Part shown: positions 1 through 64,000 of the stretch, one piece after another
Layout of the letters: every line of letters begins with the position of its first letter
How positions within the stretch are numbered: the stretch's first letter is position 1
DNA from: Candidatus Levyibacteriota bacterium
Lineage (GTDB): Bacteria > Patescibacteriota > Microgenomatia > Levybacterales > UBA12049
Assembly (NCBI GenBank): GCA_016186645.1
Contig: JACPLF010000007.1
Location: forward strand, 126,651 to 190,650
DNA: 64,000 bases
Direction of reading: 5' to 3'
Notes under the pieces: model-generated
What the model was told of the DNA's origin: nothing
Databases searched by the model: none
The model's input: only the letters and a program-made list of their open reading frames with translations
Translations under genes and position numbers: made by a program

Positions 1-299
1 CAATTTACTATTGCTAATATATCTTCCTGGCTAACTAATGTCCACTCTTCGCTATCAACTTTTACTTCATTTCCTCCCCATTTTTTATACATTACTTTAT
101 CTCCTGCTTTAACAACCATGGGCTCTTTTTTTCCATCTTTATCCATTTTTCCAGCACCAACAGCCATAACAGTTCCTATTTGTGGTTTTTCTTTAGCAGA
201 GTCAGGAAGAATTATTCCGCTTGCTGTTTTTGATTGAACCTCCAAAGGTTTTATTAAAACATTATCGAACAGTGGCTTTAGGTTTTGCTTGCTTGCCAT
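1..299 (-). CDS. groES: co-chaperonin GroES (10 kDa chaperonin), 3' end cut by window edge
   Basis: Reverse-strand translation from ATG at 297-299 reads MASKQNLKPLFDNVLIKPLEVQSKTASGIILPDSAKEKPQIGTVMAVGAGKMDKDGKK...VKAGDKVMYKKWGGNEV..., the canonical GroES mobile loop and length. Absent from the ORF track because it runs off the window. Confidence 0.8.
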   Translation of the reverse strand, partial: MASKQNLKPLFDNVLIKPLEVQSKTASGIILPDSAKEKPQIGTVMAVGAGKMDKDGKKEPMVVKAGDKVMYKKWGGNEVKVDSEEWTLVSQEDILAIVN

Positions 300-394
300 A
301 ATAAATTATCACCTTTAAATAAGTAACTGACAAAATATACACTAAAACCAAAAAACTGTCAAGAGTTAAATGTCAAAAGCTTAAAGAAAGGGTT

Positions 395-421
395 GACACA
401 GATTCATTTCTTCTATACCAT
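395..421 (+). promoter_or_regulatory. possible sigma70-type promoter (TTGACA ... TATACC) upstream of surface-protein gene
   Basis: TTGACA at 395-400 followed about 15 nt later by TATACC, about 20 nt upstream of the ATG at 440; spacing is short, so weak. Confidence 0.25.
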
Positions 422-439
422 GAATTTGTAGGGATTTAT

Positions 440-1315
440 ATGTCCATTTTTTCGTCATACAAAAAAATATTCTTGTTGGGTTTTATCATCATAATCCTTA
501 TTGCAATTCCGTTTTCCGTATATATTGCCCAACAACGTCAGAGAACAACTACCAAAGCTGCCGCTTCTACTACTCTATCTTTTGATCCCGCATCGACAGG
601 AGGAGCTCCTGTTGCTACAAAAGTAGGCGAGACACTGACTTTGAACGTTGTTCTTGATCCTTCAGCCGGCACTCCTGCAAACCAGGTTTCTTTTGTGAAA
701 TTGTCCATCACTTTTGATTCATCCAAATTTACAGCTGAAAGTTTTAAGCCAAGTACAGACCCGAAGAATACCCTTACTTCCGTATTGGAAGAAGCTAGCT
801 TAACCTCCGGCAGAGCAACTATATCTTTATCTATTGGAGCTGATCCGACAAAAGTTGTAACGACAAAAACTAAAATTGCAATTCTAAAACTTAAAGCTCT
901 ATCTGTAACAACGCCTGGCAATCCAAGCAGTGTTACTTTTGGTTCTGACACGCAAGTCTTATCAATCGCTTCCTCCGATCAAACAAGCGAAAATGTTTTG
1001 TCAACAACTAGTCCTGCGATAGTAACTATTAACTCTGCATCTGTTTCAGCGTCGCCCACTCCAACAACTGCAATTCTTACAATTACTCCTACATCTCTTC
1101 CAGGTAATGCCCCATCACCTACGCTCTCGCCTTCAGGAGGAAATGCAGCTTTGATTATTGCTACTTCAGCACCTACTCTTCAGCCTCTTCCAACGCCAAC
1201 ATTCTTTCCGCAAGTAATACTTCCTCCAACAGGACCTTCGGAAAATATATTGGGAATCGGAATTGTCGGAATGATATTTACAATTATCGGAGGGATTCTC
1301 TTTTTACTTCTTTAA
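440..1315 (+). CDS. LPXTG-anchored cell-surface protein (sortase substrate) with Pro/Thr-rich linker
   Basis: N-terminal signal/TM segment; C-terminus ...VILPPTGPSENILGIGIVGMIFTIIGGILFLLL is LPPTG plus a hydrophobic tail; PTPT-rich stalk. Confidence 0.55.
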   Translation: MSIFSSYKKIFLLGFIIIILIAIPFSVYIAQQRQRTTTKAAASTTLSFDPASTGGAPVATKVGETLTLNVVLDPSAGTPANQVSFVKLSITFDSSKFTAESFKPSTDPKNTLTSVLEEASLTSGRATISLSIGADPTKVVTTKTKIAILKLKALSVTTPGNPSSVTFGSDTQVLSIASSDQTSENVLSTTSPAIVTINSASVSASPTPTTAILTITPTSLPGNAPSPTLSPSGGNAALIIATSAPTLQPLPTPTFFPQVILPPTGPSENILGIGIVGMIFTIIGGILFLLL

Positions 1316-3060
1316 TTATTTTCTTCAATAATTGACAGAAGTGCTTCTTGAGGAATAGAGATTTTTGCCTGAGAGATCATTCGGGATTTTCCTTTTTTTT
1401 GAGCTTCCAATAATTTATCTTTTCTTCTTCTGTCCCCGCCACTCATCTTAGCTAAAACATCTTTTCTAAAAGGCGGGGTTTCTTCCCGAGTTACAATGTT
1501 TCCGTCTACAACTCCTTGGATAATTTGTCTGAATTGCTGGCGCGGCAGCGAGTTTTTAAGTCTTTCTGCTTTTTGTCTTGCTACATGAATTGCCTCATCT
1601 TTATATGCAAGCTCTGATAAAATATCAATTGCAATATCATTTACTTTTAGCTCAATTTTCGCCAAATCTGCAACTTTGTAAGAAGTCAATTCGTAATCTA
1701 GACTTGCATAGCCTTTGGATTTGGATTTCAGATCGGATGAAATTCCCCTAATAAACATGCTAAAAGGCATATCATAAGAGAGCGCTGCATAACTTTCATG
1801 ATAATTTAGGTCTAATAAGCTTCCTTTTCGGCTCTGGCAGATGTTCATAATCGGACCTACATAATCTTTAGGCGTATAAACTATCAATTTCATATAAGGC
1901 TCTAGTATTGTTCCATCCTCTCTCTTTTCATATAAGACGTGGGGCATAGTTAATAAAATTTCCAAATTAAATTCCTGCTTTATTCTTTCTTTGACAATCT
2001 GAGCATGTAAAAGTCCCAAAAATCCTACCCTAAAACCGGATCCTAAATAAGACGAATATTCTTCCGTATAAGTTAGGGCAGTGTCGTTAAGAGTCAATTT
2101 TGCAAGCGATTCTTTTAAATAGGCATAATCATTTGTACTTTTTGGATAGACTCCAAAAAACACCATCGGTTTGGGAATCTTGTATCCGGGCAGCGGTTCA
2201 AACTCCGAACTCTGAGCTCCGAACTCTGAACTCCGGACAGTGTCTCCGACACGCACTTTTCGGATATCTTTAACTCCTGTAATAACGTAACCAATTTCAC
2301 CTGTTGTTATTTCATTTGAAGAAACTAAATGGGGGGAGAAATATCCCAAATCTGTAATTTCTGACTCGATATTATTTTGATAAAACTCGATTTTTTCTCC
2401 TTTTTTTACTTGCCCATCAACTATTCTCACATACGCAACTACCCCGCGGAATTCATCATAAACAGCATCAAAAATAAGACCGCGCAGGGTCTTATCTTTT
2501 TCCCCTTTTGGCGCAGGAAGTCTCTTTACAACAGCTTCCAAAAGACTTTCTATATTTTTTCCTGTTTTTGCCGAAATATAAATTATTTCTTCTTCTTTAA
2601 ATCCAAATGTTCCAGCTAATTCTTTGCTTGTTGATTCAATCTGTGCGCTCGGCAAATCTATCTTGTTAACAACAGGTATCATGACTAAATTTTGTTTTTT
2701 GGCTTCTCTGAAATGCGCGACAGTTTGGGCTTGAATTCCCTGAGTTGCATCTACTAATAATATTGCCCCCTCACAAGCCGCCAACGTTCGGGAAACTTCA
2801 TAAGAAAAATCAACATGACCCGGAGTATCTATCAAATTCAGAATGTATAATTCAGAATTAAGAATATATTTCATTCTTACCGGGGCGAGCTTGATTGTTA
2901 TTCCCCGGCGTCTGCTGATTGGATTTTGGTCCAAAAACTGTTCTGTTATTTTTTCCTTGGGGATTGTTTTTGTAATTTCCAAAAGTCTGTCTGCAAGAGT
3001 GGATTTGCCATGATCTACATGAGCAATAATCGCAAAATTCCTAATATTTTTCTGTTCCAT
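1312..3060 (-). CDS. lepA: elongation factor 4 (LepA), translational GTPase
   Basis: N-terminus MEQKNIRNFAIIAHVDHGKSTLADRLLE (G1 motif AHVDHGKST), DTPGHVDF, NKID motifs; about 582 aa. Confidence 0.9.
   Translation of the reverse strand: MEQKNIRNFAIIAHVDHGKSTLADRLLEITKTIPKEKITEQFLDQNPISRRRGITIKLAPVRMKYILNSELYILNLIDTPGHVDFSYEVSRTLAACEGAILLVDATQGIQAQTVAHFREAKKQNLVMIPVVNKIDLPSAQIESTSKELAGTFGFKEEEIIYISAKTGKNIESLLEAVVKRLPAPKGEKDKTLRGLIFDAVYDEFRGVVAYVRIVDGQVKKGEKIEFYQNNIESEITDLGYFSPHLVSSNEITTGEIGYVITGVKDIRKVRVGDTVRSSEFGAQSSEFEPLPGYKIPKPMVFFGVYPKSTNDYAYLKESLAKLTLNDTALTYTEEYSSYLGSGFRVGFLGLLHAQIVKERIKQEFNLEILLTMPHVLYEKREDGTILEPYMKLIVYTPKDYVGPIMNICQSRKGSLLDLNYHESYAALSYDMPFSMFIRGISSDLKSKSKGYASLDYELTSYKVADLAKIELKVNDIAIDILSELAYKDEAIHVARQKAERLKNSLPRQQFRQIIQGVVDGNIVTREETPPFRKDVLAKMSGGDRRRKDKLLEAQKKGKSRMISQAKISIPQEALLSIIEENN
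2202..2237. repeat. 14-nt tandem repeat (ctccgaactctga x2 plus partial) in-frame inside lepA
   Basis: Direct tandem copies at 2202-2216, 2217-2230 and partial 2231-2237; encodes SSEFGAQSSEFEP on the minus strand without breaking the ORF. Confidence 0.7.
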
Positions 3061-3081
3061 TGGGGAATATTATACTATTTT

Positions 3082-4749
3082 CTATGGATTAATGCGGGTG
3101 ACATCAATTGCTTCGTCTCTTTTGCTAAGGATTTCTTTCCAATTTCCTATTTTCTTAAAAATTAACAAAAATGTTGTTGCTTCTTTGACGTTGAAAAGCC
3201 AGGTTAAAAAAAGATAAAAAGAGAGTCCAATTAAACTTGATATTCCGGTCAGAAATATTAAATTTATTGTTCGTGTAGTATCAAAAACTAACTGATCTAA
3301 TAATTTTACAGGAACATATAAGGCAATACCTGTAAAAAAAGTCGCTAAGAAGATTTTAAGCGGAGAGAGAAATAATAAACCCCTAGGGAATCCTTGGACT
3401 TTTTTATTCAGAACAATAATAAGAGTGATTAATTGAAGAATATTGGTTAAGGTAAACGCGAATGCGATACTTTCAATGTTCATCTGCTTGATAATAACAA
3501 AATAATATCCAAGTATTATAAGTAATGTCGTAGAAAAGCCGCTGACAATAAGAGGAATTAACGAGTTGTGTAATGCATAAAATGCGCGATAGAAAAGAAC
3601 AATTAGAGCTTGCGCAAAAATAGAAATAGATAAGAAGGCTAAAATATGACCGGTTAGAACTGTTGCTGGCCAATCAAATTTATCTGCTCCGAAAGCCAGA
3701 CGCACGATTGGTATTCTAAGAACAAGTATAAGAATCGAGATTGGAAGAATAAGATATAGCATTTGATTGAAGCTCGTAATAAAGGTTATTTTAAAATCAT
3801 TAAGATTATTTTTTTCTCGTGAAAGAACAGGAAAAGCTGCCTGGGCAATACTGAATCCAACCAAAGAAATTGGAGCAAACATAAGCGTCTTTGCCGCATT
3901 AAAGAGTAAATGTGTGCGTCCAGGCTCAATCATAAATGCTATAATTGCAGCAAGAATAATTGTCCCTATTTGCTGTACAGCTACTTGAATCGTGCGTGGC
4001 CACATAAGCGTAAATATCTTATTGAGTCCTTTTGATTTGATAAAATTGATTGTCGGTCTAAAAGAAAATCCGACTTTTCTGGCAAGTGGAATTTGAAACA
4101 AAACAAAAATCACAGCACCCAAAACAACCCCAAGGGGAATAGCATAAATTCCGAAAAACTGATTGAATAACAAAATACCAAATATTATTCCTACATTGTA
4201 AAATGCCGCCGCAATTCCAGGTATAAAAAAATGGTTGTATGATTGCAGCATTGCGCTAAAAAAAGTACCAATTATATAGATAAGCTGGCCAACGACAATT
4301 ATCCGCATTAGATTAGCCATTAATTGCATGTCGCCGCTGGAAAAATTATGTCCACCATTAAAAATAGCAAGTAGTTGAGAAGCAAATATAGCAAGAGTTA
4401 GAGAAAGAATAATGAAAATAGCAAGCCCGACAGAAAGAAGCGTTGATGCCATTTCATGCGCAGATTTTTCCTCCCCTTTTACCAAATACTCAGAAAAAAC
4501 CGGTATAAATGCAGATGTAAGCGCTGCTGCAATAGTTAACTGAAAGATAGTGTCAGGAAGAATTGACGCATAATCGTAAATTCCTAAAGTGTTTGATGGG
4601 CCAAAAATAGAGAATGATAACCTCGTGCGGATAAGACCCAGAATATGAGACAAAACAACAGTTGTCATAATAATAAAAGCGGCGGAGAGAATATTGGTTT
4701 GACGAGTAAGAAGTATATTGATACTTTTCTTTAAAAAGTTCTGGGCCAT
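3082..4749 (-). CDS. murJ: lipid II flippase MurJ (MviN family)
   Basis: 555 aa, about 14 predicted TM helices; MurJ-like N-terminal region and conserved Arg/Asp positions; adjacent to cell-envelope genes. Confidence 0.8.
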   Translation of the reverse strand: MAQNFLKKSINILLTRQTNILSAAFIIMTTVVLSHILGLIRTRLSFSIFGPSNTLGIYDYASILPDTIFQLTIAAALTSAFIPVFSEYLVKGEEKSAHEMASTLLSVGLAIFIILSLTLAIFASQLLAIFNGGHNFSSGDMQLMANLMRIIVVGQLIYIIGTFFSAMLQSYNHFFIPGIAAAFYNVGIIFGILLFNQFFGIYAIPLGVVLGAVIFVLFQIPLARKVGFSFRPTINFIKSKGLNKIFTLMWPRTIQVAVQQIGTIILAAIIAFMIEPGRTHLLFNAAKTLMFAPISLVGFSIAQAAFPVLSREKNNLNDFKITFITSFNQMLYLILPISILILVLRIPIVRLAFGADKFDWPATVLTGHILAFLSISIFAQALIVLFYRAFYALHNSLIPLIVSGFSTTLLIILGYYFVIIKQMNIESIAFAFTLTNILQLITLIIVLNKKVQGFPRGLLFLSPLKIFLATFFTGIALYVPVKLLDQLVFDTTRTINLIFLTGISSLIGLSFYLFLTWLFNVKEATTFLLIFKKIGNWKEILSKRDEAIDVTRINP

Positions 4750-4786
4750 GATTGTATTTTATAGTATAGCATGCTAAAATAACCCA

Positions 4787-5050
4787 ATGCCAGTAATAAG
4801 AAGTGCCAAGAAAAAATTAAGAGTTGACAAAAAAAGAGAGGCTGCCAACAAAAAAATTAAGGCTTTTGTTAATTTGGTCGTTAAAAAGGCCCAAAGAAAA
4901 CCGACTCCGGCAAGCATACAAGCAGCTTTTAGAGCAATCGATAAAGCTGTTAAGAAAGATATATTTCACAAAAATAAAGCTGCGAGACTAAAGTCAAGAT
5001 TATCAAAACTCCTCCCAAAAACTCCAAAAAGCAAAACTATCAAAAAATAG
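4787..5050 (+). CDS. rpsT: 30S ribosomal protein S20
   Basis: MPVIRSAKKKLRVDKKREAANKKIKAF..., 87 aa, highly basic; typical S20. Confidence 0.85.
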   Translation: MPVIRSAKKKLRVDKKREAANKKIKAFVNLVVKKAQRKPTPASIQAAFRAIDKAVKKDIFHKNKAARLKSRLSKLLPKTPKSKTIKK

Positions 5051-5094
5051 CTCCTAAGTGCTTTGACAAAAAGATCAAATTCCCCTAGACTAAA

Positions 5095-5631
5095 TTGGCT
5101 ATGCCAAATAATCTGTCCTCTATAAATCTTATCAAAAATAAACAGATTCCTCTTTTTGATAAGTTTATGAACTGGGCCCTAACAGTAGGCCGCTTGATTG
5201 TAATATTTACAGAAATAGTAGCAGTTTCAGCTTTTATTTATAGATTTTCCCTGGATGAGAGACTTATTGACCTTCACTCTGCGATCAAACAAAAACAGGC
5301 TTTGATCTCACTTTTAAAGCAAGATGAAACTAAATATAGAAATTTACAGAATCGTATCGCCCTAGCGTCTACGCTTTCTGAAAAAAATGAAAAAACTAAC
5401 AAGATAGTTTTAAATATTACAGACTTAATACCCCAGGGAGTAAGAATCAGTAATTTGACTTTCAATCAAGACAAAATAACCATAAACGCAAATGTAAATT
5501 CCGTATCATCATTAACGGATTTCATAAATACCCTTAGAGATTACCCAGATGTTAAATCTATAAGTATAGCCAACATCGAAAATAAGCCTTTGGTCGGCCT
5601 TTCGGTCACTGTTACAACAACACTTAAATAA
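5095..5631 (+). CDS. pilN: type IV pilus assembly protein PilN-like (single N-terminal TM)
   Basis: About 178 aa, short cytoplasmic N-terminus, one TM helix, periplasmic coiled-coil; followed by a PilO-like gene. Confidence 0.5.
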   Translation: MAMPNNLSSINLIKNKQIPLFDKFMNWALTVGRLIVIFTEIVAVSAFIYRFSLDERLIDLHSAIKQKQALISLLKQDETKYRNLQNRIALASTLSEKNEKTNKIVLNITDLIPQGVRISNLTFNQDKITINANVNSVSSLTDFINTLRDYPDVKSISIANIENKPLVGLSVTVTTTLK

Positions 5632-5634
5632 AAT

Positions 5635-6252
5635 ATGCAAGATATAGCTCAAGAAATAGCAAAAATTAAATATTTCCCAAAACTTCCATATTTAAGTGAA
5701 GAAAGAAGTCACAAGTTCCTTACTATAGCATTAACTCTTCTTGCTTTGTCGTTTTTTGGACTTTTTGCTATAAATCCAACCGTCTCAACTATCTTAAAAT
5801 TGAAAAAAGAACTTTCAGATAGTGAATTCATCCATAGAGAGCTGGAAACTAAAATAAAAAATTTAGGTATACTTAGAAATCAGTACAATAATATACAAAC
5901 TGATTTGCCAATTGTTACAGATGCTATAACCACGCAGCCGGATGTTCATATCCTCTTTGCCCAAGTGCAAGCCGCCAGCCAAAGATCAAATGTAAAGATA
6001 AAAAAACTTCAAAATTTCGAAGTAGAAGTCATCAAAAATGAAAAGACACTGAATAAAGATTATTATTCCTATTCTTTTGCGATCGCGGGTAGCGGCGCTT
6101 TTGAAGATATATCTGATTTCGTCACAACCATTACAAATATGCAAAGAGTTATTGATATTGATGTGTTCTCTATAAGCAGCGCAACTACACAAGCTAGTCA
6201 GTCTTTGGAATTCAACATTCAGGCAACAGCTTTTTTCAAGGATAATTTATGA
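5635..6252 (+). CDS. pilO: type IV pilus assembly protein PilO-like
   Basis: 205 aa, N-terminal TM helix, coiled-coil then alpha/beta C-terminal region; gene order pilN-pilO. Confidence 0.45.
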   Translation: MQDIAQEIAKIKYFPKLPYLSEERSHKFLTIALTLLALSFFGLFAINPTVSTILKLKKELSDSEFIHRELETKIKNLGILRNQYNNIQTDLPIVTDAITTQPDVHILFAQVQAASQRSNVKIKKLQNFEVEVIKNEKTLNKDYYSYSFAIAGSGAFEDISDFVTTITNMQRVIDIDVFSISSATTQASQSLEFNIQATAFFKDNL

Positions 6253-6545
6253 AACGAAAAGATTTTTTGATAATTCTGGTTCTTCTTTTTATTTTTGTTA
6301 TTGCCTGGATAGCAGGAAATATTTATCACAGTATCGCCACTTCAACGATATCTAATACAACAAATCAGGATATATCTCCAATTAGTCCTGCCTTTGACAC
6401 AAAGACTGTTGATAAGCTTAGGCAGAGACAAAAAGTAAATCCCGTTTTTGAGTTGAGCAATACCGCCCCAACTCCTACCCCTTTCCCTCTTGAGATATTA
6501 TCTCCTCCAGAATCATCTGAAGAAGCAAGATTAATATTGCCATGA
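6249..6545 (+). CDS. small membrane-anchored protein (PilP-like?) with PTPTP tail
   Basis: 98 aa, N-terminal TM helix, Pro/Thr-rich C-terminus; 4-nt overlap with upstream and downstream genes. Confidence 0.3.
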   Translation: MKRKDFLIILVLLFIFVIAWIAGNIYHSIATSTISNTTNQDISPISPAFDTKTVDKLRQRQKVNPVFELSNTAPTPTPFPLEILSPPESSEEARLILP

Positions 6546-7858
6546 AAAATCAATTACTTAATAAACGCATCCCCACCATCTTTGTTGTTGGGTTAATATT
6601 ATTAGGCATAGTCTTAACAACGCTTATTGTAAGAATGCAGACAAATCTCAAGAGCAATGCATCAAATTCGGAAGAACCGAAAAATGTAAAGATTACAAAT
6701 CTATCAGATAAATCTTTTACCATAACTTACCAAACGCAAGCGCTCACCACTGGGTCTGTAAGTTACGGCAACAGTAAACAGCTGGGAAATACAGAAGTGG
6801 AAGATCTTAATCCTAAAAATATTCACAGTATCAGTATACAAAAACTTGATCCTTCAACGAGATATTATCTTGTTGTAATTTCTGGTCAAAACACCTTTTT
6901 AAATAATGGCTCCCCCTTTGAGATTTCAACAGGACCTAATATCTCTTCTCCTTCTGCAGTACAGACAGCTATAAAAGGAAAGGTTCTTTTACCTGATGGG
7001 AAAGCACCTACGCAAGCACTTGTATATTTAAGCTCAGATAGTTCGCAGGTTTTGTCTACAACTGTCCAAAAAGATGGGGAATTTAGTTTTTCTCTAAAAG
7101 AACTTCGGACAAATAACCTTTCTTCATACTTTGGATTCAACGAGAATACGGTTTTTGAACTTTTGGCTGTAGATAATTCCTTAAAATCAAAAGTCTCATT
7201 TTCTTTAAATGAGACAGGTTCACTTCCCACAATTACATTGTCCAATGATTATGATTTTACTAAAGATTTTGTATCAGATGCTTCAAGTTCTGCGCAAGTC
7301 GGTTTCCCCTCTACGGCAGTCAGTTCTGAAAATTTGAAACCAGAGATATTAACTCCAAAAAAAGATCAGTCTTTCACCGATCAAAAACCGCAATTTCGCG
7401 GAACAAGTTTGCCAAATGAAGATGTGGAAATAGTAATTCATTCTGATGAAAATATACAAACTCAAGTAACAGCAGACAGTAATGGCAACTGGACATATCG
7501 TCCTCCCAATAATCTTTCTCCGGGACCTCATACGATAACAGTTAAAACTCGTGATTCATCCGGCATATTAACAACCATAATGCAGTCTTTTATTGTATTC
7601 GCACAGGGTTCCCAAGTATCAGAATCTGCTACCCCTTCCGCTGCTCCCACTCAACAGATCACGCCAACTTTGATCCCTACACTCACCCCAACACCCTTTC
7701 CATCCCCAACAATTACTCCTACTCCGTTACCAGTCTTTGTAGAGACCAAGGGTGGTTTGCCGCCAACAGGAGATTCTTCAATCCTGTTAATTATGGGAGG
7801 GGTTGTTAGTACAATTTTTGGGATCGCATTATTCCTGCTAACACGCACCGCCTTATGA
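6542..7858 (+). CDS. LPXTG-anchored surface protein with Ig-like/FN3-like beta domains
   Basis: Signal/TM at N-terminus; C-terminal ...TKGGLPPTGDSSILLIMGGVVSTIFGIALFLLTRTAL is LPPTG + TM + basic tail; PT-rich linker. Confidence 0.55.
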   Translation: MKNQLLNKRIPTIFVVGLILLGIVLTTLIVRMQTNLKSNASNSEEPKNVKITNLSDKSFTITYQTQALTTGSVSYGNSKQLGNTEVEDLNPKNIHSISIQKLDPSTRYYLVVISGQNTFLNNGSPFEISTGPNISSPSAVQTAIKGKVLLPDGKAPTQALVYLSSDSSQVLSTTVQKDGEFSFSLKELRTNNLSSYFGFNENTVFELLAVDNSLKSKVSFSLNETGSLPTITLSNDYDFTKDFVSDASSSAQVGFPSTAVSSENLKPEILTPKKDQSFTDQKPQFRGTSLPNEDVEIVIHSDENIQTQVTADSNGNWTYRPPNNLSPGPHTITVKTRDSSGILTTIMQSFIVFAQGSQVSESATPSAAPTQQITPTLIPTLTPTPFPSPTITPTPLPVFVETKGGLPPTGDSSILLIMGGVVSTIFGIALFLLTRTAL

Positions 7859-9402
7859 TGGTGTTTTTATTGATTTTAATTGGCGGATTTTTTCGCTTTT
7901 ACAATTTGGATTGGGGCAGCCCTTTTTATTTTCACCCTGATGAAAGAAATATTGCATCTTCTGTATTACAGATCAATTTCCCCAATCAGATGAACCCTCA
8001 TTTTTTTGCTTATGGATCTTTTCCTATATATTTAATTTATTTTACAGCTTTTTTTTTAAATTTAGTTAGCAAATCCCAACTGACTTTTGAACAAGCGCTT
8101 ATTATCAGCCGGTTCTATTCTGCAATTTTATCCGTACTTCTTATTCCCTCCATTTATTACATAGGAAGCAAATTAGCAAATAAAAACGTTGGGCTTATTG
8201 CAGCAGTATTTTGTACTTTTAGTGTTGGTCTGATTCAATTTTCTCATTTTGGAACATTTGAAATTTGGCTTACTTTTTTAGGTCTTTGGCTCTTTTATTT
8301 TTCCCTAAAATTATTAAAACAATTAGATTTTAAAGATATCATTACGGTTGGACTAATATCCGGACTTCTTGCAGCAACAAAGATTTCCTCTCTACCTCTT
8401 CTGATGATCCCTATGTTTTCTATATTAATAAGTTATTTATCACACAATAAATTATTCAAACATATCTTATATGGCTTGTCGCTAATATTTATCTCCTGCA
8501 TCTTATTTTACGCTGTTTCTCCTTATGTTTTTCTGGATACTTCTTCTTTTATAGCAAGCATGAGGCATGAGTCTTCTGTTGCTTTGGGAACATTATCTGT
8601 TTTTTATACGGGTGGCTTTTTCAATTCTATTCCTGTTATTTTCCAGTTTACGAAAATTTATCCATTTTTACTTAATCCAGCCTTGACTATCTTATTTATT
8701 CCTTCCCTAATTTATGTTATTTATTTTTTTCTGAAAAAACGGCATTATCCTCAATTACTTGTAGTCGCTTGTTTTTTATTACTTTTTTTCTCCCAAGCTT
8801 TTCTTTTTGCCAAATGGACAAGATATATATTGCCCACTTTGCCATTTGTATATTTAATAATTGCAATTTTTATAGATAAATTTATCAATAAAAAAATATT
8901 GCAAATCATATTTCTTATTTGCATAGTTTTTTCATGTTCTTATTTTATTGACAGTTTTGCAAGAAAGGATACCCGTATCCAGGCAAGTCTTTGGGCAAAA
9001 GAAAATATTCCTTCCAGCTCACGAGTATTAAGTGAGGTTTATGATTTGGGAATAGTCCCATTTAATCAATATCTGCCAAATATTTCCTTATTCAATTTTT
9101 ATGACTTAGATCAAACCCCCGACAAACCCTTGGAGCTTGATAAATTCTTATTAGAAAGTGGATATATTATTTTACCTAGTCAGAGAATTATACAAACTCG
9201 TATGATGAATAAAGACGAATTTCCCAATGGATATAAGTTTTACAATGAACTTATAAATGAGAAATTGGGATATAAAAAGGTTTACGAAACTTCTTGTGAT
9301 CTATTCTGCAAAATAATATATCTTGGAGATCCGGTTTTTTCATTCGAGGAAACTGCAAATGTTTTCGACCGCCCTACTGTTTTTATCTTTAAAAGAATGT
9401 GA
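7855..9402 (+). CDS. GT-C fold membrane glycosyltransferase (GT39/PMT_2-like, HPDER loop motif)
   Basis: 515 aa polytopic membrane protein; N-terminal loop FYNLDWGSPFYFHPDERNIASS; paralogous to the next gene. Confidence 0.55.
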   Translation: MMVFLLILIGGFFRFYNLDWGSPFYFHPDERNIASSVLQINFPNQMNPHFFAYGSFPIYLIYFTAFFLNLVSKSQLTFEQALIISRFYSAILSVLLIPSIYYIGSKLANKNVGLIAAVFCTFSVGLIQFSHFGTFEIWLTFLGLWLFYFSLKLLKQLDFKDIITVGLISGLLAATKISSLPLLMIPMFSILISYLSHNKLFKHILYGLSLIFISCILFYAVSPYVFLDTSSFIASMRHESSVALGTLSVFYTGGFFNSIPVIFQFTKIYPFLLNPALTILFIPSLIYVIYFFLKKRHYPQLLVVACFLLLFFSQAFLFAKWTRYILPTLPFVYLIIAIFIDKFINKKILQIIFLICIVFSCSYFIDSFARKDTRIQASLWAKENIPSSSRVLSEVYDLGIVPFNQYLPNISLFNFYDLDQTPDKPLELDKFLLESGYIILPSQRIIQTRMMNKDEFPNGYKFYNELINEKLGYKKVYETSCDLFCKIIYLGDPVFSFEETANVFDRPTVFIFKRM

Positions 9403-11147
9403 AATATCTACCATTATTTTTAATTTTAATTCTTGCTTTTATCTTGAGGGTATACGGACTAAATTGGGATCAAGGATTTCATTTGCACCCTGATGAACGG
9501 GCAATTGTAATTGCCTCTATACCCTTACAACTTCCTACCAATATTTCGGAACTTTTATCTGTCCAAAGCCCTTTAAATCCTCACTTTTTTGCATATGGGA
9601 GTTTACCAATGTATCTTCTTAAAGGGGTTGCTGTTCTCTTAACACCTTTTTATCCTCTTGCCTCATCATATGATCATATTAATTTAGTCGGACGTTTCCT
9701 CTCTGTTATTTTCGACATGGGAACTATTCTTATTATTTTTCTTCTGGGACAAAAACTTTTTTCAAGAAAAGTTGGACTAATAGCTGTATTTTTTTATACT
9801 ATAAGTGTTTTCCCTATCCAAGCTGCGCATTTTTATGCTGTTGATACCCCTCTTACTTTCTTTATTTTAGCAACTCTTTATATGCTTATTAGTTTCTATG
9901 AAAATCCTACAAAGAAAAAAGCTCTTTTTGTGGGGATATTATTTGGAATGTCTCTTGCAACGAAAACAAGTGCTTTAGTTCTGATAATGTCAATTGGAGC
10001 AGCATTAATTTCAGATTTTGTTTTGATATTTCTAAGAATTCCCCACCGACCTCATATTTGGTTTCCTCACATCCCTAAACTCATAAAAAAACTTTTAATA
10101 GAAGGTTTAATTATTTTAATATCAACAGTTATTTCTTTTATTATTTTTGAACCTTATGCTCTTTTGGATTTTAAGGAATTCTCAAGACAAACTCTGGAGC
10201 AATCGCAAATGACACATAATCCTTTCGCTTTCCCTTTTACCCTTCAGTACGTTGGAAAAATTCCATATTTCTATGAATTAAAAAATATTTTCTTTTGGGG
10301 TCAAGGACCGATTATTGCGACAATTTCTTTTTTGGGAACACTGTATATTAGTTTTCACCTAATAAAGAGACACCTCGGATGGTGGCGAAGCAACGACTTC
10401 GACTCCTCCGAGGTGGACAAGAGATGGGCACAAGAACTTATTCTTTTAATTTTTTTCTTAAGTTATTTTATTGTGGTTGGAAAATTTGCAGTCGGCTGGA
10501 TGCGCTACATGCTCCCTCTCTATCCTCTCCTTTCTCTTTTCGCAGCAGTTCTTGCTTATAAACTTCTAATTTTAATTAAGCGCAAATTTGGTTATTGGTA
10601 TTTATTTGTAGTATTGGTATTTATTTGTAGTATTTTATACTGGCCTTTATCTTTCGTGAATATTTATACAAAACCAAACACTCGCGTTTTGGCATCTGAG
10701 TGGATTAATCAAAATATTCCAGTAGGACCAACTCTTGCAATAGAACACTGGGATGATTCCCTTCCCTTGTTTGGCCAAGAAAAATATAAAATGCTTACAC
10801 TTCCGCTTTATGATCCCGATACTTCTGAAAAATGGAAAACAATAAATCAGGAATTATCAAAAACCGATTACATTATTATTGCTTCCAATCGACTTTATAC
10901 GCCACTTATGCGTTTGACAGATTGCAAAAAATTACCGGTGGGAAGATGCTATACGCAAACTTCTGAATATTATAAAAAACTATTTAGCGGATCTCTGGGT
11001 TTTAAGAAAGTAGCTGAATTCACATCGTATCCTAAATTTAGCTTCCCACTTGTCAAGTGGGAGCACGAAATAAATGATTCCTCAGCAGATGAATCTTTTA
11101 CGGTATACGATCATCCAAAAGTCCTAATTTTTCAGAAAATTCCTTGA
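9399..11147 (+). CDS. GT-C fold membrane glycosyltransferase (GT39/PMT_2-like), tandem paralog
   Basis: 582 aa; VYGLNWDQGFHLHPDERAIVIAS loop motif; ATGA start/stop overlap with the upstream paralog. Confidence 0.55.
   Translation: MKYLPLFLILILAFILRVYGLNWDQGFHLHPDERAIVIASIPLQLPTNISELLSVQSPLNPHFFAYGSLPMYLLKGVAVLLTPFYPLASSYDHINLVGRFLSVIFDMGTILIIFLLGQKLFSRKVGLIAVFFYTISVFPIQAAHFYAVDTPLTFFILATLYMLISFYENPTKKKALFVGILFGMSLATKTSALVLIMSIGAALISDFVLIFLRIPHRPHIWFPHIPKLIKKLLIEGLIILISTVISFIIFEPYALLDFKEFSRQTLEQSQMTHNPFAFPFTLQYVGKIPYFYELKNIFFWGQGPIIATISFLGTLYISFHLIKRHLGWWRSNDFDSSEVDKRWAQELILLIFFLSYFIVVGKFAVGWMRYMLPLYPLLSLFAAVLAYKLLILIKRKFGYWYLFVVLVFICSILYWPLSFVNIYTKPNTRVLASEWINQNIPVGPTLAIEHWDDSLPLFGQEKYKMLTLPLYDPDTSEKWKTINQELSKTDYIIIASNRLYTPLMRLTDCKKLPVGRCYTQTSEYYKKLFSGSLGFKKVAEFTSYPKFSFPLVKWEHEINDSSADESFTVYDHPKVLIFQKIP
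10374..10413. repeat. hairpin element (cctcgga ... tccgagg) in-frame within the GT-C gene
   Basis: 7-bp inverted repeat flanking cgacttcgactcc, a core shared with the uvrD/guaA element family; encodes ...LGWWRSNDFDSSEVDK.... Confidence 0.5.
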
Positions 11148-11178
11148 TCCACACCCTTGCCGGTGTTAGAATAGCCTA

Positions 11179-12222
11179 ATGACAAAAAAGGAAGTTTTAA
11201 TTACGGGAGGTTGTGGCTTCTTAGGAGTACATCTTGCAAGAAAGCTCCTTAGAGAAAATTATGAAGTAACTCTTTTTGATATTGTGAGTCCTGATGCAAA
11301 AGATCTGATTGAGAAAGTTAAATATATACAAGGGGATGTGCGAAACAAAAAAGCTATTGAGAATGCATTAAAAAACCAGGATTACGTTGTCCACGCAGCT
11401 GCAGCTTTACCAATTTTAAGAGAGAAAAAAATAATTTTCGACATAAATATAAACGGCACTGAAAATGTTTTGAGTTCTGCTTTGCAGAATAAAATAAAAA
11501 GATTAGTTTTCATTTCATCAACCGCAGTTTATGGAATTCCTAGACATCTTCCAGAAACAGAAACAAATCCTCTTGATCCAATTGGATATTATGGAGAATC
11601 AAAAGTTGCGGGAGAAAAATTGTGTTTGGAATATTTCAAAAAAGGACTATCTGTGAATATACTTCGCCCAAAATCATTTTTAGGCCCTGAGAGATTAGGT
11701 ATTTTTGAATTATGGTTTGAAGCGATATATAGAGATAAAAGCGTGTTCATTCTGGGTAACGGCAATAACAAATATCAACTCTTGGCAGTATCTGATGTGG
11801 TTGATGCAATAATAAGGGCAATGGAAAGTGAAATTGATGGAGAAATTTTCAACATTGGAGCAAAAGAGTTCCAGACTTGGAATAAAGATCTGGGATCTGT
11901 AATGAGATATGCAAAGTCCAAATCCAAAATAGTAAAACTCCCTACTCTACCTTCCCAGGTTATTTTAAGTATCTTAGAAAAATTGAATCTTTCCCCAATT
12001 GCTGCCTGGCATTATAAAACTATGCCTGTCGACTCATATATATCTATAAAAAAAGCAGAAAAATTATTAAATTGGGAGCCTGAAAAATCCAATGAGGAAT
12101 TATTAATTGAAAGTTATGACTGGTATAAAAAACACAGAAGTGAAATAATAAATAAAGTCGGGATTACCCACAGAGTCGGCTGGAATTTCAAGCTTATAAA
12201 TCTTATTAAGAATATATTTTAA
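11179..12222 (+). CDS. NAD-dependent sugar epimerase/dehydratase (SDR family)
   Basis: VLITGGCGFLGVHLARKLL Rossmann motif; YxxxK (YGESK) catalytic motif; 347 aa. Confidence 0.8.
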   Translation: MTKKEVLITGGCGFLGVHLARKLLRENYEVTLFDIVSPDAKDLIEKVKYIQGDVRNKKAIENALKNQDYVVHAAAALPILREKKIIFDININGTENVLSSALQNKIKRLVFISSTAVYGIPRHLPETETNPLDPIGYYGESKVAGEKLCLEYFKKGLSVNILRPKSFLGPERLGIFELWFEAIYRDKSVFILGNGNNKYQLLAVSDVVDAIIRAMESEIDGEIFNIGAKEFQTWNKDLGSVMRYAKSKSKIVKLPTLPSQVILSILEKLNLSPIAAWHYKTMPVDSYISIKKAEKLLNWEPEKSNEELLIESYDWYKKHRSEIINKVGITHRVGWNFKLINLIKNIF

Positions 12223-12224
12223 AG

Positions 12225-12791
12225 ATGAATATTGGATTTGATTTAGATAAAATATTTATTAATTATCCTCCTTTTGTTCCATCAAAAATTATTGATTTAT
12301 TATATAAAGGAAAACCGCGTGCGGAATTGGAATATCGTATACCGTCAAGATTGGAGCAGATTATTAGAATATTCAGCCACCACCCTATATTTAGATCTCC
12401 TATAGCTGAAAACATGAATTATGTTAAAGACTTAGCTTTACAGAATGAAAATAAATATTATCTTATTTCCAGTAGATTCAGCTTTTTGGAGAAAAAAACA
12501 ACAGAACTTATAAAGCGTCTCAGCCTAGATAAAATATTTAATGCGATGTATTTCAACTACAATAATGAACAGCCTCATCTTTTTAAAAACGGAGTGCTAA
12601 AGAAGTTAAAACTTGATATGTACATTGACGATGATTTGCAACTTTTGGAATATCTAGGGAATAAAAATCCTAAAATCAAATTTTTCTGGTTGAATAAGAA
12701 GTTTAGCAGATCATTGAAAAAAAATTTATTTGCTATAAAAAACATTTCGGAAATGTTCACCCCGCACCAAAATGGTGCAGGGTTCAAATAA
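12225..12791 (+). CDS. hypothetical protein, possibly degenerate HAD-like (NT5C-type) hydrolase
   Basis: MNIGFDLDKIF resembles HAD motif I (DxD); YIDDDL resembles motif IV; weak. Confidence 0.3.
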   Translation: MNIGFDLDKIFINYPPFVPSKIIDLLYKGKPRAELEYRIPSRLEQIIRIFSHHPIFRSPIAENMNYVKDLALQNENKYYLISSRFSFLEKKTTELIKRLSLDKIFNAMYFNYNNEQPHLFKNGVLKKLKLDMYIDDDLQLLEYLGNKNPKIKFFWLNKKFSRSLKKNLFAIKNISEMFTPHQNGAGFK

Positions 12792-15069
12792 TATGCTCCT
12801 CTCGGATTTGCTTAATATTTTCCAATGGTGGGCAACATTTTTTTTTGCTGGCGTTATCTTTATTCCCATAACAACTTTGATCTTTCCCAACTTTTTCGAT
12901 AAGGGTTATATTTTTGCGAAAGTTATAGGAATAGCATTAATAAGTTATACAATTTTTGTTTTAGGGTTTTTAAAACTACTTCCTTTTGAAACGCAAAATC
13001 TCTACATAATTCTAGGATTGTTTATTCCTATCAATTTATTGATTGGGAGAAAAAGTAAACTCAATTTCAAGCAGATACTCCCAATAATTATTATAGAAGA
13101 ATTTTTATTCGCAGCAATTCTTTTGTTTTGGTCTTTTATCCATGCCCACCAACCGGACATTCATGGGCTGGAAAAATATATGGATTATGGATTTATAAAT
13201 TCTATTTTAAGAGCTAAGTATTTTCCTCCTTTAGATATGTGGCTTACACCCTACCCTATTAACTATTATTATTTTGGGCATTTAGTAACTGCTGTTTTGA
13301 CAAAGCTTTCATTTCTTTCGTCATCAATTACTTTCAATTTAACGCTTTCAACAATCGCTGCATTTACTTTTACAGGTGCATTTTCAATTGGCGCAAATCT
13401 CCTATATTTTTTAAACAAAAACGGTAAAAATTCGAAATTACCAATAATCGGAGGCATTCTTACTGGACTTATACTAGGTTTTGCAGGAAACCTGCATACA
13501 GTTTATTTATTTTTCAAGCCTTATGAAAATGAAAATCCTGTACCTTTTTGGCAGTTAATCTTTTCTCCTAATACATTTCCAAATAGCTATTGGTATCCAA
13601 ATGCAACGCGCTTCATCGAAAACACTATTCACGAATTTCCAATCTATTCCTCTGTTGTTTCCGATCTGCATGGCCACGTTCTAGACATACCTTTTGTACT
13701 GCTAACAATAGCTATTCTTTTATCAATATTTTTTAGATTTAATAATCAATCCTCAATTCAAAATTTAAAATTCAAAATTCAAAGTGACAATTCAAAATTC
13801 AAAATCTTAAACTTTGAGTTTCCGTTTTTAACTTTTAACTTTTCACTTTTAACTTTGCTAGCATTTTTGCTAGCAATTATGTATATGATCAATGCTTGGG
13901 ACGGAATAATATATTTCTTATTGACAGCAATCGTAATTGCCTATGTCAAGCTAAAGTCAATAATACAAATTTCTCCCCACCAAAGTATTAAGTATTATGT
14001 ATCAAGTATTAAACAATCAAAGTACCTAATACCTACTACTTTATACTTAATACTTATTTTTGTTGGGTTTTTCCTTTTTACTTTACCTTTTAATCTTAAT
14101 TTCAAGCCTTTTGCTTCGGGGATTGGCGTACTTTGTGCGCCAAAATTTCTAACAGACATAGGACAATTTGGACCTTTCCTTTTTGAGCCAGACCATTGCC
14201 AACATTCACCTTTATGGCAATTATTTATTCTATATGGCTTTTTCTATTTTTGGATTTTTGGATTTTTAGTTTTTAAAATTAGAAATTTTTCTCCACCCGA
14301 TATCTTTGTATTGATTCTAATCCTGTTATCCGCTCTTCTTATTATCATTCCTGAATTTATATATGTAAAAGATATTTATCCTGCACACTACAGAGCAAAC
14401 ACCATGTTCAAACTTGTATATCAGTCATTCATGATGCTTTCTATCTCCTCGGGCTATATAATGGTTAGGCTAGTATCAAGTATTAAGTATTACGTATTAA
14501 GTATCGAGAAAAAAATTCTTTATGTCTTATACTTTATACCTGCTACCTTATACTTAATACTGGTATTCTTTTATCCTTATTTTGCGATTAATTCCTACTT
14601 TGGAAATTTAAAAACTTACCATGGTCTTGATGGAACAAGTTATCTTAAGCCACTTTATCCAAATGACTATGAAGCCATTTTGTGGATTAATAAAAACATT
14701 AAAGGACAACCAATTATTCTTGAAGCGCAGGGAGATTCGTATACCGACTATGGTCGCGTATCAGCCAATACCGGACTACCAACTGTTTTAGGATGGACTG
14801 TTCATGAATGGCTTTGGCGCGGAACCTATGATATTCCTTCCCCTCGGATCGAAGAAGTTGCAAAAATGTACGAATCCGATAATTCGAAAGAGATAGAATC
14901 CTTGTTAAAAAAATATAAAGTTTCGCTTATATTTATTGGTGAGTTAGAAAGACAAAAATATCCAAATCTTAATGAGGAAAAATTTCAGCTTTTAGGAAAA
15001 ACTATTTATCAAAAAGGCGATACAAGGATATTCCAGTCGATCACTGAAGAGGACAATCGCCAATTTTAA
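12772..15069 (+). CDS. large polytopic membrane protein (possible GT-C/DUF2298-like), carrying in-frame repeat insertions
   Basis: 765 aa, many TM helices, C-terminal soluble domain; internal tandem repeats and two inverted-repeat insertions (see repeat features). Confidence 0.45.
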   Translation: MVQGSNNMLLSDLLNIFQWWATFFFAGVIFIPITTLIFPNFFDKGYIFAKVIGIALISYTIFVLGFLKLLPFETQNLYIILGLFIPINLLIGRKSKLNFKQILPIIIIEEFLFAAILLFWSFIHAHQPDIHGLEKYMDYGFINSILRAKYFPPLDMWLTPYPINYYYFGHLVTAVLTKLSFLSSSITFNLTLSTIAAFTFTGAFSIGANLLYFLNKNGKNSKLPIIGGILTGLILGFAGNLHTVYLFFKPYENENPVPFWQLIFSPNTFPNSYWYPNATRFIENTIHEFPIYSSVVSDLHGHVLDIPFVLLTIAILLSIFFRFNNQSSIQNLKFKIQSDNSKFKILNFEFPFLTFNFSLLTLLAFLLAIMYMINAWDGIIYFLLTAIVIAYVKLKSIIQISPHQSIKYYVSSIKQSKYLIPTTLYLILIFVGFFLFTLPFNLNFKPFASGIGVLCAPKFLTDIGQFGPFLFEPDHCQHSPLWQLFILYGFFYFWIFGFLVFKIRNFSPPDIFVLILILLSALLIIIPEFIYVKDIYPAHYRANTMFKLVYQSFMMLSISSGYIMVRLVSSIKYYVLSIEKKILYVLYFIPATLYLILVFFYPYFAINSYFGNLKTYHGLDGTSYLKPLYPNDYEAILWINKNIKGQPIILEAQGDSYTDYGRVSANTGLPTVLGWTVHEWLWRGTYDIPSPRIEEVAKMYESDNSKEIESLLKKYKVSLIFIGELERQKYPNLNEEKFQLLGKTIYQKGDTRIFQSITEEDNRQF
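13755..13855. repeat. tandem simple repeats (aattcaaa)n then (ttttaac)n in-frame within CDS
   Basis: aattcaaaatttaaaattcaaaattcaaagtgacaattcaaaattcaaaatc ... ttttaacttttaacttttcacttttaacttt; encodes QNLKFKIQSDNSKFKILNFEFPFLTFNFSLLTL. Confidence 0.7.
13984..14055. repeat. inverted-repeat element (agtattaagtat ... atacttaatact) inserted in-frame, copy 1
   Basis: Termini agtattaagtatt and atacttaatact are reverse complements; a diverged second copy lies at 14472-14562 in the same gene. Confidence 0.55.
14472..14562. repeat. inverted-repeat element (agtatcaagtattaagtatt ... tacttaatact), copy 2
   Basis: Same terminal inverted repeats as copy 1; encodes VSSIKYYVLSIEKK...ATLYLIL paralleling ISPHQSIKYYVSSIKQ...TTLYLIL. 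Confidence 0.55.
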
Positions 15070-16183
15070 TCTCGCACTCGACATGCCTCTGAACTTCTGA
15101 AAAATCCTCTCTTCCTCTTCGGGGGATTAAAACCCATTGATTATTATAGACGGGAGATTCAGGTGGATTAATAAAAATACCTTGTTTTTCCGAATAGGGA
15201 TCTGAGTAGAAAAAAACTACACTATTGACTTGAACATCTTTAACTTTCATGGCAAGTTTTGCAAAATCATCATATTCCTGAGCTTGTATGTTGGTATGAA
15301 TACTATCCTGAAAAACATTATATAAGTTCATAAGTTTTCCAGGGTTAAGTAAGGTATTCAAAGAAAATACTTTATCTTTAAATGCTTCTATTACTATTTC
15401 TTGGCGTCTGGATCTTGCAAAATCTGTGCCTTCTGTTCCTTTCGCATGGCGTGACCGAACAAACTTAAGCGCTTTTTCTCCGTCCATGTGCTGGACCCCA
15501 TCTTTAAAAACTAAGTGTTCATAGCGGCATGGAAATACCTCGAAGATAGCTGATGATGTTGCTCTTTTTTCGAATTCTTCTCCTGTAAATCCACATGGAT
15601 CTGTTTCTTTCCCGGCAATTGGATATTCCAAATCTTCAAATCCTTTCTGAACGCTTACATCTATCCCTCCAACCATATCTATTGCCTTTATAAATCCATT
15701 GAAATCGATACGCAGAACATAGTCGACAGGTTGATTGAAAATTTTCTCAACCACTGCTTTTGTCAAAAGGAGTCCTCCATCTTTTTTTCTCGCCTCTCCA
15801 GAAGAGTAAGCGGTATTGATTTTTGATTTCAGATCTGTGATCCATAAATCTCGGGGGATAGAAATAAGCGTTACTTTTTGGAATTCTGGGTCAATGCTTA
15901 CATAAATCAGAGTATCTGTGAGAAGCGGACCATCGTGTTTTCCTCCTCCAATGCCTAGAAATAATACATTCACCCTATCTTCTGTCTTTTTTAGATCAAT
16001 CTCCTTATGGAAAAAATATTGGAAAATAACAGGAGACCATTTAGCTCCCTCGACAAGAAGCCGTCCAAAAAGTCCAACAAAAAGAAATACCAATGCTATT
16101 ATTATCGCCTTCTTATGCGTTTTTAATGATTGCGTAAAATTCTTGAGCATCAAGACTTGCCCCCCCAACCAAGACTCCGTCAA
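15041..16183 (-). CDS. LytR-CpsA-Psr (LCP) family cell-envelope phosphotransferase
   Basis: N-terminal TM anchor then LCP domain (VNVLFLGIGGGKHDGPLLTDTLIYVSIDPEFQKVTLISIPRDL); true start probably an internal Met, since the first 70 nt overlap tpiA. Confidence 0.7.
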   Translation of the reverse strand: MTESWLGGQVLMLKNFTQSLKTHKKAIIIALVFLFVGLFGRLLVEGAKWSPVIFQYFFHKEIDLKKTEDRVNVLFLGIGGGKHDGPLLTDTLIYVSIDPEFQKVTLISIPRDLWITDLKSKINTAYSSGEARKKDGGLLLTKAVVEKIFNQPVDYVLRIDFNGFIKAIDMVGGIDVSVQKGFEDLEYPIAGKETDPCGFTGEEFEKRATSSAIFEVFPCRYEHLVFKDGVQHMDGEKALKFVRSRHAKGTEGTDFARSRRQEIVIEAFKDKVFSLNTLLNPGKLMNLYNVFQDSIHTNIQAQEYDDFAKLAMKVKDVQVNSVVFFYSDPYSEKQGIFINPPESPVYNNQWVLIPRRGREDFSEVQRHVECEIKIGDCPLQ

Positions 16184-16781
16184 TATTCGACATTTGAGTA
16201 AACTTTTTTACATTCTCCGATGTTACACTTCCTCCATAAAGAACATATTGGACTTTGTAATTTTTTTTGAAAAATGCAGCAACTTCTTGTGCACTTTCCG
16301 CAGTATCAGGGCGTCCTGTTCCTATTGCATTAATAGGTTCATATGCGACTATAGCGATATCCGAAGGAATCTTTGTCTCGATTCCCTGGACACAAAAAAT
16401 TGGGGCCAAACCATGCTGCTTTGATAACTCCGCTTTTTTAAACAATATTTCATCATTTTCATTAAAATTCGTTCTTCTTTCAGAATGACCAATGAGGACG
16501 TAGTCTGCAAATTCTTTAATCTGCCTTGCAGATACCTCTCCAGTATAGGCACCTTCATCAAAAGGGGAAACATTTTGCGCCCCAATCTTAAATCCTAATT
16601 CATAATTCTTGATTACCGATTCAATTTCAGAAAGAAGAGTAAAAGACGGACATATAATTATCTCCTTATTCATAATTCGTAAATCATAATTCTTAAATCT
16701 CTGAAACCAAAAATCAGCTTCAGAACTCGTGAAATTCGACTTCCAATTAGCCACAATAAAGGTCTTTTTCATATGGTACAA
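16113..16781 (-). CDS. tpiA: triosephosphate isomerase
   Basis: IVANWKSN..., AYEPINAIGTG, LYGGSV motifs; 222 aa. Confidence 0.8.
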   Translation of the reverse strand: MYHMKKTFIVANWKSNFTSSEADFWFQRFKNYDLRIMNKEIIICPSFTLLSEIESVIKNYELGFKIGAQNVSPFDEGAYTGEVSARQIKEFADYVLIGHSERRTNFNENDEILFKKAELSKQHGLAPIFCVQGIETKIPSDIAIVAYEPINAIGTGRPDTAESAQEVAAFFKKNYKVQYVLYGGSVTSENVKKFTQMSNIDGVLVGGASLDAQEFYAIIKNA

Positions 16782-18677
16782 TTACAACATTATACTATGG
16801 ATCAAGACTTTCTAAAAGACTTAAATCAGGAACAACAAAAAGCAGTTTTGCAGACTGATGGTCCGGTAATCATTCTGGCAGGAGCAGGATCTGGAAAAAC
16901 AAGAGTGTTAACGTATAAAGTCATGTATTTAATACAAGATATGAAAATTGATCCCTTCAATATTCTAATGGTAACCTTTACCAATAAAGCTGCTAATGAA
17001 ATGAAAGAACGTGTCCAAAAAATGGGTGCAATTCCGACCGTTGCTACTTTTCATTCTTTATGCGCCAAAATTCTGAGGATTGAAGGAAAACATATAAACC
17101 TTCCTTCGCAATTCGCAATATATGATACGCAAGATAGTCTGGAGGCTATAAAAGAAGCAATGAAAAGGCTGAATATTTCTATAAAAGATTACAAACCGTC
17201 CTCTATTCTGGCGAATATATCGCAGGCAAAAAATGAACTTATCAATGATTCCGAATATTTAAAATATGCAAGAGGGAATTTCCAGGAAAAAGTTGCAAAG
17301 ATTTATCCTGTGTATCAAAAAATTTTAGCAGAAAACCATGCTCTTGATTTTGACGATCTTCTTTCTAAAACCGTGTTATTGTTTGAAGAAAATTTAACAA
17401 TTCTTGAAAAATATCAAGATCGTTTTCGTTATATCTTGATAGATGAGTACCAGGATACAAATCGAGCCCAATATATCTTGACTAAAAAATTAGCCAAAAA
17501 GTGGAATAATGTGTGTATTGTTGGAGATTTTTCCCAAAGCATATATAGCTGGAGAGGTGCGGATTTTACCAATCTATCCCGTTTCAAGGAGGATTTTAAA
17601 AATACAAAAACTTTTTCTCTTTCCCAAAACTATCGATCTACACAAAAAATTTTGGATAGCGCCTCATCGGTAATATCCAAAAATACAACTCACCCAGTAT
17701 TAAATCTTTGGACGGAAAATCCGAACGGTGATGAAGTTGTTATTTTTGAAGCACAAAATGAGCAGCAAGAAATAGAATTCGTAGTAAATACAATAGGAGA
17801 ATTTAGACTACAAGAAAAGAAAGATTTTAAATTTTCCAATAATGCTGTCCTGTATAGGACTAACGCTCAATCGCGAGTTTTGGAAGAAGTTTTTTTACAT
17901 AATAGTATTCCGTATGTCCTAATTGGGGGTACACGGTTCTACGAAAGAAAAGAAATAAAAGACGTACTCGCTTATTTGAGAGCATTGGATAACAAAAAGG
18001 ATAAGATATCTTTAAAGCGCATTGAAAAAATTGGAAAAAGAAAAATGGAGAAATTTCTAGAATTTCAAGAGAAAGTAAACGTCACTCTGGGGAGGTCGAC
18101 GCTTCGACCGACTCCAAAATCCGATTCTGGACAAGCCAGAATGACAACATTAGAACTTCTGGACAAAGTGCTAAATGTAACCGATTACCTATCTTTATAT
18201 GATGACCGTGACGAAGAAGATAGACAAAGACTGGAAAATATTAAGGAACTTCGTTCTGTAGCTTTTGAATTTTCCGATCTTACTAATTTTTTAGAAAATG
18301 TCTCCCTTGTTGAACAAGAATATATGCCGGATCCTTCGGCAAGCTCAGGACAAGCAAAGAAAGATGCTGTAACTCTTATGACACTACATGCAGCTAAAGG
18401 TCTTGAATTCCCATACGTATTTATGATCGGCATGGAAGAAGGACTTTTTCCACACTCTCGCTCATTAATGGAGAAGAATGAACTTGAGGAAGAAAGAAGA
18501 CTCTGCTATGTAGGAATGACTAGGGCTCGGAAAAGGCTCTTTTTAACCTATGCTAGAAGAAGAATATTCTTTGGTCAAAAAATTTCAAATATCGTTTCCA
18601 GATTTATTTTGGAACTTCCTGAAAATGTAATTGAACAAAATATTTCCTTAACTAACAATTATGAAAGCCTTAACTAA
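16773..18677 (+). CDS. uvrD: ATP-dependent DNA helicase UvrD/PcrA
   Basis: Walker A LAGAGSGKTRVLT, DEYQDTN, helicase motifs throughout; 634 aa; contains two in-frame hairpin-repeat insertions. Confidence 0.85.
   Translation: MVQLQHYTMDQDFLKDLNQEQQKAVLQTDGPVIILAGAGSGKTRVLTYKVMYLIQDMKIDPFNILMVTFTNKAANEMKERVQKMGAIPTVATFHSLCAKILRIEGKHINLPSQFAIYDTQDSLEAIKEAMKRLNISIKDYKPSSILANISQAKNELINDSEYLKYARGNFQEKVAKIYPVYQKILAENHALDFDDLLSKTVLLFEENLTILEKYQDRFRYILIDEYQDTNRAQYILTKKLAKKWNNVCIVGDFSQSIYSWRGADFTNLSRFKEDFKNTKTFSLSQNYRSTQKILDSASSVISKNTTHPVLNLWTENPNGDEVVIFEAQNEQQEIEFVVNTIGEFRLQEKKDFKFSNNAVLYRTNAQSRVLEEVFLHNSIPYVLIGGTRFYERKEIKDVLAYLRALDNKKDKISLKRIEKIGKRKMEKFLEFQEKVNVTLGRSTLRPTPKSDSGQARMTTLELLDKVLNVTDYLSLYDDRDEEDRQRLENIKELRSVAFEFSDLTNFLENVSLVEQEYMPDPSASSGQAKKDAVTLMTLHAAKGLEFPYVFMIGMEEGLFPHSRSLMEKNELEEERRLCYVGMTRARKRLFLTYARRRIFFGQKISNIVSRFILELPENVIEQNISLTNNYESLN
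18086..18146. repeat. hairpin repeat element family A (ggtcgacgcttcgacc + gattctggacaagccagaatgaca) in-frame in uvrD
   Basis: Near-identical to 54802-54858 in guaA (shared gactccRaaatcgattctggacaagccagaatgacaa); two stem-loops; encodes GRSTLRPTPKSDSGQARMTT. Confidence 0.7.
18329..18356. repeat. repeat element family B (ggatccttcggcaagctcaggacaagca) in-frame in uvrD
   Basis: 29-nt near match, about 3 mismatches, to the dnaG copy at 50347-50376 in reverse orientation; encodes PDPSASSGQAKK. Confidence 0.6.
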
Positions 18678-19662
18678 TCACCCATTACAATCTGCTGCGT
18701 GGGGTGAATTTAGAAAAAAAACTGGAATAAAAGTAATAAAAATTAATAGAACCCAAATAACAATTCACAAGGTTCCTCACACACCCTGGACAATTGGCTA
18801 TGTCCCAAAAGGTCCGCTTCCAGACAAAGAAATGATTTCAGAACTTAAGAGAATCGGGAGAGAGAAAAAATGTGTGTTTATTCAGCTGGAACCAAATGTA
18901 TTAATTGAAAATTCTAAATTGAAAATTGAAAATTTAGGTCTTAAGCCAGCCGCTCATCCTTTGTTTACAAAATATACTTTTGTGTTGGATTTAACAAAGT
19001 CCGAAGTGGAATTGCTGAAAGAAATGCATCCAAAGACTAGATACAACATAAAAGTAGCGCTCAAACACGGTGTTAAAATTGTTCAGGATAATTCGAATGA
19101 AGCTTTTGAAACCTATTTAAAATTGACAGAAGAGACAACAAGAAGACAAGGTTTTTATGCGCATACAGAAAAATACCATAGGCTAATGTGGGAAACATTA
19201 AAAAATGAAAAATTAAAAATGAAAAATGAAAAATTGGATACTGATAAACTTACTGCTCATCTCTTATTGGCTAAGTATAGTCCAAACTCTCAACTCTCAA
19301 CTTTCAATTCTCAACTCGTTCTGGCTGCTTGGATTTTGTTTGTTTATAAAGATACCCTTTATTATCCATATGGCGCATCAAGCAGTTTACATCGGGAAAC
19401 AATGGCATCAAATCTAATAATGTGGGAAGCAATAAAGTTTGGAAAAGAATTAGGTCTTAAAAAATTTGACATGTGGGGAGCCTTAGGGCATGATCCTTCT
19501 ACAAATGACCCTTGGTATGGATTCCACAAATTCAAACAAGGATATGGGCCAAAACTTACTGAATTTGTTGGAAGTTTCGATCTGGTAATAAATCCGTTTT
19601 TTTATGAGATGTATAAAATAGCAGACAAAATTAGGTGGGCACTTCTGAAAATTAAAAAATGA
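18661..19662 (+). CDS. FemAB-family peptidyltransferase (peptidoglycan interpeptide bridge formation)
   Basis: 333 aa, FemABX/GNAT-like fold signatures (...YYPYGASSS...MWEAIKFGKELGLKKFDMWG); carries three in-frame simple tandem repeats. Confidence 0.55.
   Translation: MKALTNHPLQSAAWGEFRKKTGIKVIKINRTQITIHKVPHTPWTIGYVPKGPLPDKEMISELKRIGREKKCVFIQLEPNVLIENSKLKIENLGLKPAAHPLFTKYTFVLDLTKSEVELLKEMHPKTRYNIKVALKHGVKIVQDNSNEAFETYLKLTEETTRRQGFYAHTEKYHRLMWETLKNEKLKMKNEKLDTDKLTAHLLLAKYSPNSQLSTFNSQLVLAAWILFVYKDTLYYPYGASSSLHRETMASNLIMWEAIKFGKELGLKKFDMWGALGHDPSTNDPWYGFHKFKQGYGPKLTEFVGSFDLVINPFFYEMYKIADKIRWALLKIKK
19201..19235. repeat. (gaaaaat)n tandem repeat in-frame in FemAB gene
   Basis: aaaaatgaaaaattaaaaatgaaaaatgaaaaatt encodes KNEKLKMKNEKL; related (ttgaaaa)n tracts at 18916-18935 and 33526-33562 and in intergenic DNA at 45826-45856 and 53825-53856. 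Confidence 0.65.
19286..19317. repeat. (ctctcaa)n tandem repeat in-frame in FemAB gene
   Basis: aactctcaactctcaactttcaattctcaactc encodes NSQLSTFNSQLV. Confidence 0.65.
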
Positions 19663-21023
19663 AAAAGCTTATTCCTCTTGCCCTTTTTATATTATTTTTT
19701 CTTTTATTAAAAGTGGACAGCAATTCCATAAGATTATCCGATACGAATATCTATTTCAATATTGCATACCAAATCTTCAATGGAAAATTATTGTATAAAG
19801 ACATTTTTTTCTCTAATTTTCCCTTTTTTTCATATGTATCTTCTTTATATTATTTAATAACGGGAAAAAATATAGAACTTTTTTATTTTACTTCTTCTTT
19901 GGAAATTGCGATAATTACAACTTTTATATATCTGGTAGTTTACAAAAAAACAAAAGATTATATTATCTCAATAATTAGTGTAGTCTTATATATTTTTTCT
20001 TTTATTGTGCTGTCTACATCCGATCACCAAACAGGAATTTTTACGGCATCCTTATTTGCAATATTGGGATTTTATTTTCTAAAGGAAAAAGCGTTATTGT
20101 CCGGAGTCTTCCTTGCAGCATCATTTTTAACCAAAGCATATTTTCTCCCCATAGTCCTTGCTTTTTATGGCTATCTCCTTCTACAAAAAGACAAAGAGAA
20201 AATAATTAAATTTAGTATTGGATTTATTTTAGTATCGTTATTTATTCTATTGCCTTTTTTACTGCTTGCTCCAAAAGAATTTCTCTCCGATATTTTTGGC
20301 TTTTCTCTTACCCGCCCGGTAGGTCTCTCAAAATTAAATATTATGTGGTTTTTTATAACAAAAGATTTTCTGCTTTTTATTCTGTTGATCTTTAACCTAT
20401 TAAATATTAGAAAAAATATTTTATTTGGCATAATGTCTATGTTCTCCATAATTTTCTTCTTTGGATACCAAGATATATATTATCTATATCTAAATTTTTT
20501 ACCACCATTCCTTTGTATTTCCCTCTATGAATTTGTTTTCTTTTTAAAAAATAAGTTTAATCTTCAAAAACTAGTTATCCCAACCATAATTTCTTTTTTT
20601 ATTTTGCTTAACCTATTTACTTATGTTTCCTCCTATCGAAATCTAGGAAAAATCGAAGATGTAAGCAAAATCACGGAAATAATAAAGAAAGAGAAACCTG
20701 ATTATTTGTATGGCGTTAATGACATTACTCCGGCATTAATAGCTATTACGAAAATTCCTGCATTAGAAAATGTTAATGATGCGCATGAATATTTTTTTAC
20801 AAGAGGAGTCTATGATAAAAATATATTAACAGATAAAGCAATTAAAACTAAAACAATAATTGTTACTCATGGAGCAGATTATCCGGACTACGATATTAAA
20901 CAAGACATTTTAGACAACATTTTTGTAAAAGAGGCCATTTATAAAAATTGCAAAAAAATTTTAAGTGTTCCTGCGATATCCGAAGGAGACGCTAATAGGA
21001 TAAATTTATTTAAGTGTTATTAA
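19659..21023 (+). CDS. polytopic membrane protein, probable GT-C glycosyltransferase (ArnT/PMT-like)
   Basis: 454 aa, at least 10 TM helices, C-terminal soluble domain; same architecture as other GT-C genes in the window. Confidence 0.4.
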   Translation: MKKLIPLALFILFFLLLKVDSNSIRLSDTNIYFNIAYQIFNGKLLYKDIFFSNFPFFSYVSSLYYLITGKNIELFYFTSSLEIAIITTFIYLVVYKKTKDYIISIISVVLYIFSFIVLSTSDHQTGIFTASLFAILGFYFLKEKALLSGVFLAASFLTKAYFLPIVLAFYGYLLLQKDKEKIIKFSIGFILVSLFILLPFLLLAPKEFLSDIFGFSLTRPVGLSKLNIMWFFITKDFLLFILLIFNLLNIRKNILFGIMSMFSIIFFFGYQDIYYLYLNFLPPFLCISLYEFVFFLKNKFNLQKLVIPTIISFFILLNLFTYVSSYRNLGKIEDVSKITEIIKKEKPDYLYGVNDITPALIAITKIPALENVNDAHEYFFTRGVYDKNILTDKAIKTKTIIVTHGADYPDYDIKQDILDNIFVKEAIYKNCKKILSVPAISEGDANRINLFKCY

Positions 21024-21546
21024 TTTTGTATAAATATATATTGTTTGCCCTGTCGTAAGAAGAAAGCGGTAAGCTAATTTTGTATCTGTAGCTTACAACT
21101 CGCGTTCCAGGCTTTAATTCTTTCAAAAATTTTGGTTTTAATCTTTCCAGCGCTTTTGGCACCAGATAAACAAATATTACAGTAGCATTGGAAAGATCAA
21201 CATTAAAAAAATTCTTTTTTTTAATTATTATTTTATCCCGCACTTTAGCGCTATGTAGCGCTAAAGTAGATATAACTGCTCGTAATGGATCTATTTCTAT
21301 CCCAACTCCCCTTGCACCAAACTCTTTTGCTGCTATGAGGAGTAAGGTTCCTGTTCCCGATCCCAGATCATAAATGACATCCTTTTTACTTATTTTCGCC
21401 AGACGGCACATCGCGCGGGCCGTCCTTTTATTGGTTCTCCACCATGGCGCCCAAGGGCTGTCTGGTGGCCAAAACATAGATAAGAGTAAAAGAAGAAAAA
21501 AAATAATTATAAGCAAGATAATATTTATAGACCACCACAAAAACAT
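21010..21546 (-). CDS. class I SAM-dependent methyltransferase with N-terminal TM
   Basis: VIYDLGSGTGTLLLIAAKEFGARGVGIEID SAM-binding motif I. Confidence 0.7.
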   Translation of the reverse strand: MFLWWSINIILLIIIFFLLLLLSMFWPPDSPWAPWWRTNKRTARAMCRLAKISKKDVIYDLGSGTGTLLLIAAKEFGARGVGIEIDPLRAVISTLALHSAKVRDKIIIKKKNFFNVDLSNATVIFVYLVPKALERLKPKFLKELKPGTRVVSYRYKISLPLSSYDRANNIYLYKINNT

Positions 21547-21549
21547 ATT

Positions 21550-21837
21550 TTAGATTTTAAATATTACTTTTCCAACAATTTCTTTTTTAGAAACCCAACC
21601 GATTTCCAAACTATCCTTATCATTATCTCCCCTTACAAAATAACTTTCTGTACCAGCTGATGGATTTGCTTGAAGGATTCTCTTGATCAATATTTTTTTA
21701 TTTTTTTTCAATGCTATTATATCTCCAACTTTAGGTTTGAAAATTAAAAAAGGAATACTGCTTACTAATACCTTATCGCCCATAGATATAGTTGGTTCCA
21801 TACTATGGCCAACAATCTTAAAACTAGAAAGAAGCAT
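21550..21837 (-). CDS. sodX: Ni-SOD maturation peptidase SodX (S26 signal-peptidase-like)
   Basis: GHSMEPTI (catalytic Ser motif of S24/S26) and KR general base; sits immediately downstream of sodN, as in characterised sodN-sodX operons. Confidence 0.65.
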   Translation of the reverse strand: MLLSSFKIVGHSMEPTISMGDKVLVSSIPFLIFKPKVGDIIALKKNKKILIKRILQANPSAGTESYFVRGDNDKDSLEIGWVSKKEIVGKVIFKI

Positions 21838-22325
21838 TATTTATAAACAACAATTTCTCGCTGCGTTGGATAAGGGGACTTTACGCGAATAGGAACAAGG
21901 TTCTTTGTTTTATAAAATATTTCAGAAATCTTTAAAACCGTCTCAAGTAACTGCTCTGCCGATGCCATATCTATAGTCTGGCGTGTTTTGGCTGAAAGTT
22001 TTACTGCGCTTGCAATTAACTCTTTCAATTTAGGGTATTCCTTAAAATGCTCTTCCTTAAAATAATCATTTTCTAATGTCCCCAGTTCCTCCTCAATCAT
22101 ATTGCCATGATCATCTTTCACATGAGTGATCCTTGCAACATCATGCTCTGCTTTTGTTTCATCTACTCTTTTTAACTCGCTTAGTAATTGGGTCATACGT
22201 ATAACGGTATGAGCTCCAACTTGTGCAGCATGAGGATCGTAAATACCACAGGGGATATCGCAGTGGGCATAAGCTATCTGCGTTGGAAGAATCCTGGAAA
22301 TTGCAATAAACAAGCTTGCCATCAT
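21837..22325 (-). CDS. sodN: nickel superoxide dismutase precursor SodN
   Basis: 20-aa propeptide then HCDIPCGIYDP, the Ni-hook motif His-Cys-x-x-Pro-Cys-Gly-x-Tyr that becomes the mature N-terminus. Confidence 0.85.
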   Translation of the reverse strand: MMASLFIAISRILPTQIAYAHCDIPCGIYDPHAAQVGAHTVIRMTQLLSELKRVDETKAEHDVARITHVKDDHGNMIEEELGTLENDYFKEEHFKEYPKLKELIASAVKLSAKTRQTIDMASAEQLLETVLKISEIFYKTKNLVPIRVKSPYPTQREIVVYK

Positions 22326-22380
22326 AATAAAGCCAATATAATCCTTTTGAAAATATCTGTCAATAAGTCAACATACAGTT

Positions 22381-23466
22381 TTAAATATTAAGGTCTTTTT
22401 CAAACCTTATAAATCGTTTTATTGCTTTAAATAAAGGCAAAATTTCGAGAAGATACTTAAAAAGAATAAGCTGCTGAAGAATGTATGCAAAGATACCCGA
22501 TATATGAAATCTACCCATGGCAAAAGTTGCAAAATGACTACCTAAAGGAACTAAGTATCCTGTATTATGATACGTATAAGCTGAAAGTGGCCTTCCTTCA
22601 ATCTGTCTTAAAATATTTTCTGAAGATATTTTCCCCATGGTTATGGCGCGACGAGCCATGCCTGGACTTATAACGTCTCCTGCGGCAAAAATATTTTTAT
22701 CGTCAGTCAGTTGAAGGCTGTCATTAACCTCAATTTTACCTAAAAGATCATTTGGCTTAACTCCACCTGTCCAAATAAAAACATCATAAGGAAATATTTT
22801 ACCTTTTTCCGATTCAATCGATTCCTTTGAAGCTTTTTTTATATGCTCTCCCAATATTAAACGGACATTTGCTTTTTCTAACCTTTTTTTAGCAAGTTCT
22901 GAGCTTGATCCGCCTATTTCTTTTAATAAAATATGTGATCCTTGAATAAGAGTTATATCCATATAGCTTTTGTGGGTCGAAAGCTCACAGGCAATTTCTG
23001 TTCCTGAAAATCCTCCTCCTCCAACGACTACTTTTTTTGCGTTTTTTAAAGCATTTTTAATTTGTACTGCATTCTGAAGAGTTTTTAGCGGAATCGAGTA
23101 TTCTTTGATTCCTGGAATTCCGAAATCAGCTGTATCGCTACCTAGCGCAAAAATTAAATAATCGTATATAAATACTGTCCCACCATCTAATAAAACCTTT
23201 TTATTCTTGACGTCTATCTTCTCAACATTTCCCTGCTTAAACTCAATATCATTACCGAATATTTCCTTGAATGGAATAGTTACATTTCTTTGTGGTTCTT
23301 CCGCGGCAGCAAGTTCATATAAGGATGGCGAGAATGTATGGAAACTATTGCGATCAACCAGGGTTACTTTTATATCTTTTAAATTCCTGCTTTTAAAAAT
23401 CAAACCAGCCTTTACTCCAGCAAAACCTCCACCCAAAATAACTATATTTAGCATATCTGTATTCAC
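22381..23466 (-). CDS. ndh: type II NADH:quinone oxidoreductase (NDH-2) / FAD-dependent pyridine nucleotide-disulfide oxidoreductase
   Basis: IVILGGGFAGVKAG FAD motif; second dinucleotide motif VVGGGGFSGTE; 361 aa. Confidence 0.75.
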   Translation of the reverse strand: MNTDMLNIVILGGGFAGVKAGLIFKSRNLKDIKVTLVDRNSFHTFSPSLYELAAAEEPQRNVTIPFKEIFGNDIEFKQGNVEKIDVKNKKVLLDGGTVFIYDYLIFALGSDTADFGIPGIKEYSIPLKTLQNAVQIKNALKNAKKVVVGGGGFSGTEIACELSTHKSYMDITLIQGSHILLKEIGGSSSELAKKRLEKANVRLILGEHIKKASKESIESEKGKIFPYDVFIWTGGVKPNDLLGKIEVNDSLQLTDDKNIFAAGDVISPGMARRAITMGKISSENILRQIEGRPLSAYTYHNTGYLVPLGSHFATFAMGRFHISGIFAYILQQLILFKYLLEILPLFKAIKRFIRFEKDLNI

Positions 23467-23498
23467 CTATCTTATCTATTCCATAAACTTTTCTCAAG

Positions 23499-23906
23499 GT
23501 GTATACTGAATATATGAGCCTACCTTTCCCTCGCTTTGCTATTTTTGTAATATATTTCTGGTTTGGATTTTTAAAGTTAATAGATTCAAGTCCTGCTAAT
23601 CCTTTGGTTGAATCATTGCTAAATAAGACTTTGCCTTTTATTAGTTTTAGCCAATTCATAATATTCTTAGGACTTTGGGAGATGATTATAGGGACAATTT
23701 TTTTGATCCCCAAATTAGAAAGGGTCGCGATTACTATTCTTGTTTTGCATATGGCAACAACGTTTATGCCATTGTTTATACTCCCGTCCATCGCTTGGAC
23801 TGGTTTCTTGGTTCCTACCCTTGAAGGTCAGTATATGATAAAAAACATAATTACTCTGGCACTTGCTGTCAATATAGTTTCCCAAGCAAAATCAAATAAT
23901 AAATAA
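23499..23906 (+). CDS. small integral membrane protein (DoxX-like?)
   Basis: 135 aa, 4 predicted TM helices. Confidence 0.35.
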   Translation: MYTEYMSLPFPRFAIFVIYFWFGFLKLIDSSPANPLVESLLNKTLPFISFSQFIIFLGLWEMIIGTIFLIPKLERVAITILVLHMATTFMPLFILPSIAWTGFLVPTLEGQYMIKNIITLALAVNIVSQAKSNNK

Positions 23907-23907
23907 T

Positions 23908-24846
23908 ATGACGCCTCAGACTTTTGATGTTGTATGTATTGGTAATGCAAAAATCGATACCTTTCTGACTTTGCATGAGGCAAATCAACATCTACGATTA
24001 ATTGAAAAGACTAATGAGCTTTGCATTAAGTTTGGCGATAAAATAACGGTTGATAAAGCAGAAATTTTGGTTGGCGGAAACGCCGCAAATGTTGCAGTAG
24101 GTACTTCCCGGCTTGGATTACATACTGGAATCGTTGCAGAAATAGGAAAAGACGAATTTGCTCAGAAAATAATAAATACTCTATCCTTTGAAAAAGTTGA
24201 CACATCTAACGTAAGACAAACAGAAGGACAACAATCTTCTTTTTCGGTAATTTTAAATTTTAAAAAAGAGAGAACTATTTTTTCAGAACACGTAAAAAGA
24301 TCGCATAATTTTGAATTTGGAAATATCACGACGAAATGGGTCTATCTGACTTCTCTTGGAAATGAGTGGAAAAATGCATATAATAAAACTGTAGATTTTA
24401 TCAAAAAATCTAAAGTGCGTCTTGCTTTTAATCCTGGAACATTGCAAATTCAAAGTGGAAGAAACAATATAGAAAATGTATTGCTCGCTACAGATGTTCT
24501 TTTTGTAAACAAAGAGGAAGGAGAAGCTTTGTTAGGACATACGCAAGGACGACAAAGCATTGAGGATATCGCTTCAAATTTACAGAAATTTGGACCAAGA
24601 GTCGTAATAATAACAGATGGGGAAAATGGCTCTTTTGCAATCGATGACAAAGGAAATATTTCAAAAAAAGGAGCTATTGAAACACAGGTCGTAGAAAAAA
24701 CCGGAGCAGGAGATGCATATTCATCAGGCTTTCTTTCTGCCTTAATAAACAATAAGCCTATTCCCGAAGCTATGGAATGGGGGACAAAAAATTCTGCATC
24801 CGTAATTGGAAAAGTTGGTGCCCAAGCCGGACTTCTATATGTTTAA
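23908..24846 (+). CDS. PfkB-family carbohydrate kinase (ribokinase-like)
   Basis: N-terminal VVCIGNAKIDTF; GG motif; C-terminal TGAGDAYSSGF (PfkB signature 2). Confidence 0.75.
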   Translation: MTPQTFDVVCIGNAKIDTFLTLHEANQHLRLIEKTNELCIKFGDKITVDKAEILVGGNAANVAVGTSRLGLHTGIVAEIGKDEFAQKIINTLSFEKVDTSNVRQTEGQQSSFSVILNFKKERTIFSEHVKRSHNFEFGNITTKWVYLTSLGNEWKNAYNKTVDFIKKSKVRLAFNPGTLQIQSGRNNIENVLLATDVLFVNKEEGEALLGHTQGRQSIEDIASNLQKFGPRVVIITDGENGSFAIDDKGNISKKGAIETQVVEKTGAGDAYSSGFLSALINNKPIPEAMEWGTKNSASVIGKVGAQAGLLYV

Positions 24847-25750
24847 TACTTTGGGTTATAAAAAAAATCTTTTCATACTCCCTTTTGATCACCGGTCTTC
24901 TTTTGCTAAATTGTTCGGATTTACAAATCCCGAGTTGAGTAGTGACGAAAAAAATATTATTACTTCTGCAAAAGAAACCATTTTCATGGCTTTTGAAAAG
25001 GCGTTATTGAAAGGAGTACCAAAAGAACTGGGAGCGATTCTGATCGACGAGGAATATGGAGACAAAATTATCCGTGATGCGATAGGCAAAAAATATAACG
25101 TTATTCTTACCACAGAAAAAAGCGGACAAAAAGAATTTACTTTTGAATATGGAGATGAATTTGGCAAACACATAGAAAAATATAAACCCACATTTGTAAA
25201 AGCCCTCGTTCATTACAACCCAAATGATGATCCTTTATCTAAAATGCGTCAGCAGCAAAAATTGGAAGTATTAAGTAATTACTGTCATCAAAATTCTTAT
25301 AAATTTCTGTTTGAGATTCTTGTTCCGCCAACAGAATCACAACTTAGAAATGTTAGCGGAAATATTCAAAGGTATGATACTGAGGTAAGACCAAATCTGA
25401 CTGCAAAAGCAATAGAAGAATTACAAAATGTAAATGTTAAGCCGGATATTTGGAAGATCGAAGGGATGGAAGAAGAAGATAGCTATAAAATTGTTTCCTT
25501 GCAAGTACAAAAAGGTGGGGACAATGTTGGAATTGTTATTTTGGGACGTGCCGAAAACCAAGATAAAGTTGAGCAGTGGATAAAGGCTGGTAACAAAATC
25601 AAAGGAGTGGTAGGATTTGCTGTTGGAAGAACAGTGTTTTGGGAGCCTCTTACCCAATACAAAAATGGTACTATAGACAGAGATACGACTATAGAGCAAA
25701 TTAGTAATAATTTTTTGCATTTCTATAATATTTTTACAAATAAAGAATAA
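24838..25750 (+). CDS. class I aldolase-like protein (LacD/DUF2090-like), co-operonic with PfkB kinase
   Basis: Likely start at the ATG at 24838 (MFNTLGYKK...), overlapping the kinase stop; ILPFDHRSSF resembles the LacD/DUF2090 motif. Weak. Confidence 0.35.
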
Positions 25751-26199
25751 TGAAAATTTATTTAGGAACAGACCATGCGGGATTTGAATTTAAAGAAAAA
25801 ATTAAAGAGTTCCTTCTTATTTTAAAGTACGATGTTGTCGATTGTGGCGCTCATGTGTATGATAAAAACGATGATTATCCGGACTTTATCAGTAAAGTTG
25901 CAGATAGCGTTTCTAAGGATACAAATTCACGAGGTATTGTTCTGGGCAAATCGGGGGCCGGAGAATGCATTGTCGCAAATAAATATAAAGGTGTTAGAGC
26001 ATTTCTCGCAGTGAATGATAGAAATGTAAGGCTTGCAAGAGAACATAATAACGCAAACATTATGTCTTTAGGATCAGAGATTGTTGCGCTTGAAAAGGCA
26101 AAAGATCTTGTAAAGCTCTTTCTTGAAATACCATTTTCCGCAGAAGAAAGACACATTAGGAGAATTAATGAAATTAAAGAAATTGAAGACAAATGTTAA
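25750..26199 (+). CDS. rpiB: ribose-5-phosphate isomerase B
   Basis: MKIYLGTDHAGFEFKEKIKEFL..., GxGxGxxIxANK; 149 aa. Confidence 0.85.
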   Translation: MKIYLGTDHAGFEFKEKIKEFLLILKYDVVDCGAHVYDKNDDYPDFISKVADSVSKDTNSRGIVLGKSGAGECIVANKYKGVRAFLAVNDRNVRLAREHNNANIMSLGSEIVALEKAKDLVKLFLEIPFSAEERHIRRINEIKEIEDKC

Positions 26200-27470
26200 T
26201 TAAAAATTTTGATGCTTTAAACAAAACCCCTCAAAGGAAAATTTGTCTGGATTTAATAGAGTCGGCCCTTTTATCAATTCAACCCGAAAATATAATTCAA
26301 AAAAATATTTCTTTAAAAGAAAGTATTTTAACTATCCAAAATAAAACTTTTGATCTTAAAAATTTTGATAGAATTTTTCTAATTGGCTTTGGAAAAGGGT
26401 CTGCAGATATTTCTAAAAAAATAGAAACCTTACTTAAAGATCGATTAACAGATGGCTATGTTATTGATACAACAAAAGAAGAATTTTCAAAAATAAAATT
26501 TACTTTGGGAACCCATCCATTACCATCTCAGGAAAACTTTGATTTTACCCACAATGTCATTTCAAAATTTTCTAACCTTACGGGAAAAGATTTAGTTTTG
26601 GTTGTAATATCCGGCGGAGGATCTGCAATGCTGGTTCATCCCCATAACATAACGCTTGATGAAAAAATAAAAGTTGATAATGCATTACTTAAGTCAGGTG
26701 CCGATATTATAGAGATAAATATTGTAAGACAACATCTGTCAGACGTAAAAGGAGGAGGTCTTGCTCAAATATTATATCCTTCAACAGTAATTAGTCTTAT
26801 TTTCTCCGACGTGCCTGGAAATGATATTTCATATGTTGCATCCGGGCCAACAGTAAAAGATCATACAACAGTTTCGGATGCAATTAATATTATCAAAAAA
26901 TATAATCTCGAAAAAGAGCTTAACTTATCCTACGAAGCATTTGCAGAAAATCCCAAAGAAGATAAATACTTTGAAAAAGTTAAAAACATAATAGTATTGA
27001 GCAATTTAACAGCCCTGCAGGCTATGAAAGAAAAAGCAAAAGAACTGGGAATAAATGCAGCAATTTTTACAGACAGATTTCAGGGAGAAGCAAAATTGGC
27101 CGGAAAAAAGTTAATTAATAAAGCTCCAAATAATCAGATCCTTTTGGTAGGAGGAGAAACAACTGTAAAAGTTTTAAATCAAAATGGAAAAGGAGGAAGA
27201 AACCAAGAGCTGGTTCTGGGGGCATTACAGTATATAGACAACGATACGACAATTGCGTCTTTTGCAACGGACGGATGGGACAATACGGAAGCGGCCGGTG
27301 CAATTGGAGACTTTCTAACAATTCAAAAAGCAAAAGAACAAAATCTTGATCCGGGAAGCTTCTTGCAAGAAAATAATAGCTTTTACTTTTTTGAAAAAAC
27401 AGGAGACGGAATAATTACCGGCCGCCTCCCCTCCAACGTCTCCGACCTCATGATTGTATTAAAAAAATAA
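26193..27470 (+). CDS. glycerate kinase (MOFRL / DUF4147 family glycerate 2-kinase)
   Basis: 425 aa; N-terminal DUF4147-like and C-terminal MOFRL-like regions (VVISGGGSAMLV, LVGGETTVKV). Confidence 0.65.
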   Translation: MLIKNFDALNKTPQRKICLDLIESALLSIQPENIIQKNISLKESILTIQNKTFDLKNFDRIFLIGFGKGSADISKKIETLLKDRLTDGYVIDTTKEEFSKIKFTLGTHPLPSQENFDFTHNVISKFSNLTGKDLVLVVISGGGSAMLVHPHNITLDEKIKVDNALLKSGADIIEINIVRQHLSDVKGGGLAQILYPSTVISLIFSDVPGNDISYVASGPTVKDHTTVSDAINIIKKYNLEKELNLSYEAFAENPKEDKYFEKVKNIIVLSNLTALQAMKEKAKELGINAAIFTDRFQGEAKLAGKKLINKAPNNQILLVGGETTVKVLNQNGKGGRNQELVLGALQYIDNDTTIASFATDGWDNTEAAGAIGDFLTIQKAKEQNLDPGSFLQENNSFYFFEKTGDGIITGRLPSNVSDLMIVLKK

Positions 27471-27545
27471 ATGATTTTAAATCCTAAAATACGTCAAGTT
27501 TGGGCAGATAAGACGTTTGAATTTACCAACAACACTTGATTTACT

Positions 27546-27662
27546 ATGAAAATTGATTCTTTAACACTATATCTTATCGGCATAATAATTATTCTTTCTA
27601 TAGTAGGGTTCATTGGTTATTTAGATACAAAAAGTAATGTTAAAAAATCAAACAAAAAATAA
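27546..27662 (+). CDS. possible 38-aa single-TM micro-protein
   Basis: MKIDSLTLYLIGIIIILSIVGFIGYLDTKSNVKKSNKK*; not in ORF track (under 60 aa); hydrophobic core plus basic tail. Confidence 0.25.
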   Translation: MKIDSLTLYLIGIIIILSIVGFIGYLDTKSNVKKSNKK

Positions 27663-27717
27663 CCCCTTTTTATTCTCAAGCCAAAACCAAATTTGATTCT
27701 AAAGACAGGGTGTCAAG

Positions 27718-28530
27718 CTAGACCGCCTCGAGGGTGGACGAGGGTGGGCTTTTTTTCATTTCTTCAAAACGACCACCTATATACCTAGGAGATTTCGGCG
27801 GAAGCGAACGCGTAGAGCCCAGGAAGCTACCATCCAACGATAATCTGTAAGAGACATAAAACCCATAACAAATGAGACGAGAACCAAGCCATGACCATGT
27901 ATTTACATCGAAACGTTCTCCCCTTAAAACTCTACTTGCTTCAGAGGCGAGGATATATGTATTTTCTCGTTGCGGAACGTATCCTTGTCTTATGGAGTGT
28001 TTCTTCAGATCTCTTCGAGTAGTACCAAGATTTGGAGCATCAAGAGTTGCTTCTACTTTAACCCATACGCCTTTTGTATTAGTATCAGATCTATCCTGCA
28101 CATTAGCACCTTTTTGAACTGAAGAATTTTGTATACTCGGACTAAGATACATTTGTTTCAATTTTGCTAGTCCTTCTTGTCCCATAAGCTCGCCTGGAAT
28201 ATAGACCAACATCGAAGGAACCGCGTTGCCTCCCGTGTCTTTCATTGGCAATCTTATTTCTTCTTCTGTCCAGTTGCAGTCGGGCACAGAAATCTCAAGT
28301 CCTACTCTTTTACCATCTACTTGCAATTTTACCCGCCAATAATTAGTAAGAGCTTCTGGAGAAAAGGGATTTGCTTTAAGTTCTGCAATTGCTTCGCCCA
28401 AAACATCAGATGGCAAAGGGTTTGTCTCATCTGGGACTACTGCTTTGGGCACAGAAGATTCTGGTACGCCTCGCATTCCTGGAATATTACCTTTAAATCT
28501 TCGTGCTAATATCTCTAGAATTGCTGGCAT
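27718..28530 (-). CDS. hypothetical protein, compositionally atypical (noticeably higher GC than neighbours)
   Basis: 270-aa ORF with balanced amino-acid composition and no recognisable motifs; sits between glycerate kinase and tkt. Confidence 0.35.
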   Translation of the reverse strand: MPAILEILARRFKGNIPGMRGVPESSVPKAVVPDETNPLPSDVLGEAIAELKANPFSPEALTNYWRVKLQVDGKRVGLEISVPDCNWTEEEIRLPMKDTGGNAVPSMLVYIPGELMGQEGLAKLKQMYLSPSIQNSSVQKGANVQDRSDTNTKGVWVKVEATLDAPNLGTTRRDLKKHSIRQGYVPQRENTYILASEASRVLRGERFDVNTWSWLGSRLICYGFYVSYRLSLDGSFLGSTRSLPPKSPRYIGGRFEEMKKSPPSSTLEAV

Positions 28531-28608
28531 ATTAAAAAAATACTATTATAATTATAAAACTATAAGTTAGCTGTTGTCAAGTTTTTTTGTACGTGTTACT
28601 ATAAATAA

Positions 28609-29466
28609 ATGGTAGATTTAACTTCGGAAAAATTAAAAGATTTAGAAAACAAAGCAAATAAGATAAGACAGATGATTATTGAAATGCTTGTTGAGGCGGG
28701 ATCAGGACATTCAGGAGGACCGCTCGGAATGGCAGATATTTTTACGAGTTTTTATTTTCATATTTTAAATCACGACCCAAAAAATCCAAGTTTGCCTGAC
28801 CGAGACAGACTAGTTTTGTCCAATGGACATATTTGTCCTGTTCAATATGCCACAATGGCTTTGGCCGGATACTTTCCGATTGATGAACTAAAAACTTTAA
28901 GAAAAATAAATTCCCGTTTGCAAGGACATCCTCATAGAAGCTCTCTTCCCGGCGTCGAAACAACTTCAGGGCCTTTGGGTGAAGGATTGTCTCAGGCAAT
29001 TGGAATAGCATTAGCCGGAAAGATGGACAAAAAAAACTATCGTGTTTACTGTCTGACATCTGACGGAGAACATGAGGAAGGAAATACATGGGAAGCAGTT
29101 ATGTTTGCGGCAAAAAATAAATTGAATAATTTAATTCAGGTTATAGACCGCAATTATATTCAAATAGATGGCAGAACAGAAAATGTTATGCCTCTTGATC
29201 CTTTAAAAGAAAAGTATGAATCTTTTAATTGGAATGCAATAGAGGTAGATGGAAATGATATTAAGAGTTTTATTGTGGCTATTGAAAAAGCCAAATCAAT
29301 GTTGGATAAACCAACTATTATAATTGCGAAAACAATTCCGGGAAAAGGTGTGAGTTTTATGGAAAATGATTATCATTGGCACGGCAAGCCGCCAAATAAA
29401 GAAGAAGCCGAGAAAGCTCTAGTTGAACTACAAGCATTGAGAGAAAAAATTATAAAAGGAGAGTAA
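28609..29466 (+). CDS. tkt: transketolase, N-terminal (TPP-binding) subunit
   Basis: GSGHSGGPLGMADI TPP motif; 285 aa; partner C-terminal subunit at 29944. Confidence 0.85.
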   Translation: MVDLTSEKLKDLENKANKIRQMIIEMLVEAGSGHSGGPLGMADIFTSFYFHILNHDPKNPSLPDRDRLVLSNGHICPVQYATMALAGYFPIDELKTLRKINSRLQGHPHRSSLPGVETTSGPLGEGLSQAIGIALAGKMDKKNYRVYCLTSDGEHEEGNTWEAVMFAAKNKLNNLIQVIDRNYIQIDGRTENVMPLDPLKEKYESFNWNAIEVDGNDIKSFIVAIEKAKSMLDKPTIIIAKTIPGKGVSFMENDYHWHGKPPNKEEAEKALVELQALREKIIKGE

Positions 29467-29943
29467 CGATTCTAATATACGAATGTATACTAATAATACG
29501 AATAGAAAAATAAATAAAGACAAACTGATATTTCCCGAACTTTCTTATATGTTAACGGGAATTTGTTTTGACGTCCATAACGCTCTGGGCAGATTCTCTA
29601 AAGAAAAACAATACTGTGATGTGCTGGAAGAAAAATTAAAAAACTCTAACATTCCTTATGAAAGAGAATTAAGAGTAAAAAATACAGGCAACATATTGGA
29701 TTTTCTAATAGATAATAAAATTATAGTGGAAATAAAGGCCAAAAGGATACTTCTAAAAGAAGACTATTATCAATTACAGCGTTATCTTCAAGTACTAAAC
29801 ATGAAACTTGGTTTATTAATAAACTTTCGGAACCGCTACTTAAAACCCGCAAGAATTATCAAAATAGACACAGATGCAAGAAAAAAATTCGTACAACAGT
29901 AGTATTAGTATAATTAGTATGCATTAGTATATTCGTATCGCTT
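29467..29943 (+). mobile_element. small inverted-repeat-flanked element carrying a PD-(D/E)xK (GxxExxY/PDDEXK_3-like) gene, inserted between the tkt subunit genes
   Basis: Left end cgattctaatatacgaatgtatactaataatacgaat and right end cattagtatattcgtatcg match the two halves of the 71-nt palindromic element at 30939-31009. Confidence 0.5.
29483..29902 (+). CDS. PD-(D/E)xK nuclease-fold protein, GxxExxY (PDDEXK_3) family
   Basis: ELSYMLTGICFDVHNALG ... ILDFLIDNKIIVEIKAKRIL ... LQRYLQVLNMKLGLLINF matches the family pattern (ELSY..IG.A..VH..LG; DLLV..KIIVELK; LNYLK..GLKLGLLINF); D-x(n)-E-x-K core. Confidence 0.7.
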   Translation: MYTNNTNRKINKDKLIFPELSYMLTGICFDVHNALGRFSKEKQYCDVLEEKLKNSNIPYERELRVKNTGNILDFLIDNKIIVEIKAKRILLKEDYYQLQRYLQVLNMKLGLLINFRNRYLKPARIIKIDTDARKKFVQQ

Positions 29944-30933
29944 ATGCTTAATCCTGATTTAAAACTCAATCAAAAATTATTTGATCAAGACGTAGAAGTC
30001 AAACCCACTCGCGCGGGCTATGGCGAAGGACTTTTGGCACTTGGAGAAAAAAATCCCAATGTTGTGGCTCTTAGTGCGGACCTGACCGAGTCAACATACG
30101 CTCATCTTTTCGCAGAAAAATATCCTGATAGATTTTTTCAATGCGGTGTTGCCGAACAGAATATGGCAGCAATTGCTGCGGGTCTTGCAGTTAGCGGAAA
30201 AATTCCGTTTATCTCCTCCTACTCAACTTTTTCTCCCGGTAAAAACTGGGAAACTATTCGAACAACTATTATTTATAACAACGCCAATGTAAAAATGGCA
30301 GGCCATCATGCGGGAATAATGACAGGACCCGATGGCGCGACTCACCAGGCAACTGAAGATATTGCAAGCGTGAGAAGCTGGCCAAACATAAAAATTCTTG
30401 TTCCTTGTGACAGTATCGAGGGGAAAAAAGCAACAATTAGCGCTTCCGAAATAACAGGCCCCATCTATCTTCGTTTTTCTCGAGATAAAACGCCAATTAT
30501 AACAACCCCTGAGACTCCATTTGAGGTAGGCAAAATTCAAACTTTTTGGACAACGGAAAATCCTGTTGCCACTATTTTTGCAACAGGGTACATGCTTTAC
30601 TATTCAATTTTGGCCGCGAAAGAATTAGAGATAGATGGAATAAAAGTATTAGTCGCAAATGTCTCAGCAATAAAACCAATGGATCAAGAAGCTGTACTTT
30701 CTTATGCTAAGAATACTAAAGCATTTGTTACTGTTGAAGATCATCAAATAACAGGCGGGCTTGGCGGTGCAATTGCAGAATTTCTAGCTAAATTTATTCC
30801 AACGCCAATGGAATTTATCGGACTAAAAGACACATTTGCAGAATCGGGCGCACCAAAAGAGCTGATTGAAAAATATGGGATGGGGAAAGAAAGTATAAAA
30901 GAAGCAGTAAGAAAAGTGATTGGAAGAAAATGA
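29944..30933 (+). CDS. tkt: transketolase, C-terminal (pyrimidine-binding) subunit
   Basis: 329 aa; Pyr domain and C-terminal domain motifs (FQCGVAEQNM, GPDGATHQ). Confidence 0.85.
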   Translation: MLNPDLKLNQKLFDQDVEVKPTRAGYGEGLLALGEKNPNVVALSADLTESTYAHLFAEKYPDRFFQCGVAEQNMAAIAAGLAVSGKIPFISSYSTFSPGKNWETIRTTIIYNNANVKMAGHHAGIMTGPDGATHQATEDIASVRSWPNIKILVPCDSIEGKKATISASEITGPIYLRFSRDKTPIITTPETPFEVGKIQTFWTTENPVATIFATGYMLYYSILAAKELEIDGIKVLVANVSAIKPMDQEAVLSYAKNTKAFVTVEDHQITGGLGGAIAEFLAKFIPTPMEFIGLKDTFAESGAPKELIEKYGMGKESIKEAVRKVIGRK

Positions 30934-30938
30934 TTATG

Positions 30939-31009
30939 CGATGCTAATATACTAATTCGTACCAATAATACGAATTTGTATCATTAGTAACATTCGTATA
31001 TTGGCATCG
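30939..31009. repeat. 71-nt nested palindromic element (cargo-less copy of the GxxExxY element ends)
   Basis: cgatgctaatatac ... gtatattggcatcg terminal inverted repeats, 1 mismatch; inner aattcgta/tacgaatt pair; fills the whole tkt-FAD oxidase intergenic space. Confidence 0.6.
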
Positions 31010-31014
31010 ATTTT

Positions 31015-32667
31015 ATGAATGACAATCTCGCACAACAACTTAAAGCCGTCATCAAAGGTGATATTTTATCAGATGAAAAAACACTTACCGAGTATAGTCA
31101 TGATGCAAGTCTTTTTGAAGTAAAACCTCAAGTAGTTGTAAATCCAAAAGATGTATGTGACTTAAAAGCATTAGTAAAATTTGTCAGTGAAAATAAGAAA
31201 AATAATCCTTCTTTCTCTTTAACTGCAAGATCCGGCGGAACAGATATGGGCGGAGGGGCAATAAACGATTCTATTGTTGTTGCTTTTCAAAAATACTTTA
31301 ATCATATGAAACCTATAAATAACAATATTGCCAGCGTAGAGCCCGGTGTATTTTATAGAGAATTTGAAGAGCAAACTCTAAAACAGGGTCTTATTTTTCC
31401 ATCTTATCCTGCATCTAAGGAAATCTGTTGCCTGGGAGGAATTGTAAATAATAATGCCGGAGGAGAAAAATCACTTAAGTATGGAACAACAGGACAGTAT
31501 GTTAAAAGAGTAAGGGTAGTTCTTTCCGATGGCAACGAATACGAGTTCAAACCCCTTTTTGAAAATGAATTAAATGAAAAAATGAAACAGGAAAATTTTG
31601 AAGGAGAAATATATAGAAAAATGTATAGACTTATTATTGATAATTATGCCGAAATTATAAAAGCCAAACCTGATGTATCCAAAAACTCCGCAGGATATTA
31701 TTTATGGAATGTGTGGGACAAAGAAAAACGAATTTTCGATTTAACAAAGTTATGGGTTGGCGCTCAAGGAACATTGGGCTTACTTGTTGAGGCAGACATT
31801 CAACTTGTGCCTATTCGCAAACACCGCGACATGATGATTATTTTTTTACATGACTTGTCCCACCTAAGTCAGATTGTTAAAGAAGTCTTATCTTTTAATC
31901 CTGAAAGTTTTGAAGCATATGATGATAGTACTTTAAAGCTTGCGCTAAGATTTTTCCCCGAATTTGCTAAATTATTAGGAACAAAAGGAATTATTCAAAC
32001 AGCCCTTAGTTTTCTCCCGGAATTTTTTATGATCATGTTTGGAGGTTTGCCTAAATTAGTTCTTCAGGTTGATTTTACCGGAGACAATATTGAAGACTTG
32101 CAGAACAAAATCAAAAAACTTAAAGAAAGATTAAAACCTCTTCATCTGCAAATAAGAATTGCTCAAGAAAATCAGGAAGAAAAATATTGGGCAATAAGAC
32201 GCGAAAGCTTTAACTTGCTTCGTAAAAAAGTACGCAATAAACACACAGCTCCTTTTATAGATGACTTTATTGTTAAGCCGGAATATTTATCAAAAATTTT
32301 GCCGCAGGTAGTAAAGATTATCAAAAAACATCCGGAATTTATGTATACAATTGCAGGGCACGTTGGAGATGGGAATTTCCATATTATACCACTGGTTGAT
32401 ATTGCTAATCCTAATGTAAGAAAAAATATTCCAATTATTGCAGATCAAATTTACGATTTGGTTATTAAATATAAGGGCTCTATAACAGGAGAACATAACG
32501 ACGGACTTATTCGCACTCCCTATCTAAAACGAATGTATGGTCAAAAAATAATTTCTCTTTTTGAAGAGACCAAAAACGTTTTTGATTCCCAGAACATATT
32601 TAACCCGCGAAAAAAAGTCTTTGGAGATATCAATTTTGCAATGAACCACATCCGACAAAATTGGTAA
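31015..32667 (+). CDS. FAD-binding oxidoreductase (GlcD/D-lactate dehydrogenase-like, PCMH-type FAD domain)
   Basis: ARSGGTDMGGGA FAD-binding motif; 550 aa. Confidence 0.7.
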   Translation: MNDNLAQQLKAVIKGDILSDEKTLTEYSHDASLFEVKPQVVVNPKDVCDLKALVKFVSENKKNNPSFSLTARSGGTDMGGGAINDSIVVAFQKYFNHMKPINNNIASVEPGVFYREFEEQTLKQGLIFPSYPASKEICCLGGIVNNNAGGEKSLKYGTTGQYVKRVRVVLSDGNEYEFKPLFENELNEKMKQENFEGEIYRKMYRLIIDNYAEIIKAKPDVSKNSAGYYLWNVWDKEKRIFDLTKLWVGAQGTLGLLVEADIQLVPIRKHRDMMIIFLHDLSHLSQIVKEVLSFNPESFEAYDDSTLKLALRFFPEFAKLLGTKGIIQTALSFLPEFFMIMFGGLPKLVLQVDFTGDNIEDLQNKIKKLKERLKPLHLQIRIAQENQEEKYWAIRRESFNLLRKKVRNKHTAPFIDDFIVKPEYLSKILPQVVKIIKKHPEFMYTIAGHVGDGNFHIIPLVDIANPNVRKNIPIIADQIYDLVIKYKGSITGEHNDGLIRTPYLKRMYGQKIISLFEETKNVFDSQNIFNPRKKVFGDINFAMNHIRQNW

Positions 32668-32670
32668 ATT

Positions 32671-33222
32671 ATGGGAACTGTAACTTTAGGCGGAGGGCCT
32701 GCCCGCTATGCCACGGCAACCCTGGCAGGCGGGTGTTTCTGGTGCACAGAGGCTTTGTTCAAACGATTAAAAGGAGTTTTGTCTGTTGTTTCAGGATACA
32801 GCGGAGGGGAAACGGATAATCCATCTTATGACAAAGTCTCTCAGGGTACCACAGGACATGCTGAAGCGATCCAGATTGAGTTTGATCCGTCTATAATTTC
32901 TTATGAAAAGATTCTTAAGGTTTTTTGGGCTACTCACGACCCAACCACTTTAAATCGGCAAGGAGCTGACGTTGGCACACAATACAGATCTGTTATTTTC
33001 TATCATAATGAAAAACAAAAAGAACTAGCTGAGAAATCCAAACAGCCTTCTTTTGTAACCCAAATTCTGCCATTTGATAAGTTTTATAAAGCAGAAGATT
33101 ACCACCAAAATTTCTATGACAAAAATAAATCATATCCCTATTGTCAGATTGTGATAAATCCAAAAATCCAAAAACTCTTGGAACAATTTAAAAAGGACGT
33201 AAAAGAAGATGCAAATAATTAA
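32671..33222 (+). CDS. msrA: peptide methionine sulfoxide reductase MsrA
   Basis: ATLAGGCFWCTEALF catalytic motif. Confidence 0.85.
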   Translation: MGTVTLGGGPARYATATLAGGCFWCTEALFKRLKGVLSVVSGYSGGETDNPSYDKVSQGTTGHAEAIQIEFDPSIISYEKILKVFWATHDPTTLNRQGADVGTQYRSVIFYHNEKQKELAEKSKQPSFVTQILPFDKFYKAEDYHQNFYDKNKSYPYCQIVINPKIQKLLEQFKKDVKEDANN

Positions 33223-33847
33223 GCCTCATACAGTATTGGAAGAAAAGCTTTGGAAGAAAGGTTTTATTAATGTTGTGGGCATTGATGAAGCGGGAAAGGG
33301 ACCATGGGCCGGGCCGGTAACTGCTGGCGCTGTACTTATTCATTCTAAAAAACAGGTTGTAAAAACTGTTCGCGACAGTAAGCTGATGACGAAGTTACAA
33401 AGAGAAAAAGCTTTTGAAAAAATTATTAAAAAATCTTCAGGATTCGGAATTGGAATTGTCAGCGAACAAGAAATAGATAAGATTGGTATTCAAAAAGCAG
33501 TAAAAAAAGCAATGTTAATCGCTTTAAAAAACTTAAAATTGAAATTTAAAATTAAAATATCCTATCTTCTCGTCGATGGATCCAAGACTATACCCCTTAG
33601 AAAAAAGAATGCTAAAAGAATTTTAAGAGGAGGGCTTTATCATTATTCTATATCCGCAGCATCGGTTCTCGCAAAAGTAACGAGGGACGAATTAATGAAA
33701 AAAATGTCTAAGCAATATCCGAACTACGGATTTGAAAGACATGTAGGATATGGAACAAAACTGCATATGGAAAAACTTAAGACGCATGGGTTTTCCCCTA
33801 TTCATAGAAAGTCCTTTGCTCCAATAAAAAACATGCTCAATGTCTGA
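33209..33847 (+). CDS. rnhB: ribonuclease HII
   Basis: GIDEAGKGPWAGPV active-site motif; contains an in-frame (ttgaaaa)-type repeat at 33526-33562. Confidence 0.85.
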   Translation: MQIIKPHTVLEEKLWKKGFINVVGIDEAGKGPWAGPVTAGAVLIHSKKQVVKTVRDSKLMTKLQREKAFEKIIKKSSGFGIGIVSEQEIDKIGIQKAVKKAMLIALKNLKLKFKIKISYLLVDGSKTIPLRKKNAKRILRGGLYHYSISAASVLAKVTRDELMKKMSKQYPNYGFERHVGYGTKLHMEKLKTHGFSPIHRKSFAPIKNMLNV

Positions 33848-33934
33848 AGAATTATTTATTTTTGATAAGAAGGTGCTGAGTAATCCATTGAAGATTTATT
33901 ATATCAAAATAGTTAAGATGTCCATACTTCCTAA

Positions 33935-34573
33935 TTAATTTCTCTTTAAATGTTCTGGTTCTGTTGTTCCTCTTCGTTTTGCGTATAAAAGATAAGGAAT
34001 TATGCTTAATAAATTTGTAGTTGCTGCCAGATAAAATAAAAACGTAAAGCCATAACTACTAGCAACAAAACCGCCAATGGTTGCAGACATTGCCATTCCC
34101 ATAAAAACAAATCCGTCGTAAATACTCCACTCCGTAACTTCTTTATTTTTATCTAGATGCATAGAAAACAAAGAATTTTTTGCAGGGGTGGCAATTCCCA
34201 GTCCCATTCCAATTACGCTATAGAAAATAAATATCGAAGTAACGCTGGTCGTCATAGCAAATCCTAAATAACCGATACTAATAAGAATAATTCCGGCAAT
34301 AGATATTATGAATTTTTTCATTTCCTTTGATTTGGATAAATATCGGCCGCTAATCAATTCAAAAATAACTCTAACAATCAAATAGCAGCTAAAGGAAGAG
34401 GCGGCAATTTCTGTACTGCCCCCCGGTATTTTGGTAGCTGCAAAAATGGCAAAGATTGGAATAATCGCGTTCCAAGAAGACCAAAGAAATATCTCAGAGA
34501 TTATAAATGCTTTAACGACTCCATTCATGTGGAAATCTGAAGGTTTTCTCCCAATAAAAATTTCTTTTATCAT
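33935..34573 (-). CDS. integral membrane protein (6 TM, transporter-like fragment)
   Basis: 212 aa, hydrophobic throughout. Confidence 0.35.
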   Translation of the reverse strand: MIKEIFIGRKPSDFHMNGVVKAFIISEIFLWSSWNAIIPIFAIFAATKIPGGSTEIAASSFSCYLIVRVIFELISGRYLSKSKEMKKFIISIAGIILISIGYLGFAMTTSVTSIFIFYSVIGMGLGIATPAKNSLFSMHLDKNKEVTEWSIYDGFVFMGMAMSATIGGFVASSYGFTFLFYLAATTNLLSIIPYLLYAKRRGTTEPEHLKRN

Positions 34574-34636
34574 TACTTTAGCATAACAAATTAAAGCAGT
34601 ATTGCAAATTTAGATTAAAGCTGTTAATCTTGATCC

Positions 34637-35788
34637 GTGAATTCTTATCACAAGCTCCTACGTTCAATTGGACTTATCATAGTATTAATAATAGTAGGGA
34701 CTATTTTAACTAAGTATGCTCCTATAAAAACTGCTACTATCCCCATATCCGTAACTACTCAGGATGTTCCGGAAATGGCAGATATTTTAGATCCTAGTAA
34801 TCAAGAAAAAAGATTAAAAGCAGCAAGAAAATTAGTAGAAAGAGTTGATGTCGAACAGGCTTTGGAGATTTTGGAACACTCTAGCCTACCGCATACCGGA
34901 GAAGGTCATTTGGTTGTACATCAAATTGGATTTTATGCTTACAAAAAATATGGGGTGGATTCAATTCTAAAATGCAAAGATTACTTTCTTTATGCTTGCT
35001 ATCATGGGACAATAATTGAAGCAGCGTCCAACGAGGGTTTTGAAGCGATTAAAAAAATGACGGATAAATGTAAAGCATCTCCTGTCAGATATTTCCAGTG
35101 CGTTCATGCTGCGGGCCATTCAATTCTCGCCATGTGGAATTATGATATGCCCAAAGCATTAGAAACTTGCGATTCGATTTATGAAAAAGAAACGGAATTT
35201 CCAGAGGCCTTATCATCTTGTCATAATGGCTCTTTTATGGAAAACCTTTTCGGAGTACATGATTGGGGCAGTGGCAAAGAACCCGTAAGAGATTGGCTGT
35301 CTGATGATCCGTATTTTCCCTGCAACTATTTTGGAGAAAAATATCAAAGGGGATGTTGGCTCAACCAAGCAGCTAGGATTTATCAGATGAACAAAGGAGA
35401 CATGGTTAAAACTTCTCAAATTTGCCAGGAAGCTGGCAATTCAGAATACGTGGCCTGGTGTATGGACAATGTAGCAAGACAAATTCATCCATTAACTCTG
35501 GGAGATCCTGCCAAATCTTTTGAACTTTGTCAGCAAGAAGGAGTCGATTGGTATGATAATTGCCTGGTAGTAAATGCCGGATCATTTTATTCGGTTGGAG
35601 GACGCGACCAGGCAATATTTATCTGTCAAAATGTACCCCCGCATTTAAAGAATGAATGCTACCAAAGAGTAATTGGGCAAATTGTTTCTGACCCAATTGA
35701 TGTCGGACAAAAACAAGCTCTTTGTCAAAAACTTGAGCAGCCGTTCAATAATCATTGCTTCGCAGGCCTGACCCCTGTAAATTTTTAA
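34637..35788 (+). CDS. membrane-anchored extracytoplasmic Cys-paired repeat protein (paralog of the repeats in 39605..42115)
   Basis: N-terminal TM anchor; about 18 Cys in pairs; motifs CYHGTIIEAAS, CVHAAGHSILAMW, PYFPCNYFGEKYQRGCW, shared with the downstream 836-aa protein. Confidence 0.5.
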   Translation: MNSYHKLLRSIGLIIVLIIVGTILTKYAPIKTATIPISVTTQDVPEMADILDPSNQEKRLKAARKLVERVDVEQALEILEHSSLPHTGEGHLVVHQIGFYAYKKYGVDSILKCKDYFLYACYHGTIIEAASNEGFEAIKKMTDKCKASPVRYFQCVHAAGHSILAMWNYDMPKALETCDSIYEKETEFPEALSSCHNGSFMENLFGVHDWGSGKEPVRDWLSDDPYFPCNYFGEKYQRGCWLNQAARIYQMNKGDMVKTSQICQEAGNSEYVAWCMDNVARQIHPLTLGDPAKSFELCQQEGVDWYDNCLVVNAGSFYSVGGRDQAIFICQNVPPHLKNECYQRVIGQIVSDPIDVGQKQALCQKLEQPFNNHCFAGLTPVNF

Positions 35789-35798
35789 GGTTAATATT

Positions 35799-36446
35799 AT
35801 GGAACCAGAAATCCAGAAATTATTGCATTCGTTTTTTGACAAATTTGAGTTGAAATTATTTGACAAAGGAAAAACGATTATAGGACCCACGAATGATAAG
35901 ATATTTTTTTTGACCAAGGGAGTAGTAAAAATGCTTGGCCTTTCAAAAAAAGGAAAGGATCTAACTCTAAATATATATAAGGCATATTCATTATTTCCTA
36001 TATCTTTGATTTTTAATATGCGAAATAAATATATATTTAAATCATTAACGGAAACGCAGGGATATTTCGCCCCTAAAAAAAAATTAGATCTGTTCATCAG
36101 CAAAAATCCAATTGTGCTTTTCGATCTATTAAAAAGAGTTTATCAGGGTTTAGACGGATTTTTTATGCTTTGGGAAGCTCTGCTTTCAGGAAATTCTCTC
36201 TATAAAGTATTGACTCAGTTAATTATTTACGCGAAGCGGTTTGGTCAAAGAAATCACAACACAATTACTTTTGATTGGCATCTTACCCACGGTCAATTAG
36301 CTTCTCAAACAGGCCTTGCCCGAGAATCAGTCACCAGGCAAATTAAAAAACTTCAGAATAAAGGCTTGATTGGTTACTCCGGCAAAAAGATATTTATTTA
36401 CGACCTTTCTAAATTGGAAAAAGAACATTCTTCCTTGTCTAAATGA
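35799..36446 (+). CDS. Crp/Fnr-family transcriptional regulator
   Basis: cNMP-binding-like beta-barrel region then C-terminal HTH (LTHGQLASQTGLARESVTRQIKKLQNKGLI). Confidence 0.7.
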   Translation: MEPEIQKLLHSFFDKFELKLFDKGKTIIGPTNDKIFFLTKGVVKMLGLSKKGKDLTLNIYKAYSLFPISLIFNMRNKYIFKSLTETQGYFAPKKKLDLFISKNPIVLFDLLKRVYQGLDGFFMLWEALLSGNSLYKVLTQLIIYAKRFGQRNHNTITFDWHLTHGQLASQTGLARESVTRQIKKLQNKGLIGYSGKKIFIYDLSKLEKEHSSLSK

Positions 36447-36480
36447 AATTCCAAATTACCTCTTGACAAACGATAAGAAT

Positions 36481-36496
36481 TGTGACCAAAATTACA
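36481..36496. promoter_or_regulatory. candidate Crp-type binding site TGTGA-N6-TTACA
   Basis: tgtgaccaaaattaca, one mismatch from TGTGA-N6-TCACA; lies between the Crp/Fnr gene and the start (36507) of the small-TM/giant-protein operon. Confidence 0.3.
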
Positions 36497-36506
36497 ATAG
36501 GGGAAA

Positions 36507-36785
36507 ATGGATAATCAAAATAAAATAACATCTATCTTATTTCTTCTTAAAAAAAAGAAAATACTTATTGGAGTACCATTGCTTCTGCTTTCTGTCGGAG
36601 TAATTTATGTTGGGCTAGTGCGATTTGGAGTTATCAAAGATCCTTTCCCTCTTCCTAATATACCTTTTCTTCAAACAGTCCCACAAGTTTCTATAAAAAC
36701 AGAATACAAAAATCCTTTTGATAAAAAAACCCAGTACGTAAATCCATTTGACACTTATAAAAATCCTTTTGTAATTGCAAAATAA
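36507..36785 (+). CDS. small membrane protein with C-terminal NPFD repeats, coupled to the giant protein
   Basis: 92 aa; one TM; C-terminus KNPFDKKTQYVNPFDTYKNPF; TAATG overlap with the next gene. Confidence 0.35.
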   Translation: MDNQNKITSILFLLKKKKILIGVPLLLLSVGVIYVGLVRFGVIKDPFPLPNIPFLQTVPQVSIKTEYKNPFDKKTQYVNPFDTYKNPFVIAK

Positions 36786-39553
36786 TGATAATAAGTAAAA
36801 TTTTAACATTGAACCCTATTAAGACATTACTTCTGGCATTGGCTGCGATGTTTTTATTATTTCTCGTAACAACTTCTGTTTTTTCACAAAGCCCAACAAT
36901 CCAACCAACAACTGCTACAGGACCGTCTCTTAACCTTGCTTTTCCCATAGAAGAATTGGGCGCATGCAAGAGTCTGGAAGAATGTAGCAATTATTGTCAG
37001 GATCCTGTTCACCAAAACAGTTGTACTAATTTTGCAAAGAAAAATGGATTCTATCAGGATGACCAAACAGCCTATGGAGATGATAAATTTTATCAGGATG
37101 TAAAAGAGGAATTAGGATGCGATACGCACGAATCTTGTTTTAACTTTTGTTCAGAGCCTGCGAATTTTGACACATGCGAATCCTATGCCAAAAGAAATGA
37201 AATACCAGGCGGCTATGTCGGAGAACCGGATAAGCCTGAATATTTAACCATTGCTAAGCAAGTTTTAGGTTGTGATTCACCTGTAAGCTGCTCAAATTTC
37301 TGCGATGATCCCGCAAATGCTGATAAATGTTCTAGCTTTGCTGATCAAGTAGGACTTTTAGGCGGAAATACTCAAGAAGGTCCTGGTGGATGTCAGACTC
37401 CCGGCACTTGCGGAGCATATTGTTCTGATCCTGCAAATTATGTGGAATGTTCTAAATTTGCTCCGGGAGGGGGTAATTTTGCAGGACCAGGCGGGTGTAA
37501 TAGTGAAGCAACATGTCGAAGTTATTGCGATCAAAATCCTGCTAATTGCCGAAGTTATGCTCCCGGCTCAAGTGGGGCATATGGGACTTTTAATTGTGTC
37601 GAAGGTCAGACTCATGGACCAGGCGGACTTTGTACCAATGTGAACGTTATGGCTTTGGCTGCTGCCTGCGTTGGAGCTGGTAAATTTTGGGATGGAACTT
37701 CCTGTCAGGATACCGCTCCTGTAGGTATATCTCCAGAACTGCCAAGTGCGCATTTTGAACAAAGACCGGAAATGGGCAATTGCTCAACTCCTGGTCAATG
37801 TTATGATTATTGTAAGGATAATCTTGTGAATGGTGCGAGCGTTTGTCCGGGATTCGATGCTACAGCATCCCGTCCAACCGACAGCTATACACCATATCTA
37901 TATTATACTCCCGGAACTGAGGTTAAATTTGAACCAAAGCCGGAGATGGGTAACTGTGATTCTCCTGGCGCTTGTTATGACTATTGTAAAGAAAATCCCG
38001 ATAAATGCGAAGGATTTGATCCTAAGGCTCCAGTACCAATAGACATTTGGATTCCAAATACTTACTACACTCCTCCTACAGATGGTATCTATTCTACTCC
38101 GCCAACAACCAATTTCTACACAACGCCAATGTACTACACTCCGCCAGTCGGCTCTACTTATACTACTCCTCAATACTACACGCCTGGCACATATTCTACT
38201 CCAAGTTACTATACACCGCCTATAGGATCGAACTATACTACGCCTAACTACTATACTCCTTGGACTAATTATGCGACACCAACCGGAGAGTATCCGACTC
38301 CGACTTATTCAACACCAACTTACTACACTCCTCCTGGTGGATCTAATTACACAACGCCTTACTATTACACTCCCCCTCATTACACAACGCCTTACTATTA
38401 CACTCCCGGCCAAGGTGGCTATGCGTCTAATTACACAACTCCTCCTGCCTATTCAACTCCTCCGCCATATGTAACTCCTCAGTATTACACGCCTTACACC
38501 GGCGGCGGTTATACAACTCCTGTTTACTATACACCGCCTGTTTACACAACCCCAACTTACTACACTCCTCCTGCAGGCTCGAACTACACCAGCCCAAGTT
38601 ATTACACGCCTCCTCCTCCTTATACAACACCAAATTACTATACTCCTGGCACTTACCCAACACCTCCTACTTATACATCTCCTACGGCTTATACGACGCC
38701 TAACTATCCAACTCCTCCATTAGGCAGTAACTATACCTCCCCTAGCTATTATTCGCCAGCAAGCTATCCAACACCAACTTATTACACACCAGGTTTTTAC
38801 CCAACACCTTATTATTACACGCCTTATTCAACACCCTCCTATCACACTCCTCCTGAAGGATCAACCTATACCAGCCCGACTTACTACACACCATATTCAA
38901 CGCCAAATTACTTTACGCCAACGTACTATTCACCTTCTTACTACACGCCTGGCGGAACCTACACAAGTCCTTATTATACTCCTGGAAGCGGTTACACATC
39001 CCCAACCTCAAATTATACAACTCCATCAACTAGCTATACTTCTCCATACTACAGTCCTTACGCAAGTCCATCATATTACACACCCTCAGACCCGAATTAT
39101 ACAACGCCGTCTTATCCAACGCCTTATTCCTATCCTACTCCGGGATCAACAACTTCTTATCCATACCCGACTCCTGGAACAGGATATTCTTACCCAACGC
39201 CAAGCGGCTATTATTACCCAACCCCATCAGACACTAGTTATCCTTCTCCATATACCGGCTATGCTTATCCAACGCCTGGAACTAGTTATTCTTACCCTTC
39301 GCCAACATACGGCACGCCTTCGGGAAGCTATTATTACCCAACACCCGGATCCGGATCTTATGGCACGCCATCATACGGCACCCCTGAATATCACACACCA
39401 AGCTATGGAACACCTTCAGAAAGCTACGGAACACCGAGTTATGGAACGCCATCGTATGGCACTCCTTCTGATTACCCAACCCCTCCCTTGGGAGTTTCCA
39501 CCTTCAATCCCGGATTATTACAGAATATCTGGAGCTTCCTTATCGGCAGATAA
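36785..39553 (+). CDS. giant secreted protein: seven 4-Cys modules followed by about 500 aa of Tyr/Thr/Pro-rich repeats
   Basis: Signal/TM at N-terminus; repeats of G-C-x4-C-x2-[YF]-C-x2-P-x-N-x2-3-C-x2-[FY]-A; then YYTPP / GSNYT[TS]P repeats; hydrophobic C-terminus. Confidence 0.6.
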   Translation: MIISKILTLNPIKTLLLALAAMFLLFLVTTSVFSQSPTIQPTTATGPSLNLAFPIEELGACKSLEECSNYCQDPVHQNSCTNFAKKNGFYQDDQTAYGDDKFYQDVKEELGCDTHESCFNFCSEPANFDTCESYAKRNEIPGGYVGEPDKPEYLTIAKQVLGCDSPVSCSNFCDDPANADKCSSFADQVGLLGGNTQEGPGGCQTPGTCGAYCSDPANYVECSKFAPGGGNFAGPGGCNSEATCRSYCDQNPANCRSYAPGSSGAYGTFNCVEGQTHGPGGLCTNVNVMALAAACVGAGKFWDGTSCQDTAPVGISPELPSAHFEQRPEMGNCSTPGQCYDYCKDNLVNGASVCPGFDATASRPTDSYTPYLYYTPGTEVKFEPKPEMGNCDSPGACYDYCKENPDKCEGFDPKAPVPIDIWIPNTYYTPPTDGIYSTPPTTNFYTTPMYYTPPVGSTYTTPQYYTPGTYSTPSYYTPPIGSNYTTPNYYTPWTNYATPTGEYPTPTYSTPTYYTPPGGSNYTTPYYYTPPHYTTPYYYTPGQGGYASNYTTPPAYSTPPPYVTPQYYTPYTGGGYTTPVYYTPPVYTTPTYYTPPAGSNYTSPSYYTPPPPYTTPNYYTPGTYPTPPTYTSPTAYTTPNYPTPPLGSNYTSPSYYSPASYPTPTYYTPGFYPTPYYYTPYSTPSYHTPPEGSTYTSPTYYTPYSTPNYFTPTYYSPSYYTPGGTYTSPYYTPGSGYTSPTSNYTTPSTSYTSPYYSPYASPSYYTPSDPNYTTPSYPTPYSYPTPGSTTSYPYPTPGTGYSYPTPSGYYYPTPSDTSYPSPYTGYAYPTPGTSYSYPSPTYGTPSGSYYYPTPGSGSYGTPSYGTPEYHTPSYGTPSESYGTPSYGTPSYGTPSDYPTPPLGVSTFNPGLLQNIWSFLIGR

Positions 39554-39604
39554 ACCGCGGCTATTTTTAAACTTTCCTCTGCCTAATTTAGTATAATTAT
39601 AAAT

Positions 39605-42115
39605 ATGTTCAAATTCTTCGCGTTACTCTTATTTCTCATTTTTCATTTTCCTGCCTCGCCGCCAGGCGGGTCTTTTTTCATTTCTCCTGTTTCTGCTCAT
39701 TCAGAAGTTGCGGTTATAGAAATGGTGCCTTATGGCTTTGTTCCTTCTGAAACAACTATTGATGTAAATTCAAGTGTAATTTTCATCAATAAAGATAGTC
39801 AACCAAGATGGCCTGCCAGCAATGTCCATCCGACTCATAATATATATCCCGAATTTGATCCAAAAAAACCAATTGAGCCCGGAGAATCATGGGCATTCAA
39901 GCCTAAAAGAATAGGAGAATGGAAATTTCACGATCATAATTTCCCCCATATGAGAGGAGTTTTAACTGTCGTTGATGAAGAAGGTTTTACTTCAGAGGAA
40001 AAAATAGAGTCCCCTTCTTTTGTTACTAAGTTTAAAAATGCAATTAACAATTTCTTTAATCAGATTAAAAACTTATTCGCTAAAAAAGCATTAAATCAAC
40101 AGGTACAATTACCTGATAAAGAAGGGTTCAAAAAACTATCTTATGATGCTCAATCTAAAATACTAGAAAAAATTGCGAGAAACAATGGTGCTTCAAAAGC
40201 TTGGGAATATGTGAAAGATGTTTTCAAAGGAGAAGGAGGATCTTCCGGCAACATTCATGATTTGGCGCATTTATCAGGTCTTTTGATATATGAAAAGAAT
40301 GGCTTTGAAGGAATTAAAGACTGCACTAGTAATTTTGCTTTTGGCTGTTATCATGGTTTTTTAGATACTGCTTTTGCCAAAAATTTGGACCATCTTTTGG
40401 ATGCAGAGAATGCTTGTTTGAAATTAGGCCCTACTAATTCCGGACCTGTTGCAAGCTGCATACACGGAATTGGACATGGAGTTGCTTCTTTTTATTCAAC
40501 GCAGGATTTGGAAAAATCTCTTGTTACCTGCAGGAAATTAAACCAAGGCAATGAATACTGTTTTGATGGAGTATTTATGGAATTTGTCCGCTCCGCGCCC
40601 GATTCATTTTTTAAAAGTAACGATCCCTACTACCCTTGCAACAGCTTGGAGGAAAAATATGGATATTCTTATTCATCTGCCTGCGGAAGAAATCAATCTT
40701 CCCTTTTAATGAGTAGATTTAATATGGGATTTGACGAAGTGGTTGGAATTTGTCTTTCTTCAACATCAAAACCTTTTAAAGAAAGTTGTTTCGACGCTCT
40801 AGGATTTTCTCTTGCTTCTTCTGGAGATGTTAACCAAATAATAGTAGGGTGTCAAAAGATGCAGATATCTGAATATATTAATAAGTGCGCAAAAGCTGCC
40901 GCAGGAGAGTTAGTTTTTCAGGAAATACCCGGATGGCCGGAAAAATCAAAAGAAGTTTGTAATGCATTTGAAAAAAGCGAAGAGTGTTTGCAAAACGTAG
41001 ATAGACTTATTAAGGAATATAACCTTCAAGTCCAAATCAACTTTACCCCAAAAGAACTCAATGAAGATATTAATTTATATGTAAGAAGCCAGATGAAAAA
41101 ATGTTATGAAACGGATGGCAGGGACGGATGCTACAAAGCCGTTGCTGACATATTGTATAGTCAGTTTGGTTTAGCCAAAACTCTTAATGTTTTTAAAGAA
41201 AACGAAGGATATGTAGAAATTTATGCAAGATGTCATGAGACAACTCATTATCTTTCCCGGCTGGAATATGAGAAGCAAAAGAGTATTGCCAAAGTTTATG
41301 CTCAATGTGATTCAACATGTCATGGAGGATGTTACCACGGAACACTTGAGGCATATCTTAAAGAAAAGACAAATGAGACTGGATTTAATCTAGTGAGTCG
41401 ATTTGCTAAAGTTTGCGGAAAACAAAGCGATTATCAGAAGCCTATCGAGTTTAATGAATGTCTTCATGGCATGGGACACGCAGCAATGTTTGTCACAGAT
41501 ATGGAACTTAAACAATCTTTAAAGCTTTGCGATACTATTGCTGATCAAGCGCATAAAGAAAGATGTTATACCGGAGTATTTATGGAAAATTCCTCATCCT
41601 CTACTTCTTTTGATCATGCAAGTATATACATTAAAAAAGATGATCCATTTTATCCATGCAATTCTTTAGAGGAAAAATATTTATCTTTGTGCTGGCAGTA
41701 TCAAAGTTCGTATTTTTCCATTATCAGTCACCAGGATTGGAAAAAAGTAGCAAGTCTTTGCCTGCAAATTCCTAATCAGTATCAAGATCGATGCTTTAGG
41801 ACTATCGGAACAAACCAAGTTGGTTTTACTCAATCTTTAGAAACCATGAAAAAAGATTGTGATCTTATGCCCTCTGAAAATTTTAAAGACATTTGTATTG
41901 CAGGCGTTGTTTCCTCTCTTTCCTATCGTTTTGTCGGAGACATGCGAAAAATGATTGACTTTTGCTCTCTTGTCTCTTCACAAAATAGAGAAAGCTGTTA
42001 CAAACAAATTGGTAATGGAGTTTCTGATTGGGATAGCAACAAAGATGTGGCAAAAAACCAATGTCAAAAAATTCCCGACCCCCAAGGCCAATCTTGGTGC
42101 CTGAGCGCAATATGA
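39605..42115 (+). CDS. secreted protein: N-terminal cupredoxin-like domain (Cys ligand replaced) plus two tandem Cys-paired repeat domains
   Basis: Signal peptide; EWKFHDHNFPHMRGVLTVVDE aligns to the amicyanin/pseudoazurin loop Y-x-C-T-P-H-P-F-M-R-G-K-V-V-V-E with Cys replaced; then two repeat units with CYHGF, CIHGIGHG, YPCNSLEEKY motifs. Confidence 0.55.
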   Translation: MFKFFALLLFLIFHFPASPPGGSFFISPVSAHSEVAVIEMVPYGFVPSETTIDVNSSVIFINKDSQPRWPASNVHPTHNIYPEFDPKKPIEPGESWAFKPKRIGEWKFHDHNFPHMRGVLTVVDEEGFTSEEKIESPSFVTKFKNAINNFFNQIKNLFAKKALNQQVQLPDKEGFKKLSYDAQSKILEKIARNNGASKAWEYVKDVFKGEGGSSGNIHDLAHLSGLLIYEKNGFEGIKDCTSNFAFGCYHGFLDTAFAKNLDHLLDAENACLKLGPTNSGPVASCIHGIGHGVASFYSTQDLEKSLVTCRKLNQGNEYCFDGVFMEFVRSAPDSFFKSNDPYYPCNSLEEKYGYSYSSACGRNQSSLLMSRFNMGFDEVVGICLSSTSKPFKESCFDALGFSLASSGDVNQIIVGCQKMQISEYINKCAKAAAGELVFQEIPGWPEKSKEVCNAFEKSEECLQNVDRLIKEYNLQVQINFTPKELNEDINLYVRSQMKKCYETDGRDGCYKAVADILYSQFGLAKTLNVFKENEGYVEIYARCHETTHYLSRLEYEKQKSIAKVYAQCDSTCHGGCYHGTLEAYLKEKTNETGFNLVSRFAKVCGKQSDYQKPIEFNECLHGMGHAAMFVTDMELKQSLKLCDTIADQAHKERCYTGVFMENSSSSTSFDHASIYIKKDDPFYPCNSLEEKYLSLCWQYQSSYFSIISHQDWKKVASLCLQIPNQYQDRCFRTIGTNQVGFTQSLETMKKDCDLMPSENFKDICIAGVVSSLSYRFVGDMRKMIDFCSLVSSQNRESCYKQIGNGVSDWDSNKDVAKNQCQKIPDPQGQSWCLSAI

Positions 42116-42145
42116 CTCCTTGCAACCCTAATAAGATGCACGTGA

Positions 42146-42454
42146 CTATTTAAATTGAACCTGGAGAGTAACATCCAAAGCGGCTGCTAGTCTTTTGAGC
42201 AAAGAAATAGAAGGGCTTGTATTGCCTTGCTCAACCCTGGAAATAACTGATTGAGTAGTATTCATTTTTTTAGCCAACTCTTTTTGAGTTATTTTATTTT
42301 TAATTCTGGCACGGATAATAGCCTTAGCAATTTCAAACTCAGGTTGAGATTCCTCGTAGAGCTTTTTAAACTCAGAGTCTTTTAGCATTTCTTTTTTTAG
42401 CACACTCCAGTCTTTCATAGATGTATTGTATCGCAAATTTGCGATATCTGTCAA
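42146..42454 (-). CDS. higA: HigA-type antitoxin, XRE-family HTH
   Basis: KITQKELAKKMNTTQSVISRVEQGNTSPSISLLKRLAAALDV (HTH_XRE); 4-nt overlap with the upstream toxin gene. Confidence 0.75.
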   Translation of the reverse strand: MTDIANLRYNTSMKDWSVLKKEMLKDSEFKKLYEESQPEFEIAKAIIRARIKNKITQKELAKKMNTTQSVISRVEQGNTSPSISLLKRLAAALDVTLQVQFK

Positions 42455-42810
42455 CTCCCCAATTTTCTTGATTGGTATTCCTTTAGTCTCTCCTCAGCTA
42501 TTTTTATCTCTTTCGGAGGAGTCTTTTGTTTTTTCTTTTTAAACCCATGTAGTAGTAGGAATATTTTCCCAGTTATGGTGATATAGAAAATTCTGATGCT
42601 ATCTGTTCCCAATATACGAAGTTCCCAAAGCGAGGTACCAACCAGTTTTTTAACATGAGGATATGCTCCTTCCAATCCAAATTCCTCTAAGAGATCAAGA
42701 GTTCTGGAAACCTTTAACCGTGTCTTCTTTTCTAAGGATTTAATAAATTCCTCAACTGGTATGTCGCCCCTGAGAGATTCATAAGCCTTAACTTTCCATT
42801 TATCATCCAT
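42451..42810 (-). CDS. higB: HigB-like toxin (RelE/ParE superfamily, phage Gp49-like family)
   Basis: LWELRILGTDSIRIFYITITGKIFLLLHGFKKKKQKTPPKEIKIAEERLKEY matches the Gp49-like pattern (ELR...R..Y......LLHGFKKKTQKTP..EI..A); toxin-first order typical of higBA. Confidence 0.7.
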   Translation of the reverse strand: MDDKWKVKAYESLRGDIPVEEFIKSLEKKTRLKVSRTLDLLEEFGLEGAYPHVKKLVGTSLWELRILGTDSIRIFYITITGKIFLLLHGFKKKKQKTPPKEIKIAEERLKEYQSRKLGS

Positions 42811-42910
42811 AAAAACAGTTTAGCATAAAAGAAATGGCTTCAAAAAGCGGAACTAAAAGCACCCTCTGCACCCCTAAATCTTCTCCCTCCAAAAACTCTA
42901 AATGTTAAAA

Positions 42911-43846
42911 TTAGTGGATTAGAAATTCATCAAGATATTTGTTCAATTCTTCATTAGGTTGCGAAAAAATGCCTACTAAATCTTCATCAAATATTTTCTG
43001 TAAAGATCTTCTAGCAATATCTTCTGCATCTCGTATTATTTCATTTGCACTCAAAGGATTACTCAAGACTCTTCTAGGAAGACTCGCTCCATGAACTGCA
43101 GATGATCTCAGCTCGTAAATAGTCTTAATCTTCTGAATTATAGATTTTTTTTCCGTTATACTCTGGCCAAGAAAAGCGGCACACCGCATTCTTAATGAAT
43201 ATCCTACTTCTGATTCCGAGGTATTAAATAGAGATTCCAGGGTAATTGCAAAAGGAACAGTTCTGAGTTTTGCATAATGAGTTAAATACCCTAGCTGAAA
43301 AAAATTAAAAGCATTAAGAACTCGATTGTATGAACCCTGATATTTTGCAAATAATTCTGACACACAATAGTAATATCTCTGAATTTTCTTTTCTTCCCCA
43401 GCCTGAAAATGTGATGATCCAAGAGGCTCACCATAGATCAAAAAAATTGCATTTGTTTTCTGACTTGCACCTTCGGGACTCAGATTTCCATTATGATCTA
43501 AACTAAATAAGAATGTTGAACTTGCTGCTCTAGTTGGACGCACAACACGTAAGCTTTCAATTATATGGTGAATTTTCTTCTGAGCTTTATCTGAATCTTC
43601 TACAGATGAATCGAATTCATATACGGCATAAAATCTACAATTTTTTAACTCATCTATCTCATATTTAGCATAAATGTCTTGAAATGAGTCAACTATTATT
43701 GCGATTAAGTCGTTTAGTTTGTCATCTTTTCTCCTCAAGCTCAATGCATCCTCTAATTTTATTTCATCAGGAAGACGATCCCTTGGATCATCATAAAAGA
43801 AGTGTATCGGGGCAATAATTCTAAGTTTGCTCATATTTTCAAACAA
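42911..43846 (-). CDS. hypothetical protein with C-terminal Rx4HG (HEPN-like) motif; possible abortive-infection-type RNase
   Basis: 311 aa, soluble; ...IYELRSSAVHGASL contains R-x4-H-G, the HEPN catalytic signature; adjacent to the TA pair. Confidence 0.35.
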   Translation of the reverse strand: MFENMSKLRIIAPIHFFYDDPRDRLPDEIKLEDALSLRRKDDKLNDLIAIIVDSFQDIYAKYEIDELKNCRFYAVYEFDSSVEDSDKAQKKIHHIIESLRVVRPTRAASSTFLFSLDHNGNLSPEGASQKTNAIFLIYGEPLGSSHFQAGEEKKIQRYYYCVSELFAKYQGSYNRVLNAFNFFQLGYLTHYAKLRTVPFAITLESLFNTSESEVGYSLRMRCAAFLGQSITEKKSIIQKIKTIYELRSSAVHGASLPRRVLSNPLSANEIIRDAEDIARRSLQKIFDEDLVGIFSQPNEELNKYLDEFLIH

Positions 43847-43935
43847 ATTTTAGGACTATTTAATATCATCCCATCTATCAAGATACTTATTTAAAATTAC
43901 ATCTTTGAAAGTAATGGAATCTTTCATACCTTTGA

Positions 43936-44133
43936 TTAATTTGATGACTTTTTGAAGGATTTAAGTGATTTATCCCGCTGATTAGTTGAATTCTTTGATA
44001 AATCTATGGCTTTTGTCTGCAGTGGACTCGAAAGCGTAATTATTCCATTACTTTGTTTACCTCTTGCCACTTCGATTTTCTTACCACCACCAAAATGAAT
44101 GGTCAAATTCTTAATGAGGCTAAACTCAAACAC
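43936..44133 (-). CDS. hypothetical small protein
   Basis: 65-aa ORF overlapping the upstream ORF by 8 nt; no motifs. Confidence 0.2.
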   Translation of the reverse strand: MFEFSLIKNLTIHFGGGKKIEVARGKQSNGIITLSSPLQTKAIDLSKNSTNQRDKSLKSFKKSSN

Positions 44134-44446
44134 TTATTGTACCTCCTGCTATAGTTGTAAGCATATGTAGGAATGTTTTTGAATCTTCTCGGTGTGCTTG
44201 TCTCAAATCTGGATCTATTAGTTCCCAATTAAACTGTCTTCCATCTCTCCCGAATGGTTGAATAATTCCATTTCTTTCCAAAGCAGAGACAGTTCCTCCT
44301 AATGCATTTCCCTGTAAACCTGAAGCTGTAGATATATAAGTTCCTGGGACCACAAAATTTGCATAGGGGACAGACACCATAGCTTGTATCACCTTTGCCT
44401 GATTTTGTGTTAATTTTCTCACTTTTAGTTCTGCCATTGTTCCCAT
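44126..44446 (-). CDS. hypothetical small protein (possible winged-helix)
   Basis: 106 aa; LTQNQAKVIQAMV ... ALERNGIIQPFGRDGRQ suggests a helix-turn-helix plus wing; speculative. Confidence 0.25.
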   Translation of the reverse strand: MGTMAELKVRKLTQNQAKVIQAMVSVPYANFVVPGTYISTASGLQGNALGGTVSALERNGIIQPFGRDGRQFNWELIDPDLRQAHREDSKTFLHMLTTIAGGTISV

Positions 44447-44750
44447 ATATTCTAATTATACCACACTACGCCAACTATTGCAAGTATCATTTGAAAGTAG
44501 AGCATTACGACTACTTTAAAAGCAAATTTTACCAACTTCTCTCAGGACAAGTCTTTTTTGTGGGGAATTTCCAGATTTAAAAAATTTTACCATTTACGAA
44601 GCTCAATTTAAATAATTCTTCCTTGCTCGCCAGCCAAGCGGGACGATTTCCGCTATCCTCTCACACTTCCTTTTTTATTTGGGGTTTCAAACGTTTTCGC
44701 ATCATCATTGTGAGGTTTTAAGTCGCTCCATAATTTGCCTATTTTTATCT

Positions 44751-45524
44751 TTACCCTTCGATTGGGTTTAGTGTCAGGCAGCCGGGAACTGAGTAAGATG
44801 ATTCATTGTAAATAGTTTTTCCTTTATAATTATTCCATGCTCTATAAAAAGCCCGAAGTTTTGCATAAATATCTTCCTTAATTGATGGATCCAAATACAA
44901 AAATGGACAGACATGATATGGCGTGTTACCACCTTTTAAAATTCCGATTTCAACTACACCAAATCCGGCCGGCGCATTATTACCAAAATTACCTACTTCT
45001 GCTATAATTTGGCCTGCCTGCACCTTATCTCCTACTTTAACTTTTGGATTTCTAACATGTTCTGTCTCATAAATCCATTTTTCCATTTTGCCATTGGCAG
45101 TTACCTGAATAGAATAATCCCCACTCCAAAGCGTTGGAATAGCAATTACTATTCCATCCACCAAAGAACGTGCAGGCGTTCCTAAGGGTACAATAAAAGT
45201 AGGCTGAGGATTGGATTTATCACCACCCGCACTGCTAGCCGGAATTACAAAACCATAATTCATAAATAAACTATCAAACTCAAGTCTTTCTTTTGTAAAA
45301 ACGAAATCTCCTGCTTTATTTGTTTTCGGATCATAATAATCAAGATTTACACCAATACTTTTTAAAAGAAGAGGGGGCAAATCATCTGTTGCTCTGGAAA
45401 CAGATTTTTGAGTTGATTGATTTTTGCTATTTGTCAGTAAGAATCCAACAATTGCAAGAGTAATCCCAAAAGAAACAATTACAAAACCAATAGAAAAAGT
45501 TTTCAGCCAAGAATTATCTTTCAT
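44751..45524 (-). CDS. M23-family peptidase-like protein (membrane anchored)
   Basis: N-terminal TM; C-terminal ...VRNPKVKVGDKVQAGQIIAEVGNFGN... resembles the M23/LytM beta-barrel region; canonical HxH not evident. Confidence 0.45.
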   Translation of the reverse strand: MKDNSWLKTFSIGFVIVSFGITLAIVGFLLTNSKNQSTQKSVSRATDDLPPLLLKSIGVNLDYYDPKTNKAGDFVFTKERLEFDSLFMNYGFVIPASSAGGDKSNPQPTFIVPLGTPARSLVDGIVIAIPTLWSGDYSIQVTANGKMEKWIYETEHVRNPKVKVGDKVQAGQIIAEVGNFGNNAPAGFGVVEIGILKGGNTPYHVCPFLYLDPSIKEDIYAKLRAFYRAWNNYKGKTIYNESSYSVPGCLTLNPIEG

Positions 45525-45547
45525 ATTAAAACATTTTCCCGCTTATC

Positions 45548-45745
45548 TTACTTTGAAAATTTGAAAGCGCTGTATGCTAAAAAACCGCCCAAGGCTACTC
45601 CTACGAAACTTAGCCAAACAGGCAGCTGCCAACCTCCCAAAATTACGTCCCAACCAAGAATAAGTCTCAAAACATGAAGAATAGTAACTACGGAAAAAAT
45701 AATCCCCGTTACCTTTATATACGCTTCTTGCTTCATTTTCTTCAC
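45548..45745 (-). CDS. small two-TM membrane protein
   Basis: 65 aa, two hydrophobic helices. Confidence 0.3.
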   Translation of the reverse strand: MKKMKQEAYIKVTGIIFSVVTILHVLRLILGWDVILGGWQLPVWLSFVGVALGGFLAYSAFKFSK

Positions 45746-45862
45746 CTCCTCCCTCTTACAAAACCACAGGATAATTATATCAAAAGCTAGATTTATAAGT
45801 GTTTTAATGATAAAATTATAGCCAGAAATTAATTTTTAACTTTTAATTTTTAATTTCGTTTA

Positions 45863-45937
45863 TTCCTCTGTAGCTCAATGGTAGAGCGGCGCCCTGTTAA
45901 GGCGAAGGTTAGAGGTCCGAGTCCTCTCGGGGGAGCC
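45863..45937 (+). tRNA. tRNA-Asn (anticodon GTT)
   Basis: tcctctgtagctcaatggtagagcggcgccctgttaaggcga...agaggtccgagtcctctcggggga-g-cca; 5' half matches E. coli tRNA-Asn (UCCUCUGUAG...CUGUUAA); cloverleaf folds with 7-bp acceptor (2 GU), T-stem agagg/cctct; encoded CCA. Confidence 0.8.
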
Positions 45938-45960
45938 AAGGTTGTCTCTCAACTCCGCCC

Positions 45961-47034
45961 CTATTTCTCCTCAAAATTTGATTTAGGAAAATATTGATTT
46001 TCTTCTAGTTGATTTTCTTCAACAGTTTTAGTAGGTTTTTTGTGAGTTTTCCAACAGACAAAACCCATACCTCCCAATATAAAAATTGATATAAAAATAT
46101 AAGGCAAAAGTGTTATTTTTGAAATGCCTTCAATAAGAGTTTGCTTGGGAGGGTTAGAAGTTAAAGTTGGAGCGGAGGCCTTTGCAGATGCTGAGGCAGA
46201 TTGACTGATAGGCGTGGAGCGGACGAGCGAAGCGACGGAGCTCGCCTGCTTGACAGGCGTGGATATTAAAGTTAGAGTTGGAGTTGGGGTTTTTATCATC
46301 ACGCCTACTTTGGCAAAAAGTTCATTGGAATAATTCCCAGGAGCGCATCCATTGCCTGCCCTCACAACAAAATAATAAGTTTTTCCATCCACTAGCTTAT
46401 CAATCGTATATGAGGTTGTATTTGGTCCGCCAACATTCGGATTCCCATAAATATATTTTTTCGATTCAGTTCCGTAAGAAACAAGATAATAACTAACAGA
46501 TCCTGCGGCTTTTGTCCAAGTTAAGGTTATTTGACTTCCTGAACTGGAAACTGCAGATTTCAATACCGGTGCGGTGTCCGGTGCTTTGTCTTTGCAGGAA
46601 TCATCCGGCACTAAAGGGGAAGCAGTAAACTTGATCCAAACGCTGCCAAGAGTAACGGCTGGATTGCTGCTAACATCTGTAACAGTAAATGTATTTGTGC
46701 TTGGACTTAAGTTTTTTGATTTTACAGTAAAATCAACCTTTCCATTTGAATCTGTTGAGGCAGTGTGATTGCCTGCGCCAACAGCGCCATCATTAATAAT
46801 AAGTCCCGGGTCGCTTGTGCTTGTTAAAGTAATGTGGTCTCCTCCTAAACTATTTTTTTGCGCATCTTTTACGGTAACAGAAATAGTGGCAGTTGTTTTT
46901 CCATCCGCTGGTATAGAATCAGTGCTTTTTGTAATACTTGAGTTAACAGGATCCGCGTTATCTGCAAAAACAAAAGATGGAGAAATGTAGAAAAGGAAGA
47001 AAAGAACTAGAAGCAAGATTTTTATTTTTTGCAT
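45961..47034 (-). CDS. secreted, C-terminally membrane-anchored protein with Ig-like/FN3-like domains
   Basis: Signal peptide; FN3-like segment (SQITLTWTKAAGSVSYYLVSYG...YYFVVRAGN); C-terminal TM + basic tail. Confidence 0.5.
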   Translation of the reverse strand: MQKIKILLLVLFFLFYISPSFVFADNADPVNSSITKSTDSIPADGKTTATISVTVKDAQKNSLGGDHITLTSTSDPGLIINDGAVGAGNHTASTDSNGKVDFTVKSKNLSPSTNTFTVTDVSSNPAVTLGSVWIKFTASPLVPDDSCKDKAPDTAPVLKSAVSSSGSQITLTWTKAAGSVSYYLVSYGTESKKYIYGNPNVGGPNTTSYTIDKLVDGKTYYFVVRAGNGCAPGNYSNELFAKVGVMIKTPTPTLTLISTPVKQASSVASLVRSTPISQSASASAKASAPTLTSNPPKQTLIEGISKITLLPYIFISIFILGGMGFVCWKTHKKPTKTVEENQLEENQYFPKSNFEEK

Positions 47035-47270
47035 ACCTCTTTAGTATAGTATTTGCCTTGATAATTGTAAAAAGTTTAATTCCCACTCAAAGCTATGGAG
47101 AATTATTTAGCTTGACACCTTAAAGGCTTCGGCCGTGTCTTCGACTCTGAGGGATGAACCCTCAGGCTCAGACTCGAATGAGAGCTCAGCCGAATCGGTG
47201 GGATCGTATATCGTAACTACGAAATATAAAAAAAACTATTCTGGAAATTCCCCGCAAATGGCTTGGGTAA

Positions 47271-47298
47271 TTGTTCCGTTGTCTAGACAACGGAACAA
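47271..47298. promoter_or_regulatory. 28-bp perfect palindrome ttgttccgttgtctagacaacggaacaa (operator-like) in a divergent intergenic region
   Basis: Exact reverse-complement symmetry over 28 nt, in the 524-bp gap between divergent genes 45961..47034(-) and 47559..47945(+). Confidence 0.4.
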
Positions 47299-47519
47299 AT
47301 TAAAGTAAATCAACTATAGCCAATCTTCCCTCAAAGTCCTAAAACTTGCCAATTGGTCACCGCTTCTAAGCCTAAAAAAATGGACAAAATTTCCCGATCG
47401 GAGAAATTTGTCAAGAATCTAATGCTGGAAATTACCCACAAAAAAGAGTAAAATTGGGTTCAAATACTTGATGAAGAAGTGATTATTGACGTAGAAATGC
47501 CCAACATGTAAGAAAAGGG

Positions 47520-47552
47520 GGGTTGTTCACGAAGTCGAGAGTCTGATATAAT
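47520..47552 (+). promoter_or_regulatory. possible promoter (TTGTTC-18-TATAAT) giving a near-leaderless transcript for the SRPBCC gene
   Basis: tataat at 47547-47552, 6 nt before the GTG start at 47559. Confidence 0.25.
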
Positions 47553-47558
47553 TGGCTT

Positions 47559-47945
47559 GTGAAAACGATTAGGCAAACATATCGCGTACATTCTTCTCTT
47601 GCGGAAGTTTGGAAAGCTCTCACCGATCCAAAATACATTGACGCTTGGGGCGGGGGTCCTGCAAAAATGAATGATAAAGGTGGGACTAAATTTGAATTTT
47701 GGGGAGGAGATATTTTTGGAAAAAATATCGAAGCTGTTCCTTTGAGAAAAATAAAACAGGAATGGTTTGCCGGCAAATGGGACAAGCCTTCTATTGTTAC
47801 CCTTACTCTTACAAAAGAAAGCCACGCGGTAAATATTGAACTTTTACACACAGACATACCAGATAATGAAGCAAAAGATATTGGTGAGGGATGGAAAGAA
47901 TATTACTTAGGCCCTCTTAAAGAATATCTCGAAAATAAATCTTAG
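47559..47945 (+). CDS. SRPBCC/AHSA1-domain protein (activator of Hsp90 ATPase homolog-like)
   Basis: [48 protein letters not shown] typical of AHSA1/SRPBCC; GTG start. Confidence 0.65.
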
Positions 47946-49081
47946 TCTCCAAGATAATCACGGAGTTTGTTTCCTCGGGATGGATGGCGAAGTTTTCTTA
48001 AAGCCTTTGCTTCGATTTGCCTAATACGTTCTCTAGTAACTGCAAACATGCGGCCCACCTCTTCCAAAGTTTTTGGCTTTCCATCCTTAAGACCAAAACG
48101 TTCTTCCAAAACTCTTCTTTCTCTATCAGATAAAGTGAGCAATACTCCTTCTACTTGTTCTTTCAAAAGCTCACGAGATGCGGAGTCAAAAAGAGTTGGT
48201 GCTGCAGCATCATGAATAAAATCTCCGAGTCTTGAATCATCTTCATCTCCGACAGGAGTTTCCAAAGAGGCCGGTTCCTGAGAAATTTTGATAATTTCCA
48301 AAGCCTTATCTGACTCAATCCCCAATACTTTTGCAACTTCTTCAGGCGTTGGTTCGCGTCCCAATTCCTGCATTAATTTTCTGGAAGTTCTAAGAAATCT
48401 ATTTATGTTCTCGACCATGTGGACGGGGATTCTAATAGTTCTTGCCTGATCGGCAATTGCACGAGTGATACTTTGTCTAATCCACCACGTGGCATAAGTT
48501 GAAAATTTAAAACCTCTTCTCCAGTCGTATTTCTCAACAGCTCTGATTAATCCCTGGTTTCCCTCCTGAATCAAATCCAATAAAGTCAAGCCTCGTCCTA
48601 CATATTTTTTCGCAATTGATACTACCAAACGAAGATTTGAAGTGGTAAGCATTTTTTTTGCAGCCTTGTCTCCCTTCTCAACCTTTTTGGCCAGTGTTAT
48701 TTCCTGATCAAATTTAAGAAGAGGAATTCTTCCAATTTCTTTAAGATACATCCTCACAGGATCTGAAACCGTACCCTCGGTCAATACAGTCAAAGCTTCA
48801 AGTTCTTTTTCCAATGCCTCCATTGGCTTGTTGTCTCCATCCTGATCTTTTACAACAGATTCAAAAACGTCAATATCTGATTCCAAAAGTCTGTTATACA
48901 GATGATCCAACTCAACTAAATGCTCTTCTGGCCTTGGGAAGATGGATAAAATTTCCTCCTGAGTGATATATCCTCTTTTTTTTGCAGACAAAACAATATC
49001 TGAGAGTATATCTGGTGCTTTTTCTTTATGATTCTTCATAATATCCTTTGAACCTCTATCCAGCACCTTTGAAAATCTCAA
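47942..49081 (-). CDS. rpoD: RNA polymerase sigma factor RpoD (sigma-70)
   Basis: Regions 1.2-4 present: [37 protein letters not shown]-terminal [29 protein letters not shown]. Confidence 0.9.
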
Positions 49082-49136
49082 TTTACCAATGGATAAACAC
49101 TACCCATTAAAAGGTGCTGGATCTATTTTACCACAT

Positions 49137-50960
49137 TTAAGCTTTGGAGAGGAGGCTAATCGTTGAGGCTAGTTCTTTTTCTAAATCGCCCACTTTTTTA
49201 ACATCTGCATCCCTATCTCCTGTCTTAAGCTTTAAGGAAATTTTTTTTATTCTTTCTTTCAAAAATAACGTTCTTAATTCAGCTGCGACCTTTTCTGATT
49301 CTAAAATATATTTCTCCTCATCTTCAAATTTAGGTAAAGGAAATAGATACTGAGTGTCAAAAGCGGTTTCCAATTCTTTAGGGAGGACCTTTAAGAAAAT
49401 TTTGGGATTAAATGTATTACTAGACTTGAAATAGTCAACTAAAAAATTTATTATTTTTTCATATGAAACTGTCTTAAACTCATAATTTTTGAGAATTGCC
49501 AAGCATCTATCTAAAATTTTCTTGGCATTGCCATTCTGAAGAATCAGAGCCAATAAATAATCCTCCAAGACTTCTTTTCTCTCTTTTTTTTCTATTTTCG
49601 CCTCTTTGATTTCTTCCTTTATAACCTCTTTCTTTTCTATTTTTTCTACCTCTTTTGCAATAGCATCCAAAGATATATCAAGATCAAGACTTAATTTTTT
49701 TAGATAGTGCTCTTTTACTATTTCATTTGAGATCTTTGTAAAGATAGGCAACAACTCTTCGCTTATTTTTCTTTTTCCATAAATTTTATCTTTTTCAAAG
49801 GCAGAAAACGTTTTTGAAAAAATAAAATCATATATTGGAACATCTTTTTTGATAGCCTTTTTAAAAGATATAGGATCTTTTTTTATGGCTTCGTCAGCGT
49901 CTTTACTTTCTTCAAAAATACAAGTTGTTATATTCATTCCTTTTTTTTCTAAAACAAGCAAACTTCTTTTCGCAGCTTCATAACCAGCATCGTCTTTATC
50001 AAAACAAAGACAAATATTATTTGTAAATCGGCTAATGAGAGCAACTTGATTCTCAGTAAGAGCAGTTCCTTTTACCGCCACGACATTTTTAACGCCAATA
50101 CTAAAACAAGAAATAACGTCCAATTCTCCTTCTACAATAATTGCTTTGTCTAGTTTTTTTATTTCTTCTTTTGCAGTATTTAAACCAAAAAACATACTGC
50201 CTTTGTGATAAACGAGTGTATCTCGAGTGTTAATATACTTTCCGCCGCTGTATGGCTCCAGAATTGCACGTCCTGAGAATCCTACAACATTATCCCTATG
50301 ATCAAAAAGCGGAAACATTACTCTTCCTCTAAAAAAATCAAGCACGCCTGCTTGTCCTGAGCCTGTCGAAGGACCCCTTCCATAAAACGCTAATCCTGCT
50401 TCTATCAAATCTTCCTTTTTATATTTTTTCTTGTTGATTAGATAATTGGACAGATCAACGCCATCTTTTGGAGAAAATCCAATCATAAAAGTCTCGATGA
50501 GTCTTTCGTCTAACTTTCTTTCTTCTACTAAGTAACCGAGTGCTTTTTTCCCGGCTTTGTGTTTGGTTAAAACATAATGATAAAAATCCAGGGCGGCTTT
50601 ATTTATTTTATAAATCATTTCTTTTTTCCCGGAAACACCCGCCTGGAAATCTGATTGTCTAAGCTGTATCCCTGTTCTTTTTGCCAAAATCCTCAAGGCT
50701 TCAACAAATTCCAAATTCTCATACTCCATGAGAAATGTATATACGTCTCCGCCCTTGCTGCAGCCTCCAAAACAGTGCCAAATCTGGCGCTCAGGAGAAA
50801 CAACAAAAGACGGAGTTTTTTCGTTATGAAAAGGGCAAATTGCCTTAAAATTGCGGCCCATTTTCTTAAGAGGAATATATTCCGATATAAAAGAAACTAT
50901 ATCTATTCTTTCTCGTATTTGCGCAACCTCATCCATCCCGTTAGAAAACCCTCCTTTCAA
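49137..50960 (-). CDS. dnaG: DNA primase DnaG
   Basis: Zinc-ribbon CPFHNEKTPSFVV...HCFGGCSKGGD, TOPRIM EGELDV...DKDDAG; contains the family-B repeat element in-frame at 50347-50376. Confidence 0.85.
   Translation of the reverse strand: MKGGFSNGMDEVAQIRERIDIVSFISEYIPLKKMGRNFKAICPFHNEKTPSFVVSPERQIWHCFGGCSKGGDVYTFLMEYENLEFVEALRILAKRTGIQLRQSDFQAGVSGKKEMIYKINKAALDFYHYVLTKHKAGKKALGYLVEERKLDERLIETFMIGFSPKDGVDLSNYLINKKKYKKEDLIEAGLAFYGRGPSTGSGQAGVLDFFRGRVMFPLFDHRDNVVGFSGRAILEPYSGGKYINTRDTLVYHKGSMFFGLNTAKEEIKKLDKAIIVEGELDVISCFSIGVKNVVAVKGTALTENQVALISRFTNNICLCFDKDDAGYEAAKRSLLVLEKKGMNITTCIFEESKDADEAIKKDPISFKKAIKKDVPIYDFIFSKTFSAFEKDKIYGKRKISEELLPIFTKISNEIVKEHYLKKLSLDLDISLDAIAKEVEKIEKKEVIKEEIKEAKIEKKERKEVLEDYLLALILQNGNAKKILDRCLAILKNYEFKTVSYEKIINFLVDYFKSSNTFNPKIFLKVLPKELETAFDTQYLFPLPKFEDEEKYILESEKVAAELRTLFLKERIKKISLKLKTGDRDADVKKVGDLEKELASTISLLSKA
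50347..50376. repeat. repeat element family B (reverse orientation) in-frame in dnaG
   Basis: Reverse complement ggtccttcgacaggctcaggacaagcagg resembles uvrD 18329-18356; encodes GPSTGSGQAGV in DnaG. Confidence 0.6.
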
Positions 50961-51172
50961 AGTTAATTTGTTGAATGTATGTCGACTCTTCTAATGTGTA
51001 TTTTCTAACGGGATCCATAGTGCTCGTATTCTATACCCCTTCGCTTTCAAAATACAAGTAGTATAAGTGCCTAACGAAGCTTTGATTTTGAAAGCTACGG
51101 AGGTATATGCAATTTATAATCAAATCGTAGTGGCATATCACTTTAATGATTGATTTTTCTAGATTCCTTTAA

Positions 51173-52468
<1,296 letters not shown>

Positions 52469-52480
52469 TATAATATAATT

Positions 52481-53818
52481 ATGCCACTACCAGAAAGATA
52501 CGCCAGAGAAGTTCCTAAGATGGTTAAGATTTGGGAACCAGCAGGATATTTTGACGCTCAATCAAGAATTTGGTTAGCTCAAAGTGAAGCTCGACACGAA
52601 TTATATGGCAAACCCACAGCAGAACAATTAAAAGAAATTCGTGCTGCATTAGCATTAAATCCAGAAGATGTCGATGCTTTAAATGAAGCAAAAGGACATG
52701 AAACAAATAAATTACTTAGAAAAGTTCAGGGAAAACTTTCTCCAGAGGCGGGAAATTTTATTCATTTGGGAAATACAAGTAGTGACGTTCTGGATACAAG
52801 TCTTTCTTTACAAATAATTGAGTCTTTAGGGGTAATAAAGAGTGACTTCGATAAATTAGGAGAATCATTAGCATCTCTTGCTCTAAAACACAGAGGGACA
52901 TTGCAAGTAGCAAGAACACACACTCAACATGGAATTCCTCAAACTTTTGGTCGTCAAGTTCTTGGATGGTATGAAGAAGTACAAAGAGGAATTGAAAGAA
53001 CTGCTCGAGCAAAACAAACTATATCATTTGGAAAAACTTCCGGAGAAGTTGGAACTAATGTTTTTATTGAACCTGAAGTAGAAGAATTAGCCTTATCTAA
53101 ATTAGGACTCAAACCAGATTCTGCACCGACTCAAATCATAAGCCGAGACAGGCATGCTGAAGTTGTAGCTTTAATGGCAGTTAATGGTACGACTCTTGCT
53201 CGTATTGCAACAAATATACGTCTCTTAGGAAGTACAGATATAGGAGAAGTACGTGAGCCTTTCGATCCAGAAACTCAACAGGGATCAAGCGCAATGCCTC
53301 ATAAAAGAAATACAGAATTGACAGAAAGAGTTGTAGGATTAAATCGAAGAATAAGATCTACTGTTGGAGAAGAATTAGATGCAGCCATAACATGGCTTGA
53401 AAGAGACATAAGTCATTCATCAACTGAAAGATTAACTCTTCCTGATCTTTTTGGTTGTTTGTCTTATATAGCTAAATTAACGACATTTGTTACAGATGGA
53501 TTAGTAGTAAATGCAGATACAATGCTTAAAAATATGGACAAAACACATGGAAGTATTTATAGCTCCCGTTTATTAAATGCTTTATTAGAGACAGGACAGA
53601 TATCTCGAACAGAAGCTTATGAATTGGTAAAAGGACTTTCTCAAACAGCAATGGATACAGAAACTCCATTACTCAAACTTGCATCGGATAATCCGACAAT
53701 TGCAAAGCTTTTAAAACCAGACCAGCTTCCTGAACTTTTTGATCCAGGTTTCTATCTTAGAAATATTGATGTTGCTTTCAAAAGAGCAGGATTAATTTTC
53801 TCCAAAGATAAAAAGTAG
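52481..53818 (+). CDS. purB: adenylosuccinate lyase (fumarate lyase family)
   Basis: Fumarate-lyase signature GSSAMPHKRN; 445 aa. Confidence 0.85.
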   Translation: MPLPERYAREVPKMVKIWEPAGYFDAQSRIWLAQSEARHELYGKPTAEQLKEIRAALALNPEDVDALNEAKGHETNKLLRKVQGKLSPEAGNFIHLGNTSSDVLDTSLSLQIIESLGVIKSDFDKLGESLASLALKHRGTLQVARTHTQHGIPQTFGRQVLGWYEEVQRGIERTARAKQTISFGKTSGEVGTNVFIEPEVEELALSKLGLKPDSAPTQIISRDRHAEVVALMAVNGTTLARIATNIRLLGSTDIGEVREPFDPETQQGSSAMPHKRNTELTERVVGLNRRIRSTVGEELDAAITWLERDISHSSTERLTLPDLFGCLSYIAKLTTFVTDGLVVNADTMLKNMDKTHGSIYSSRLLNALLETGQISRTEAYELVKGLSQTAMDTETPLLKLASDNPTIAKLLKPDQLPELFDPGFYLRNIDVAFKRAGLIFSKDKK

Positions 53819-53865
53819 TATTGTCGTTCAATTTTTCACTTTTCATTTTTCATTTTTAGTTTATG

Positions 53866-55446
53866 TCATTCCCATTCCATTGTTGCTGGAGGCTTGGTAG
53901 TAATGTCGTAGACAACTCTTGAGACGCCTGGAACTTCGTTAACTATTCTTGAAGAAATTTTCTGTAAAAGATCATAGGGGAGCCGGGCCCAAGTTGTAGT
54001 CATAAGATCTTTTGACTCAATCACCCGAAGAGCTACAACCTCTCCAAACTGCCTCCCATCTCCTTTAACTGCAGTTGAATATGCATCTGTCATAACCGGA
54101 AAAGACATGAAGATATTTGGAATTCCCGATTTTTCAAGCTCTGAAAGAACAATCTCATCTGCCATTTTCTCCATTTCCAATCTTTCTTTTGTAACTTCCC
54201 CTCTAATTCTGACTGCGTATCCCGGACCGGGAAAAGTCTGCTTGCTAACAAATTCCTCAGGCAGTCCTAATTTTCTTCCAATTTTTCTCACTTCATCTTT
54301 ATAAAAATCCCGCATTGGTTCCAAAAGTTTTAATTTCATTTTTTTTGGCAATCCGCCAACATTGTGATGTGACTTAATTTTAGCCGAATGTTTTGTGCCT
54401 TGAGATTCTATAACATCCGAATAAATCGTGCCTTGAAGAAGAAACTTTACAGGTATTTTTTTCTTTAACAATTTTCTCCTAACACTTTCAAAAATCTCTA
54501 TGTAAAAATTGCCAATAATTTTTCTTTTCTTCTCGCTATCTGTAATTTTTTTAAGGCGGGACATGGTCTCCCCTGTCACATTTACTACTACAGGCTTAAT
54601 GCCAATTTTCTTAAATATTTTTATTACATGCTCCTCTGTTCCCTTCCTCATTAATCCATTGTCAATAAAAACAGGGACAAATCTTTTCCCTATCGCTTTT
54701 GCTGTTAAAGTCGCAGCAACTGTAGAATCAACTCCTCCCGATACTGCTCCGATTACATAACTCTCCCCGACAGTTTTTTGAATTTCTGAAATTATCCTCT
54801 CTGTCATTCTGGGGAACGAAGTGACTCCAGAATCGATTCTGGACAAGCCAGAATGACAAATACCAATAAAGTTTTCCAAGATTTGTAAGCCAAATTGCGT
54901 GTGTTCCACTTCCGGATGAAATTGAAGCCCGTATATTTTTTTATACTTGTTTTCAACAAATGCAAAAGGAACCCCAACGGACGAACCTACTGTTTGAAAA
55001 CCTTTAGGCAATCTAACCACCTCATCTCCATGACTCATCCAGACAATAAATTGCCGCGGCAATTTAGATGAGAATTGAGAAATGAGAGATGGGAAATTTT
55101 TATTTCTCATTTCTGACCTCTCATCTTTCATTTCCAGTGTCGTTGGTCCATATTCTTTTTTTCCTGCAATAACTCTTCCGCCTAATAAATGTGCTGTTAA
55201 TTGCAAACCATAACAAATTCCCAAAATTGGAATTTTCAAACTAAAGATCTTCACGTCGATAGTTGGTGCGCCTTTTTCGTAAACAGAAGATGGGCCTCCA
55301 GACAAAACTATTCCTTGGGGTTTCTTCTTTTTTATTTTTTCAAGGGCATCATCCGGATTAGCTATTAATACCTGTACACCAATTTCTTTAAGACGGCGTG
55401 CAATAAGATGTGTCGTCTGAGACCCAAAATCAACAATTATAATCAT
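53866..55446 (-). CDS. guaA: GMP synthase (glutamine-hydrolysing)
   Basis: GATase (GICYGLQ, HPEV) plus ATP-PPase SGGVDS motif; contains the family-A repeat element in-frame in the inter-domain linker. Confidence 0.9.
   Translation of the reverse strand: MIIIVDFGSQTTHLIARRLKEIGVQVLIANPDDALEKIKKKKPQGIVLSGGPSSVYEKGAPTIDVKIFSLKIPILGICYGLQLTAHLLGGRVIAGKKEYGPTTLEMKDERSEMRNKNFPSLISQFSSKLPRQFIVWMSHGDEVVRLPKGFQTVGSSVGVPFAFVENKYKKIYGLQFHPEVEHTQFGLQILENFIGICHSGLSRIDSGVTSFPRMTERIISEIQKTVGESYVIGAVSGGVDSTVAATLTAKAIGKRFVPVFIDNGLMRKGTEEHVIKIFKKIGIKPVVVNVTGETMSRLKKITDSEKKRKIIGNFYIEIFESVRRKLLKKKIPVKFLLQGTIYSDVIESQGTKHSAKIKSHHNVGGLPKKMKLKLLEPMRDFYKDEVRKIGRKLGLPEEFVSKQTFPGPGYAVRIRGEVTKERLEMEKMADEIVLSELEKSGIPNIFMSFPVMTDAYSTAVKGDGRQFGEVVALRVIESKDLMTTTWARLPYDLLQKISSRIVNEVPGVSRVVYDITTKPPATMEWE
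54802..54858. repeat. hairpin repeat element family A in-frame in guaA (tgtcattctgg ... ccagaatgaca terminal inverted repeats)
   Basis: tgtcattctggggaacgaagtgactccagaatcgattctggacaagccagaatgaca; 38-nt core nearly identical to uvrD 18109-18146; encodes CHSGLSRIDSGVTSFPRMT, a linker about 7 aa longer than E. coli GuaA. Confidence 0.7.
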
Positions 55447-56621
55447 GAATAGCTTTTCCCCGGATTGGTAACAAAAATATCATGAGGATGACTTTCTGTT
55501 AATGATGCCTGAGTAATTTTGATAAATTTTGCTTTTTTCCACAGTTCCCTTATATTTTTTGCTCCAATATAGTACATCCCTGATTTTATTCCGCCAATTG
55601 CCTGGCCAACCAAATCTTTAACAGATCCCCTTATTGGCACGAGTCCTTCCACTCCTTCTGCAATCAGCACTCTATCTTTGTAATTTTTTCCATGGAATTC
55701 ATCTTCTGATTTTATCAAAGCTCCTTTTTTCATCGCTCCCTCTGACCCCATTCCCCTATATTCTTTGAATTGATAATGTTTTTTTATATTAGAAATTCTT
55801 TGAAACCGAGAGGGAATTTCATTTCGACCAAATGTTACAACTTTTCCCGGAGATTCGAGAGATTGAGCAAAATAACTCCCCATCATAACCGTTGAAGCGC
55901 CGGCAGCCAAAGCCTTCACCATGTCACCTGAATATTTGATTCCTCCATCTGCAATAACCGGAACCCCGAGTTTTTTTGCAATTCTTACACTTTCTAGTAT
56001 TGCTGTTATTTGCGGCACTCCCATTCCGGAAATTATTCTTGTTGTGCAAATCGCTCCGGGCCCCATCCCTACCCGCAGCCCATCCGCTCCAGCTTTGATC
56101 AGTGCTCTTGCTCCATCCGCAGTTGCGATATTGCCTGCAATAACATCGATATTTTTGTAATTTTTTTTGATAAATTTTACAGCGTCTATTACTCCTTTGG
56201 AAAATCCGTGAGCAGAATCAACAACAACTACATCCGCTTCCCCATTTGCCAGAGCTTTTATTCTTTCTTCAAATCCTTTGCTCGCTCCAACTGCCCCACC
56301 AACGAGCAGAGCTCGCCCTGAGGCGGGCGTTTGGGTTTTTTTCACCTTTTTAACTTCAGACGCTTGATTTTCTACAGACAAATTTCTATGAATAATTCCA
56401 ATTCCGCCTAATTTTGCCAGTTCAATTGCAAGTTCAGACTCGGTAACCGTATCCATTGGGGCTGAAACAAGAGGAATAGAAATTTTTATTCTTTTTGTTA
56501 ATTGAGTTGATAAATTTATGTCCTTACGAAGAAAATCACTATAGCCGGGAAGAAGAAGAACATCGTCAAAAGTCAATCCAAATTTAAAGTTTGCCCTGAG
56601 CTTGCCGAAGGGTGGCTCCAT
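55443..56621 (-). CDS. guaB: IMP dehydrogenase-family protein (GuaB-like, no CBS pair)
   Basis: 392 aa TIM-barrel; catalytic-loop region [15 protein letters not shown] (Cys) and GGIKYSGD phosphate-binding motif. Confidence 0.8.
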
Positions 56622-56695
56622 AATTCACTTTACACCATTTGCCCCTTCTCGTCAATCCATTGCTTAAATTATAATCCTGTAGTAAAATAGTCGCC

Positions 56696-57979
56696 ATGAC
56701 TGAAAGGGAAAGGGGCATACAGCTTGAATTAACGGGATTTGAGATGGAAGGAGAAACCTATGGCTTCTTACCCAGCTCTGATTTAAAAAGATGGACAGAG
56801 GAGGACGATCCTTACGAAAAGGCGTTTCGACGTCTTCCCCTAGGAAGATTAGATGGCGTAAAAGCCTTAAGTTTTTTATCTTACATAGGTCCTGCCGCAA
56901 AAGATCAAATTTTTCTACCATATACTCATACCAGATTCGATCATTCATTTGTGGTTGGGCTTGTCATAGAAGCTATAATGAGACAAAATGGATTTGATCA
57001 AGAAGATATAAATGTAGGGATTGTGGCAGGATTAATTCATGATATTGCAACTCCTGCACACGGGGATGCGACCAAAAAAGTTGACCCAAAAGCTTTGGAC
57101 GAAGAACAATTTTGGTGGGAAGCATTAGGAGAAAATGGACAAGTTTTTGTTACTCAAGAACTTAACATACCGCAAAAAAGATTAGATGCAATTATTAAAA
57201 ACCAAGGAATAATAGGTCAAGTGTTGGATATAGCAGATAGAATTACCTACACTATGAAAGACCTTAACGAAATTGTTGCAGTAGATCAAAATAATGCTTG
57301 GTCTTGGGTTTTTCAAAATCCTTATCTGCAAGAACTTCATGATTTTACCATGATCAATCCCAAAATCGGAAATATCTATAAAGAGGTCGGGGTTGATAGA
57401 AAAAAGAACGAAGTATTTTTCAATGATCCAAGAAACCTTGGCATATTTCTTTTATTAAGAGCTCGCCTTCATAAAACTCTTTATATGAATCCAGTCAGTC
57501 AGGGAAGAGATCTTTTCATAGCTTCCCTTATTAAGAGATTATACTCAAGAGACGGAAGGAGGCCCCTTTCTCCCAAGAGCCTAAGAGGGATGACAGATGA
57601 AAATCTTATCGAGGTTTTGCAAAAGTATTACAAACCGGAATATGGAGATTTTTCACAAAAGCTATATCACGACTTAACAAGTTGGTATCCGTATTTTGAA
57701 AGATTTACAACTAAAGAAGAAGCAATAGAGCGAATAAAAGAATTAAAAAAAGACAAGGATATTTTAATTATAGGCATGAGTCAATGTAAAGGATTTGATC
57801 CGGGAACATCGTACAAAGTAACCAACGAAAAAGGACAGACAGTACCATTTAGAGAATTTGATCCTGTCATCGCATCGGAAATAGAAAGGGTCATGGACGA
57901 AACAAAAGGTTTTTTCGTTTTCTTTGTGAATATTTCTGAAAGAAATTCCATCAATTCTTTCCTCCGAAAACATTCCTAA
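56696..57979 (+). CDS. HD-domain phosphohydrolase
   Basis: H...HD motif (HSFVV...GLIHDIATPAHGD). Confidence 0.6.
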   Translation: MTERERGIQLELTGFEMEGETYGFLPSSDLKRWTEEDDPYEKAFRRLPLGRLDGVKALSFLSYIGPAAKDQIFLPYTHTRFDHSFVVGLVIEAIMRQNGFDQEDINVGIVAGLIHDIATPAHGDATKKVDPKALDEEQFWWEALGENGQVFVTQELNIPQKRLDAIIKNQGIIGQVLDIADRITYTMKDLNEIVAVDQNNAWSWVFQNPYLQELHDFTMINPKIGNIYKEVGVDRKKNEVFFNDPRNLGIFLLLRARLHKTLYMNPVSQGRDLFIASLIKRLYSRDGRRPLSPKSLRGMTDENLIEVLQKYYKPEYGDFSQKLYHDLTSWYPYFERFTTKEEAIERIKELKKDKDILIIGMSQCKGFDPGTSYKVTNEKGQTVPFREFDPVIASEIERVMDETKGFFVFFVNISERNSINSFLRKHS

Positions 57980-57989
57980 AAACTTAGAC

Positions 57990-59876
57990 TTAGGATTTTA
58001 CTGGAACGAGAGCTTTTTTGGGGCCGAGGAGTTTTGCAAAACTATCCGCGTCAATTGTTTCTTTACTCAAAAGTTCTGCCGCTATAATATCAAGCTCTTT
58101 TTTTAATTTTGCCAAAATCGCAACAGCAGACTTGTAACCCGCGTCTGTAATTTTTTTAATCTGGTCGTCAATTTTTGAAGCCATAACAGGAGAGATAGTT
58201 TTCTGATCATAAAAAGTTTTCTGTTGCGAATCCAAATTAATTGGGCCTAAATCGCTCATGCCATACTCAACTACCATAGTTCTTGCAACTTCTGTTGCTT
58301 TTGCAATATCATCAGACGCTCCTGTTGTCATTTCTTTGAAAATCATGTTCTCGGCAGCGCGTCCTCCAAGCATCACCGCAATTTGCTCAATTAATCTTGT
58401 TTTCGTTTCATGAACATGTTCTGTTGGCTCCATCATTGTATGTCCGAGGCTCATTCCGCGGCTCACAATTGAGATTCTGTGAATTGGATCCATGTGAGGC
58501 ATTTCCCAAGAAACAATAGCGTGTCCCGCCTCATGATATGCGGTCATTTTCCTATCTTCCTCAGATTGCAGTCTTTTTTTCTCAGGACCCAATTTTACTT
58601 TTGTGGCTGCCTCTTCCAAATCCTTCATGTCAATTGCTTTTTTCCCTAAGCGGGCTGCCAAAATTGCTGCTTCATTAAGCATGTTTTCCAAATCTGCGCC
58701 GGAAAATCCGACTGTTCTTTTTGCAGCTTTTTTCCAATCAACGCTAGGAGCAAATGGCTTACCGCGGGCATGAATTGCCAGAATTGCTTCCCTGCCTACA
58801 ACATCAGGCATATCCAAAGCCACTCTCCTATCAAATCTTCCCGGCCTAATTAATGCCGGATCAAGCACGTCAGGACGATTTGTAGCCGCCATGACCACCA
58901 GCTGTTCTGTTGGGGAAAACCCATCCATCTCAACCAAGATTTGATTTAAAGTCTGCTCTCTTTCATCATGGCCTCCCATGAAGCCTGCTCCGCGCTGTCT
59001 GCCAATCGCATCAATTTCATCTATGAAAATAATTGCGGGCTGAGATTTTTTGGCAGTATTAAATAAATCACGCACGCGACTTGCTCCCACACCTACCAGC
59101 ATTTCCATAAATTCAGATCCTGCCATTGAGAAAAACTGCACATTTGCTTCTCCAGCTGTTGCCCGAGCCAAAAGTGTTTTTCCGGTTCCGGAAGGACCAA
59201 TCATTAAAACTCCTTTAGGAGTACGAGCGCCCATTGCCTTATACTTTCCAGGATTCTTCAAGAAATCTACAATTTCTGTTAATTCTTGTTTTGCCTCATC
59301 TACTCCTGCTACATTTGCAAAACTGATTTTTGGAGTATCTTTGCTAAAAAGTTTTGCCGAAGATTTTCCAAAAGAAAAAATGCTTTCCTGAGCACCCCTT
59401 GCCTGACGAAAAATAAAGTAAAAAAATGCGACCATCAAAAGAATTGGAAGAACTGAAGAGATAATACTCAGCCAATTATTAAGACTTGTCTCATCCTTTA
59501 TGACGACTTTTGTTTTGTCTAATTGTACGCCTGCATCTTTAAATATCTGGTAGACGTTTGCTCCTGATTCCTTAAAACTCTGCAAAGTCTCTTTCCCTTT
59601 TCTAATTACGAGCTTATTCTCCAAAACTTCTATTTCTGAAACTTTGCCCGCATTTACGTCTGAAATAACTTGAGAAAGAGGAACTGTTTTTGTGTCTTCA
59701 AAAGACTGTTGATTGTTAACGCCCAAGAAGAGAAACATAGCAAAAAGAAACAAAAATACATAAATCAAGACATTTTTCCACGATGCCTTAATCTTCATTT
59801 TCACGATTTTTTGATGTCTATGATTCTTGTGATTCTGCATTGCAGAACGATTGTAGTTTTTACCGTTTGCTGGCAT
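57990..59876 (-). CDS. ftsH: ATP-dependent zinc metalloprotease FtsH
   Basis: TM anchor, AAA Walker A GPSGTGKT, Walker [13 protein letters not shown], zinc motif HEAGHA. Confidence 0.9.
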
Positions 59877-60117
59877 AACTTAGTTTGGAGTATATCACAA
59901 AAAAGAGGCTAAGCCAACCCCGATTTAATCGGAGCCAAACCCATTTTTCCGCGGACTTCTTACATTATTTCTTTGTCCACTAAGGTAGAATGCAACATCC
60001 TCTTTAGAGCGAGCATTTCTATTTTGTCAAGTAGTAGTTTATCCTATCAAATCAAGCTAAACGAATATATATATTATATAGATAATAAAGGGTATATAAT
60101 CCTCAAACCTAAATCAT

Positions 60118-61848
60118 ATGGCAATGAGTCATGACTTTGAAGTATTTGTCCAAAACGACAAGATTACAAGAGAAGATTGGCGCAAACTAATACTCAAGAT
60201 ACAAACCTACGAAGGGAATTTCGTAGTTGAGGTTCGTTTTGAAACAAATAACGTAGAGTTTTATATTTATTCTCAAAAGGATCTCTCATCTTTGGGAGAT
60301 AAACTTGAAGGGTTTATTGTTAAACCTATTGATAGAGGGATGGTAAAAAAGCCAGAGTTCCAAAAGCACATAAATTTTAAGCTTTCTTCAAATAAAAATA
60401 TACTCGAGATTAGAGAAAAAGAACAAATCAAAAACCAAAGAACCATAAGTAATGTATTTATCCGTTTTAAAAGAATAGTTAAGGCTAACGTTCATTTTGT
60501 CACCATATTGTTAAGTGATAGTAAAAATAATAGGTATTACTCAAGTTATTTTAGCCTTCTTAATCCCCTCCTTAGCTTTGATTTTGATTTTAACAGTAAT
60601 ATAAAAATAACCAAAAAATCCGTTCCTTTATTTCTTAAAATCGATGAAGCAACTAAATTATTCACTCAAGACTACAAGAATGACTTACTGGAGGTTGTTG
60701 GATTTCCTCAATTTTCAACACCCACCTATTTTCCTTTAAGAAATTTTGAGTTTGGAATGCACAGCCTTGTTGTAGGACAAACAGGGGTCGGGAAAACTAA
60801 ATTCATAGAGCTTTTCGTCAAAAATATCGCAAAATACTCTCCCAGCGAATATGTAATAGTAACCATCGACCCTCACTCTCAGCTATACTCTCAATTTTTG
60901 AATATTAATGAAAATAAAGTTAATTTTGATTTTATAAAAAATTCATGCGAGCTTTTTCCTGCATTTTCAGAACCAAAAATTGCCACGGAATTAACAATTC
61001 TTCTTTTTAAAACATTGTTAAAGGATCAGTTTAACGCCAAAATGGAAAGAGCACTTAAGTACGCCTTATACGTATTGTTTCTTCGAAATAACATGTCTTT
61101 GGACGCCTTAAAAAAATTTCTTACCAGTCTTGAGTTTAGAAGGCAAATTTTAGAATCTTTAGGAGGCGACTACGATTACCTAATTCAATTTTTCGGCACT
61201 GAATTTGTCGAATTCCAAACAAAGTTTTACGAAGTATCTATTATGCCTATCTTGGTACTTATAGATGAATTGAGCTTTATTCCTGCCTTCTTTAATAATA
61301 AAACTACCAACAATTTAGAGTCAGCACTCAAGGAGAATTTTTCGGTAACGTTTTCTCTAAACAGGATATTTTTAGGAGAAAAGGCGACAAGACTTATTGC
61401 AGGTCTTATAATTCAGCAGCTATTTCTTATTGCCCAAAAAGGCGGAATAAACAAAAAAATAATTCTTATAATTGATGAAGTTTCCACCGTTGAGAATGAA
61501 GGCCTGGTAAATATACTTTCAGAATCAAGAAAATTTGGATTGTCACTTTTTCTTTCCCAGCAATACCTAACCCAAATTACCCCAAACCTTCTAAAAGGCA
61601 TCCTGTCAAACGTCTACAATTATTTTGTCTTTAAGGTTTCTGACGAGGACGCAAAAATTATAGTAAAAAACCTGGATATATCTTTTCCGGACGAAATTTT
61701 GGTTAGGGAAAAATCTAAAGGGCTTGAGGATGAAGATCTGAAAAGAAATTTACTGGTAACTTTAAATCCCAGAGAATGCCTGGTCAGAGCTTTTGCAAAC
61801 GGTAAATTTTTTCCATGTTTTAAAGCAAAAACTATTGATGTAAACTAA
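60118..61848 (+). CDS. FtsK/HerA/VirB4-superfamily P-loop ATPase (orphan) with about 200-aa unknown N-terminal domain
   Basis: Walker A HSLVVGQTGVGKTKF, Walker B KIILIIDEVSTV, superfamily Arg/Gln motif SESRKFGLSLFLSQQYLTQI; no TM segments. Confidence 0.6.
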   Translation: MAMSHDFEVFVQNDKITREDWRKLILKIQTYEGNFVVEVRFETNNVEFYIYSQKDLSSLGDKLEGFIVKPIDRGMVKKPEFQKHINFKLSSNKNILEIREKEQIKNQRTISNVFIRFKRIVKANVHFVTILLSDSKNNRYYSSYFSLLNPLLSFDFDFNSNIKITKKSVPLFLKIDEATKLFTQDYKNDLLEVVGFPQFSTPTYFPLRNFEFGMHSLVVGQTGVGKTKFIELFVKNIAKYSPSEYVIVTIDPHSQLYSQFLNINENKVNFDFIKNSCELFPAFSEPKIATELTILLFKTLLKDQFNAKMERALKYALYVLFLRNNMSLDALKKFLTSLEFRRQILESLGGDYDYLIQFFGTEFVEFQTKFYEVSIMPILVLIDELSFIPAFFNNKTTNNLESALKENFSVTFSLNRIFLGEKATRLIAGLIIQQLFLIAQKGGINKKIILIIDEVSTVENEGLVNILSESRKFGLSLFLSQQYLTQITPNLLKGILSNVYNYFVFKVSDEDAKIIVKNLDISFPDEILVREKSKGLEDEDLKRNLLVTLNPRECLVRAFANGKFFPCFKAKTIDVN

Positions 61849-61852
61849 GATT

Positions 61853-62545
61853 ATGGACACAACAAAAGCAAAACAAATAACAGATTACATATTCAAGGAC
61901 GTCTTTGGGATGGAAAACCCTTTTTCTTTAGGCGAGCTCCAAAGAAGATTTGCGATGGATATTCCTTTACCTCAAAAAGTAGTCTCTGCTTTGTCGAAAA
62001 AAGATACATGGACAAATTCATCAGTAGAAAAAATTGCTTCTCAAGAAGAGATAGGAGATAGATTTAAAAAGGATGAGTGGACAGTCAAGAAGAAGCCTCT
62101 CCGCTCTATTCAGGATATTTTAAAAGCCTGGGAAGAAATAAACTATTTGACAGGAGAAAAGTATATAAATTCTAGAGATATAATCGAATCTGACAGCGTA
62201 TATAACAGCTCTGATGTCTACCGTAGCATGTCAATATTTGATTCCAAAAATATCGTATTTTCCTATAAACTTTTTGACTCAAATTACATGCTTGCTTCAA
62301 GAGATAATTCTTCCTGTACTCTTGGAATAAGGGTTAAGGAAGCTATCTTCTGCTCGTCGGGATTTGAAATTTCTTGGTCTAATAAAGTTTCAAAAAGTAT
62401 GTATATCCATGACTCTTTTGATTTATTCGAGTGTCTTTTCTGCTCGCATCTCCGATCCAAAAAATATTGCATAGCCAACATGCAGTTTGAAAAAGAGGAA
62501 TATTTTGAACTCAAAAAACAGGTTGTTGATTGGATTTTAAAGTAG
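61853..62545 (+). CDS. hypothetical protein with C-terminal Cys cluster, co-operonic with the ATPase
   Basis: 230 aa; 4-nt gap after the ATPase gene; C-terminal CTLG...CSSG...ECLFCSHLRSKKYC Cys pattern. Confidence 0.3.
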   Translation: MDTTKAKQITDYIFKDVFGMENPFSLGELQRRFAMDIPLPQKVVSALSKKDTWTNSSVEKIASQEEIGDRFKKDEWTVKKKPLRSIQDILKAWEEINYLTGEKYINSRDIIESDSVYNSSDVYRSMSIFDSKNIVFSYKLFDSNYMLASRDNSSCTLGIRVKEAIFCSSGFEISWSNKVSKSMYIHDSFDLFECLFCSHLRSKKYCIANMQFEKEEYFELKKQVVDWILK

Positions 62546-62588
62546 ACTTAGACCAAGCCCATTTTGGAGCGGATTTCTCTTTTGATTA

Positions 62589-63035
62589 TCAATTTATATC
62601 TTTTCTGAATCTAAGTTCAAAATATCCTTTGAATTTCTGGAAATCAAGTCTTGCAAAGTTAAATATACTGTCTTCCCCCAAAATACACGGCCAGATCAAT
62701 CGCTCGTTATCAATAACTGTAAACGGCAAATTAAAATCATACCCATAAATGTTAATGTCTATTGCGGGAAGTTGCCAAGATTTATATTCACCGCTCACCG
62801 AAATTCCTTTATCTGATGCTCCTAATTTTTCTAAATTAAACCCAAGAGCTTCGGCAACAAGTGGGTGAAGAATTGATTTATTAGCTCCTGAATCAACTAA
62901 AGCAATCAAGGGTTGAGGCAAACTTGTCTCACTATGTTTTAGTTTTACTTTTAAAATAGGCCACTTAACTCCAGGTCCTCCCGGAAGTATATCGTACCAA
63001 ATCTTTATCGGAGTCTGAAACTGATTTTGCTTCAT
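62589..63035 (-). CDS. retropepsin-like (clan AA) aspartic protease
   Basis: ALVDSGANKSILH contains the D-S-G-A catalytic motif; 148 aa, a single lobe. Confidence 0.6.
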   Translation of the reverse strand: MKQNQFQTPIKIWYDILPGGPGVKWPILKVKLKHSETSLPQPLIALVDSGANKSILHPLVAEALGFNLEKLGASDKGISVSGEYKSWQLPAIDINIYGYDFNLPFTVIDNERLIWPCILGEDSIFNFARLDFQKFKGYFELRFRKDIN

Positions 63036-63223
63036 TAGCCAACGTAGCTCGAGTAATCTTTTGCGGCAACCATAATAAATCCCTTAGGATTCCCCAAATG
63101 TTTAAGCCTTGCGAGTAGTTGTCGAAGGGTTTTTCCCTGAGCTATAATTTTTTTGTTGTCGTTTGAAACAGAAACCCACCCAATTTTTCCTTTTAATGTT
63201 TTCGTTAAATTAGTAACTGCCAT
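63035..63223 (-). CDS. small basic protein translationally coupled (TAATG) to the aspartic protease
   Basis: 62-aa ORF; stop overlaps the protease start codon by 1 nt. Confidence 0.3.
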   Translation of the reverse strand: MAVTNLTKTLKGKIGWVSVSNDNKKIIAQGKTLRQLLARLKHLGNPKGFIMVAAKDYSSYVG

Positions 63224-63251
63224 ACGTGCATATTTTAAAAGTCTTTAAACC

Positions 63252-64000
63252 TTATGTCAATCCCATCTTCTTCCTAACTTCTTTTATTGTTTGTTCTACA
63301 ATTTGAATGCATTTTTTCTGACCTTCAATAATTATTAAATCAACAAGTTTTGGGTTATTAATAAATTCTTTTCTTTTTGCCTGAAAGGGCTGTAATTCTT
63401 TGAAAATTGCTTCCGCTAAAACGTCTTTCAGTTCTGAATATCTGATTTTTTTATCTCTATAGTCTTGTTCAAATTTATTGTACTCTTTATCTAGTTTAAA
63501 TAGTTTTAACAGCTTAAATAAATTAGCAACACCACCTGTCTCTGGCACATTCCCGCCAATAAGACCACTGTCTGTTGGAGCATATGCTAAACGTTTACGA
63601 ATTGTTTTCAAATCATCTGTTAAATTGATAAAACTCCCATTTATTGACTTACTCATTTTTCCAGCTCCGACAAGAGACGGAACATAATCTCCATTGGTTT
63701 TAAACCTTTGGGGCTCTGGAAATGTTTGCCCGAACATTGAGTTAAACTTTCTGGCGATTTCACGCATTACTTCCAAATGAGGCTCCTGATCAATCCCAAC
63801 CGGAACCAATTCTCCTTTATACAAAAGCACATCTGCTGCCATAAGAACCGGGTAATATAAAAGCCCCATATTTATATATTTTGGATATTGAGCTTTTTTC
63901 TCTTTGTAGGTTGGCAAATCTTCAAGACGAGAAACCGGATAAATAGTTGAGAGAAGATAAGCAAGTTCTGTGTGCTGTGGCACCATTGATTGAATTTCAA
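63252..64000 (-). CDS. trpS: tryptophanyl-tRNA synthetase (class I), N-terminus beyond window end
   Basis: KMSKS motif (GAGKMSKS); reading frame continues past 64000 (HIGH region not in window). Confidence 0.8.
   Translation of the reverse strand, partial: EIQSMVPQHTELAYLLSTIYPVSRLEDLPTYKEKKAQYPKYINMGLLYYPVLMAADVLLYKGELVPVGIDQEPHLEVMREIARKFNSMFGQTFPEPQRFKTNGDYVPSLVGAGKMSKSINGSFINLTDDLKTIRKRLAYAPTDSGLIGGNVPETGGVANLFKLLKLFKLDKEYNKFEQDYRDKKIRYSELKDVLAEAIFKELQPFQAKRKEFINNPKLVDLIIIEGQKKCIQIVEQTIKEVRKKMGLT

Follow-up and report, generated by a model that had tools for sequence, protein, structure and literature searches.

A 24-nucleotide unit repeated in uvrD, dnaG and guaB

The window (the whole 64-kb stretch of DNA analyzed here) contains the genes uvrD/pcrA, dnaG and guaB (Table 1), with the Pfam domains of the first two agreeing with their original naming as uvrD and dnaG. 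The 28-mer at 18329-18356 (+) in uvrD/pcrA recurs at 50349-50376 (-) in dnaG with 25 of 28 bases identical, and this is its sole other match within the window at three or fewer mismatches; shuffled sequence gave 0.00 expected matches and an analytic estimate about 1.6e-7. The original prediction of a repeat shared in frame by the two genes is therefore borne out, at the uvrD position it gave and with the peptides it gave, but its identity of 26/29 becomes 25/28 and its dnaG start of 50347 was 2 nt off. A third copy is formed by the 23-mer CCTTCGGCAAGCTCAGGGCAAAC at the 5' end of guaB (56589-56611, -), where the 24-nt unit runs on to 56612. A Candidatus Levybacteria MAG protein encoded on a 244-kb contig has the same sequence as the UvrD of the window (100% identity), and the window also encodes the pilus parts PilN and PilO.

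Table 1. Module copies, their host genes and the family A elements in the window.
Feature	Position	Strand	Description
Module copy 1	18332..18355	+	24-nt unit tCCTTCGGCAAGCTCAGGACAAGC in uvrD/pcrA, translated PSASSGQA; in the loop preceding the helicase motif ...DAVTLMTLHAAKG
Module copy 2	50350..50373	-	tCCTTCGACAGGCTCAGGACAAGC, dnaG sense strand, translated PSTGSGQA; in a turn of the DnaG catalytic-core N-terminal subdomain
Module copy 3	56589..56612	-	cCCTTCGGCAAGCTCAGGGCAAAC, guaB 5' end, translated PFGKLRAN
uvrD/pcrA	16773..18677	+	634 aa ORF; Pfam UvrD-helicase, UvrD_C
dnaG	49137..50960	-	607 aa ORF; Pfam Zn_ribbon_DnaG, DNAG_N, Toprim
guaB (IMP dehydrogenase)	55443..56621	-	392 aa ORF; Pfam IMPDH, E 4.5e-137
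Family A hairpin element	18081..18145	+	in uvrD; RNA fold z = -3.65
Family A hairpin element	54803..54857	+	antisense in the guaA inter-domain linker; fold z about -3.3

The shared unit, which we call the module, is 24 nt or eight codons long and reads Y+CCTTCGRCARGCTCAGGRCAARC, i.e. (C/T)CCTTCGRCARGCTCAGGRCAARC, with conservation across its copies dropping abruptly at position -1 and at position +23. The translation around it is ...MPDPSASSGQAKKD... in UvrD and ...GRGPSTGSGQAGV... in DnaG, and the guaB copy is read in a different frame from these two, with PFGKLRAN immediately following Met-Glu-Pro; the predicted peptides that span the module are ...YMPDPSASSGQAK..., ...GPSTGSGQAGVLDFFR... 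and MEPPFGK.... Five of the six frames of the module are free of stops, and its sense frames give peptides that are either rich in P/S/T/G/Q/A or charged. Peptides from its other frames, namely FDKLRAN, LRQAQDK, LSLSK and PELVEG, occur in many short database "hypothetical proteins." The module is GC-rich and its host, a Candidatus Levybacteria (CPR) genome that we take to be roughly 1 Mb in size, has 36% GC; the three copies in the window agree with the consensus at every base, which in such an AT-rich genome could also mean that the sequence is under purifying selection as DNA or RNA.

Across phyla the invariant core of the module comprises 15 nt (CTTCGACARGCTCAG), and internally the unit contains a 7-4-7 direct repeat, GRCARGC-TCAG-GRCAARC, with an 11-bp period. 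A second variant, also of 24 nt, has ACTTCGC in place of ACAAGC and does not keep the direct repeat. The module sequence has neither GTAG nor self-complementarity, the lone units have no terminal inverted repeats (TIRs), with the inverted doublet described below alone being readable as a TIR pair, and the fold of the lone window copies does not go beyond that of shuffled controls (z -0.73, +0.11 and +1.30). An arrangement in which the flanks form a hairpin with the module in its loop was rejected as a general rule, as it was seen for only 7% of copies and 2% of controls.

Family A and the purA match

The 8-mer GGACAAGC occurs six times in the window as against 1.1 expected, and it is shared by the module (family B) and by a set of longer elements, family A, that had been proposed as its kin (Table 1). 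The family A element in uvrD is an insertion that few UvrD orthologs carry, and the one in guaA is flanked by Pfam domains. Of the proposed kinship the shared 8-mer stands, and nothing further is shared; the hairpins that had been proposed for structure prediction are found in family A, which folds, and not in lone module copies. As far as the sequences allow a judgment, family A is distinct from the module, the common link being only GGACAAGC, and because this is the sole 8-mer shared and a hairpin is present in A only, common descent of the two families is not established. The 13-mer that had also been noted in purA is present at 51530-51542, though it resembles family A rather than the module. 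It was rejected as a family member and is treated as a coincidence, because it is native sequence of a PurA that aligns without gaps to solved structures and about 0.1 matches of this kind are expected by chance.

Filled and empty sites among orthologs

The module is missing from 97 of 120 UvrD orthologs, from 87 of 120 DnaG orthologs, which read Y-SGSR-V at the site, and from about two thirds of the roughly 120 GuaB orthologs aligned, where the empty N-terminus is MEPRNSSFQFGLTFDD and the filled form makes up about one third. In uvrD and dnaG, comparison of filled with empty sites at the DNA level (for dnaG, the empty site L201 and the filled site L203) shows about 24 nt cleanly added, the filled sites of neither gene have a target-site duplication (TSD), and the flanks of the module are two contiguous halves of one gene. 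The comparison of alleles shows that the module entered uvrD, dnaG and guaB as a DNA gain of about 24 nt, and the ortholog alignments show it to be inserted DNA and not native gene sequence. Because it spans exactly eight codons and leaves the frame continuous, the simplest reading is that it is translated as eight extra small or polar residues, which would lie in a surface loop each of UvrD and DnaG and in the N-terminal tail of GuaB. Compared with PcrA 1pjr the UvrD loop is variable, and so is the DnaG loop compared with 2au3.

The same two loops have received more than one insertion type. Variant 2 occupies the same UvrD and DnaG loops at different codon positions, further offsets are seen in these loops (PDHP joined to STGSG.., and SGGPSAGSG), and the variant-2 UvrD proteins have a linked signature, MPDG(S/T)..G(E/K)KKD, further downstream. 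In each protein the module occupies a single loop, even though indels are tolerated in other regions too, and its scatter on the trees takes a minimum of 19 and of 27 parsimony changes. Copies at the same site drift, with module identities of 0.69-0.73 as against 0.76-0.85 for the flanks, and decayed same-site copies were found (L125, L138); at the third codon positions the flanks are only 47-62% identical. The idea that the empty loops are themselves decayed modules or a microhomology target was rejected, since their similarity to the module does not exceed that of shuffles (median p 0.77), with L129 as the single exception.

Distribution across bacteria

When 185,579 species genomes were scanned for exact copies of the 23-mer, of which chance predicts about 0.3, the matches listed came from many phyla and spanned 33-72% GC. 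Near-identical units are present in more than 15 phyla, with carriers that include Saccharibacteria, Chloroflexota, Acidobacteriota, Sphingomonas and Streptomycetaceae. Most carrier genomes are MAGs; the isolate genomes with the module include Sphingomonas natans, Sphingopyxis sp. PET50 and Chakrabartia godavariana, and it is also present on viral contigs (34+4). Lone units account for 77 of 130 occurrences, while 40 stand opposite an inverted partner and 17 are tandem. The spacer of the inverted pairs has a mode of about 40 nt and a range of about 30-45 nt, and these pairs form hairpins; in Sphingobium replicons (plasmid records) this hairpin, or doublet, form is intergenic and unannotated, and around 29 doublets no TSD was found. 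The lone units of other phyla are often eight-residue insertions in conserved enzymes, with in-frame examples in ArgG (exactly eight residues), FolD, PurC, GatB, PolX and a kinase, and the host genes and insertion positions in these phyla are unrelated. The module lies within ORFs in all three window copies and in all nine Levybacteria copies; the nine are all in the sense orientation, and sense and antisense copies overall number 29 and 8. Its density amounts to three copies in the 64-kb window, nine in 463 kb of Levybacteria sequence and four in 1.0 Mb of CPR loci, three of the latter four being in the UvrD loop.

The original prediction had spoken of a radiating family of short coding-compatible elements, and named as a sign of coincidence a copy number of two with a peptide conserved in orthologs. 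We find three copies in the window alone and a peptide missing from most orthologs, and a DNA-level family is upheld by the variants, the different frames and the absence of the module from most orthologs; with matches in many phyla the module is cosmopolitan, and not a family private to this genome.

Search for an inserting machinery

No transposase, reverse transcriptase or integrase was found among the about 45 ORFs of the window, nor any RAYT (Y1 transposase) among the same ORFs in these 64 kb of genome. A parent transposon between inverted pairs 0.3-4 kb apart was also sought and not found in the fetched loci, which hold ordinary genes there. A universal rRNA or tRNA template was discarded, as 5,426 E. 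coli genomes yielded nothing at E<=10, in a search that is blind to matches shorter than about 20 nt. Because no mobilizing enzyme lies in the window or between the inverted pairs, we infer mobility from distribution only.

Comparison with known repeat systems

The module peptides and DNA strings were not found in the literature searched, where the hits on the topic were general repeat reviews. The closest likeness in setting is to the RPE of Rickettsia (Ogata et al. 2000), which, as far as the accounts of Delihas (2011, PMC3184786; 2008, PMC2229807) extend, are palindromes of 105-146 bp that form long hairpins and are confined to that genus. Like RPE, the module is repeated DNA inserted in frame, at tolerated positions, in genes of a reduced AT-rich genome and absent from orthologs, and on our reading it would likewise be selfish and translated; it differs in being 24 nt long, in having no fold of its own, in its presence in many phyla and in having no sequence relation to RPE. 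Like REP and REPIN sequences, the module too occurs as singlets, as inverted hairpin doublets and as clusters or tandem arrays, without TSD. However, REPs are imperfectly palindromic and conserve a 5' GTAG and the module is non-palindromic, REPs are extragenic and lineage-specific whereas the module copies of this genome are intragenic and the unit is cross-phylum, and REPs are accompanied by a gene for RAYT, the transposase that mobilizes them, while the window ORFs include no Y1 transposase.

MITEs are also known within ORFs, as in the 107-bp form of Correia/NEMIS, BRE, RUP and the enterobacterial RU elements (PMC2229807, PMC3184786, PMC3110155). These resemble the module in being small non-autonomous repeats, some of which have open frames fused internally or terminally to genes, but MITEs are 80-300 bp long with TIRs and usually a TA or other TSD, and the lone module has neither. 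Identity with BRE was rejected, and BRE is regarded as a different element, because TTCGAC, GTCGAA and all longer pieces of the module are absent from its supplementary sequences. The CIR of Caulobacter (CcrM-associated intergenic repeats) are two-armed elements of about 110 bp with a GANTC site and stops in all six frames that are never intragenic; going by the account in PMC2229807 they are unlike the module, which has no GANTC, five open frames and an intragenic location. Uptake sequences (USS/DUS) are similar in being short motifs tolerated in particular frames, in forming inverted pairs in terminators and in their enrichment in genome-maintenance genes, but they are lineage-specific and occur roughly once per kb, whereas the module is cross-phylum and occurs about once per 20-250 kb. 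In yeast mitochondria, GC clusters and byps are likewise short mobile inserts, GC-rich against an AT-rich genome, and lie inside protein-coding genes too; GC clusters are palindromic, byps are skipped by translational bypass, and both are elements of a eukaryotic organelle. The module differs from a byp in comprising exactly eight codons within a continuous reading frame.

The one match to an annotated family concerns the doublet. The first hairpin of Rfam RF02901 (AaHKsRNA41) reads ..GCUGAgCUUGcCGAAGC...UUCGgCAAGcUCAgCaagccg, which is the module core as an inverted pair, and in the RF02901 alignment both arms share that core (CUGAGCUUGxCGAAG ... UUCGxCAAGCUCAG). In a relaxed scan, doublets from Sphingopyxis, Chakrabartia and others score 23-42 bits against the model (best 41.8), where the gathering score is 97. 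The lone window copies gave no RF02901 match, and an Rfam scan of the window at the gathering threshold found tRNA-Asn only. RF02901 is a 187-nt Aggregatibacter transcript defined by RNA-seq, and the source sRNA survey makes no mention of repeats (PMC5909427).

Discussion

We lean towards the view that the module is a short, non-autonomous, horizontally spread selfish DNA with a fixed 24-nt unit that is tolerated as loop residues. Its persistence in essential genes would be favored because its length is divisible by three, only one of its six frames contains a stop and its sense peptides are either rich in P/S/T/G/Q/A or charged, and after insertion the copies at one gene site would drift among relatives. 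Propagation probably takes place in the form of the inverted doublet, a hairpin of roughly 80-95 nt seen in Sphingomonadales, Chloroflexota and others that appears related to Rfam Aggregatibacter sRNA 41, while single units probably arrive via a TSD-less, single-strand or template-copying process. The inserting enzyme would act in trans, borne by other mobile DNA or by phage, and recombination among relatives that imports already filled alleles probably contributes. Classical DDE transposition is disfavored because there is no TSD, no TIR and a fixed unit.

One important consideration is that active transposition fits poorly with the very low copy density in CPR genomes, where an active element should be commoner, and that random insertion followed by selection explains poorly both the restriction to a single loop in each protein and the scatter on the trees. 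The 24-nt non-palindromic unit is, moreover, too small and plain to be the substrate of any known transposase. A tentative possibility, which we hold with some reserve, is that the 24-nt unit is itself what is inserted, making it the smallest known mobile DNA, moved by an unrecognized machinery with a real site preference. Such a machinery might be phage-borne or template-copying and would have written the unit, which has no TIR, TSD or gene of its own, into genomes of many phyla. A site preference would explain why the two variants each entered the same UvrD loop and the same DnaG loop in genomes with otherwise few copies per megabase.

The same low genome-wide density, seen while the same loops are filled, could instead mean that a few ancient insertions in ancestors of Levybacteria are now immobile, and that allele exchange by recombination, loss and decay have produced the patchiness. 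The linked signature of the variant-2 UvrD proteins suggests one origin, copies at the same site do decay (L125, L138), and a mobilizing enzyme was not found in the window ORFs, all of which suit such fossils. We nevertheless consider this account unlikely, since at least two variants, and offsets at different codon positions, still require several independent insertions per loop, and perfect-consensus copies at 36% GC are hard to square with great age, since the third positions of the flanks are only 47-62% identical. That perfection, shared by all three window copies, would be expected of a functional cis-element, in which the 24-mer is selected as an mRNA or DNA site for a widely conserved factor and the coding copies are regulatory. 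Cross-phylum conservation with an invariant 15-nt core, the sense-strand bias and the resemblance of the hairpin doublet to an expressed Rfam sRNA point the same way. We judge it improbable all the same: most orthologs are without the module and have no compensating feature, copies at the same site drift faster than their flanks, lone copies are unstructured, variant 2 does not keep the direct repeat, and in other phyla the module sits in unrelated genes and at unrelated positions. Most of the sense bias has another explanation, in that one antisense frame has a stop and the antisense peptides are hydrophobic.

A signal favoring uptake of DNA of the same species would account for in-frame copies, for the inverted pairs that exist elsewhere and for genome-maintenance genes being two of the three hosts, in a window that encodes PilN/PilO. 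The density of about 1 per 20-250 kb, compared with roughly 1 per kb for known signals, nearly refutes it, and self-recognition would be defeated because the motif is common to many phyla, such that we give this account very little credence; the Aggregatibacter hairpin relative is not known to contain the established uptake sequence of that genus. Coincidence, whether as convergent low-complexity linkers or as an assembly or adapter artifact, is suggested by a peptide that is Gly/Ser-rich like many linkers and by genomes that are mostly MAGs, but it is refuted. The 25/28 match is expected about 1e-7 times, genes use identical DNA in three frames and in either orientation, the module is present in isolate genomes, independent assemblies share the insertion with sequence drift, and the flanks are contiguous halves of one gene.

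If the preferred reading of the module as selfish DNA is true, core replication, repair and nucleotide-synthesis proteins of a CPR bacterium carry eight-residue inserts of selfish DNA, and the same unit is common to bacteria as distant as Saccharibacteria and Streptomycetaceae. This raises the question of what carries a fixed 24-mer from phylum to phylum and inserts it while leaving none of the traces that transposition normally leaves. The module inserts add homoplastic indels to marker-gene alignments, and their positions mark places where conserved enzymes naturally tolerate eight additional residues.

Copies of the module in the window

The repeat studied here (family B, the module) is a repeat at the level of DNA, with three copies in the window (see table). 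The match originally predicted between uvrD and dnaG is real, though it comprises 25 of 28 positions starting at 50349 and not 26 of 29 starting at 50347, and it is also listed as inverted repeat I18 of the window. A window search with the uvrD 28-mer at three or fewer mismatches returned the dnaG copy as the sole other match; none arose in 100 dinucleotide-preserving shuffles, and the chance of a match as good anywhere in the window is estimated analytically at about 1.6e-7. Pfam agrees with the predicted identities of both genes, and translation of the ORFs gives the peptides as predicted, MPDPSASSGQAKKD in UvrD and GRGPSTGSGQAGV in DnaG. The third copy lies directly 3' of the ATG of guaB (IMP dehydrogenase by Pfam) and is read in a different frame, and there were no further copies in the window at four or fewer mismatches (controls 0.0). 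A 244-kb contig from a Candidatus Levybacteria MAG (Patescibacteria/CPR) encodes a protein 100% identical to this UvrD; the genome is AT-rich (window G+C 35.7%), gene-dense and reduced, and the module is therefore a GC-rich island within it.

Features of the window discussed in the text
Feature	Position	Strand	Context
uvrD/pcrA ORF	16773-18677		634 aa; UvrD/PcrA helicase
dnaG ORF	49137-50960		607 aa; DnaG primase
Module copy 1, 28-mer ggatccttcggcaagctcaggacaagca	18329-18356	+	uvrD/pcrA
Module copy 2	50349-50376	reverse	dnaG
Module copy 3, CCTTCGGCAAGCTCAGGGCAAAC	56589-56611	reverse	guaB; degenerate search
Family A hairpin	18081-18145	+	in frame in uvrD
Family A hairpin	54803-54857	+	antisense in guaA linker between GATase and ATP-PPase domains
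LepA ORF	1312-3060	-
GC-rich island	2167-2263		LepA ORF
PMT-like ORF	9399-11147
GC-rich hairpin	10366-10434		PMT-like ORF
DUF2298 ORF	12772-15069
AT-rich palindromes	13983-14055, 14479-14561		DUF2298 ORF
GC-rich structured stretch	47123-47202	minus-strand fold	intergenic
TCTGGAAATTCCCCACAAAAAAGA motif	44552-44579, 47236-47256, 47420-47447
Half-module CTCAGGACAAGT	44541-44552
CGATTCTAATATACGAAT repeats	29467-29503, 29904-29944, 30935-30975
Split transketolase	28609-29466, 29944-30933
922-aa ORF	36785-39553		repeats at 38084-39374
A-tract repeats	19201-19236, 53829-53862, 45829-45856, 13828-13855

The unit and its occurrence across bacteria

An exact scan with CCTTCGRCARGCTCAGGRCAARC of one genome per species (185,579 species, 596 Gb) found at least 120 matching stretches, where about 0.3 would be expected by chance. 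The limits of the unit were defined from 128 exact matches in other genomes: among the matches listed, a C or T precedes the 23-mer (C in 77% overall and in 87% of lone copies), and outside that base the flanks carry zero information on both sides. Since conservation stops abruptly at both ends, the unit measures 24 nt (eight codons). No stop codon occurs in five of its six frames, one antisense frame has TGA, and the sense frames encode PS(A/T)(S/G)SGQ(A), (P/S)F(D/G)(K/R)LR(A/T)(S/N) and LRQAQ(D/G)K. Near-matches have CTTCGACARGCTCAG as their invariant part and a 3' tail that varies from subfamily to subfamily. Within the unit there is also a direct repeat of the form 7-4-7 (GRCARGC-TCAG-GRCAARC), whose period of 11 bp corresponds to one helical turn and which is not kept in the second version of the module described below.

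By record titles, MAG labels included, the matches listed come from Chloroflexota (Anaerolineales, Dehalococcoidia, Thermomicrobiales), many Pseudomonadota (notably Sphingomonadales), Acidobacteriota, Cyanobacteriota, Nitrospirota, Planctomycetota, Omnitrophota, Bacteroidota, Spirochaetes, Calditrichaceae, Lentisphaeria/Victivallales, Eremiobacterota, Streptomycetaceae and the CPR lineages Saccharibacteria, Kaiserbacteria, Nealsonbacteria and Shapirobacteria; they include the isolates Sphingomonas natans, Sphingopyxis sp. PET50 and Chakrabartia godavariana, and local G+C ranges from 33 to 72%. The module is also on 34 viral contigs, with variant 2 on 4 more; none of 5,426 E. coli genomes has the module. 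Of 130 occurrences among these matches, 77 are lone, 17 are tandem (one locus has four units at a 24-nt period) and 40 have an inverted partner across a spacer of 11-76 nt, mostly 30-45, forming hairpins of about 80-95 nt that end in CCGTTYG...CAAACGG and show no flanking duplication. For about 7% of modules outside the window (2% in controls), mostly in Acidobacteriota, the flanks form a hairpin with the module at its tip.

Among the matches listed, 37 lone copies fall in open frames 600 nt or longer (29 sense, 8 antisense), most commonly in the PSxSSGQA frame. Against solved structures, argininosuccinate synthase has an exact eight-residue insertion, SASSGQAA, and a saccharibacterial FolD and PurC also have module insertions; further in-frame copies are in GatB, a PolX-type polymerase, an E2 acyltransferase linker and a Ser/Thr kinase. 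The examples checked behave as the window copies do.

An Rfam scan of the window returned tRNA-Asn only, and the inverted-pair form from other genomes scored at most 41.8 bits against RF02901, "Aggregatibacter sRNA 41" (gathering score 97), whose first-hairpin consensus has the module core in both arms. That entry, the only existing record found for the module sequence, derives from an RNA-seq survey whose text does not mention repeats (PMC5909427). Full-text literature searches gave nothing relevant on the characteristic module peptides or DNA strings, and in Sphingobium replicons the hairpin form carries no annotation.

Filled and empty sites in orthologs

Alignment of 120 Levybacteria-type UvrD orthologs (67-100% identity) places the module in a loop that in 97 of them lacks it (...EQEY-MPDK-xGSQ-IKKDAV...), with a PSxxSGQ-type sequence 3' of MPD in 12 and PS(A/T)SLR(T/A)G ahead of MPD in 11. 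Comparison of 33 related metagenome loci at the DNA level shows A-rich empty sites (e.g., ccg gac aaa aaa aat agc...) and two kinds of filled site. Variant 1, containing ACAAGC, reads ccg gaY-CCTTCGGCAAGCTCAGGRCARGC-a aag aaa in the window and one other locus, with decayed copies in two more, while variant 2, also 24 nt, lies two codons upstream in five loci (gaa taY-CCTTCGGCTTCACTCAGGGCAAAC-atg cca gat) with ACTTCRC replacing ACAAGC. In DnaG the corresponding turn is without the module (Y-SGSR-V) in 87 of 120 orthologs, and the others carry variant 1, Y(G)RG-PSTxSGQA-GV, or variant 2, Y-PSASLRTS-SGV; the DNA reads tat tcc ggc tca aga gtt when empty, tat (gga) agg ggT-CCTTCGACARGCTCAGGACAAGC-agg cgtg for variant 1 (window and one locus) and tat-CCTTCGGCTTCGCTCAGGACAAGT-tcg gga gtt for variant 2 (locus L202). 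In L202, a close relative, the purA beside dnaG is called as two or three ORFs (695-1893), which could reflect a frameshift, a pseudogene or an assembly error. The empty GuaB N-terminus, MEPRNSSFQFGLTFDD, becomes MEP-PF(G/D)KL(R/S)VN-NFSFGLTFDD in about one-third of orthologs, with many decayed forms.

All three sites have grown by about eight codons, and comparison of filled with empty forms shows no target-site duplication. The UvrD loop is variable and gapped relative to PcrA (1pjr), as is the DnaG turn relative to Aquifex DnaG (2au3). The empty UvrD loops are truly empty and not eroded copies, because their similarity to the module is not above that of shuffled loops (median p 0.77). Copies at the same site drift, with module identity of 0.69-0.73 against 0.76-0.85 for flanks and 0.47-0.62 for flank third positions. 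These comparisons show that the module was inserted, not inherited with the gene. In one UvrD ortholog (P0076) the loop equivalent to window 18320-18365 reads MPDPSRNLPAGRQGSGQVHKGK and appears to contain a further GC-rich insert, LPAGRQG, beside an SGQV remnant; this loop seems to collect inserts from more than one family.

Regular-expression scans of the 240 UvrD and DnaG orthologs placed module-type peptides at these two loops only, the one other location being the family A site in UvrD, which holds a different element; other variable-length regions are present in both proteins, never with the module. On quick neighbor-joining trees with the loops masked and recombination ignored, Fitch parsimony gives an empty root for both proteins and requires 19 or more state changes for UvrD, with 23 orthologs filled, and 27 or more for DnaG, with 33 filled, counts that show patchiness and not the number of insertion events. 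In 463 kb of Levybacteria DNA there are 9 copies at three or fewer mismatches, all in ORFs on the sense strand, 7 of them being the uvrD and dnaG loops by which the loci were selected; UvrD-centered loci totaling 1.0 Mb, drawn from CPR and other bacteria, have 4 copies, of which 3 lie in the UvrD loop. Given this low density and the two variants per loop, at different codon positions, a rare element therefore entered the same loop of each of two proteins at least two times. Random insertion followed by selection does not comfortably fit this recurrence, for which targeting, a tiny set of permissive sites and exchange of filled alleles between lineages are candidates.

Family A and other repeats of the window

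Family A is an element of about 55-65 nt (GTCAYTCTGG ... CCAGAATCGATTCTGG ACAAGC CCAGAATGAC) that forms a real hairpin (RNA fold z about -3.3 to -3.65) and is an insertion in UvrD that few orthologs have. Its terminal 21-mer is found again in another locus, at the same UvrD site, and on three viral contigs (46-58% GC), two of which carry it beside hairpins with differing stems and a retained ACAAG(C) loop. The proposed link between the two families reduces to GGACAAGC, which may reflect a common building block; family A folds and lone module copies do not, the three window copies, folded together with 20 nt of flank, giving z = -0.73, +0.11 and +1.30, not above shuffles, so that the hairpins invoked in the original prediction do not extend to them. 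The 13-nt purA match, also put forward as a relative, was rejected as native sequence with a gap-free alignment to solved PurA structures, about 0.1 such matches being expected by chance.

Several other repeats were observed. The LepA island, between domains II and III, encodes ...DTVRSSEFGAQSSEFEPLPG..., consists of tandem GAGTTCGGAG-like units and resembles an in-frame GC-rich insert of a third family. The in-frame hairpin of the PMT-like ORF (CACCTCGGA...TCCGAGGTG) encodes KRHLGWWRSNDFDSSEVDKRW within a membrane glycosyltransferase-like protein, and the two in-frame palindromes of the DUF2298 membrane protein (AAGTATTAAGTATTA ... TAATACTTAATACTT), encoding SIKYYVSSIK..KYLIPTTLYLIL, could be an AT-rich counterpart of the GC-rich inserts. 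The intergenic stretch (z = -2.4, no Rfam match) reads GTCTGAGCCTG[agggttcatccctcaga]GTCGAAGAC on the minus strand, resembling the reverse-complement module core broken by a small hairpin, and may be a non-coding relative. The motif around TCTGGAAATTCCCCACAAAAAAGA, which includes GGAAATTCC, occurs three times; two of the copies form an inverted pair, separated by 2.8 kb, that encloses a peptidase M23 gene, tRNA-Asn and the gene of an Ig-like protein, and the half-module adjoins the left copy. AT-rich direct and inverted repeats (CGATTCTAATATACGAAT...) flank a 139-aa ORF and the C-terminal half of the split transketolase; the 922-aa ORF, without a Pfam match, has long degenerate Tyr/Thr/Pro runs (Y-T-T-P-x-Y-Y-T-P) and may encode a cell-surface protein; and periodic A-tract repeats (AAATGAAAAATTAAAAATGAAAAATG and its reverse complement) occur four times.

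Origin of the module

That the module is an inserted repeat, neither native nor fortuitous, we regard as close to certain, and the predicted family of coding-compatible elements is borne out by three window copies in more than one frame, as insertions absent from most orthologs. The module is a fixed 24-nt unit without duplication or inverted ends, lies in frame and leaves the reading frame unbroken, occupies variable loops or a terminus, and is cosmopolitan, extending to viral contigs. Taken together with these properties, we lean slightly toward an account in which the module is selfish, non-autonomous DNA that would survive in genes because its length and open frames render the insert, which we assume to be translated with the host genes, harmless. 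In other bacteria the module probably propagates as the hairpin doublet, and our guess is that single units are probably inserted by way of single strands or the copying of a template, with an enzyme acting in trans; no mobilizing enzyme was identified in the 64-kb window. The patchiness is probably increased by recombination of filled alleles.

A rather unlikely alternative is that the copies are fossils spread by allele exchange, which would be consistent with how thinly copies are spread and with the linked signature seen in the variant 2 clade, but which still needs several insertions per loop and sits poorly with perfect-consensus copies in an AT-rich genome. Selection as a cis-element, to which cross-phylum conservation and the sense bias would be suited, is more doubtful still, as the module is absent from most orthologs, copies at the same gene site drift and the hosts are unrelated. 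An uptake sequence is highly improbable on grounds of density and the lack of lineage specificity, and chance, convergence or artefact is excluded.

Like Rickettsia palindromic elements (RPEs), the module would be selfish DNA, presumably translated, inside essential genes of a reduced genome, but it is not an RPE because it is non-palindromic and not 100-150 bp. It shares singlets, inverted doublets, clusters and the lack of duplication with REP/REPIN sequences, yet is not a REP because it has no GTAG palindrome and is neither extragenic nor lineage-specific, and it is not a MITE because it has neither TIR nor TSD. It falls under the RF02901 threshold, is unrelated in sequence to BRE, and misfits the published description of CIR. 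We file the module with the repeat elements that insert in frame, among which it is unusual in the size of its unit, in being identical across phyla and in recurring in single loops.

Follow-up and report, generated by a model that had tools for sequence, protein, structure and literature searches.

Among simple sequence repeats (SSRs) with units of 5–11 nt, heptanucleotides are the most over-represented in many prokaryotes, and an origin through polymerase contact or slippage has been proposed for them (Mrazek et al. 2007, as summarized by PMC4679880 and PMC4692102). The TAACTGA repeats have been put forward as the binding site of a post-transcriptional regulator (PMC4679880), and the protein encoded by neuO, which contains a variable heptamer tract, is full length only at unit counts that keep the frame (PMC13001214). 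Heptanucleotide repeats have so far been described as an intergenic curiosity, and our literature search found no report of heptamer repeats in CPR/Patescibacteria. The Rickettsia palindromic elements are selfish in-frame insertions that enter conserved or essential genes at surface-exposed permissive sites and are translated as an extra peptide; each copy follows a defined palindromic consensus some 100–150 nt long. In the Borg repeat study, intragenic units reportedly have lengths divisible by 3 nt, and arrays can reach considerable length. In the CPR lineage described here, which is ultra-small and AT-rich, heptanucleotide repeats run throughout the core genes and are translated.

The window, by which we mean the whole 64-kb stretch of DNA that was analyzed, derives from Candidatus Levybacteria, a groundwater bacterium with a tiny, gene-dense genome (about 93% coding, 35% GC). 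The original prediction had placed three simple tandem-repeat tracts in a FemAB-family gene, and TRF resolved each of them as an array of period 7:

18661–19662, forward strand: FemAB-family peptidoglycan bridge-forming transferase, an ORF of 333 aa (Pfam PF02388, E = 1.5e-35)
18903–18934, forward strand: array 1, AATTGAA × 4.6, 84% matches (TRF), FemAB indel site 1
19201–19234, forward strand: array 2, AAAAATG × 4.9, 92% matches (TRF), FemAB indel site 2
19285–19317, forward strand: array 3, AACTCTC × 4.7, 84% matches (TRF), FemAB indel site 3

The host ORF is a member of the FemAB family: PF02388 matches both FemAB subdomains at 123 bits (cut-off 24), PDB entries 6snr and 1lrz also match, and the protein, whose AF2 model has a pTM of 0.80, is 100% identical to Candidatus Levybacteria MAG protein P0001. 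All three tracts are confirmed, the first beginning 13 nt upstream of the 18916 originally given, and they lie inside this forward-strand ORF and are translated in frame, as had been claimed. Array 1 reads LIENSKLKIENLG (IENSKLKIENL over 18903–18934), array 2 encodes KNEKLKMKNEKL, and array 3 reads NSQLSTFNSQLV (NSQLSTFNSQL over 19285–19317). In array 1 a deviant unit, AATTCTA, stands in place of an in-frame TGA, and in array 2 an in-frame TGA is abolished by a G>T change in one unit. Arrays 2 and 3 form an inverted pair, of which array 3 is the decayed member. The arrays fall on three pLDDT dips, in loops whose modeled segments are of low confidence: pLDDT falls to 60 at the array 1 site (residues 81–90) and is 63 at array 3, which occupies the tip of a beta-hairpin, and the structure matches place site 2 where staphylococcal FemA and FemX bear their coiled-coil (helical) arm.

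Arrays were also found elsewhere in the window, at more loci than had been noted:

2201–2235, reverse strand: heptamer array in lepA/EF4, AACTCCG × 5 on the forward strand, encoding RSSEFGAQSSEF (TRF)
13746–13856, forward strand: array cluster, AAAATTC/AATTCAA and then TTTTAAC, in the DUF2298 membrane gene 12772–15069 (TRF)
13983–14056, forward strand: inverted pair (AAGTATT)n/(TACTTAA)n in DUF2298, an imperfect hairpin (RNA fold z = −5.1)
14235–14267, forward strand: period-8 array in DUF2298, TGGATTTT × 4.1, an example of a minor period class (TRF)
14472–14561, forward strand: second DUF2298 inverted pair, (AGTATTA)n/(TTATACT)n, with the unit seen at 13983 (RNA fold z = −4.4)
39627–39649, no strand assigned: short ATTTTTC-like array of about 3 copies at the 5' end of ORF 39605–42115 (TRF)
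45829–45856, no strand assigned: intergenic array TTAATTT × 4, ending 7 nt upstream of tRNA-Asn (TRF)
53831–53857, no strand assigned: intergenic array ATTTTTC × 3.9, between convergent genes (TRF)
55068–55134, reverse strand: inverted pair (ATGAGAA)n/(ATTTCTC)n in guaA (GMP synthase, GATase domain; RNA fold z = −4.0)

The heptamer repeats predicted for a large membrane gene, here DUF2298, and for two intergenic tracts were thus recovered by TRF, while the tract predicted in rnhB (33526–33562) turned out to be irregular, with a TRF period of 13 or 6 and not 7. The lepA array overlays a loop that is 4 aa longer than in Aquifex LepA (2ywe), and the unit of the intergenic array at 53831–53857 is the complement of the FemAB array 2 unit. 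In total, the window holds at least 14 heptamer arrays.

Period 7 was the only enriched length in the window. A lag-match scan (score ≥12) found 8 period-7 arrays, compared with 0.0 in first-order Markov-chain randomizations that approximately kept dinucleotide frequencies; the same scan returned four arrays of period 14 (a harmonic of 7), one each of periods 8 and 15, and none of periods 4–6 or 9–13. The excess extended to a sample of 80+ Levybacteria/Microgenomates assemblies (1.33–1.47 Mb). TRF on 1.47 Mb of these relatives yielded 151 period-7 arrays, compared with 3, 21 and 19 at periods 6, 8 and 9, and counts over 1.33–1.47 Mb were 122–187 for period 7, 4–7 for period 6, 10–19 for period 8 and 1–8 for period 9; 122 period-7 arrays compared with 25 summed over periods 4–15 excluding 14. 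Density in most relatives was 0–4.9 arrays per 10 kb, the median array had 4.6 copies (IQR 4.3–4.9), and the period-7 peak was not seen in two AT-rich controls. These data support the idea that the heptamer-array habit is lineage-wide, not just genome-wide, and an A/T-rich, highly unit-diverse array population is characteristic of Levybacteria/Microgenomates.

The original prediction had described the tracts as part of a genome-wide (TTGAAAA)n/(GAAAAAT)n habit. The habit is indeed genome-wide and reaches further loci in DUF2298, lepA, guaA and ORF 39605–42115, but what these loci have in common is one period and not one unit: 223 arrays comprise 97 different canonical A/T-rich units, on which ground the idea of that specific motif was rejected. 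With 97 different units, the arrays are therefore neither a single motif nor a defined mobile family, and this diversity, together with the arrays that lie between genes, places their origin at the level of DNA and not of protein. Most of them are nevertheless in genes, with 193 of 223 (about 87%) wholly within ORFs, and no ORF is broken at any of the 223 in the assembled sequences, in keeping with the earlier suggestion of SSR expansion tolerated inside coding regions. Five candidate frameshift-disrupted genes were dismissed: three were intact ORFs that a crude gene caller had missed, one (L006) was a gene junction on inspection, and the last (L030) shares the unit and layout of L006 and presumably represents that junction too. 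A cyclic stop is contained in the unit of 36% of arrays when read on the coding strand compared with 72% on the antisense strand, and positions at which an in-frame stop would arise make up 4% of all positions yet 24% of all mismatches.

We considered whether the arrays could be the repeated arms of small MITE- or RPE-like mobile elements that insert in frame. Some inverted array pairs flank a short spacer in a MITE-like manner, one unit occurs at two DUF2298 sites (13983 and 14472), identical units are 2.4 times commoner within than between genomes, and in-frame insertion into conserved genes recalls the Rickettsia palindromic elements. However, no family consensus unites the 97 units in 223 arrays, and within-genome sharing amounts to just 4.5% against 1.9% between genomes. 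In addition, the FemAB pair brackets a conserved beta-strand of the protein, which is not the spacer of an element, and length changes are 21-nt steps inside an array in place of the gain or loss of a whole element. A relative (L083) carries a GC-rich insert inside the site 1 array as compared with the window, with no unit added and no 7-nt duplication; this nested insertion is the one informative case, and it speaks against the arrays as footprints of a GC-rich mobile element that would duplicate a 7-bp target. An origin of the arrays from mobile elements therefore appears very unlikely.

Arrays with an inverted partner are enriched about threefold (18% vs 5.6%), and three strong hairpins (z = −4.0 to −5.1) lie inside ORFs of the window. 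Both observations would be expected if arrays, above all the inverted pairs, were selected as DNA or RNA structures, with possible roles as hairpins that tune translation, mRNA decay or termination, or as shape-read sites for a protein touching DNA every 7 bp. The length mode of 31–33 nt, common to coding and intergenic arrays, is consistent with such a role, as are the intergenic arrays that adjoin a tRNA gene or lie between convergent genes, the periodicity that lasts over deep divergence together with a near-identical site-2 sequence, and a pair of relatives (L008 and L018) in which the unit at FemAB site 1 has changed in all copies while the length has not. Nonetheless, 97 unrelated units speak against a sequence-specific binder, about 82% of arrays lack an inverted partner, and single arrays fold no more than periodic controls (−2.36 vs −2.51 kcal/mol). 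The exact complements GAAAGTT and AACTTTC in the FemAB gene of one relative (L001) fold with z = −3.7, but the site-2/3 pair of the window has lost its folding (z = −0.6), and many orthologs carry no array at the same site. Selection for nucleic-acid structure is in our judgment unlikely to explain the arrays. Self-hairpin or quasi-palindromic units were separately found not to be distinctive, with self-complementarity of 19% vs 10–13%.

Comparison with orthologs showed that the three FemAB array sites are indel hot spots among 35 aligned sequences. Orthologs bear nucleotide arrays at the same three loop sites, array 1 included, with other units; many lack them, and some have a GC-rich element instead. 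The pattern of arrays at permissive sites holds for DUF2298 and lepA as well, and the DUF2298 orthologs have different units at the site of the 13746–13856 cluster. Segment lengths in FemAB peak at 13 and 20 aa for site 1, at 9 and 16 aa for site 2, and at 4, 11 and 18 aa for site 3, and each 7-aa step equals 21 nt, or 3 units. Length polymorphism was evident between close relatives: FemAB proteins at 94% identity differ in length by exactly 7 aa, and in two relatives (L088 and L089) that are 93.1% identical across 8.8 kb the sole multi-base indel is one of 21 nt in the FemAB site-2 array. P0001 is a singleton protein cluster and these close pairs came from other lineages; a metagenome scan with exact flanks for site-2 polymorphism in strains identical to the window gave no match. 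The idea that indels of 7 or 21 nt dominate in general was rejected, being true of the closest pair only. At 81–89% identity the spectrum is mixed, heptamer steps are not dominant, and GC-rich elements add as much.

The original prediction had also raised the possibility that the tracts are contingency loci, at which slippage by single units would toggle FemAB and the other hosts by frameshift. Because a unit does not correspond to whole codons, gain or loss of one would shift the frame, as in neuO (PMC13001214), and site 2 is polymorphic in length among close relatives. The arrays themselves argue otherwise: they are short (median 4.6 copies) and interrupted (84–92% matches in the three of FemAB), and their hosts are housekeeping genes (FemAB, guaA/GMP synthase, lepA/EF4), plus DUF2298, and not surface, variable or accessory genes. 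At the assembly level, none of the 223 arrays interrupts an ORF and none of the 35 aligned FemAB orthologs is truncated at an array site. Variation is mainly by frame-keeping 21-nt steps, as seen in segment lengths that peak 7 aa apart; the 93%-identical relatives differ by 3 units only, no out-of-frame alleles occur in the assembled sequences, and site-2 copy number is constant over lineages that are saturated at synonymous sites. In contrast, the neuO tract has 3–53 copies and is OFF in 65.6% of genomes (PMC13001214). That these arrays act as switches is thus highly improbable.

Conservation of site 2 was seen at both the peptide and nucleotide levels. Copy number is equal in five lineages even though 48% of synonymous codons differ, the sequence is identical in four of the five, and 10 of the 12 positions of KNEKLKMKNEKL are identical in all five. 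Of the codons in the array, 8 of 9 do not differ among the five lineages, compared with 36 of 178 elsewhere in the gene. Correction for AAA/AAT/GAA codon bias reduced this effect to a weak one (p about 0.01), which led us to reject strong nucleotide-level constraint on the site-2 array and also counts against selection for nucleic-acid structure; what extra conservation is left at synonymous sites hints that some constraint may be acting. Stability of the peptide could alternatively reflect selection on the protein, in which 7-residue-periodic peptides are favored for their use as loops, as linkers or as small amphipathic helices (a lysine-rich mini-arm where FemA has its coiled coil, for example) and DNA repetition is just the means. 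In line with this, arrays recur at the same structural sites in FemAB and DUF2298, site 2 coincides with the insertion point of the staphylococcal FemA/FemX helical arm, and the hydropathy of array peptides fits its context, correlating with that of the flanks (r = 0.31, p = 1e-4). Borg proteins likewise gain disordered regions from tandem repeats (PMC9879509). But intergenic arrays share the period and the length, nucleotide repetition exceeds by far what the peptide would need (unit identity is 95% once stop-avoiding positions are set aside), the segment is absent or replaced by a GC-rich element in many orthologs, and the modeled segments are low-confidence loops. We regard protein-level selection as a distinctly unlikely source of the arrays.

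Together, these data suggest that the arrays are probably heptanucleotide SSRs of the "long SSR" class: amplification of a slippage type would give rise to them, and selection would confine them to permissive loops and to lengths that preserve the frame. On this reading they are nearly neutral passengers and not switches. A local short heptamer would first be amplified in DNA in a 7-nt register, most likely by strand slippage or misalignment during replication or repair. Selection would then keep arrays in surface loops, at hairpin tips and at membrane-segment boundaries, retaining the orientation with fewer stops and a point change wherever a perfect repeat would give an in-frame stop. Because 7 and 3 have no common factor, the length changes visible in genes would be steps of 3 units only (21 nt, 7 aa). 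All three phases would be translated, giving a low-complexity peptide with a 7-residue period, and misaligned pairing may keep the units alike over time.

Slippage is here an inferred process. One simple slip cannot add 3 units to a seed of just 2, so births of arrays in genes need either frameshifted intermediates or multi-step events. The narrow copy mode (IQR 4.3–4.9) holds for intergenic arrays too, which frame selection does not predict, and the difference between intergenic and coding length distributions that frame quantization predicts was not seen, both having a median of 31 nt. The enrichment of inverted arrays and the long in-ORF hairpins are likewise unaccounted for by plain slippage. 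The proposed explanation does not account for a unit of 7 nt, for a mode at 4.6 copies or for inverted pairs. There is a small but appreciable chance that the arrays, far from being passive products of slippage, reflect a lineage-specific molecular ruler, in the form of an enzyme or structure able to write or maintain tracts of about 32 bp at a period of 7 bp, sometimes with a complementary copy close by, or that they are kept for a function as DNA/RNA elements or through exaptation as peptide modules, for example the lysine-rich FemAB mini-arm. If so, a process dedicated to generating repeats would be reshaping loops in the core proteins of an uncultured phylum.

Extrapolated from the density in the window, a genome of an assumed ~1 Mb would contain a few hundred arrays. 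They amount to a natural experiment on which protein sites accept insertions, and they provide loop peptides peculiar to the lineage as well as length variation in quanta of 21 nt. CPR proteins should be annotated and aligned with caution, because low-complexity inserts, NFKFQISN and KNEKLKM among them, are repeat-born.

How do these arrays relate to repeats described previously? Like them, the neuO tract, (AAGACTC)n of E. coli K1 phage CUS-3, has a 7-nt unit within coding sequence that is read in three phases, but it occupies the 5' end of an accessory gene, has 3–53 perfect copies and is hypervariable, with 65.6% of genomes OFF (PMC13001214). The Levybacteria arrays instead have about 4.6 interrupted copies, reside in housekeeping hosts, are always in frame, and can persist over deep divergence. 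They differ from the Rickettsia palindromic elements in being local tandem heptamers of about 32 nt with no common sequence. Borg tandem repeats are similarly fast-evolving, locally made and located in ORFs, to which they add low-complexity (disordered) segments (PMC9879509); the Levybacteria unit differs in being 7 nt long, so that in-frame steps are possible only as triple units.

Other heptamers also invite comparison. The TAACTGA repeats of marine Beggiatoaceae, some Cyanobacteria and Bacteroidetes occur at more than 100 loci with 2–6 copies per set, and the stop codons of the unit limit the place and orientation of overlap with genes (PMC4679880). They represent a single conserved heptamer that is mostly 5' untranslated and under-represented in genes (PMC4679880), unlike the Levybacteria arrays, which have no shared unit and are mostly intragenic. 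The prokaryotic LSSRs (Mrazek, Guo & Shah 2007), which include the cyanobacterial STRR and the Xanthomonas/Nostoc repeats GGGAATC and GGGGA(T/C)T, are likewise over-represented tandem 7-nt units at many loci, in the summaries given by PMC4679880 and PMC4692102. According to PMC4692102, they also resemble our arrays in a preference for about four units, in occasional inverted pairs, and in differences of length and sequence between related genomes. The same account gives each genome a single defined unit or a small number of them, frequently rich in G, with an intergenic excess, a coding deficit and a distribution mainly in large or GC-rich genomes and cyanobacteria, in contrast to 97 A/T-rich units, 87% of arrays in ORFs and translated, and very small CPR genomes of 35% GC. 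Since the four-to-five-unit mode occurs here with A/T-rich units, it cannot be due to G-quadruplexes in Levybacteria, and the G-quadruplex account offered for Xanthomonas and Nostoc therefore cannot be general. The question of why the unit is 7 nt can now be tested in a second, very different group. With 97 units overall and more than 10 distinct heptamers in the window alone, the arrays belong to no named family (STRR1-3, TAACTGA or GGGAATC) and are instead members of the general bacterial class of heptanucleotide SSRs.

Tandem Repeats Finder (TRF) confirmed the three tandem tracts that the original prediction placed in a FemAB-family gene, and all three had a period of 7 nt:

Array 1, 18903-18934: unit AATTGAA, 4.6 copies, in frame in ORF 18661-19662 (+)
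Array 2, 19201-19234: unit AAAAATG, 4.9 copies, in frame in ORF 18661-19662 (+)
Array 3, 19285-19317: unit AACTCTC, 4.7 copies, in frame in ORF 18661-19662 (+)

The tracts are translated in frame as had been claimed, the predicted peptides being present in the product of this ORF, a FemAB-family transferase (PF02388; matches to PDB 6snr and 1lrz) that is 100% identical to a protein from a Candidatus Levybacteria MAG. In an alignment of 35 orthologs at 65-80% identity, the arrays fall on the three indel hot spots (sites 1, 2, and 3) in the first two-thirds of the protein, and they match three confidence dips in an AlphaFold2 model (pTM 0.80; pLDDT 60, 60, and 63) that correspond to a short surface helix, a loop, and a beta-hairpin tip. 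Structure matches put site 2 where the coiled-coil arm is inserted in staphylococcal FemA/FemX. Orthologs carry nothing, a GC-rich element, or an array-coded peptide at these sites (such as NWKLEIGNWK, SNFKFQISNL, SQLSTLNSQ, KVESGKWKVEK, QKSKVKSQK). The DNA behind these ortholog peptides also consists of arrays, built from other heptamers and occasionally octamers.

At least 14 period-7 arrays were present in the 64-kb window. Outside the FemAB gene, these included:

DUF2298 membrane gene: six or more period-7 arrays
lepA: one period-7 array
guaA: one inverted pair, that is, an array with a complementary array nearby
ORF 39605-42115: one short period-7 array
45829-45856: intergenic array (TTAATTT)4, ending 7 nt before tRNA-Asn
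53831: intergenic array between convergent genes

At three DUF2298 sites, as at the FemAB sites, orthologs carry other units, and the LepA array overlays a loop 4 aa longer than that of Aquifex LepA. Because it ends 7 nt upstream, the array at 45829-45856 overlaps the expected promoter of tRNA-Asn (GTT; 45864-45938), the sole tRNA gene in the window. The rnhB tract, also predicted to be a heptamer repeat, was irregular and not of period 7. The predicted genome-wide habit was borne out for arrays of one period and length but not for a shared (ttgaaaa)n/(gaaaaat)n motif; units differ from array to array, and the habit therefore concerns period and length, with no motif. Period-18 and period-15 tandem repeats at 38346-38545 and 38771-38814 lie in ORF 36785-39553 (922 aa, with a higher GC of 0.41) and encode Thr/Pro/Tyr-rich sequence, an in-frame protein repeat of the ordinary kind that has no relation to the heptamer arrays.

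A lag-match scan of the window, controlled by first-order Markov-chain randomizations that approximately keep dinucleotide frequencies, returned eight period-7 arrays at a score never reached in randomized sequence. At that score, no arrays of periods 4-6 or 9-13 were found in the window, periods 8 and 15 gave one each, and the harmonic period 14 gave four; with other periods nearly absent, the repeat habit is 7-nt specific. We extended the analysis to 80 loci around FemAB orthologs from Levybacteria/Microgenomates assemblies (1.33 Mb) and eight loci from close relatives, a sample of relatives of one FemAB gene, drawn entirely from metagenome assemblies and with genes called crudely as longest ORFs. 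The same scan found 122 period-7 arrays in the relatives' loci vs 25 for the remaining periods in the 4-15 range, harmonic 14 excluded. Over 1.47 Mb, TRF reported 151 period-7 arrays, with 77 and 14 more at periods 14 and 21, whereas periods 6, 8, and 9 gave 3, 21, and 19; period-7 copy number had a median of 4.6 (interquartile range 4.3-4.9), and array length peaked sharply at 31-33 nt. Density ranged from 0 to 4.9 arrays per 10 kb across loci (one very short locus excepted), with the closest relatives showing the highest values and GC-rich loci values near zero, and a period-7 peak was not found in the AT-rich controls Staphylococcus phage K and Borrelia lp54. Among 223 arrays there were 97 different canonical units, A/T-rich with one or two G/C each. 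Since the DNA is ~93% coding, the 193 arrays lying wholly within ORFs indicate only mild depletion from genes.

A minor class of period-8 arrays was also seen (10-21, vs 122-187 of period 7), such as (CAATTACC)4.5 at FemAB site 1 and (TGGATTTT)4 in DUF2298. In the window and in loci around FemAB orthologs (L handles), they were located as follows:

Window, 14235-14267
L081, 10256-10291
L003, 10238
L022, 893
L030, 10272

Their total length of ~29-36 nt is similar to that of the heptamer arrays, and it may be total length, rather than copy number, that is held constant.

Several results show that the periodicity originates in the DNA, with coding context acting afterwards. Intergenic arrays have the same period and length as genic arrays. 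A stop codon occurs in at least one cyclic phase of only 36% of consensus units on the coding strand, compared with 72% when the same arrays are read on the antisense strand, and would-be in-frame stop positions are 4% of array positions yet 24% of all departures from consensus; the odd units of array 1 (AATTCTA) and array 2 (AAAAATT) stand precisely at the points where a TGA would otherwise enter the frame. Elsewhere in the arrays, units are 95% identical to consensus. Finally, the hydropathy of array peptides tracks that of their flanks (r=0.31, p=1e-4).

At the FemAB sites, array length changes in steps compatible with the reading frame. Within a 144-protein set, segment lengths taken from anchor-pattern matches were quantized by 7 aa, or 21 nt (three units): 13 and 20 aa at site 1; peaks at 9 and 16 aa at site 2, with 7 to 14 aa in another sub-lineage; and 4, 11, and 18 aa at site 3. 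In one 90% cluster, site 2 showed a length difference of exactly 7 aa between proteins 94% identical. Repeat-number polymorphism was likewise found there between L088 and L089; across 8.8 kb at 93.1% identity, their sole indel above 1 nt is a 21-nt block inside the site-2 array. Arrays can also be old, because the window's site-2 array is identical in four lineages, with the same copy number in five, whereas elsewhere in the gene synonymous codons differ in 48% of pairwise comparisons among these lineages; this extra conservation is weakly significant (p ~0.01) after allowing for strong AAA/AAT/GAA codon bias. Between L008 and L018, AAATCTC-type units are replaced by AAATCAC in all four units at unchanged length, a case of concerted evolution. 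No ORF was interrupted by any of the 223 arrays in the assembled sequences, in which low-frequency alleles are invisible. At L006 11553-11584, a TCTTAAA array (+ strand) lies at a gene junction: a 98-aa ORF ends on a stop codon within the array, and a 190-aa ORF starts directly after the array. By synteny with L081/L082, the two ORFs may encode a signal-peptidase-like protein and a methyltransferase. An array with the same unit and layout occurs at L030 11855-11886.

Complementary arrays lay within 120 nt of 18% of arrays, vs 5.6% in mismatched controls, and such inverted pairs produce imperfect hairpins of 25-30 bp inside ORFs. Folding in the window gave:

13978-14060: hairpin, z=-5.1
14468-14565: hairpin, z=-4.4
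55062-55140: hairpin, z=-4.0

FemAB arrays 2 and 3 are an inverted pair with a conserved beta-strand between them. In L001, the units of the two arrays complement each other exactly and the region folds well (z=-3.7); the units are complementary in L002 and L009 too, although the L002 fold is not significant (z=-1.2); in the window the pair has decayed (z=-0.6). Two pairs in the DUF2298 gene, 490 nt apart (13983-14056 and 14472-14561), are both AAGTATT/AATACTT, and orthologs carry other units at these sites. Identical units are common within genomes 2.4x more often than between genomes. The shared DUF2298 unit points either to ectopic conversion of one array by another or to a unit having spread within the genome.

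Besides the arrays, there is another class of small in-frame insertion, made up of GC-rich segments within this 35% GC genome:

Window, 18080-18140 and 18326-18360: UvrD/PcrA-like helicase ORF 16773-18677
Window, 50342-50377 and 56589-56619
guaA: peptide CHSGLSRIDSGVTSFPRMTE
FemAB site 1 of L009, L012, L024, L044, and L083

They are translated as SGQARMT, PELVSGS...MLKLVQHD, and RFAQGK, among other motifs, and the core GCTCAGGACAAGC occurs five times in the window vs 0.6 expected. GC-rich elements share their indel hot spots with the heptamer arrays and explain several indels between close relatives. At site 2 of the FemAB-family proteins P0128 and P0027 (94% identical), a GC-rich element has taken the place of the whole heptamer array (KSQKSKVKSQKL vs RCHPELVSGSRYSRIEMPKRVRHDNF). 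Others are nested in heptamer arrays at site 1 of L083 (columns 270-326 of alignment A2) and of L044, recalling cyanobacteria, in which small dispersed repeats are nested in heptamer arrays.

The idea that the arrays are contingency loci failed the defining tests when benchmarked against neuO, where a coding heptanucleotide repeat truly acts as a switch, with perfect arrays of 3-53 copies and an out-of-frame state in 65.6% of genomes (PMC13001214). A functional role or dedicated mechanism appears unlikely, and is kept in view by the 7-nt unit, the ~4.6-copy mode, and the inverted pairs. This narrow mode holds in intergenic arrays too; for the four-unit mode of Xanthomonas and Nostoc heptamer arrays, G-quadruplexes have been invoked (PMC4692102), but the Levybacteria units cannot form them. 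In the best-supported reading, the arrays are heptanucleotide simple-sequence repeats of a known prokaryotic class. As Mrazek et al. (2007) are summarized in PMC4679880 and PMC4692102, many prokaryotes over-represent heptanucleotides more than any other 5-11 nt repeat, with a proposed origin in slippage favored by the length of the polymerase-DNA contact. Heptamers would be amplified by slippage. Because the arrays are overwhelmingly intragenic and translated, selection can be seen filtering them by site, orientation, stop codons, and triple-unit steps. Relative to the known class, what is new is this intragenic, translated setting in a very small 35% GC CPR genome, together with the extreme diversity of units.

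Follow-up and report, generated by a model that had tools for sequence, protein, structure and literature searches.

A nuclease gene bounded by inverted repeats, a probable mobile element at gene junctions of Patescibacteria

Introduction

Why should a small nuclease gene lie exactly between the two genes of a split transketolase? The question arose on a stretch of 64,000 nucleotides (the window; 35.7% G+C) from a Candidatus Levyibacteriota bacterium (contig JACPLF010000007.1, positions 126,651 to 190,650). An earlier note, made from the sequence alone, had described a PD-(D/E)xK gene of the GxxExxY family flanked by inverted repeats between the transketolase genes, had recognized the same repeats in a 71-nt palindrome 1 kb downstream, and had proposed a small selfish element or the autonomous partner of a MITE. 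What the note described is present in the DNA, with one correction to the length of a repeat. Its reading of the locus as a selfish element is supported by the comparisons reported here, although how the element moves is inferred and not shown.

Structure of the locus

The features of the locus are as follows.
28609..29466 (+), tktN, whose stop codon abuts the left arm
29467..29940 (+), the whole element, 474 nt, from CGAT to ATCG
29467..29504 (+), left terminal arm, 38 nt, containing the start codon of the nuclease gene
29483..29902 (+), nuclease gene, 139 aa
29903..29940 (+), right terminal arm, 38 nt, ending ATCG
29944..30933 (+), tktC, whose start codon lies 3 nt after the right arm
30939..31009 (no strand assigned), cargo-less 71-nt copy, a left arm directly followed by a right arm

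The transketolase genes were confirmed by Pfam (Transketolase_N, E=4e-65, for tktN; Transket_pyr plus Transketolase_C for tktC). The two arms are 84% complementary. The left arm starts on the base after the tktN TAA, and the right arm is twice as long as the 19 nt quoted in the note. As the note had said, the left arm runs into the ORF, whose ATG (29483) is at arm positions 17-19. In the downstream palindrome, the left half is 84% identical to the left arm and the right half 82% identical to the right arm. It lies between the tktC stop (5 nt upstream) and the ATG of an FAD-linked oxidase gene (5 nt downstream), and the start codon in its left arm is lost. A copy is found at the same place in one related locus (L001). 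By blastn, these are the only two sites within the 64-kb window, and a profile built from arms in other genomes hits the window only at the four arms, at 29-38 bits (38 bits for each arm of the element, the right one on the minus strand; the palindrome is hit at 30939 on the plus and 30974 on the minus strand). Since the arms recur at about 80 independent loci, chance is ruled out.

Each arm consists of CGAT followed by three or four direct 8-nt units, ATAC-N-AAT (ATT-N-GTAT on the right), at a period of 9-10 nt. Among 80 loci from other genomes, 63 left and 38 right arms match without gaps the consensus CGATGCTAATATACGAATGCATACTAATGATACGAAT. The unit positions are conserved at 90% or more, whereas the N positions are free. 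G19, which creates the ATG, is conserved at 90% or more in left arms but not in right arms, showing that the start codon is real and that the element has polarity. The first seven residues of the protein (consensus MHTNDTN, MYTNNTN in the window) are simply the translated units, and the stop codon usually falls in the first unit of the right arm.

That the ORF should pass the threshold of Pfam PF13366 had been named beforehand as a test, and it does: it matches PF13366 PDDEXK_3 at 76.9 bits (cutoff 22; E=2e-21) and NCBIfam TIGR04256 GxxExxY at 72.3 bits (cutoff 35; E=4e-20). The catalytic residues D73, E83 and K85 are invariant in 43 sequences, together with Q97, Q99 and Y101, and the predicted structure shows the alpha-beta-beta-beta-alpha-beta core at pLDDT 85. 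The literal G-x-x-E-x-x-Y motif is absent, as the window protein reads G36-RFSK-E41-KQ-Y44, with one residue more between G and E. Because the subfamily still passes both HMMs, we treat the protein as a member with a variant motif. An exact look-up of the protein in an assembly index returned nothing, and no solved homologue was found by sequence. Fold searches alone gave neighbours, the best being the DNA nucleases Cas4, BpuSI and Dna2, with tRNA-splicing endonucleases also among them. The only ORF of the element is PF13366, with no hit to a transposase family, and no promoter-like site was predicted inside it.

Distribution of the element

A search of 5.8 billion proteins gave 435 hits, all PF13366, and the named ones are almost all Patescibacteria (CPR bacteria). 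The closest homologues (91%, 76% and 74% identity) sit at the same tktN|tktC junction with the same arms. Homologues at 68-69% identity sit between dnaB and recR (locus L008) and between a hypothetical gene and ftsW (locus L011), again with the same arms. Protein identity is 65-75% across very divergent CPR lineages. A scan of 185,579 species genomes gave 180 confirmed stretches, of which 80 loci were kept; they come from many CPR lineages, plus a few MAGs labelled Bacteroidota or Nitrospirae. Copy number is low, as only 4 genomes contribute two loci among the 80 kept and the window has one full copy in 64 kb. Scans of viral contigs, with a DNA pattern and with a protein profile, found nothing.

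Whether the termini recur elsewhere, with or without cargo, had been posed in advance as a test of the selfish-element reading. The arm profile found 84 left/right pairs in the sequences examined, 67 with the ORF and 17 cargo-less, the latter 71-137 nt long, at many different gene junctions in about 70 Patescibacteria loci. The neighbouring proteins fall into 98 clusters, 74 of them singletons. Recurrent sites are tktN|tktC, PilT-like|PilC-like (assigned by reading the sequences, which were not run against Pfam) and a pair of uncharacterized genes. Arms within one locus are more alike (0.90 identical) than arms from different loci (0.82). The description as the autonomous partner of a MITE fits the anatomy, but the cargo-less copies keep the left/right polarity of the full element: 14 of 16 left arms read in such copies keep the ATG, while the right arms examined mostly lack it. 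This suggests deletion derivatives, and nothing shows that the nuclease mobilizes them.

An exhaustive HMMER search found 1,746 clusters at 50% identity within reach of this one query. Many are long proteins in which the nuclease domain is embedded in frame. One case was verified at the DNA level: in locus L175, an uninterrupted 899-aa RecG ORF carries the domain between helicase motifs II and III. Glycosyltransferase-like proteins (P0142, P0147 and P0132) carry in-frame full and cargo-less copies. The tktN|tktC gap of other relatives holds unrelated palindromes built of other short units, and in locus L169 a four-helix-bundle 23S_rRNA_IVP-like ORF; two such ORFs sit in the pilin operon of locus L174. 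Small GIY-YIG genes bracketed by a different inverted repeat occur in L011. The window element therefore looks like one family within a broader, largely uncharted population of repeat-bounded small-gene cassettes in CPR genomes.

Empty sites and age of the element

Related genomes with tktN and tktC directly adjacent were looked for, as the note had asked, and they exist. Eighty metagenome loci were retrieved with the window's TktN, at 66-90% identity, and none has the nuclease or the arms at the junction. In the closest of these relatives (85-90% TktN identity), tktN and tktC overlap (ATGCTTAA), sit a few bases apart or are separated by other short inserts; GAGTAACTTATGCTTAAT is an example of an empty junction. 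The empty relative L106 has GAATAActtATG, which is the window junction with the element removed (TAA|CTTATG). In a TktN tree, the occupied lineages are scattered among empty ones. Since empty relatives also have separate tktN and tktC genes, we rejected the possibility that the element created the split of transketolase.

Between the window and its nearest occupied relative (L002), the nuclease gene has a dS of 0.26 (92% nucleotide identity), against 1.44 for tktN and 1.24 for tktC (79%). The 90-97% identity tract matches the limits of the element, plus about 20 nt on the left, while the flanks are 68-80% identical. Thus the element is about five times younger than its flanks and reached this junction in the two lineages long after they split, which is horizontal, site-faithful spread, although the low dS could in principle be partly due to nucleotide-level constraint rather than recent transfer. 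As to co-conversion of flanking host sequence, the tract extends only about 20 nt to the left, and the right flank, being conserved in all relatives, is uninformative, so that the observation speaks neither for nor against it. A second pair (L011/L056) shows a weaker version of the same pattern (0.53 versus 1.09 and 0.71). In a third pair (L045/L047), the nuclease dS equals that of the flanks but its dN is 0.048 against 0.127-0.139, indicating that vertical persistence under strong purifying selection also occurs. For the window and L002, dN/dS is 0.17. The tkt-site nucleases form one clade, whereas those at the PilT-like|PilC-like site are scattered, suggesting repeated independent insertions there, although the tree is short and noisy.

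The note had stated what would count against its reading: no other copies of the termini in the genome, together with a conserved, non-repetitive gene at the same position in related genomes. This condition is only half fulfilled. The window holds no further copies, and several related genomes do carry a conserved gene at that position, but that gene is this same repeat-bounded element, and the synonymous divergence shows that it arrived horizontally.

The arms and the geometry of insertion

If the arms were kept as an RNA stem, their variable positions should covary and G-U pairs should be tolerated preferentially on the sense strand. Neither holds. Agreement at variable positions equals that of shuffled partners (z=-0.2), and wobble-compatible mismatches number 76 on the sense against 95 on the antisense strand. 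The arms are therefore conserved as sequence, which points to recognition of the units by a protein, the element's own nuclease being the obvious candidate. The transcript can still fold: the cargo-less copy folds as RNA at -23.8 kcal/mol (z=-5.05), and the arm-arm stem is predicted to close the 400-nt loop of the full element (MFE -93.5 kcal/mol, z=-2.8). Such folding may help to make insertions harmless. One specific form of this idea, that a hairpin restores Shine-Dalgarno spacing for the downstream gene, was attractive because AAGGAG lies just before the insertion point in the window, at normal distance from the tktC ATG once the element is looped out. However, the motif is present upstream of the left arm in only 8 of 51 copies, and these genomes barely use it (9% of starts against 11% of random 16-mers), so the idea was dropped as a general mechanism. 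Rfam found no family matching the element, only one tRNA elsewhere in the window.

No full copy has the nuclease opposed to both neighbours, and in most copies both flanking genes run in its direction. The upstream stop lies 2-3 nt before CGAT in 51 of 82 copies, and the downstream ATG 4-5 nt after ATCG in 34 of 82. Complementarity extends weakly 1-4 nt beyond CGAT. No target-site duplication was detected at any offset from 0 to 4: across 82 copies, no 2-4 nt direct repeat is found in more than 16, against 7-11 expected. At the tkt site, this inference rests on one rather distant empty comparator (L106, 73% TktN identity). The geometry may reflect targeting or the survival of only those insertions that keep operons working; the present data do not separate the two.

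Interpretation

The general reading we favour, with a probability of about 0.7, is that the region is one copy of a compact mobile element of about 450-480 nt, confined largely to Patescibacteria; that it is a mobile selfish cassette is the firmest part (about 0.85). What the comparisons establish directly is a bounded unit with conserved ends and a single intact, constrained gene for a minimal Cas4/RecB-like nuclease, its presence at many unrelated junctions in the few bases between a stop and a start codon, which leaves both host genes intact, the empty alleles in close relatives, the horizontal arrival at the tkt junction, and the cargo-less derivatives. Having no promoter-like site of its own and pointing the same way as its neighbours, the element is presumably read from the host operon's transcript. 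The rest is inference. In this view the nuclease, probably as an oligomer, recognizes the unit arrays in the arms and makes a DNA break that drives copying. Copying into the same junction of a naive genome would proceed by recombinational repair, in a homing-like manner, with DNA exchanged between related cells, while rarer joining at new junctions would rely on host repair or ligation, because a hydrolytic nuclease cannot carry out strand transfer itself. Only insertions preserving operon expression would survive, which would explain the fixed geometry, and cargo-less palindromes would arise by internal deletion of full copies. The homing-like route is held tentatively, as somewhat less likely than not. 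No biochemical activity, DNA binding or transposition has been shown for any member of PF13366, and the step that creates new insertions is unexplained. The stronger purifying selection on the nuclease than on its housekeeping neighbours in L045/L047, during co-divergence with them, is unexpected for a purely selfish, fixed element and leaves room for a host-level or addiction-type function.

Three other readings were weighed. The element could be a true transposon, in which the nuclease binds and synapses both arms, cuts at CGAT/ATCG and releases a linear or circular intermediate that host enzymes join into intercistronic junctions, a new transposase class with a PD-(D/E)xK nuclease as the only element-encoded protein. 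The ends are sharply defined and identical at dozens of unrelated sites, arms with several direct binding-site-like units at helical period resemble the ends of Tn7 and Mu, the cargo-less copies retain both arms, arms are more alike within a locus than between loci, and an abutted right-arm/left-arm junction, ATCG|CGAT, in locus L003 (6460-6533) could be a relic of a circle or tandem junction. Transposition, which was not assayed, is nevertheless unlikely, as no target duplication of the kind that classic transposons make is seen, copy number is low, and PD-(D/E)xK enzymes hydrolyse DNA and are not known to catalyse strand transfer; in Tn7, the PD-(D/E)xK protein TnsA needs the DDE protein TnsB. 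The single clade of tkt-site nucleases also fits site-faithful spread better than random hopping.

Less likely still is an RNA-level device, in which the arms form a stem in the operon transcript that loops out the nuclease cistron and either is cut by RNase III, like a 23S rRNA intervening sequence, or brings the upstream stop and downstream start together to keep translational coupling, with the nuclease perhaps acting on RNA. The predicted folds, the stop and start codons within a few nt of the stem base in most copies, the AAGGAG of the window and the tRNA-splicing endonucleases among the structural neighbours favour it. The lack of covariation and of sense-strand G-U enrichment, the rarity of Shine-Dalgarno motifs, the absence of an Rfam match and the DNA nucleases as best structural matches count against it, and it does not explain spread to new sites, although it can coexist with the main explanation as the reason insertions are tolerated. 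The least likely reading is a domesticated or addictive resident gene, kept because the nuclease benefits the host, for example in DNA uptake, repair or defence, or because it punishes loss, as restriction-modification or toxin-antitoxin systems do; the repeats would then be regulatory sites and mobility only historical. The purifying selection in L045/L047, the protein identity across divergent lineages and the occupation of the tkt site in several lineages agree with it. However, there is no partner gene such as an antitoxin or methylase within the 474 nt, PADLOC gives only weak, sub-threshold Cas4 matches, the closest relatives have empty sites, the element is younger than its flanks, cargo-less remnants are frequent and the insertion contexts are unrelated.

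The results give a concrete, testable role to a large family of proteins of unknown function, and add a compact nuclease-plus-repeat cassette to the list of mobile elements, one whose chemistry of movement does not fit any established transposase class. They also bear on how streamlined CPR genomes with almost no intergenic DNA tolerate selfish DNA, as insertions here land in the few bases between a stop and a start codon and in relatives are read through in frame. The arm units and the 139-aa protein would be an easy system for studying sequence-specific recognition by a minimal Cas4-like nuclease. For annotation, cargo-less palindromes and in-frame copies explain odd gaps, odd N-termini (MHTNDTN...) and apparent fusion proteins in CPR gene calls. 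A bolder reading, which is not excluded but which we consider doubtful, is that PF13366/GxxExxY proteins are the enzymes of a previously unrecognized class of prokaryotic mobile element, whose only protein is a Cas4-like PD-(D/E)xK nuclease that reads arrays of 8-nt units in the terminal repeats, which moves without target duplication by a mechanism unlike DDE, HUH, serine or tyrosine recombinases, and which evolved two ways of being harmless, exact intercistronic insertion and in-frame insertion into proteins such as RecG.

Comparison with known systems

Selfish nuclease-encoding mobile elements with miniature derivatives are a kind already known, but in the searchable literature on GxxExxY, PF13366, TIGR04256 and on CPR palindromes and MITEs we found no description of an element of this type. 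PF13366 is listed as 'Unknown' with 'multiple transfers' (PMC3424549), and a 2024 MITE review mentions neither endonucleases nor Patescibacteria (PMC10969869). The resemblance to Cas4 and RecB-family nucleases lies in the predicted core; Pfam Cas_Cas4 scores below threshold (16.8 against 22.7 bits), PADLOC E-values are 4e-4 or worse, the protein has only 139 aa, and its immediate neighbours are tkt and not cas genes.

With the ORF-bearing intervening sequences of rRNA genes, the element shares a small ORF nested between inverted repeats in transcribed, highly conserved host DNA of CPR bacteria, and a 23S_rRNA_IVP-like ORF occupies the same gap in L169. However, it is not in rRNA, its protein family differs, its arms do not covary and there is no evidence of RNase III processing. 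The survey of CPR rRNA insertions reports LAGLIDADG, GIY-YIG and 23S_rRNA_IVP ORFs, and its main text does not mention PDDEXK (PMC11270868). The cargo-less copy resembles ERIC, Correia and REP-type palindromes in being an imperfect palindrome in a transcribed gap between operon genes, predicted to fold as a stable RNA hairpin. Those families have no coding partner of this kind; REPs are linked to RAYT HUH transposases, and no HUH (Y1) domain is found in the ORF, while here a nuclease-bearing full-length form exists. Rickettsia palindromic elements are selfish DNA inserted in frame in protein genes (PMC10969869), and a sister subfamily of these GxxExxY cassettes, with its cargo-less copies, is likewise read through in frame inside RecG and the glycosyltransferase-like proteins, but the Rickettsia elements carry no enzyme gene, and the window copy is intercistronic with its own start and stop.

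Like IS elements with their MITE derivatives, the element has terminal inverted repeats of about 37 nt conserved between copies at different sites, one internal ORF, cargo-less palindromic derivatives of 70-140 nt that keep both ends, several sites per lineage and presence/absence polymorphism. It differs in lacking a DDE, HUH, serine or tyrosine enzyme and target-site duplications, in its low copy number, and in its co-orientation with flanking genes. Like free-standing homing endonuclease genes (e.g., seg/mob genes between conserved genes of T-even phages) and PD-(D/E)xK homing endonucleases such as I-Ssp6803I, it is a single small nuclease gene between conserved host genes, at a junction occupied in some lineages and empty in close relatives, and it is younger than its flanks; the states seen (intact, ORF-less remnant, empty site) match the stages of a homing cycle, although cleavage of an empty site was not assayed. 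It differs in that its host is cellular CPR bacteria and not phage, and in that homing endonuclease genes are not bounded by terminal inverted repeats conserved across many sites, whereas this element is found at 40 or more unrelated junctions with identical ends.

Other occupants of the tktN/tktC junction

The junction between the transketolase genes is a hot spot for several repeat families. In the tktN/tktC gaps of the relatives L097/L098, L101, L103, L109, L112, L113, L122/L128/L138, L123, L137, and L162, the same junction is occupied by unrelated palindromes of 65-110 nt, each built from its own short direct units in one arm and their complements in the other. In many other relatives (L107, L118, L135, L140, L147, L166, L168, L170, and others), the gap holds instead an ORF of 100-330 aa that looks like a membrane or secreted protein. 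The split transketolase pair is often not contiguous in this clade. In another genome (locus L169, about 3813-4443), a four-helix-bundle 23S_rRNA_IVP-like ORF occupies the same gap, its left flank being made of TAGGAGTTAGTAT units. In a pilin operon (locus L174), two 23S_rRNA_IVP genes (1698-2048 and 3834-4193) are found together with a GxxExxY ORF fused to a pilin-like ORF.

Variant arrangements of arms and nuclease genes

In locus L003 (6460-6533), a right arm is directly followed by a left arm (…GGCATCG/CGATCC…), which is the reverse of the order in the cargo-less copy of the window, although the position, between tktC and the FAD-oxidase gene, is the same. The arrangement is unexplained, but it could represent two truncated copies or a relic of abutted ends. 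In locus L027 (1575-2223), the nuclease ORF (1700-2095) is not inside one pair of arms; it lies between two complete cargo-less palindromes and has its own AAGGAGG upstream. In locus L064 (8880 onward), a lone left arm supplies the ATG and an MNANDTNNTN N-terminus to a membrane protein of more than 300 aa, an example of a host gene using element sequence as its start.

In locus L047, a second, more distant GxxExxY paralogue of the same genome (1226-1720) is flanked by variant units (ATCCGAAT / ATTCGGAT), and in locus L058 the units are ATACGGAT. These cases hint that nuclease subfamilies and their repeat units change together. In locus L011, two small GIY-YIG genes (4130-4507 and 6461-6865) are each bracketed by a different, GC-rich inverted repeat (…GGGATCCCTTTT / AAAGGGATCCC…), and they are also wedged between operon genes (NifU-like, FtsW, MurG).

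In-frame insertions in host proteins

In locus L175 (2001-4700), an uninterrupted RecG ORF of 899 aa carries a GxxExxY nuclease domain in frame (insert at about 3372-3830) between helicase motifs II (DEQHRFG) and III (SATPIPRTL). The flanking repeats are degenerate. Another RecG, protein P0141, has an insert at the same place. Glycosyltransferase-like proteins (P0142, P0147, and P0132) contain one full nuclease cassette plus one to three cargo-less copies, all of which are read through in frame, giving peptides such as …NTNNTN… and …HSDxFVxSD…. This situation is reminiscent of the Rickettsia palindromic elements.

Follow-up and report, generated by a model that had tools for sequence, protein, structure and literature searches.

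What is the 71-nt palindrome at positions 30939-31009, which lies between the C-terminal half of a split transketolase and an FAD-linked oxidase gene in the 64-kb stretch of DNA analysed here (the window)? The original prediction described it as a cargo-less copy of the ends of a nearby element that carries a GxxExxY gene, and proposed that it could be a MITE, a transcription terminator built from the element ends or a binding site for the PD-(D/E)xK protein. The analysis reported here indicates that the palindrome is very probably a gene-less derivative of the GxxExxY element ends. It is also probable, with less assurance, that it is a MITE- or REPIN-like, non-autonomous derivative of a new one-gene nuclease element bounded by two inverted arms of ~38 nt. 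Gene-less palindromes of this kind are termed solos below. The features of the locus are as follows.

28609-29466, plus strand: N-terminal half of transketolase (tktN; PF00456, E 4e-65), the upstream neighbour of the gene-bearing element
29467-29504, plus strand: left arm of the gene-bearing element, starting directly after the tktN stop and holding the GxxExxY ATG
29483-29902, plus strand: GxxExxY/PDDEXK_3 nuclease gene, 139 aa (TIGR04256, 72.3 bits; PF13366, E 2e-21, 76.9 bits)
29903-29940, minus strand: right arm of the gene-bearing element (arm HMM E 4.5e-10), whose 38 nt show 84% complementarity to 29467-29504 and which ends 3 nt before the tktC ATG
29944-30933, plus strand: C-terminal half of transketolase (tktC; PF02779, PF02780), with synteny in 80 related loci
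30939-31009, no strand assigned: solo palindrome, in which left and right arms of the GxxExxY element are joined directly, filling the gap between tktC and the FAD oxidase gene (HMM, folding and repeat comparison)
30939-30976, plus strand: solo left arm (arm HMM without the window, E 3.8e-9, 32.9 bits)
30974-31009, minus strand: solo right arm (arm HMM E 2.6e-10, 36.5 bits), with a spacer 1 nt shorter, as is typical of right arms
31015-32667, plus strand: FAD-linked oxidase gene (PF01565, PF02913), whose ATG lies 5 nt after the solo

Results

Structure of the 71-nt palindrome

The outer inverted repeat, CGATGCTAATATAC and GTATATTGGCATCG with one mismatch in 14 positions, was confirmed and is 89% complementary (16/18) when extended. 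The inner pair, AATTCGTA and TACGAATT, is present at 30955-30962 and 30969-30976, but the two repeats are not truly nested as had been claimed: the centre of the inner pair lies at ~30965 and that of the outer repeat at 30974, a displacement that results from an odd spacer inside the solo left arm. The predicted alignments with the gene-bearing element held. The left half, matched originally to 29467-29505, is 84% identical to 29467-29503 over 37 nt, and the right half, matched to 29903-29935, is 77-82% identical over 22 nt to 29899-29943; the right end is also 90% complementary over 20 nt to 29467-29486. The palindrome fills the whole intergenic gap, as first described: between the tktC stop, whose last base is 30933, and the FAD-oxidase ATG at 31015, only 5 nt remain free at either end. 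The solo left arm comprises a CGAT terminus and four ATACNAAT-type octamers (GCTAAT, ATACTAAT, GTACCAAT and ATACGAAT). The first arm displays T at position 19 and the second a short spacer of the right-arm type, and the orientation of the solo relative to its neighbours is ambiguous.

An arm HMM was built from 128 arms of other genomes only, with the arms of the window left out. Scanned over the 64-kb window it gave exactly four matches (E 2.6e-10 to 3.8e-9), namely both arms around the GxxExxY gene and both halves of the palindrome, while the next best match had E = 3.8. These arm-HMM values (E ~1e-9 to 1e-10) rule out AT-rich low-complexity similarity, which the original prediction had named as the finding that would count against it. 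The solo is the single one in the window; the same sequence is found in an independent Logan assembly (L001), and an orthologous solo in related assemblies from ENA and JGI (L269/L270).

The GxxExxY gene and its product

The gene-bearing element is inserted exactly between the halves of the split transketolase, and tktC is the single gene between this element and the solo. The small nucleases of the GxxExxY/PDDEXK_3 type make up a large family, with annotated members throughout bacteria and in some viruses. The GxxExxY ORF of the window scores above the curated cut-offs of both profiles (35 bits for TIGR04256 and 22 bits for PF13366), and the residues of its PD-(D/E)xK motif, D73...E83-x-K85, are invariant in an alignment of 26 GxxExxY homologues. 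The AlphaFold model of the protein (pLDDT 84) displays the mixed α/β core expected of the PD-(D/E)xK fold, with the arm-encoded residues 1-9 disordered. Structural comparison of this model by Foldseek revealed Cas4/RecB-type nucleases as the best matches, together with splicing endonuclease and Hjc, all of them weak (TM ~0.3-0.48); the matches confirm the predicted fold and say nothing on the substrate. A sequence search of the PDB with the protein revealed no relative at E <= 0.01. No transposase family matched the only ORF of the element, which is recognised by PF13366/TIGR04256 alone. Six-frame profile searches identified no second GxxExxY gene in the 64-kb window (sole match 29456-29899), and the 476 kb of related tkt loci contained no such gene. 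In a survey of PD-(D/E)xK proteins, PDDEXK_3 is listed as of unknown function (PMC3424549).

Arm structure across Patescibacteria

A protein search retrieved hundreds of GxxExxY homologues, mostly from Patescibacteria, and 80 genome loci were fetched. Nearly every homologue in these loci (54-76% amino-acid identity) is flanked by the same arms, with CGATRCYAATATACNA followed by ATG-NAT-ACT-AAT-NAT-ACN-AAT on the left and AAATTCGTA followed by TAATTAGTATNATTCGTATATTRGCATCG on the right. The consensus of 132 arms consists of CGAT and then four ATACNAAT-type octamers, which start at arm positions 3, 11, 21 and 30, giving an arm length of ~38 nt and an octamer spacing of 8-10 nt. The GxxExxY ATG occupies arm positions 17-19, and the conserved protein termini are therefore octamers read as codons: the near-invariant M-H-T-N-x-T-N (N-terminal) and K-F-V (C-terminal) codons coincide with arm octamers. 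This fits a conservation of the protein termini that stems from constraint on the DNA and not on the protein, and the predicted disorder of the N-terminus is consistent with it. In a pattern scan of the 80 loci, 64 pairs of left and right arms were separated by 400-650 nt, and every one of them enclosed a gene. Phage carriage was searched for in IMG/VR, where a 27-nt arm pattern gave no match and an 18-nt pattern gave 104 single matches; all of the latter were seed-only by the arm HMM (<=22 bits) and are taken as probable chance occurrences.

Gene-less copies in related genomes

The same scan of 80 loci revealed ~17 gene-less arm pairs under 150 nt (70-120 nt), and two further solos were recognised by eye (L057 and L078), giving a total of ~17-19. 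The description of the palindrome as a gene-free copy of the element ends is therefore borne out by the same arms at ~64 other Patescibacteria loci and by these ~17-19 further gene-less palindromes. The distance from solo to gene copy has a median of ~1.1 kb (11 measured), and the solo often occupies the very next gene junction, a pattern that the order in the window (gene copy, tktC, solo) matches. Other loci hold 2-3 solos per 7-25 kb. Variant arrangements in the 80 loci include single arms, tandem extra left arms (L014, L046 and L055) and one partial tandem duplication, and in L051 one right arm has expanded to roughly 30 octamer units.

Several features connect the solos with the gene copy resident at the same locus. 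Arms of the same orientation have 4.38 of 6 variable positions in common within a locus and 3.19 of 6 between loci. Odd termini or units are common to the solo and the resident gene copy in L049, L081 (a TTATAC terminus), L046, L062 and L070. The first arms of solos keep the left-arm G at position 19 in 12 of 14 cases, and the second arms display the shorter spacer. In addition, ATACNAAT arms occur only in loci with the cognate gene, with ~19 solos in 1.1 Mb of such loci and none in 0.48 Mb (476 kb) of related gene-less loci. These comparisons support the view that solos derive from the resident gene-bearing copy.

The evidence for movement is mixed. Two solos of L015 have a common internal sequence, and at least one of them must therefore have been copied as a unit; central sequences usually differ between solos, even within one genome (L012 and L049). 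No identical pair of solo copies was found among the loci examined, and signs of very recent movement are therefore lacking; the solo of the window is shared by vertical descent with L269/L270, so it is not a recent insertion. Both points count against a mobile reading. The clustering of solos beside the gene copy could also arise from local duplication or recombination rather than transposition.

Placement, target sites and turnover

Gene copies are placed with considerable precision. Thirty-five of 45 lie between same-direction genes in the matching orientation and only one is in the opposite orientation; in most cases 0-7 nt separate the upstream stop from the left terminus, and 2-10 nt the right terminus from the ATG that follows. 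The neighbour genes belong to 35-36 different families among 47-49 gene copies, and many different junctions have therefore been colonised (at least 35 neighbour-gene families). Target-site duplications of at least 4 nt were found in 0 of 68 elements, and one of 3 nt in 1 of 68. The proposal of a MITE thus stands in part: the palindrome is a short non-coding derivative with the ends of a resident gene-bearing element, but the target-site duplication is absent. The flanks of one subfamily prolong the palindrome by 4-5 nt (TAGTAT/CGAT...ATCG/ATAC), so that the base of the stem holds the stop and start codons.

The order tktN-tktC-FAD oxidase is kept in 80 metagenome tktC loci (54-90% identity), none of which contains a GxxExxY gene or arms. 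In the closest element-free loci (L082, L084, L085, L089, L096, L097, L100 and L108) at least one of the two junctions has little or no spacer: tktN and tktC overlap (ATGCTTAA) or are up to ~30 nt apart, and the tktC stop is followed by the FAD-oxidase ATG after 0-8 nt. The element is present at the tktN/tktC junction in L269/L270, L271 and L002, whose GxxExxY proteins are 91, 82 and 76% identical, respectively, to that of the window; these values track those of the host gene (85, 75 and 71% for tktC). Their tktC/FAD-oxidase junctions differ as follows.

L269/L270: an orthologous solo, accompanied by part of a further arm
L271: a palindrome belonging to another motif family
L002: the two arms inside-out, the right one preceding the left, with the termini abutting (CATCG/CGAT)

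The inside-out arms of L002 are not predicted by a simple origin through internal deletion and count against the main reading. In the tktC tree, element carriers are interleaved with non-carriers. As far as sequence comparison can tell, these data show repeated gain and/or loss of the element among close relatives. At both junctions, related genomes also display palindromes of quite other motif families, and the flanks sampled around them contain no nuclease gene. Palindromes may thus arise or persist at tkt junctions without such a gene, which again counts against the main reading.

The window itself also contains in-frame palindromes of other families inside genes.

Pairing of the arms and transcription signals

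The 71-mer folds strongly. As RNA it has a predicted energy of -22.5 kcal/mol (z = -5.5, with 0 of 200 shuffles as good) and as DNA one of -14.2 kcal/mol (z = -5.6). Covariation was assessed on 68 arm pairs aligned to the arm HMM, in which 28 of the 38 columns are conserved and 10 are variable. Pairing at the conserved columns is trivial, since the motif is the same in both arms. At the variable columns, 239 of 595 cells are complementary between the two arms of an element; random re-pairing predicts 239.6. Comparison of the window solo with that of L269 revealed ~6 differences in the left arm and 1 in the right arm, with no compensation. The lack of covariation therefore indicates that the motif, not the pairing, is conserved, and a hairpin kept for its structure, whether in RNA or in DNA, was rejected. 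These observations favour two sets of putative sequence-specific sites in inverted orientation, which is how transposon ends and REP sequences are usually organised.

The suggestion of a transcription terminator was not supported: a consensus scan calls none at 30939-31015, where an AT-rich stem is followed by only four T (tail ATTTT). The 0-8 nt that separate the two genes in relatives, and their conserved order, suggest that tktC and the FAD oxidase gene are probably co-transcribed. Rfam 15 covariance models gave no match at E <= 1 over 29300-31200.

The same arrangement in Bacteroides and Treponema

A translated search of plasmid records identified GxxExxY genes in Bacteroides finegoldii and Treponema saccharophilum. 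In B. finegoldii the gene, at 34% identity, has radA on one side and an FAD-dependent gene on the other and points in the same direction. It is flanked by 30-nt inverted arms, 90% complementary and built of CACAGAGGAC units; 2 nt separate the arms from the radA stop upstream, and 5 nt from the following ATG. The 25-kb record also contains three gene-less palindromes with the same termini (TTCACCACAGAGGAC...GTCCTCTGTGGTGAA), and the arm motif has 15 matches in 25 kb against 1.05 expected. The T. saccharophilum gene has 28-nt inverted arms; a gene-less palindrome of ~88 nt immediately follows the next gene, and a single arm lies at a distance of 13 kb. Its arm motif has 5 matches against 0.22 expected. 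Arm sequence thus varies with protein lineage, being unrelated among the three phyla, while the architecture and the presence of solos are constant across them.

Alternative explanations

Four other accounts of the 71-mer were weighed. The first, which is the main rival though rather unlikely, holds that a full GxxExxY element once occupied the tktC/FAD-oxidase junction and lost its gene by recombination or slippage between octamers, leaving an immobile scar; the palindrome would then represent the decay stage in a cycle of invasion, decay and loss of the homing-endonuclease type. Several of the results above agree with such an origin. The solo is inherited vertically with its site in the window and L269/L270, and its left arm lacks the ATG that is normal for left arms. 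Solo centres mostly differ, even in one genome (L012 and L049), and the octamers are slippage-prone, as illustrated by the ~30-unit array of L051 and the tandem extra left arms of L014, L046 and L055. The identity of the GxxExxY protein, moreover, tracks that of the host genes, as expected of long vertical residence with losses. However, many independent deletions would be needed, each losing the whole gene yet sparing both 38-nt arms, and the internal sequence common to the L015 solos indicates that at least one was copied as a unit. Solos and single arms, in addition, favour the junction beside a live copy in three phyla, which suggests an ongoing, copy-dependent process.

It is improbable that the palindrome is a host RNA element, that is, a hairpin in the tkt-operon mRNA acting as a stabiliser, an RNase III site, a means of translational coupling or a terminator/attenuator, with its resemblance to the element ends reflecting origin only. 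The strong predicted fold (z = -5.5) and the exact filling of the stop-to-start gap, 5 nt from each side and likewise in most family members, would suit such a role, and the unrelated palindromes at the same two junctions in relatives indicate that hairpin-forming inserts are tolerated there. Nevertheless, compensatory change is lacking both across the family (239/595 against 239.6 expected) and between the window and L269, no terminator signature or Rfam family was detected, and the hairpin is dispensable, as these genes are only 0-8 nt apart in the closest relatives.

A landing-pad origin is more doubtful still. It would make the palindromes an independent class of repeats, GxxExxY a homing-type invader of the palindrome centre that uses the arms as homology, and the 71-mer an unoccupied target. 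The many palindrome families at the same junctions with no nuclease gene nearby are compatible with this, as are the first and last GxxExxY codons, which lie inside the arms, and the gene of L015, which is found between two complete palindromes and not inside one. The restriction of ATACNAAT arms to loci with the cognate gene (~19 solos in 1.1 Mb with the gene, none in 0.48 Mb of related loci lacking it) argues in the opposite direction, and solos display the left- and right-arm features of gene copies (G19 in 12 of 14, and the shorter spacer of second arms), for which derivation from those copies is the easier explanation.

Finally, chance AT-rich similarity or an assembly artefact, for which the 36% G+C of the window and the AT-rich motif might speak, can be virtually dismissed, given arm-HMM E-values of ~1e-9 to 1e-10, where the best of all other matches in the window has E = 3.8, the same sequence in Logan assembly L001 and the orthologous copies in ENA and JGI assemblies.

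Discussion

A model for the gene-less derivatives

The preferred reading is thus that the 71-mer is a gene-less, non-autonomous derivative of the GxxExxY element. On this reading, the octamers would be repeated binding sites of the element's nuclease, both in its own arms and in the solos, and four sites at a spacing of 8-10 nt would allow several nuclease subunits to sit side by side on each arm. That the arms are binding sites of the nuclease, as also envisaged in the original prediction, is plausible and the mechanism that we favour, although we regard its chances as about even. Mobilisation of the solos in trans is put forward with somewhat less confidence. Solos would be created or moved by the nuclease of a neighbouring copy, much as a MITE depends on its parent element and a REPIN on its RAYT; cleavage by this enzyme at the CGAT termini or close to them could spread or reshape arms and solos. 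To our knowledge, there is no precedent for a 139-aa PD-(D/E)xK protein acting as a transposase, and this counts against the main reading.

The placement of the elements may be understood in the same terms. If they depend on read-through transcription, their orientation bias would be explained. The insert would be tolerated in an operon by being transcribed through, and an arm-arm stem in the mRNA could keep the upstream stop beside the downstream start; such a stem would also explain the survival of unrelated palindromes at the same junctions in compact operons.

A broader interpretation is offered tentatively. GxxExxY (PDDEXK_3) proteins would be the enzymes of tiny mobile elements found across phyla, which spawn gene-less hairpins recognised in trans, in a partnership similar to that of REPIN and RAYT and built on a different protein fold. 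Such elements may be characterised by lineage-specific arms of repeated motifs, by residence at stop/start operon junctions and by the absence of target duplication. The unrelated palindromes at the same junctions, and those found in-frame in genes of the window, could on that interpretation be products of sister systems.

Full-text literature searches on GxxExxY/PDDEXK_3, on intergenic palindromes of Patescibacteria and on the Bacteroides arm sequence revealed no account of the inverted arms or the gene-less copies. Judged from the genomes compared here, the nuclease-plus-arms element with its gene-less partners, present in at least three phyla, is a previously undescribed and selfish-looking entity. 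The PDDEXK_3 family thereby gains a concrete and testable genomic behaviour, in which a gene, inverted arms of a repeated motif and nearby gene-less palindromes occur together. If the nuclease recognises its arms, the system would represent a second, independent route to a long-lived intragenomic replicator of the REPIN/RAYT type. Part of the unexplained intergenic palindromes in the compact genomes of Patescibacteria may be accounted for in this way. A further question is how an operon functions with an insert of 70-470 nt exactly between stop and start codon. B. finegoldii and T. saccharophilum are cultured, and the idea can therefore be tested at the bench.

Comparison with known systems

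Two candidate systems were rejected. TIGR arrays consist of tandem ~36-nt units with box C/box D beside a Tas (Nop-domain) gene (PMC12045711); the locus described here has two inverted arms and no tandem 36-nt array, and its neighbouring ORFs are tkt, GxxExxY and FAD oxidase genes. Integron attC sites were rejected on the grounds that the flanking genes are housekeeping genes in conserved order.

Other systems display partial similarity. Homing endonuclease genes, such as phage seg/mob and the PD-(D/E)xK enzyme I-Ssp6803I, are likewise small nuclease genes between conserved genes, with a patchy distribution and no target duplication, and gene-deleted remnants are expected of them. In contrast, long inverted arms of repeated units are found only in the present element, which occupies at least 35 junctions where a homing endonuclease has one cognate site. 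The intervening sequences of 23S rRNA resemble the element in that a small ORF lies between long inverted repeats, within a transcribed unit and as a dispensable insert. Their stem is located in rRNA and is cut by RNase III, whereas the element described here lies between protein genes and its arms are not selected for pairing. Rickettsia palindromic elements are also palindromic repeats tolerated in the compact genomes of host-dependent bacteria; this contrasts with the present palindrome, which is intergenic and has an identifiable gene-bearing parent.

The similarity to MITEs is closer. As in a classical MITE, a 71-nt non-coding element displays terminal inverted repeats that match a resident gene-bearing element (29467-29504/29903-29940). 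With MITEs, Correia/NEMIS, ERIC/IRU and RUP elements the palindrome has in common a long hairpin, a location in transcribed intergenic gaps and presence or absence at orthologous sites. It differs from these in that it is placed only a few bases from stop and start codons and is oriented with the operon, and its parent encodes no DDE or other known transposase.

In REPIN/RAYT systems, as here, a low-copy gene (one or few per genome) lies between inverted repeats and is accompanied by gene-less intergenic hairpin doublets, by single arms and other arrangements as in BIME clusters, and by no target-site duplication. Common to both are also a long, mainly vertical residence and a gene under purifying selection. 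The enzymes are different, however: the element described here encodes a PD-(D/E)xK protein (PF13366/TIGR04256), whereas RAYT is an HUH/Y1 tyrosine transposase of the IS200/IS605-like type. A REP is a 20-40-nt palindrome tagged GTAG or CGTC (PMC3733652), while each arm of the present element comprises four direct octamers ending in CGAT rather than a palindrome tagged in that manner. Copy numbers are also low here, and the copies are close to the gene. In its working, the element is thus closest to REPIN/RAYT and to a MITE with its parent, and it is a member of neither.

Palindromes and remodelled junctions around tktC

The two junctions that flank tktC, the gene for the C-terminal half of transketolase, are occupied by palindromes in a set of related genomes. 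Palindromes of 80-130 nt were identified at the tktN-tktC and tktC-FAD oxidase junctions in the related loci L083, L086-L088, L090-L095, L099, L110 and L271, while the same junctions are empty in some other relatives. These palindromes are built from unrelated families of repeated motifs, including CCTAATT, TTGAGAA, CGAAATC, TAGCGTT, GATTTAY, ATTGTT and TCAGA, and no nuclease gene was found with them in the sampled flanks. In the closest relatives, L082, L084 and L089, tktN and tktC overlap (ATGCTTAA), such that tktC starts within the end of tktN. This contrasts with the element-bearing genomes (window 29464-29946), where the C-terminus of tktN differs (KIIKGE*) and the stop codon directly adjoins the arm. 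The tktN/tktC junction has therefore been remodelled around the insertion.

Inverted, expanded and isolated arms

At the orthologous tktC-FAD oxidase junction of the GxxExxY homologue locus L002 (11453-11527), the arms are arranged inside-out, with the right-type orientation preceding the left and the termini abutting as CATCG/CGAT; the ATG of the FAD oxidase coincides with the end of the second arm. This arm order resembles what would be expected at the junction of a circle or of tandem copies. In L051 (10440-10730), the right arm of a GxxExxY element has grown to ~30 tandem octamer or nonamer units (ATTAGTATT / ATTTGTATC), a pattern indicative of slippage between repeats. Further arrangements are displayed at L037 4337-4374; L014 14645-14682; L014 9940, L046 9937 and L055 7840; and L044 3883-4146. 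They comprise lone arms immediately before unrelated genes, extra left arms in tandem a short distance upstream of a gene copy, and a tandem duplication that spans a left arm and the initial ~100 nt of the ORF.

Multiple and gene-less copies

In some genomes at least two GxxExxY elements of the window-element subfamily are located at distant sites; L018 and L022 both lie on the 332-kb contig CAWJQC010000007.1, and L041 and L060 belong to one MAG. Gene-less palindromes were also found in two cultured species, in each case matching the arms that flank the GxxExxY gene present there:

B. finegoldii, L268 (NZ_OY725952.1): 5400-5585, 8745-8895 and 12836-12905
T. saccharophilum, plasmid record L273 (pTS1): 26799-26886 and 12076

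One of the B. finegoldii copies surrounds a G+C-rich, terminator-like hairpin, and another overlaps the start of a gene annotated as encoding a zinc ribbon.

In-frame palindromes within window genes

Three palindromes in the window lie in frame within genes:

13983-14055, AAGTATT / AATACTT units, DUF2298 membrane-protein ORF 12772-15069 (765 aa)
14479-14561, AAGTATT / AATACTT units, same ORF
55066-55126, 61 nt, TGAGA-type units, GATase domain of GMP synthase, ORF 53866-55446 (minus strand)

The GMP synthase palindrome encodes ~20 extra residues (...MKDERSEMRNKNFPSLISQFS...), and its motif is similar to that of the tktN-tktC junction palindrome of L087. Separately, ORF 9399-11147 carries a tandem duplication of a 19-nt unit (ATTGGTATTTATTTGTAGT) at 10594-10629. 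The motif family of the two DUF2298-ORF palindromes differs from that of the GxxExxY arms, and the peptides they encode are similar (SIKYYV...TLYLIL). These paired in-frame palindromes recall the Rickettsia palindromic elements, which are inserted in genes; alternatively, an internal duplication may account for the pair.
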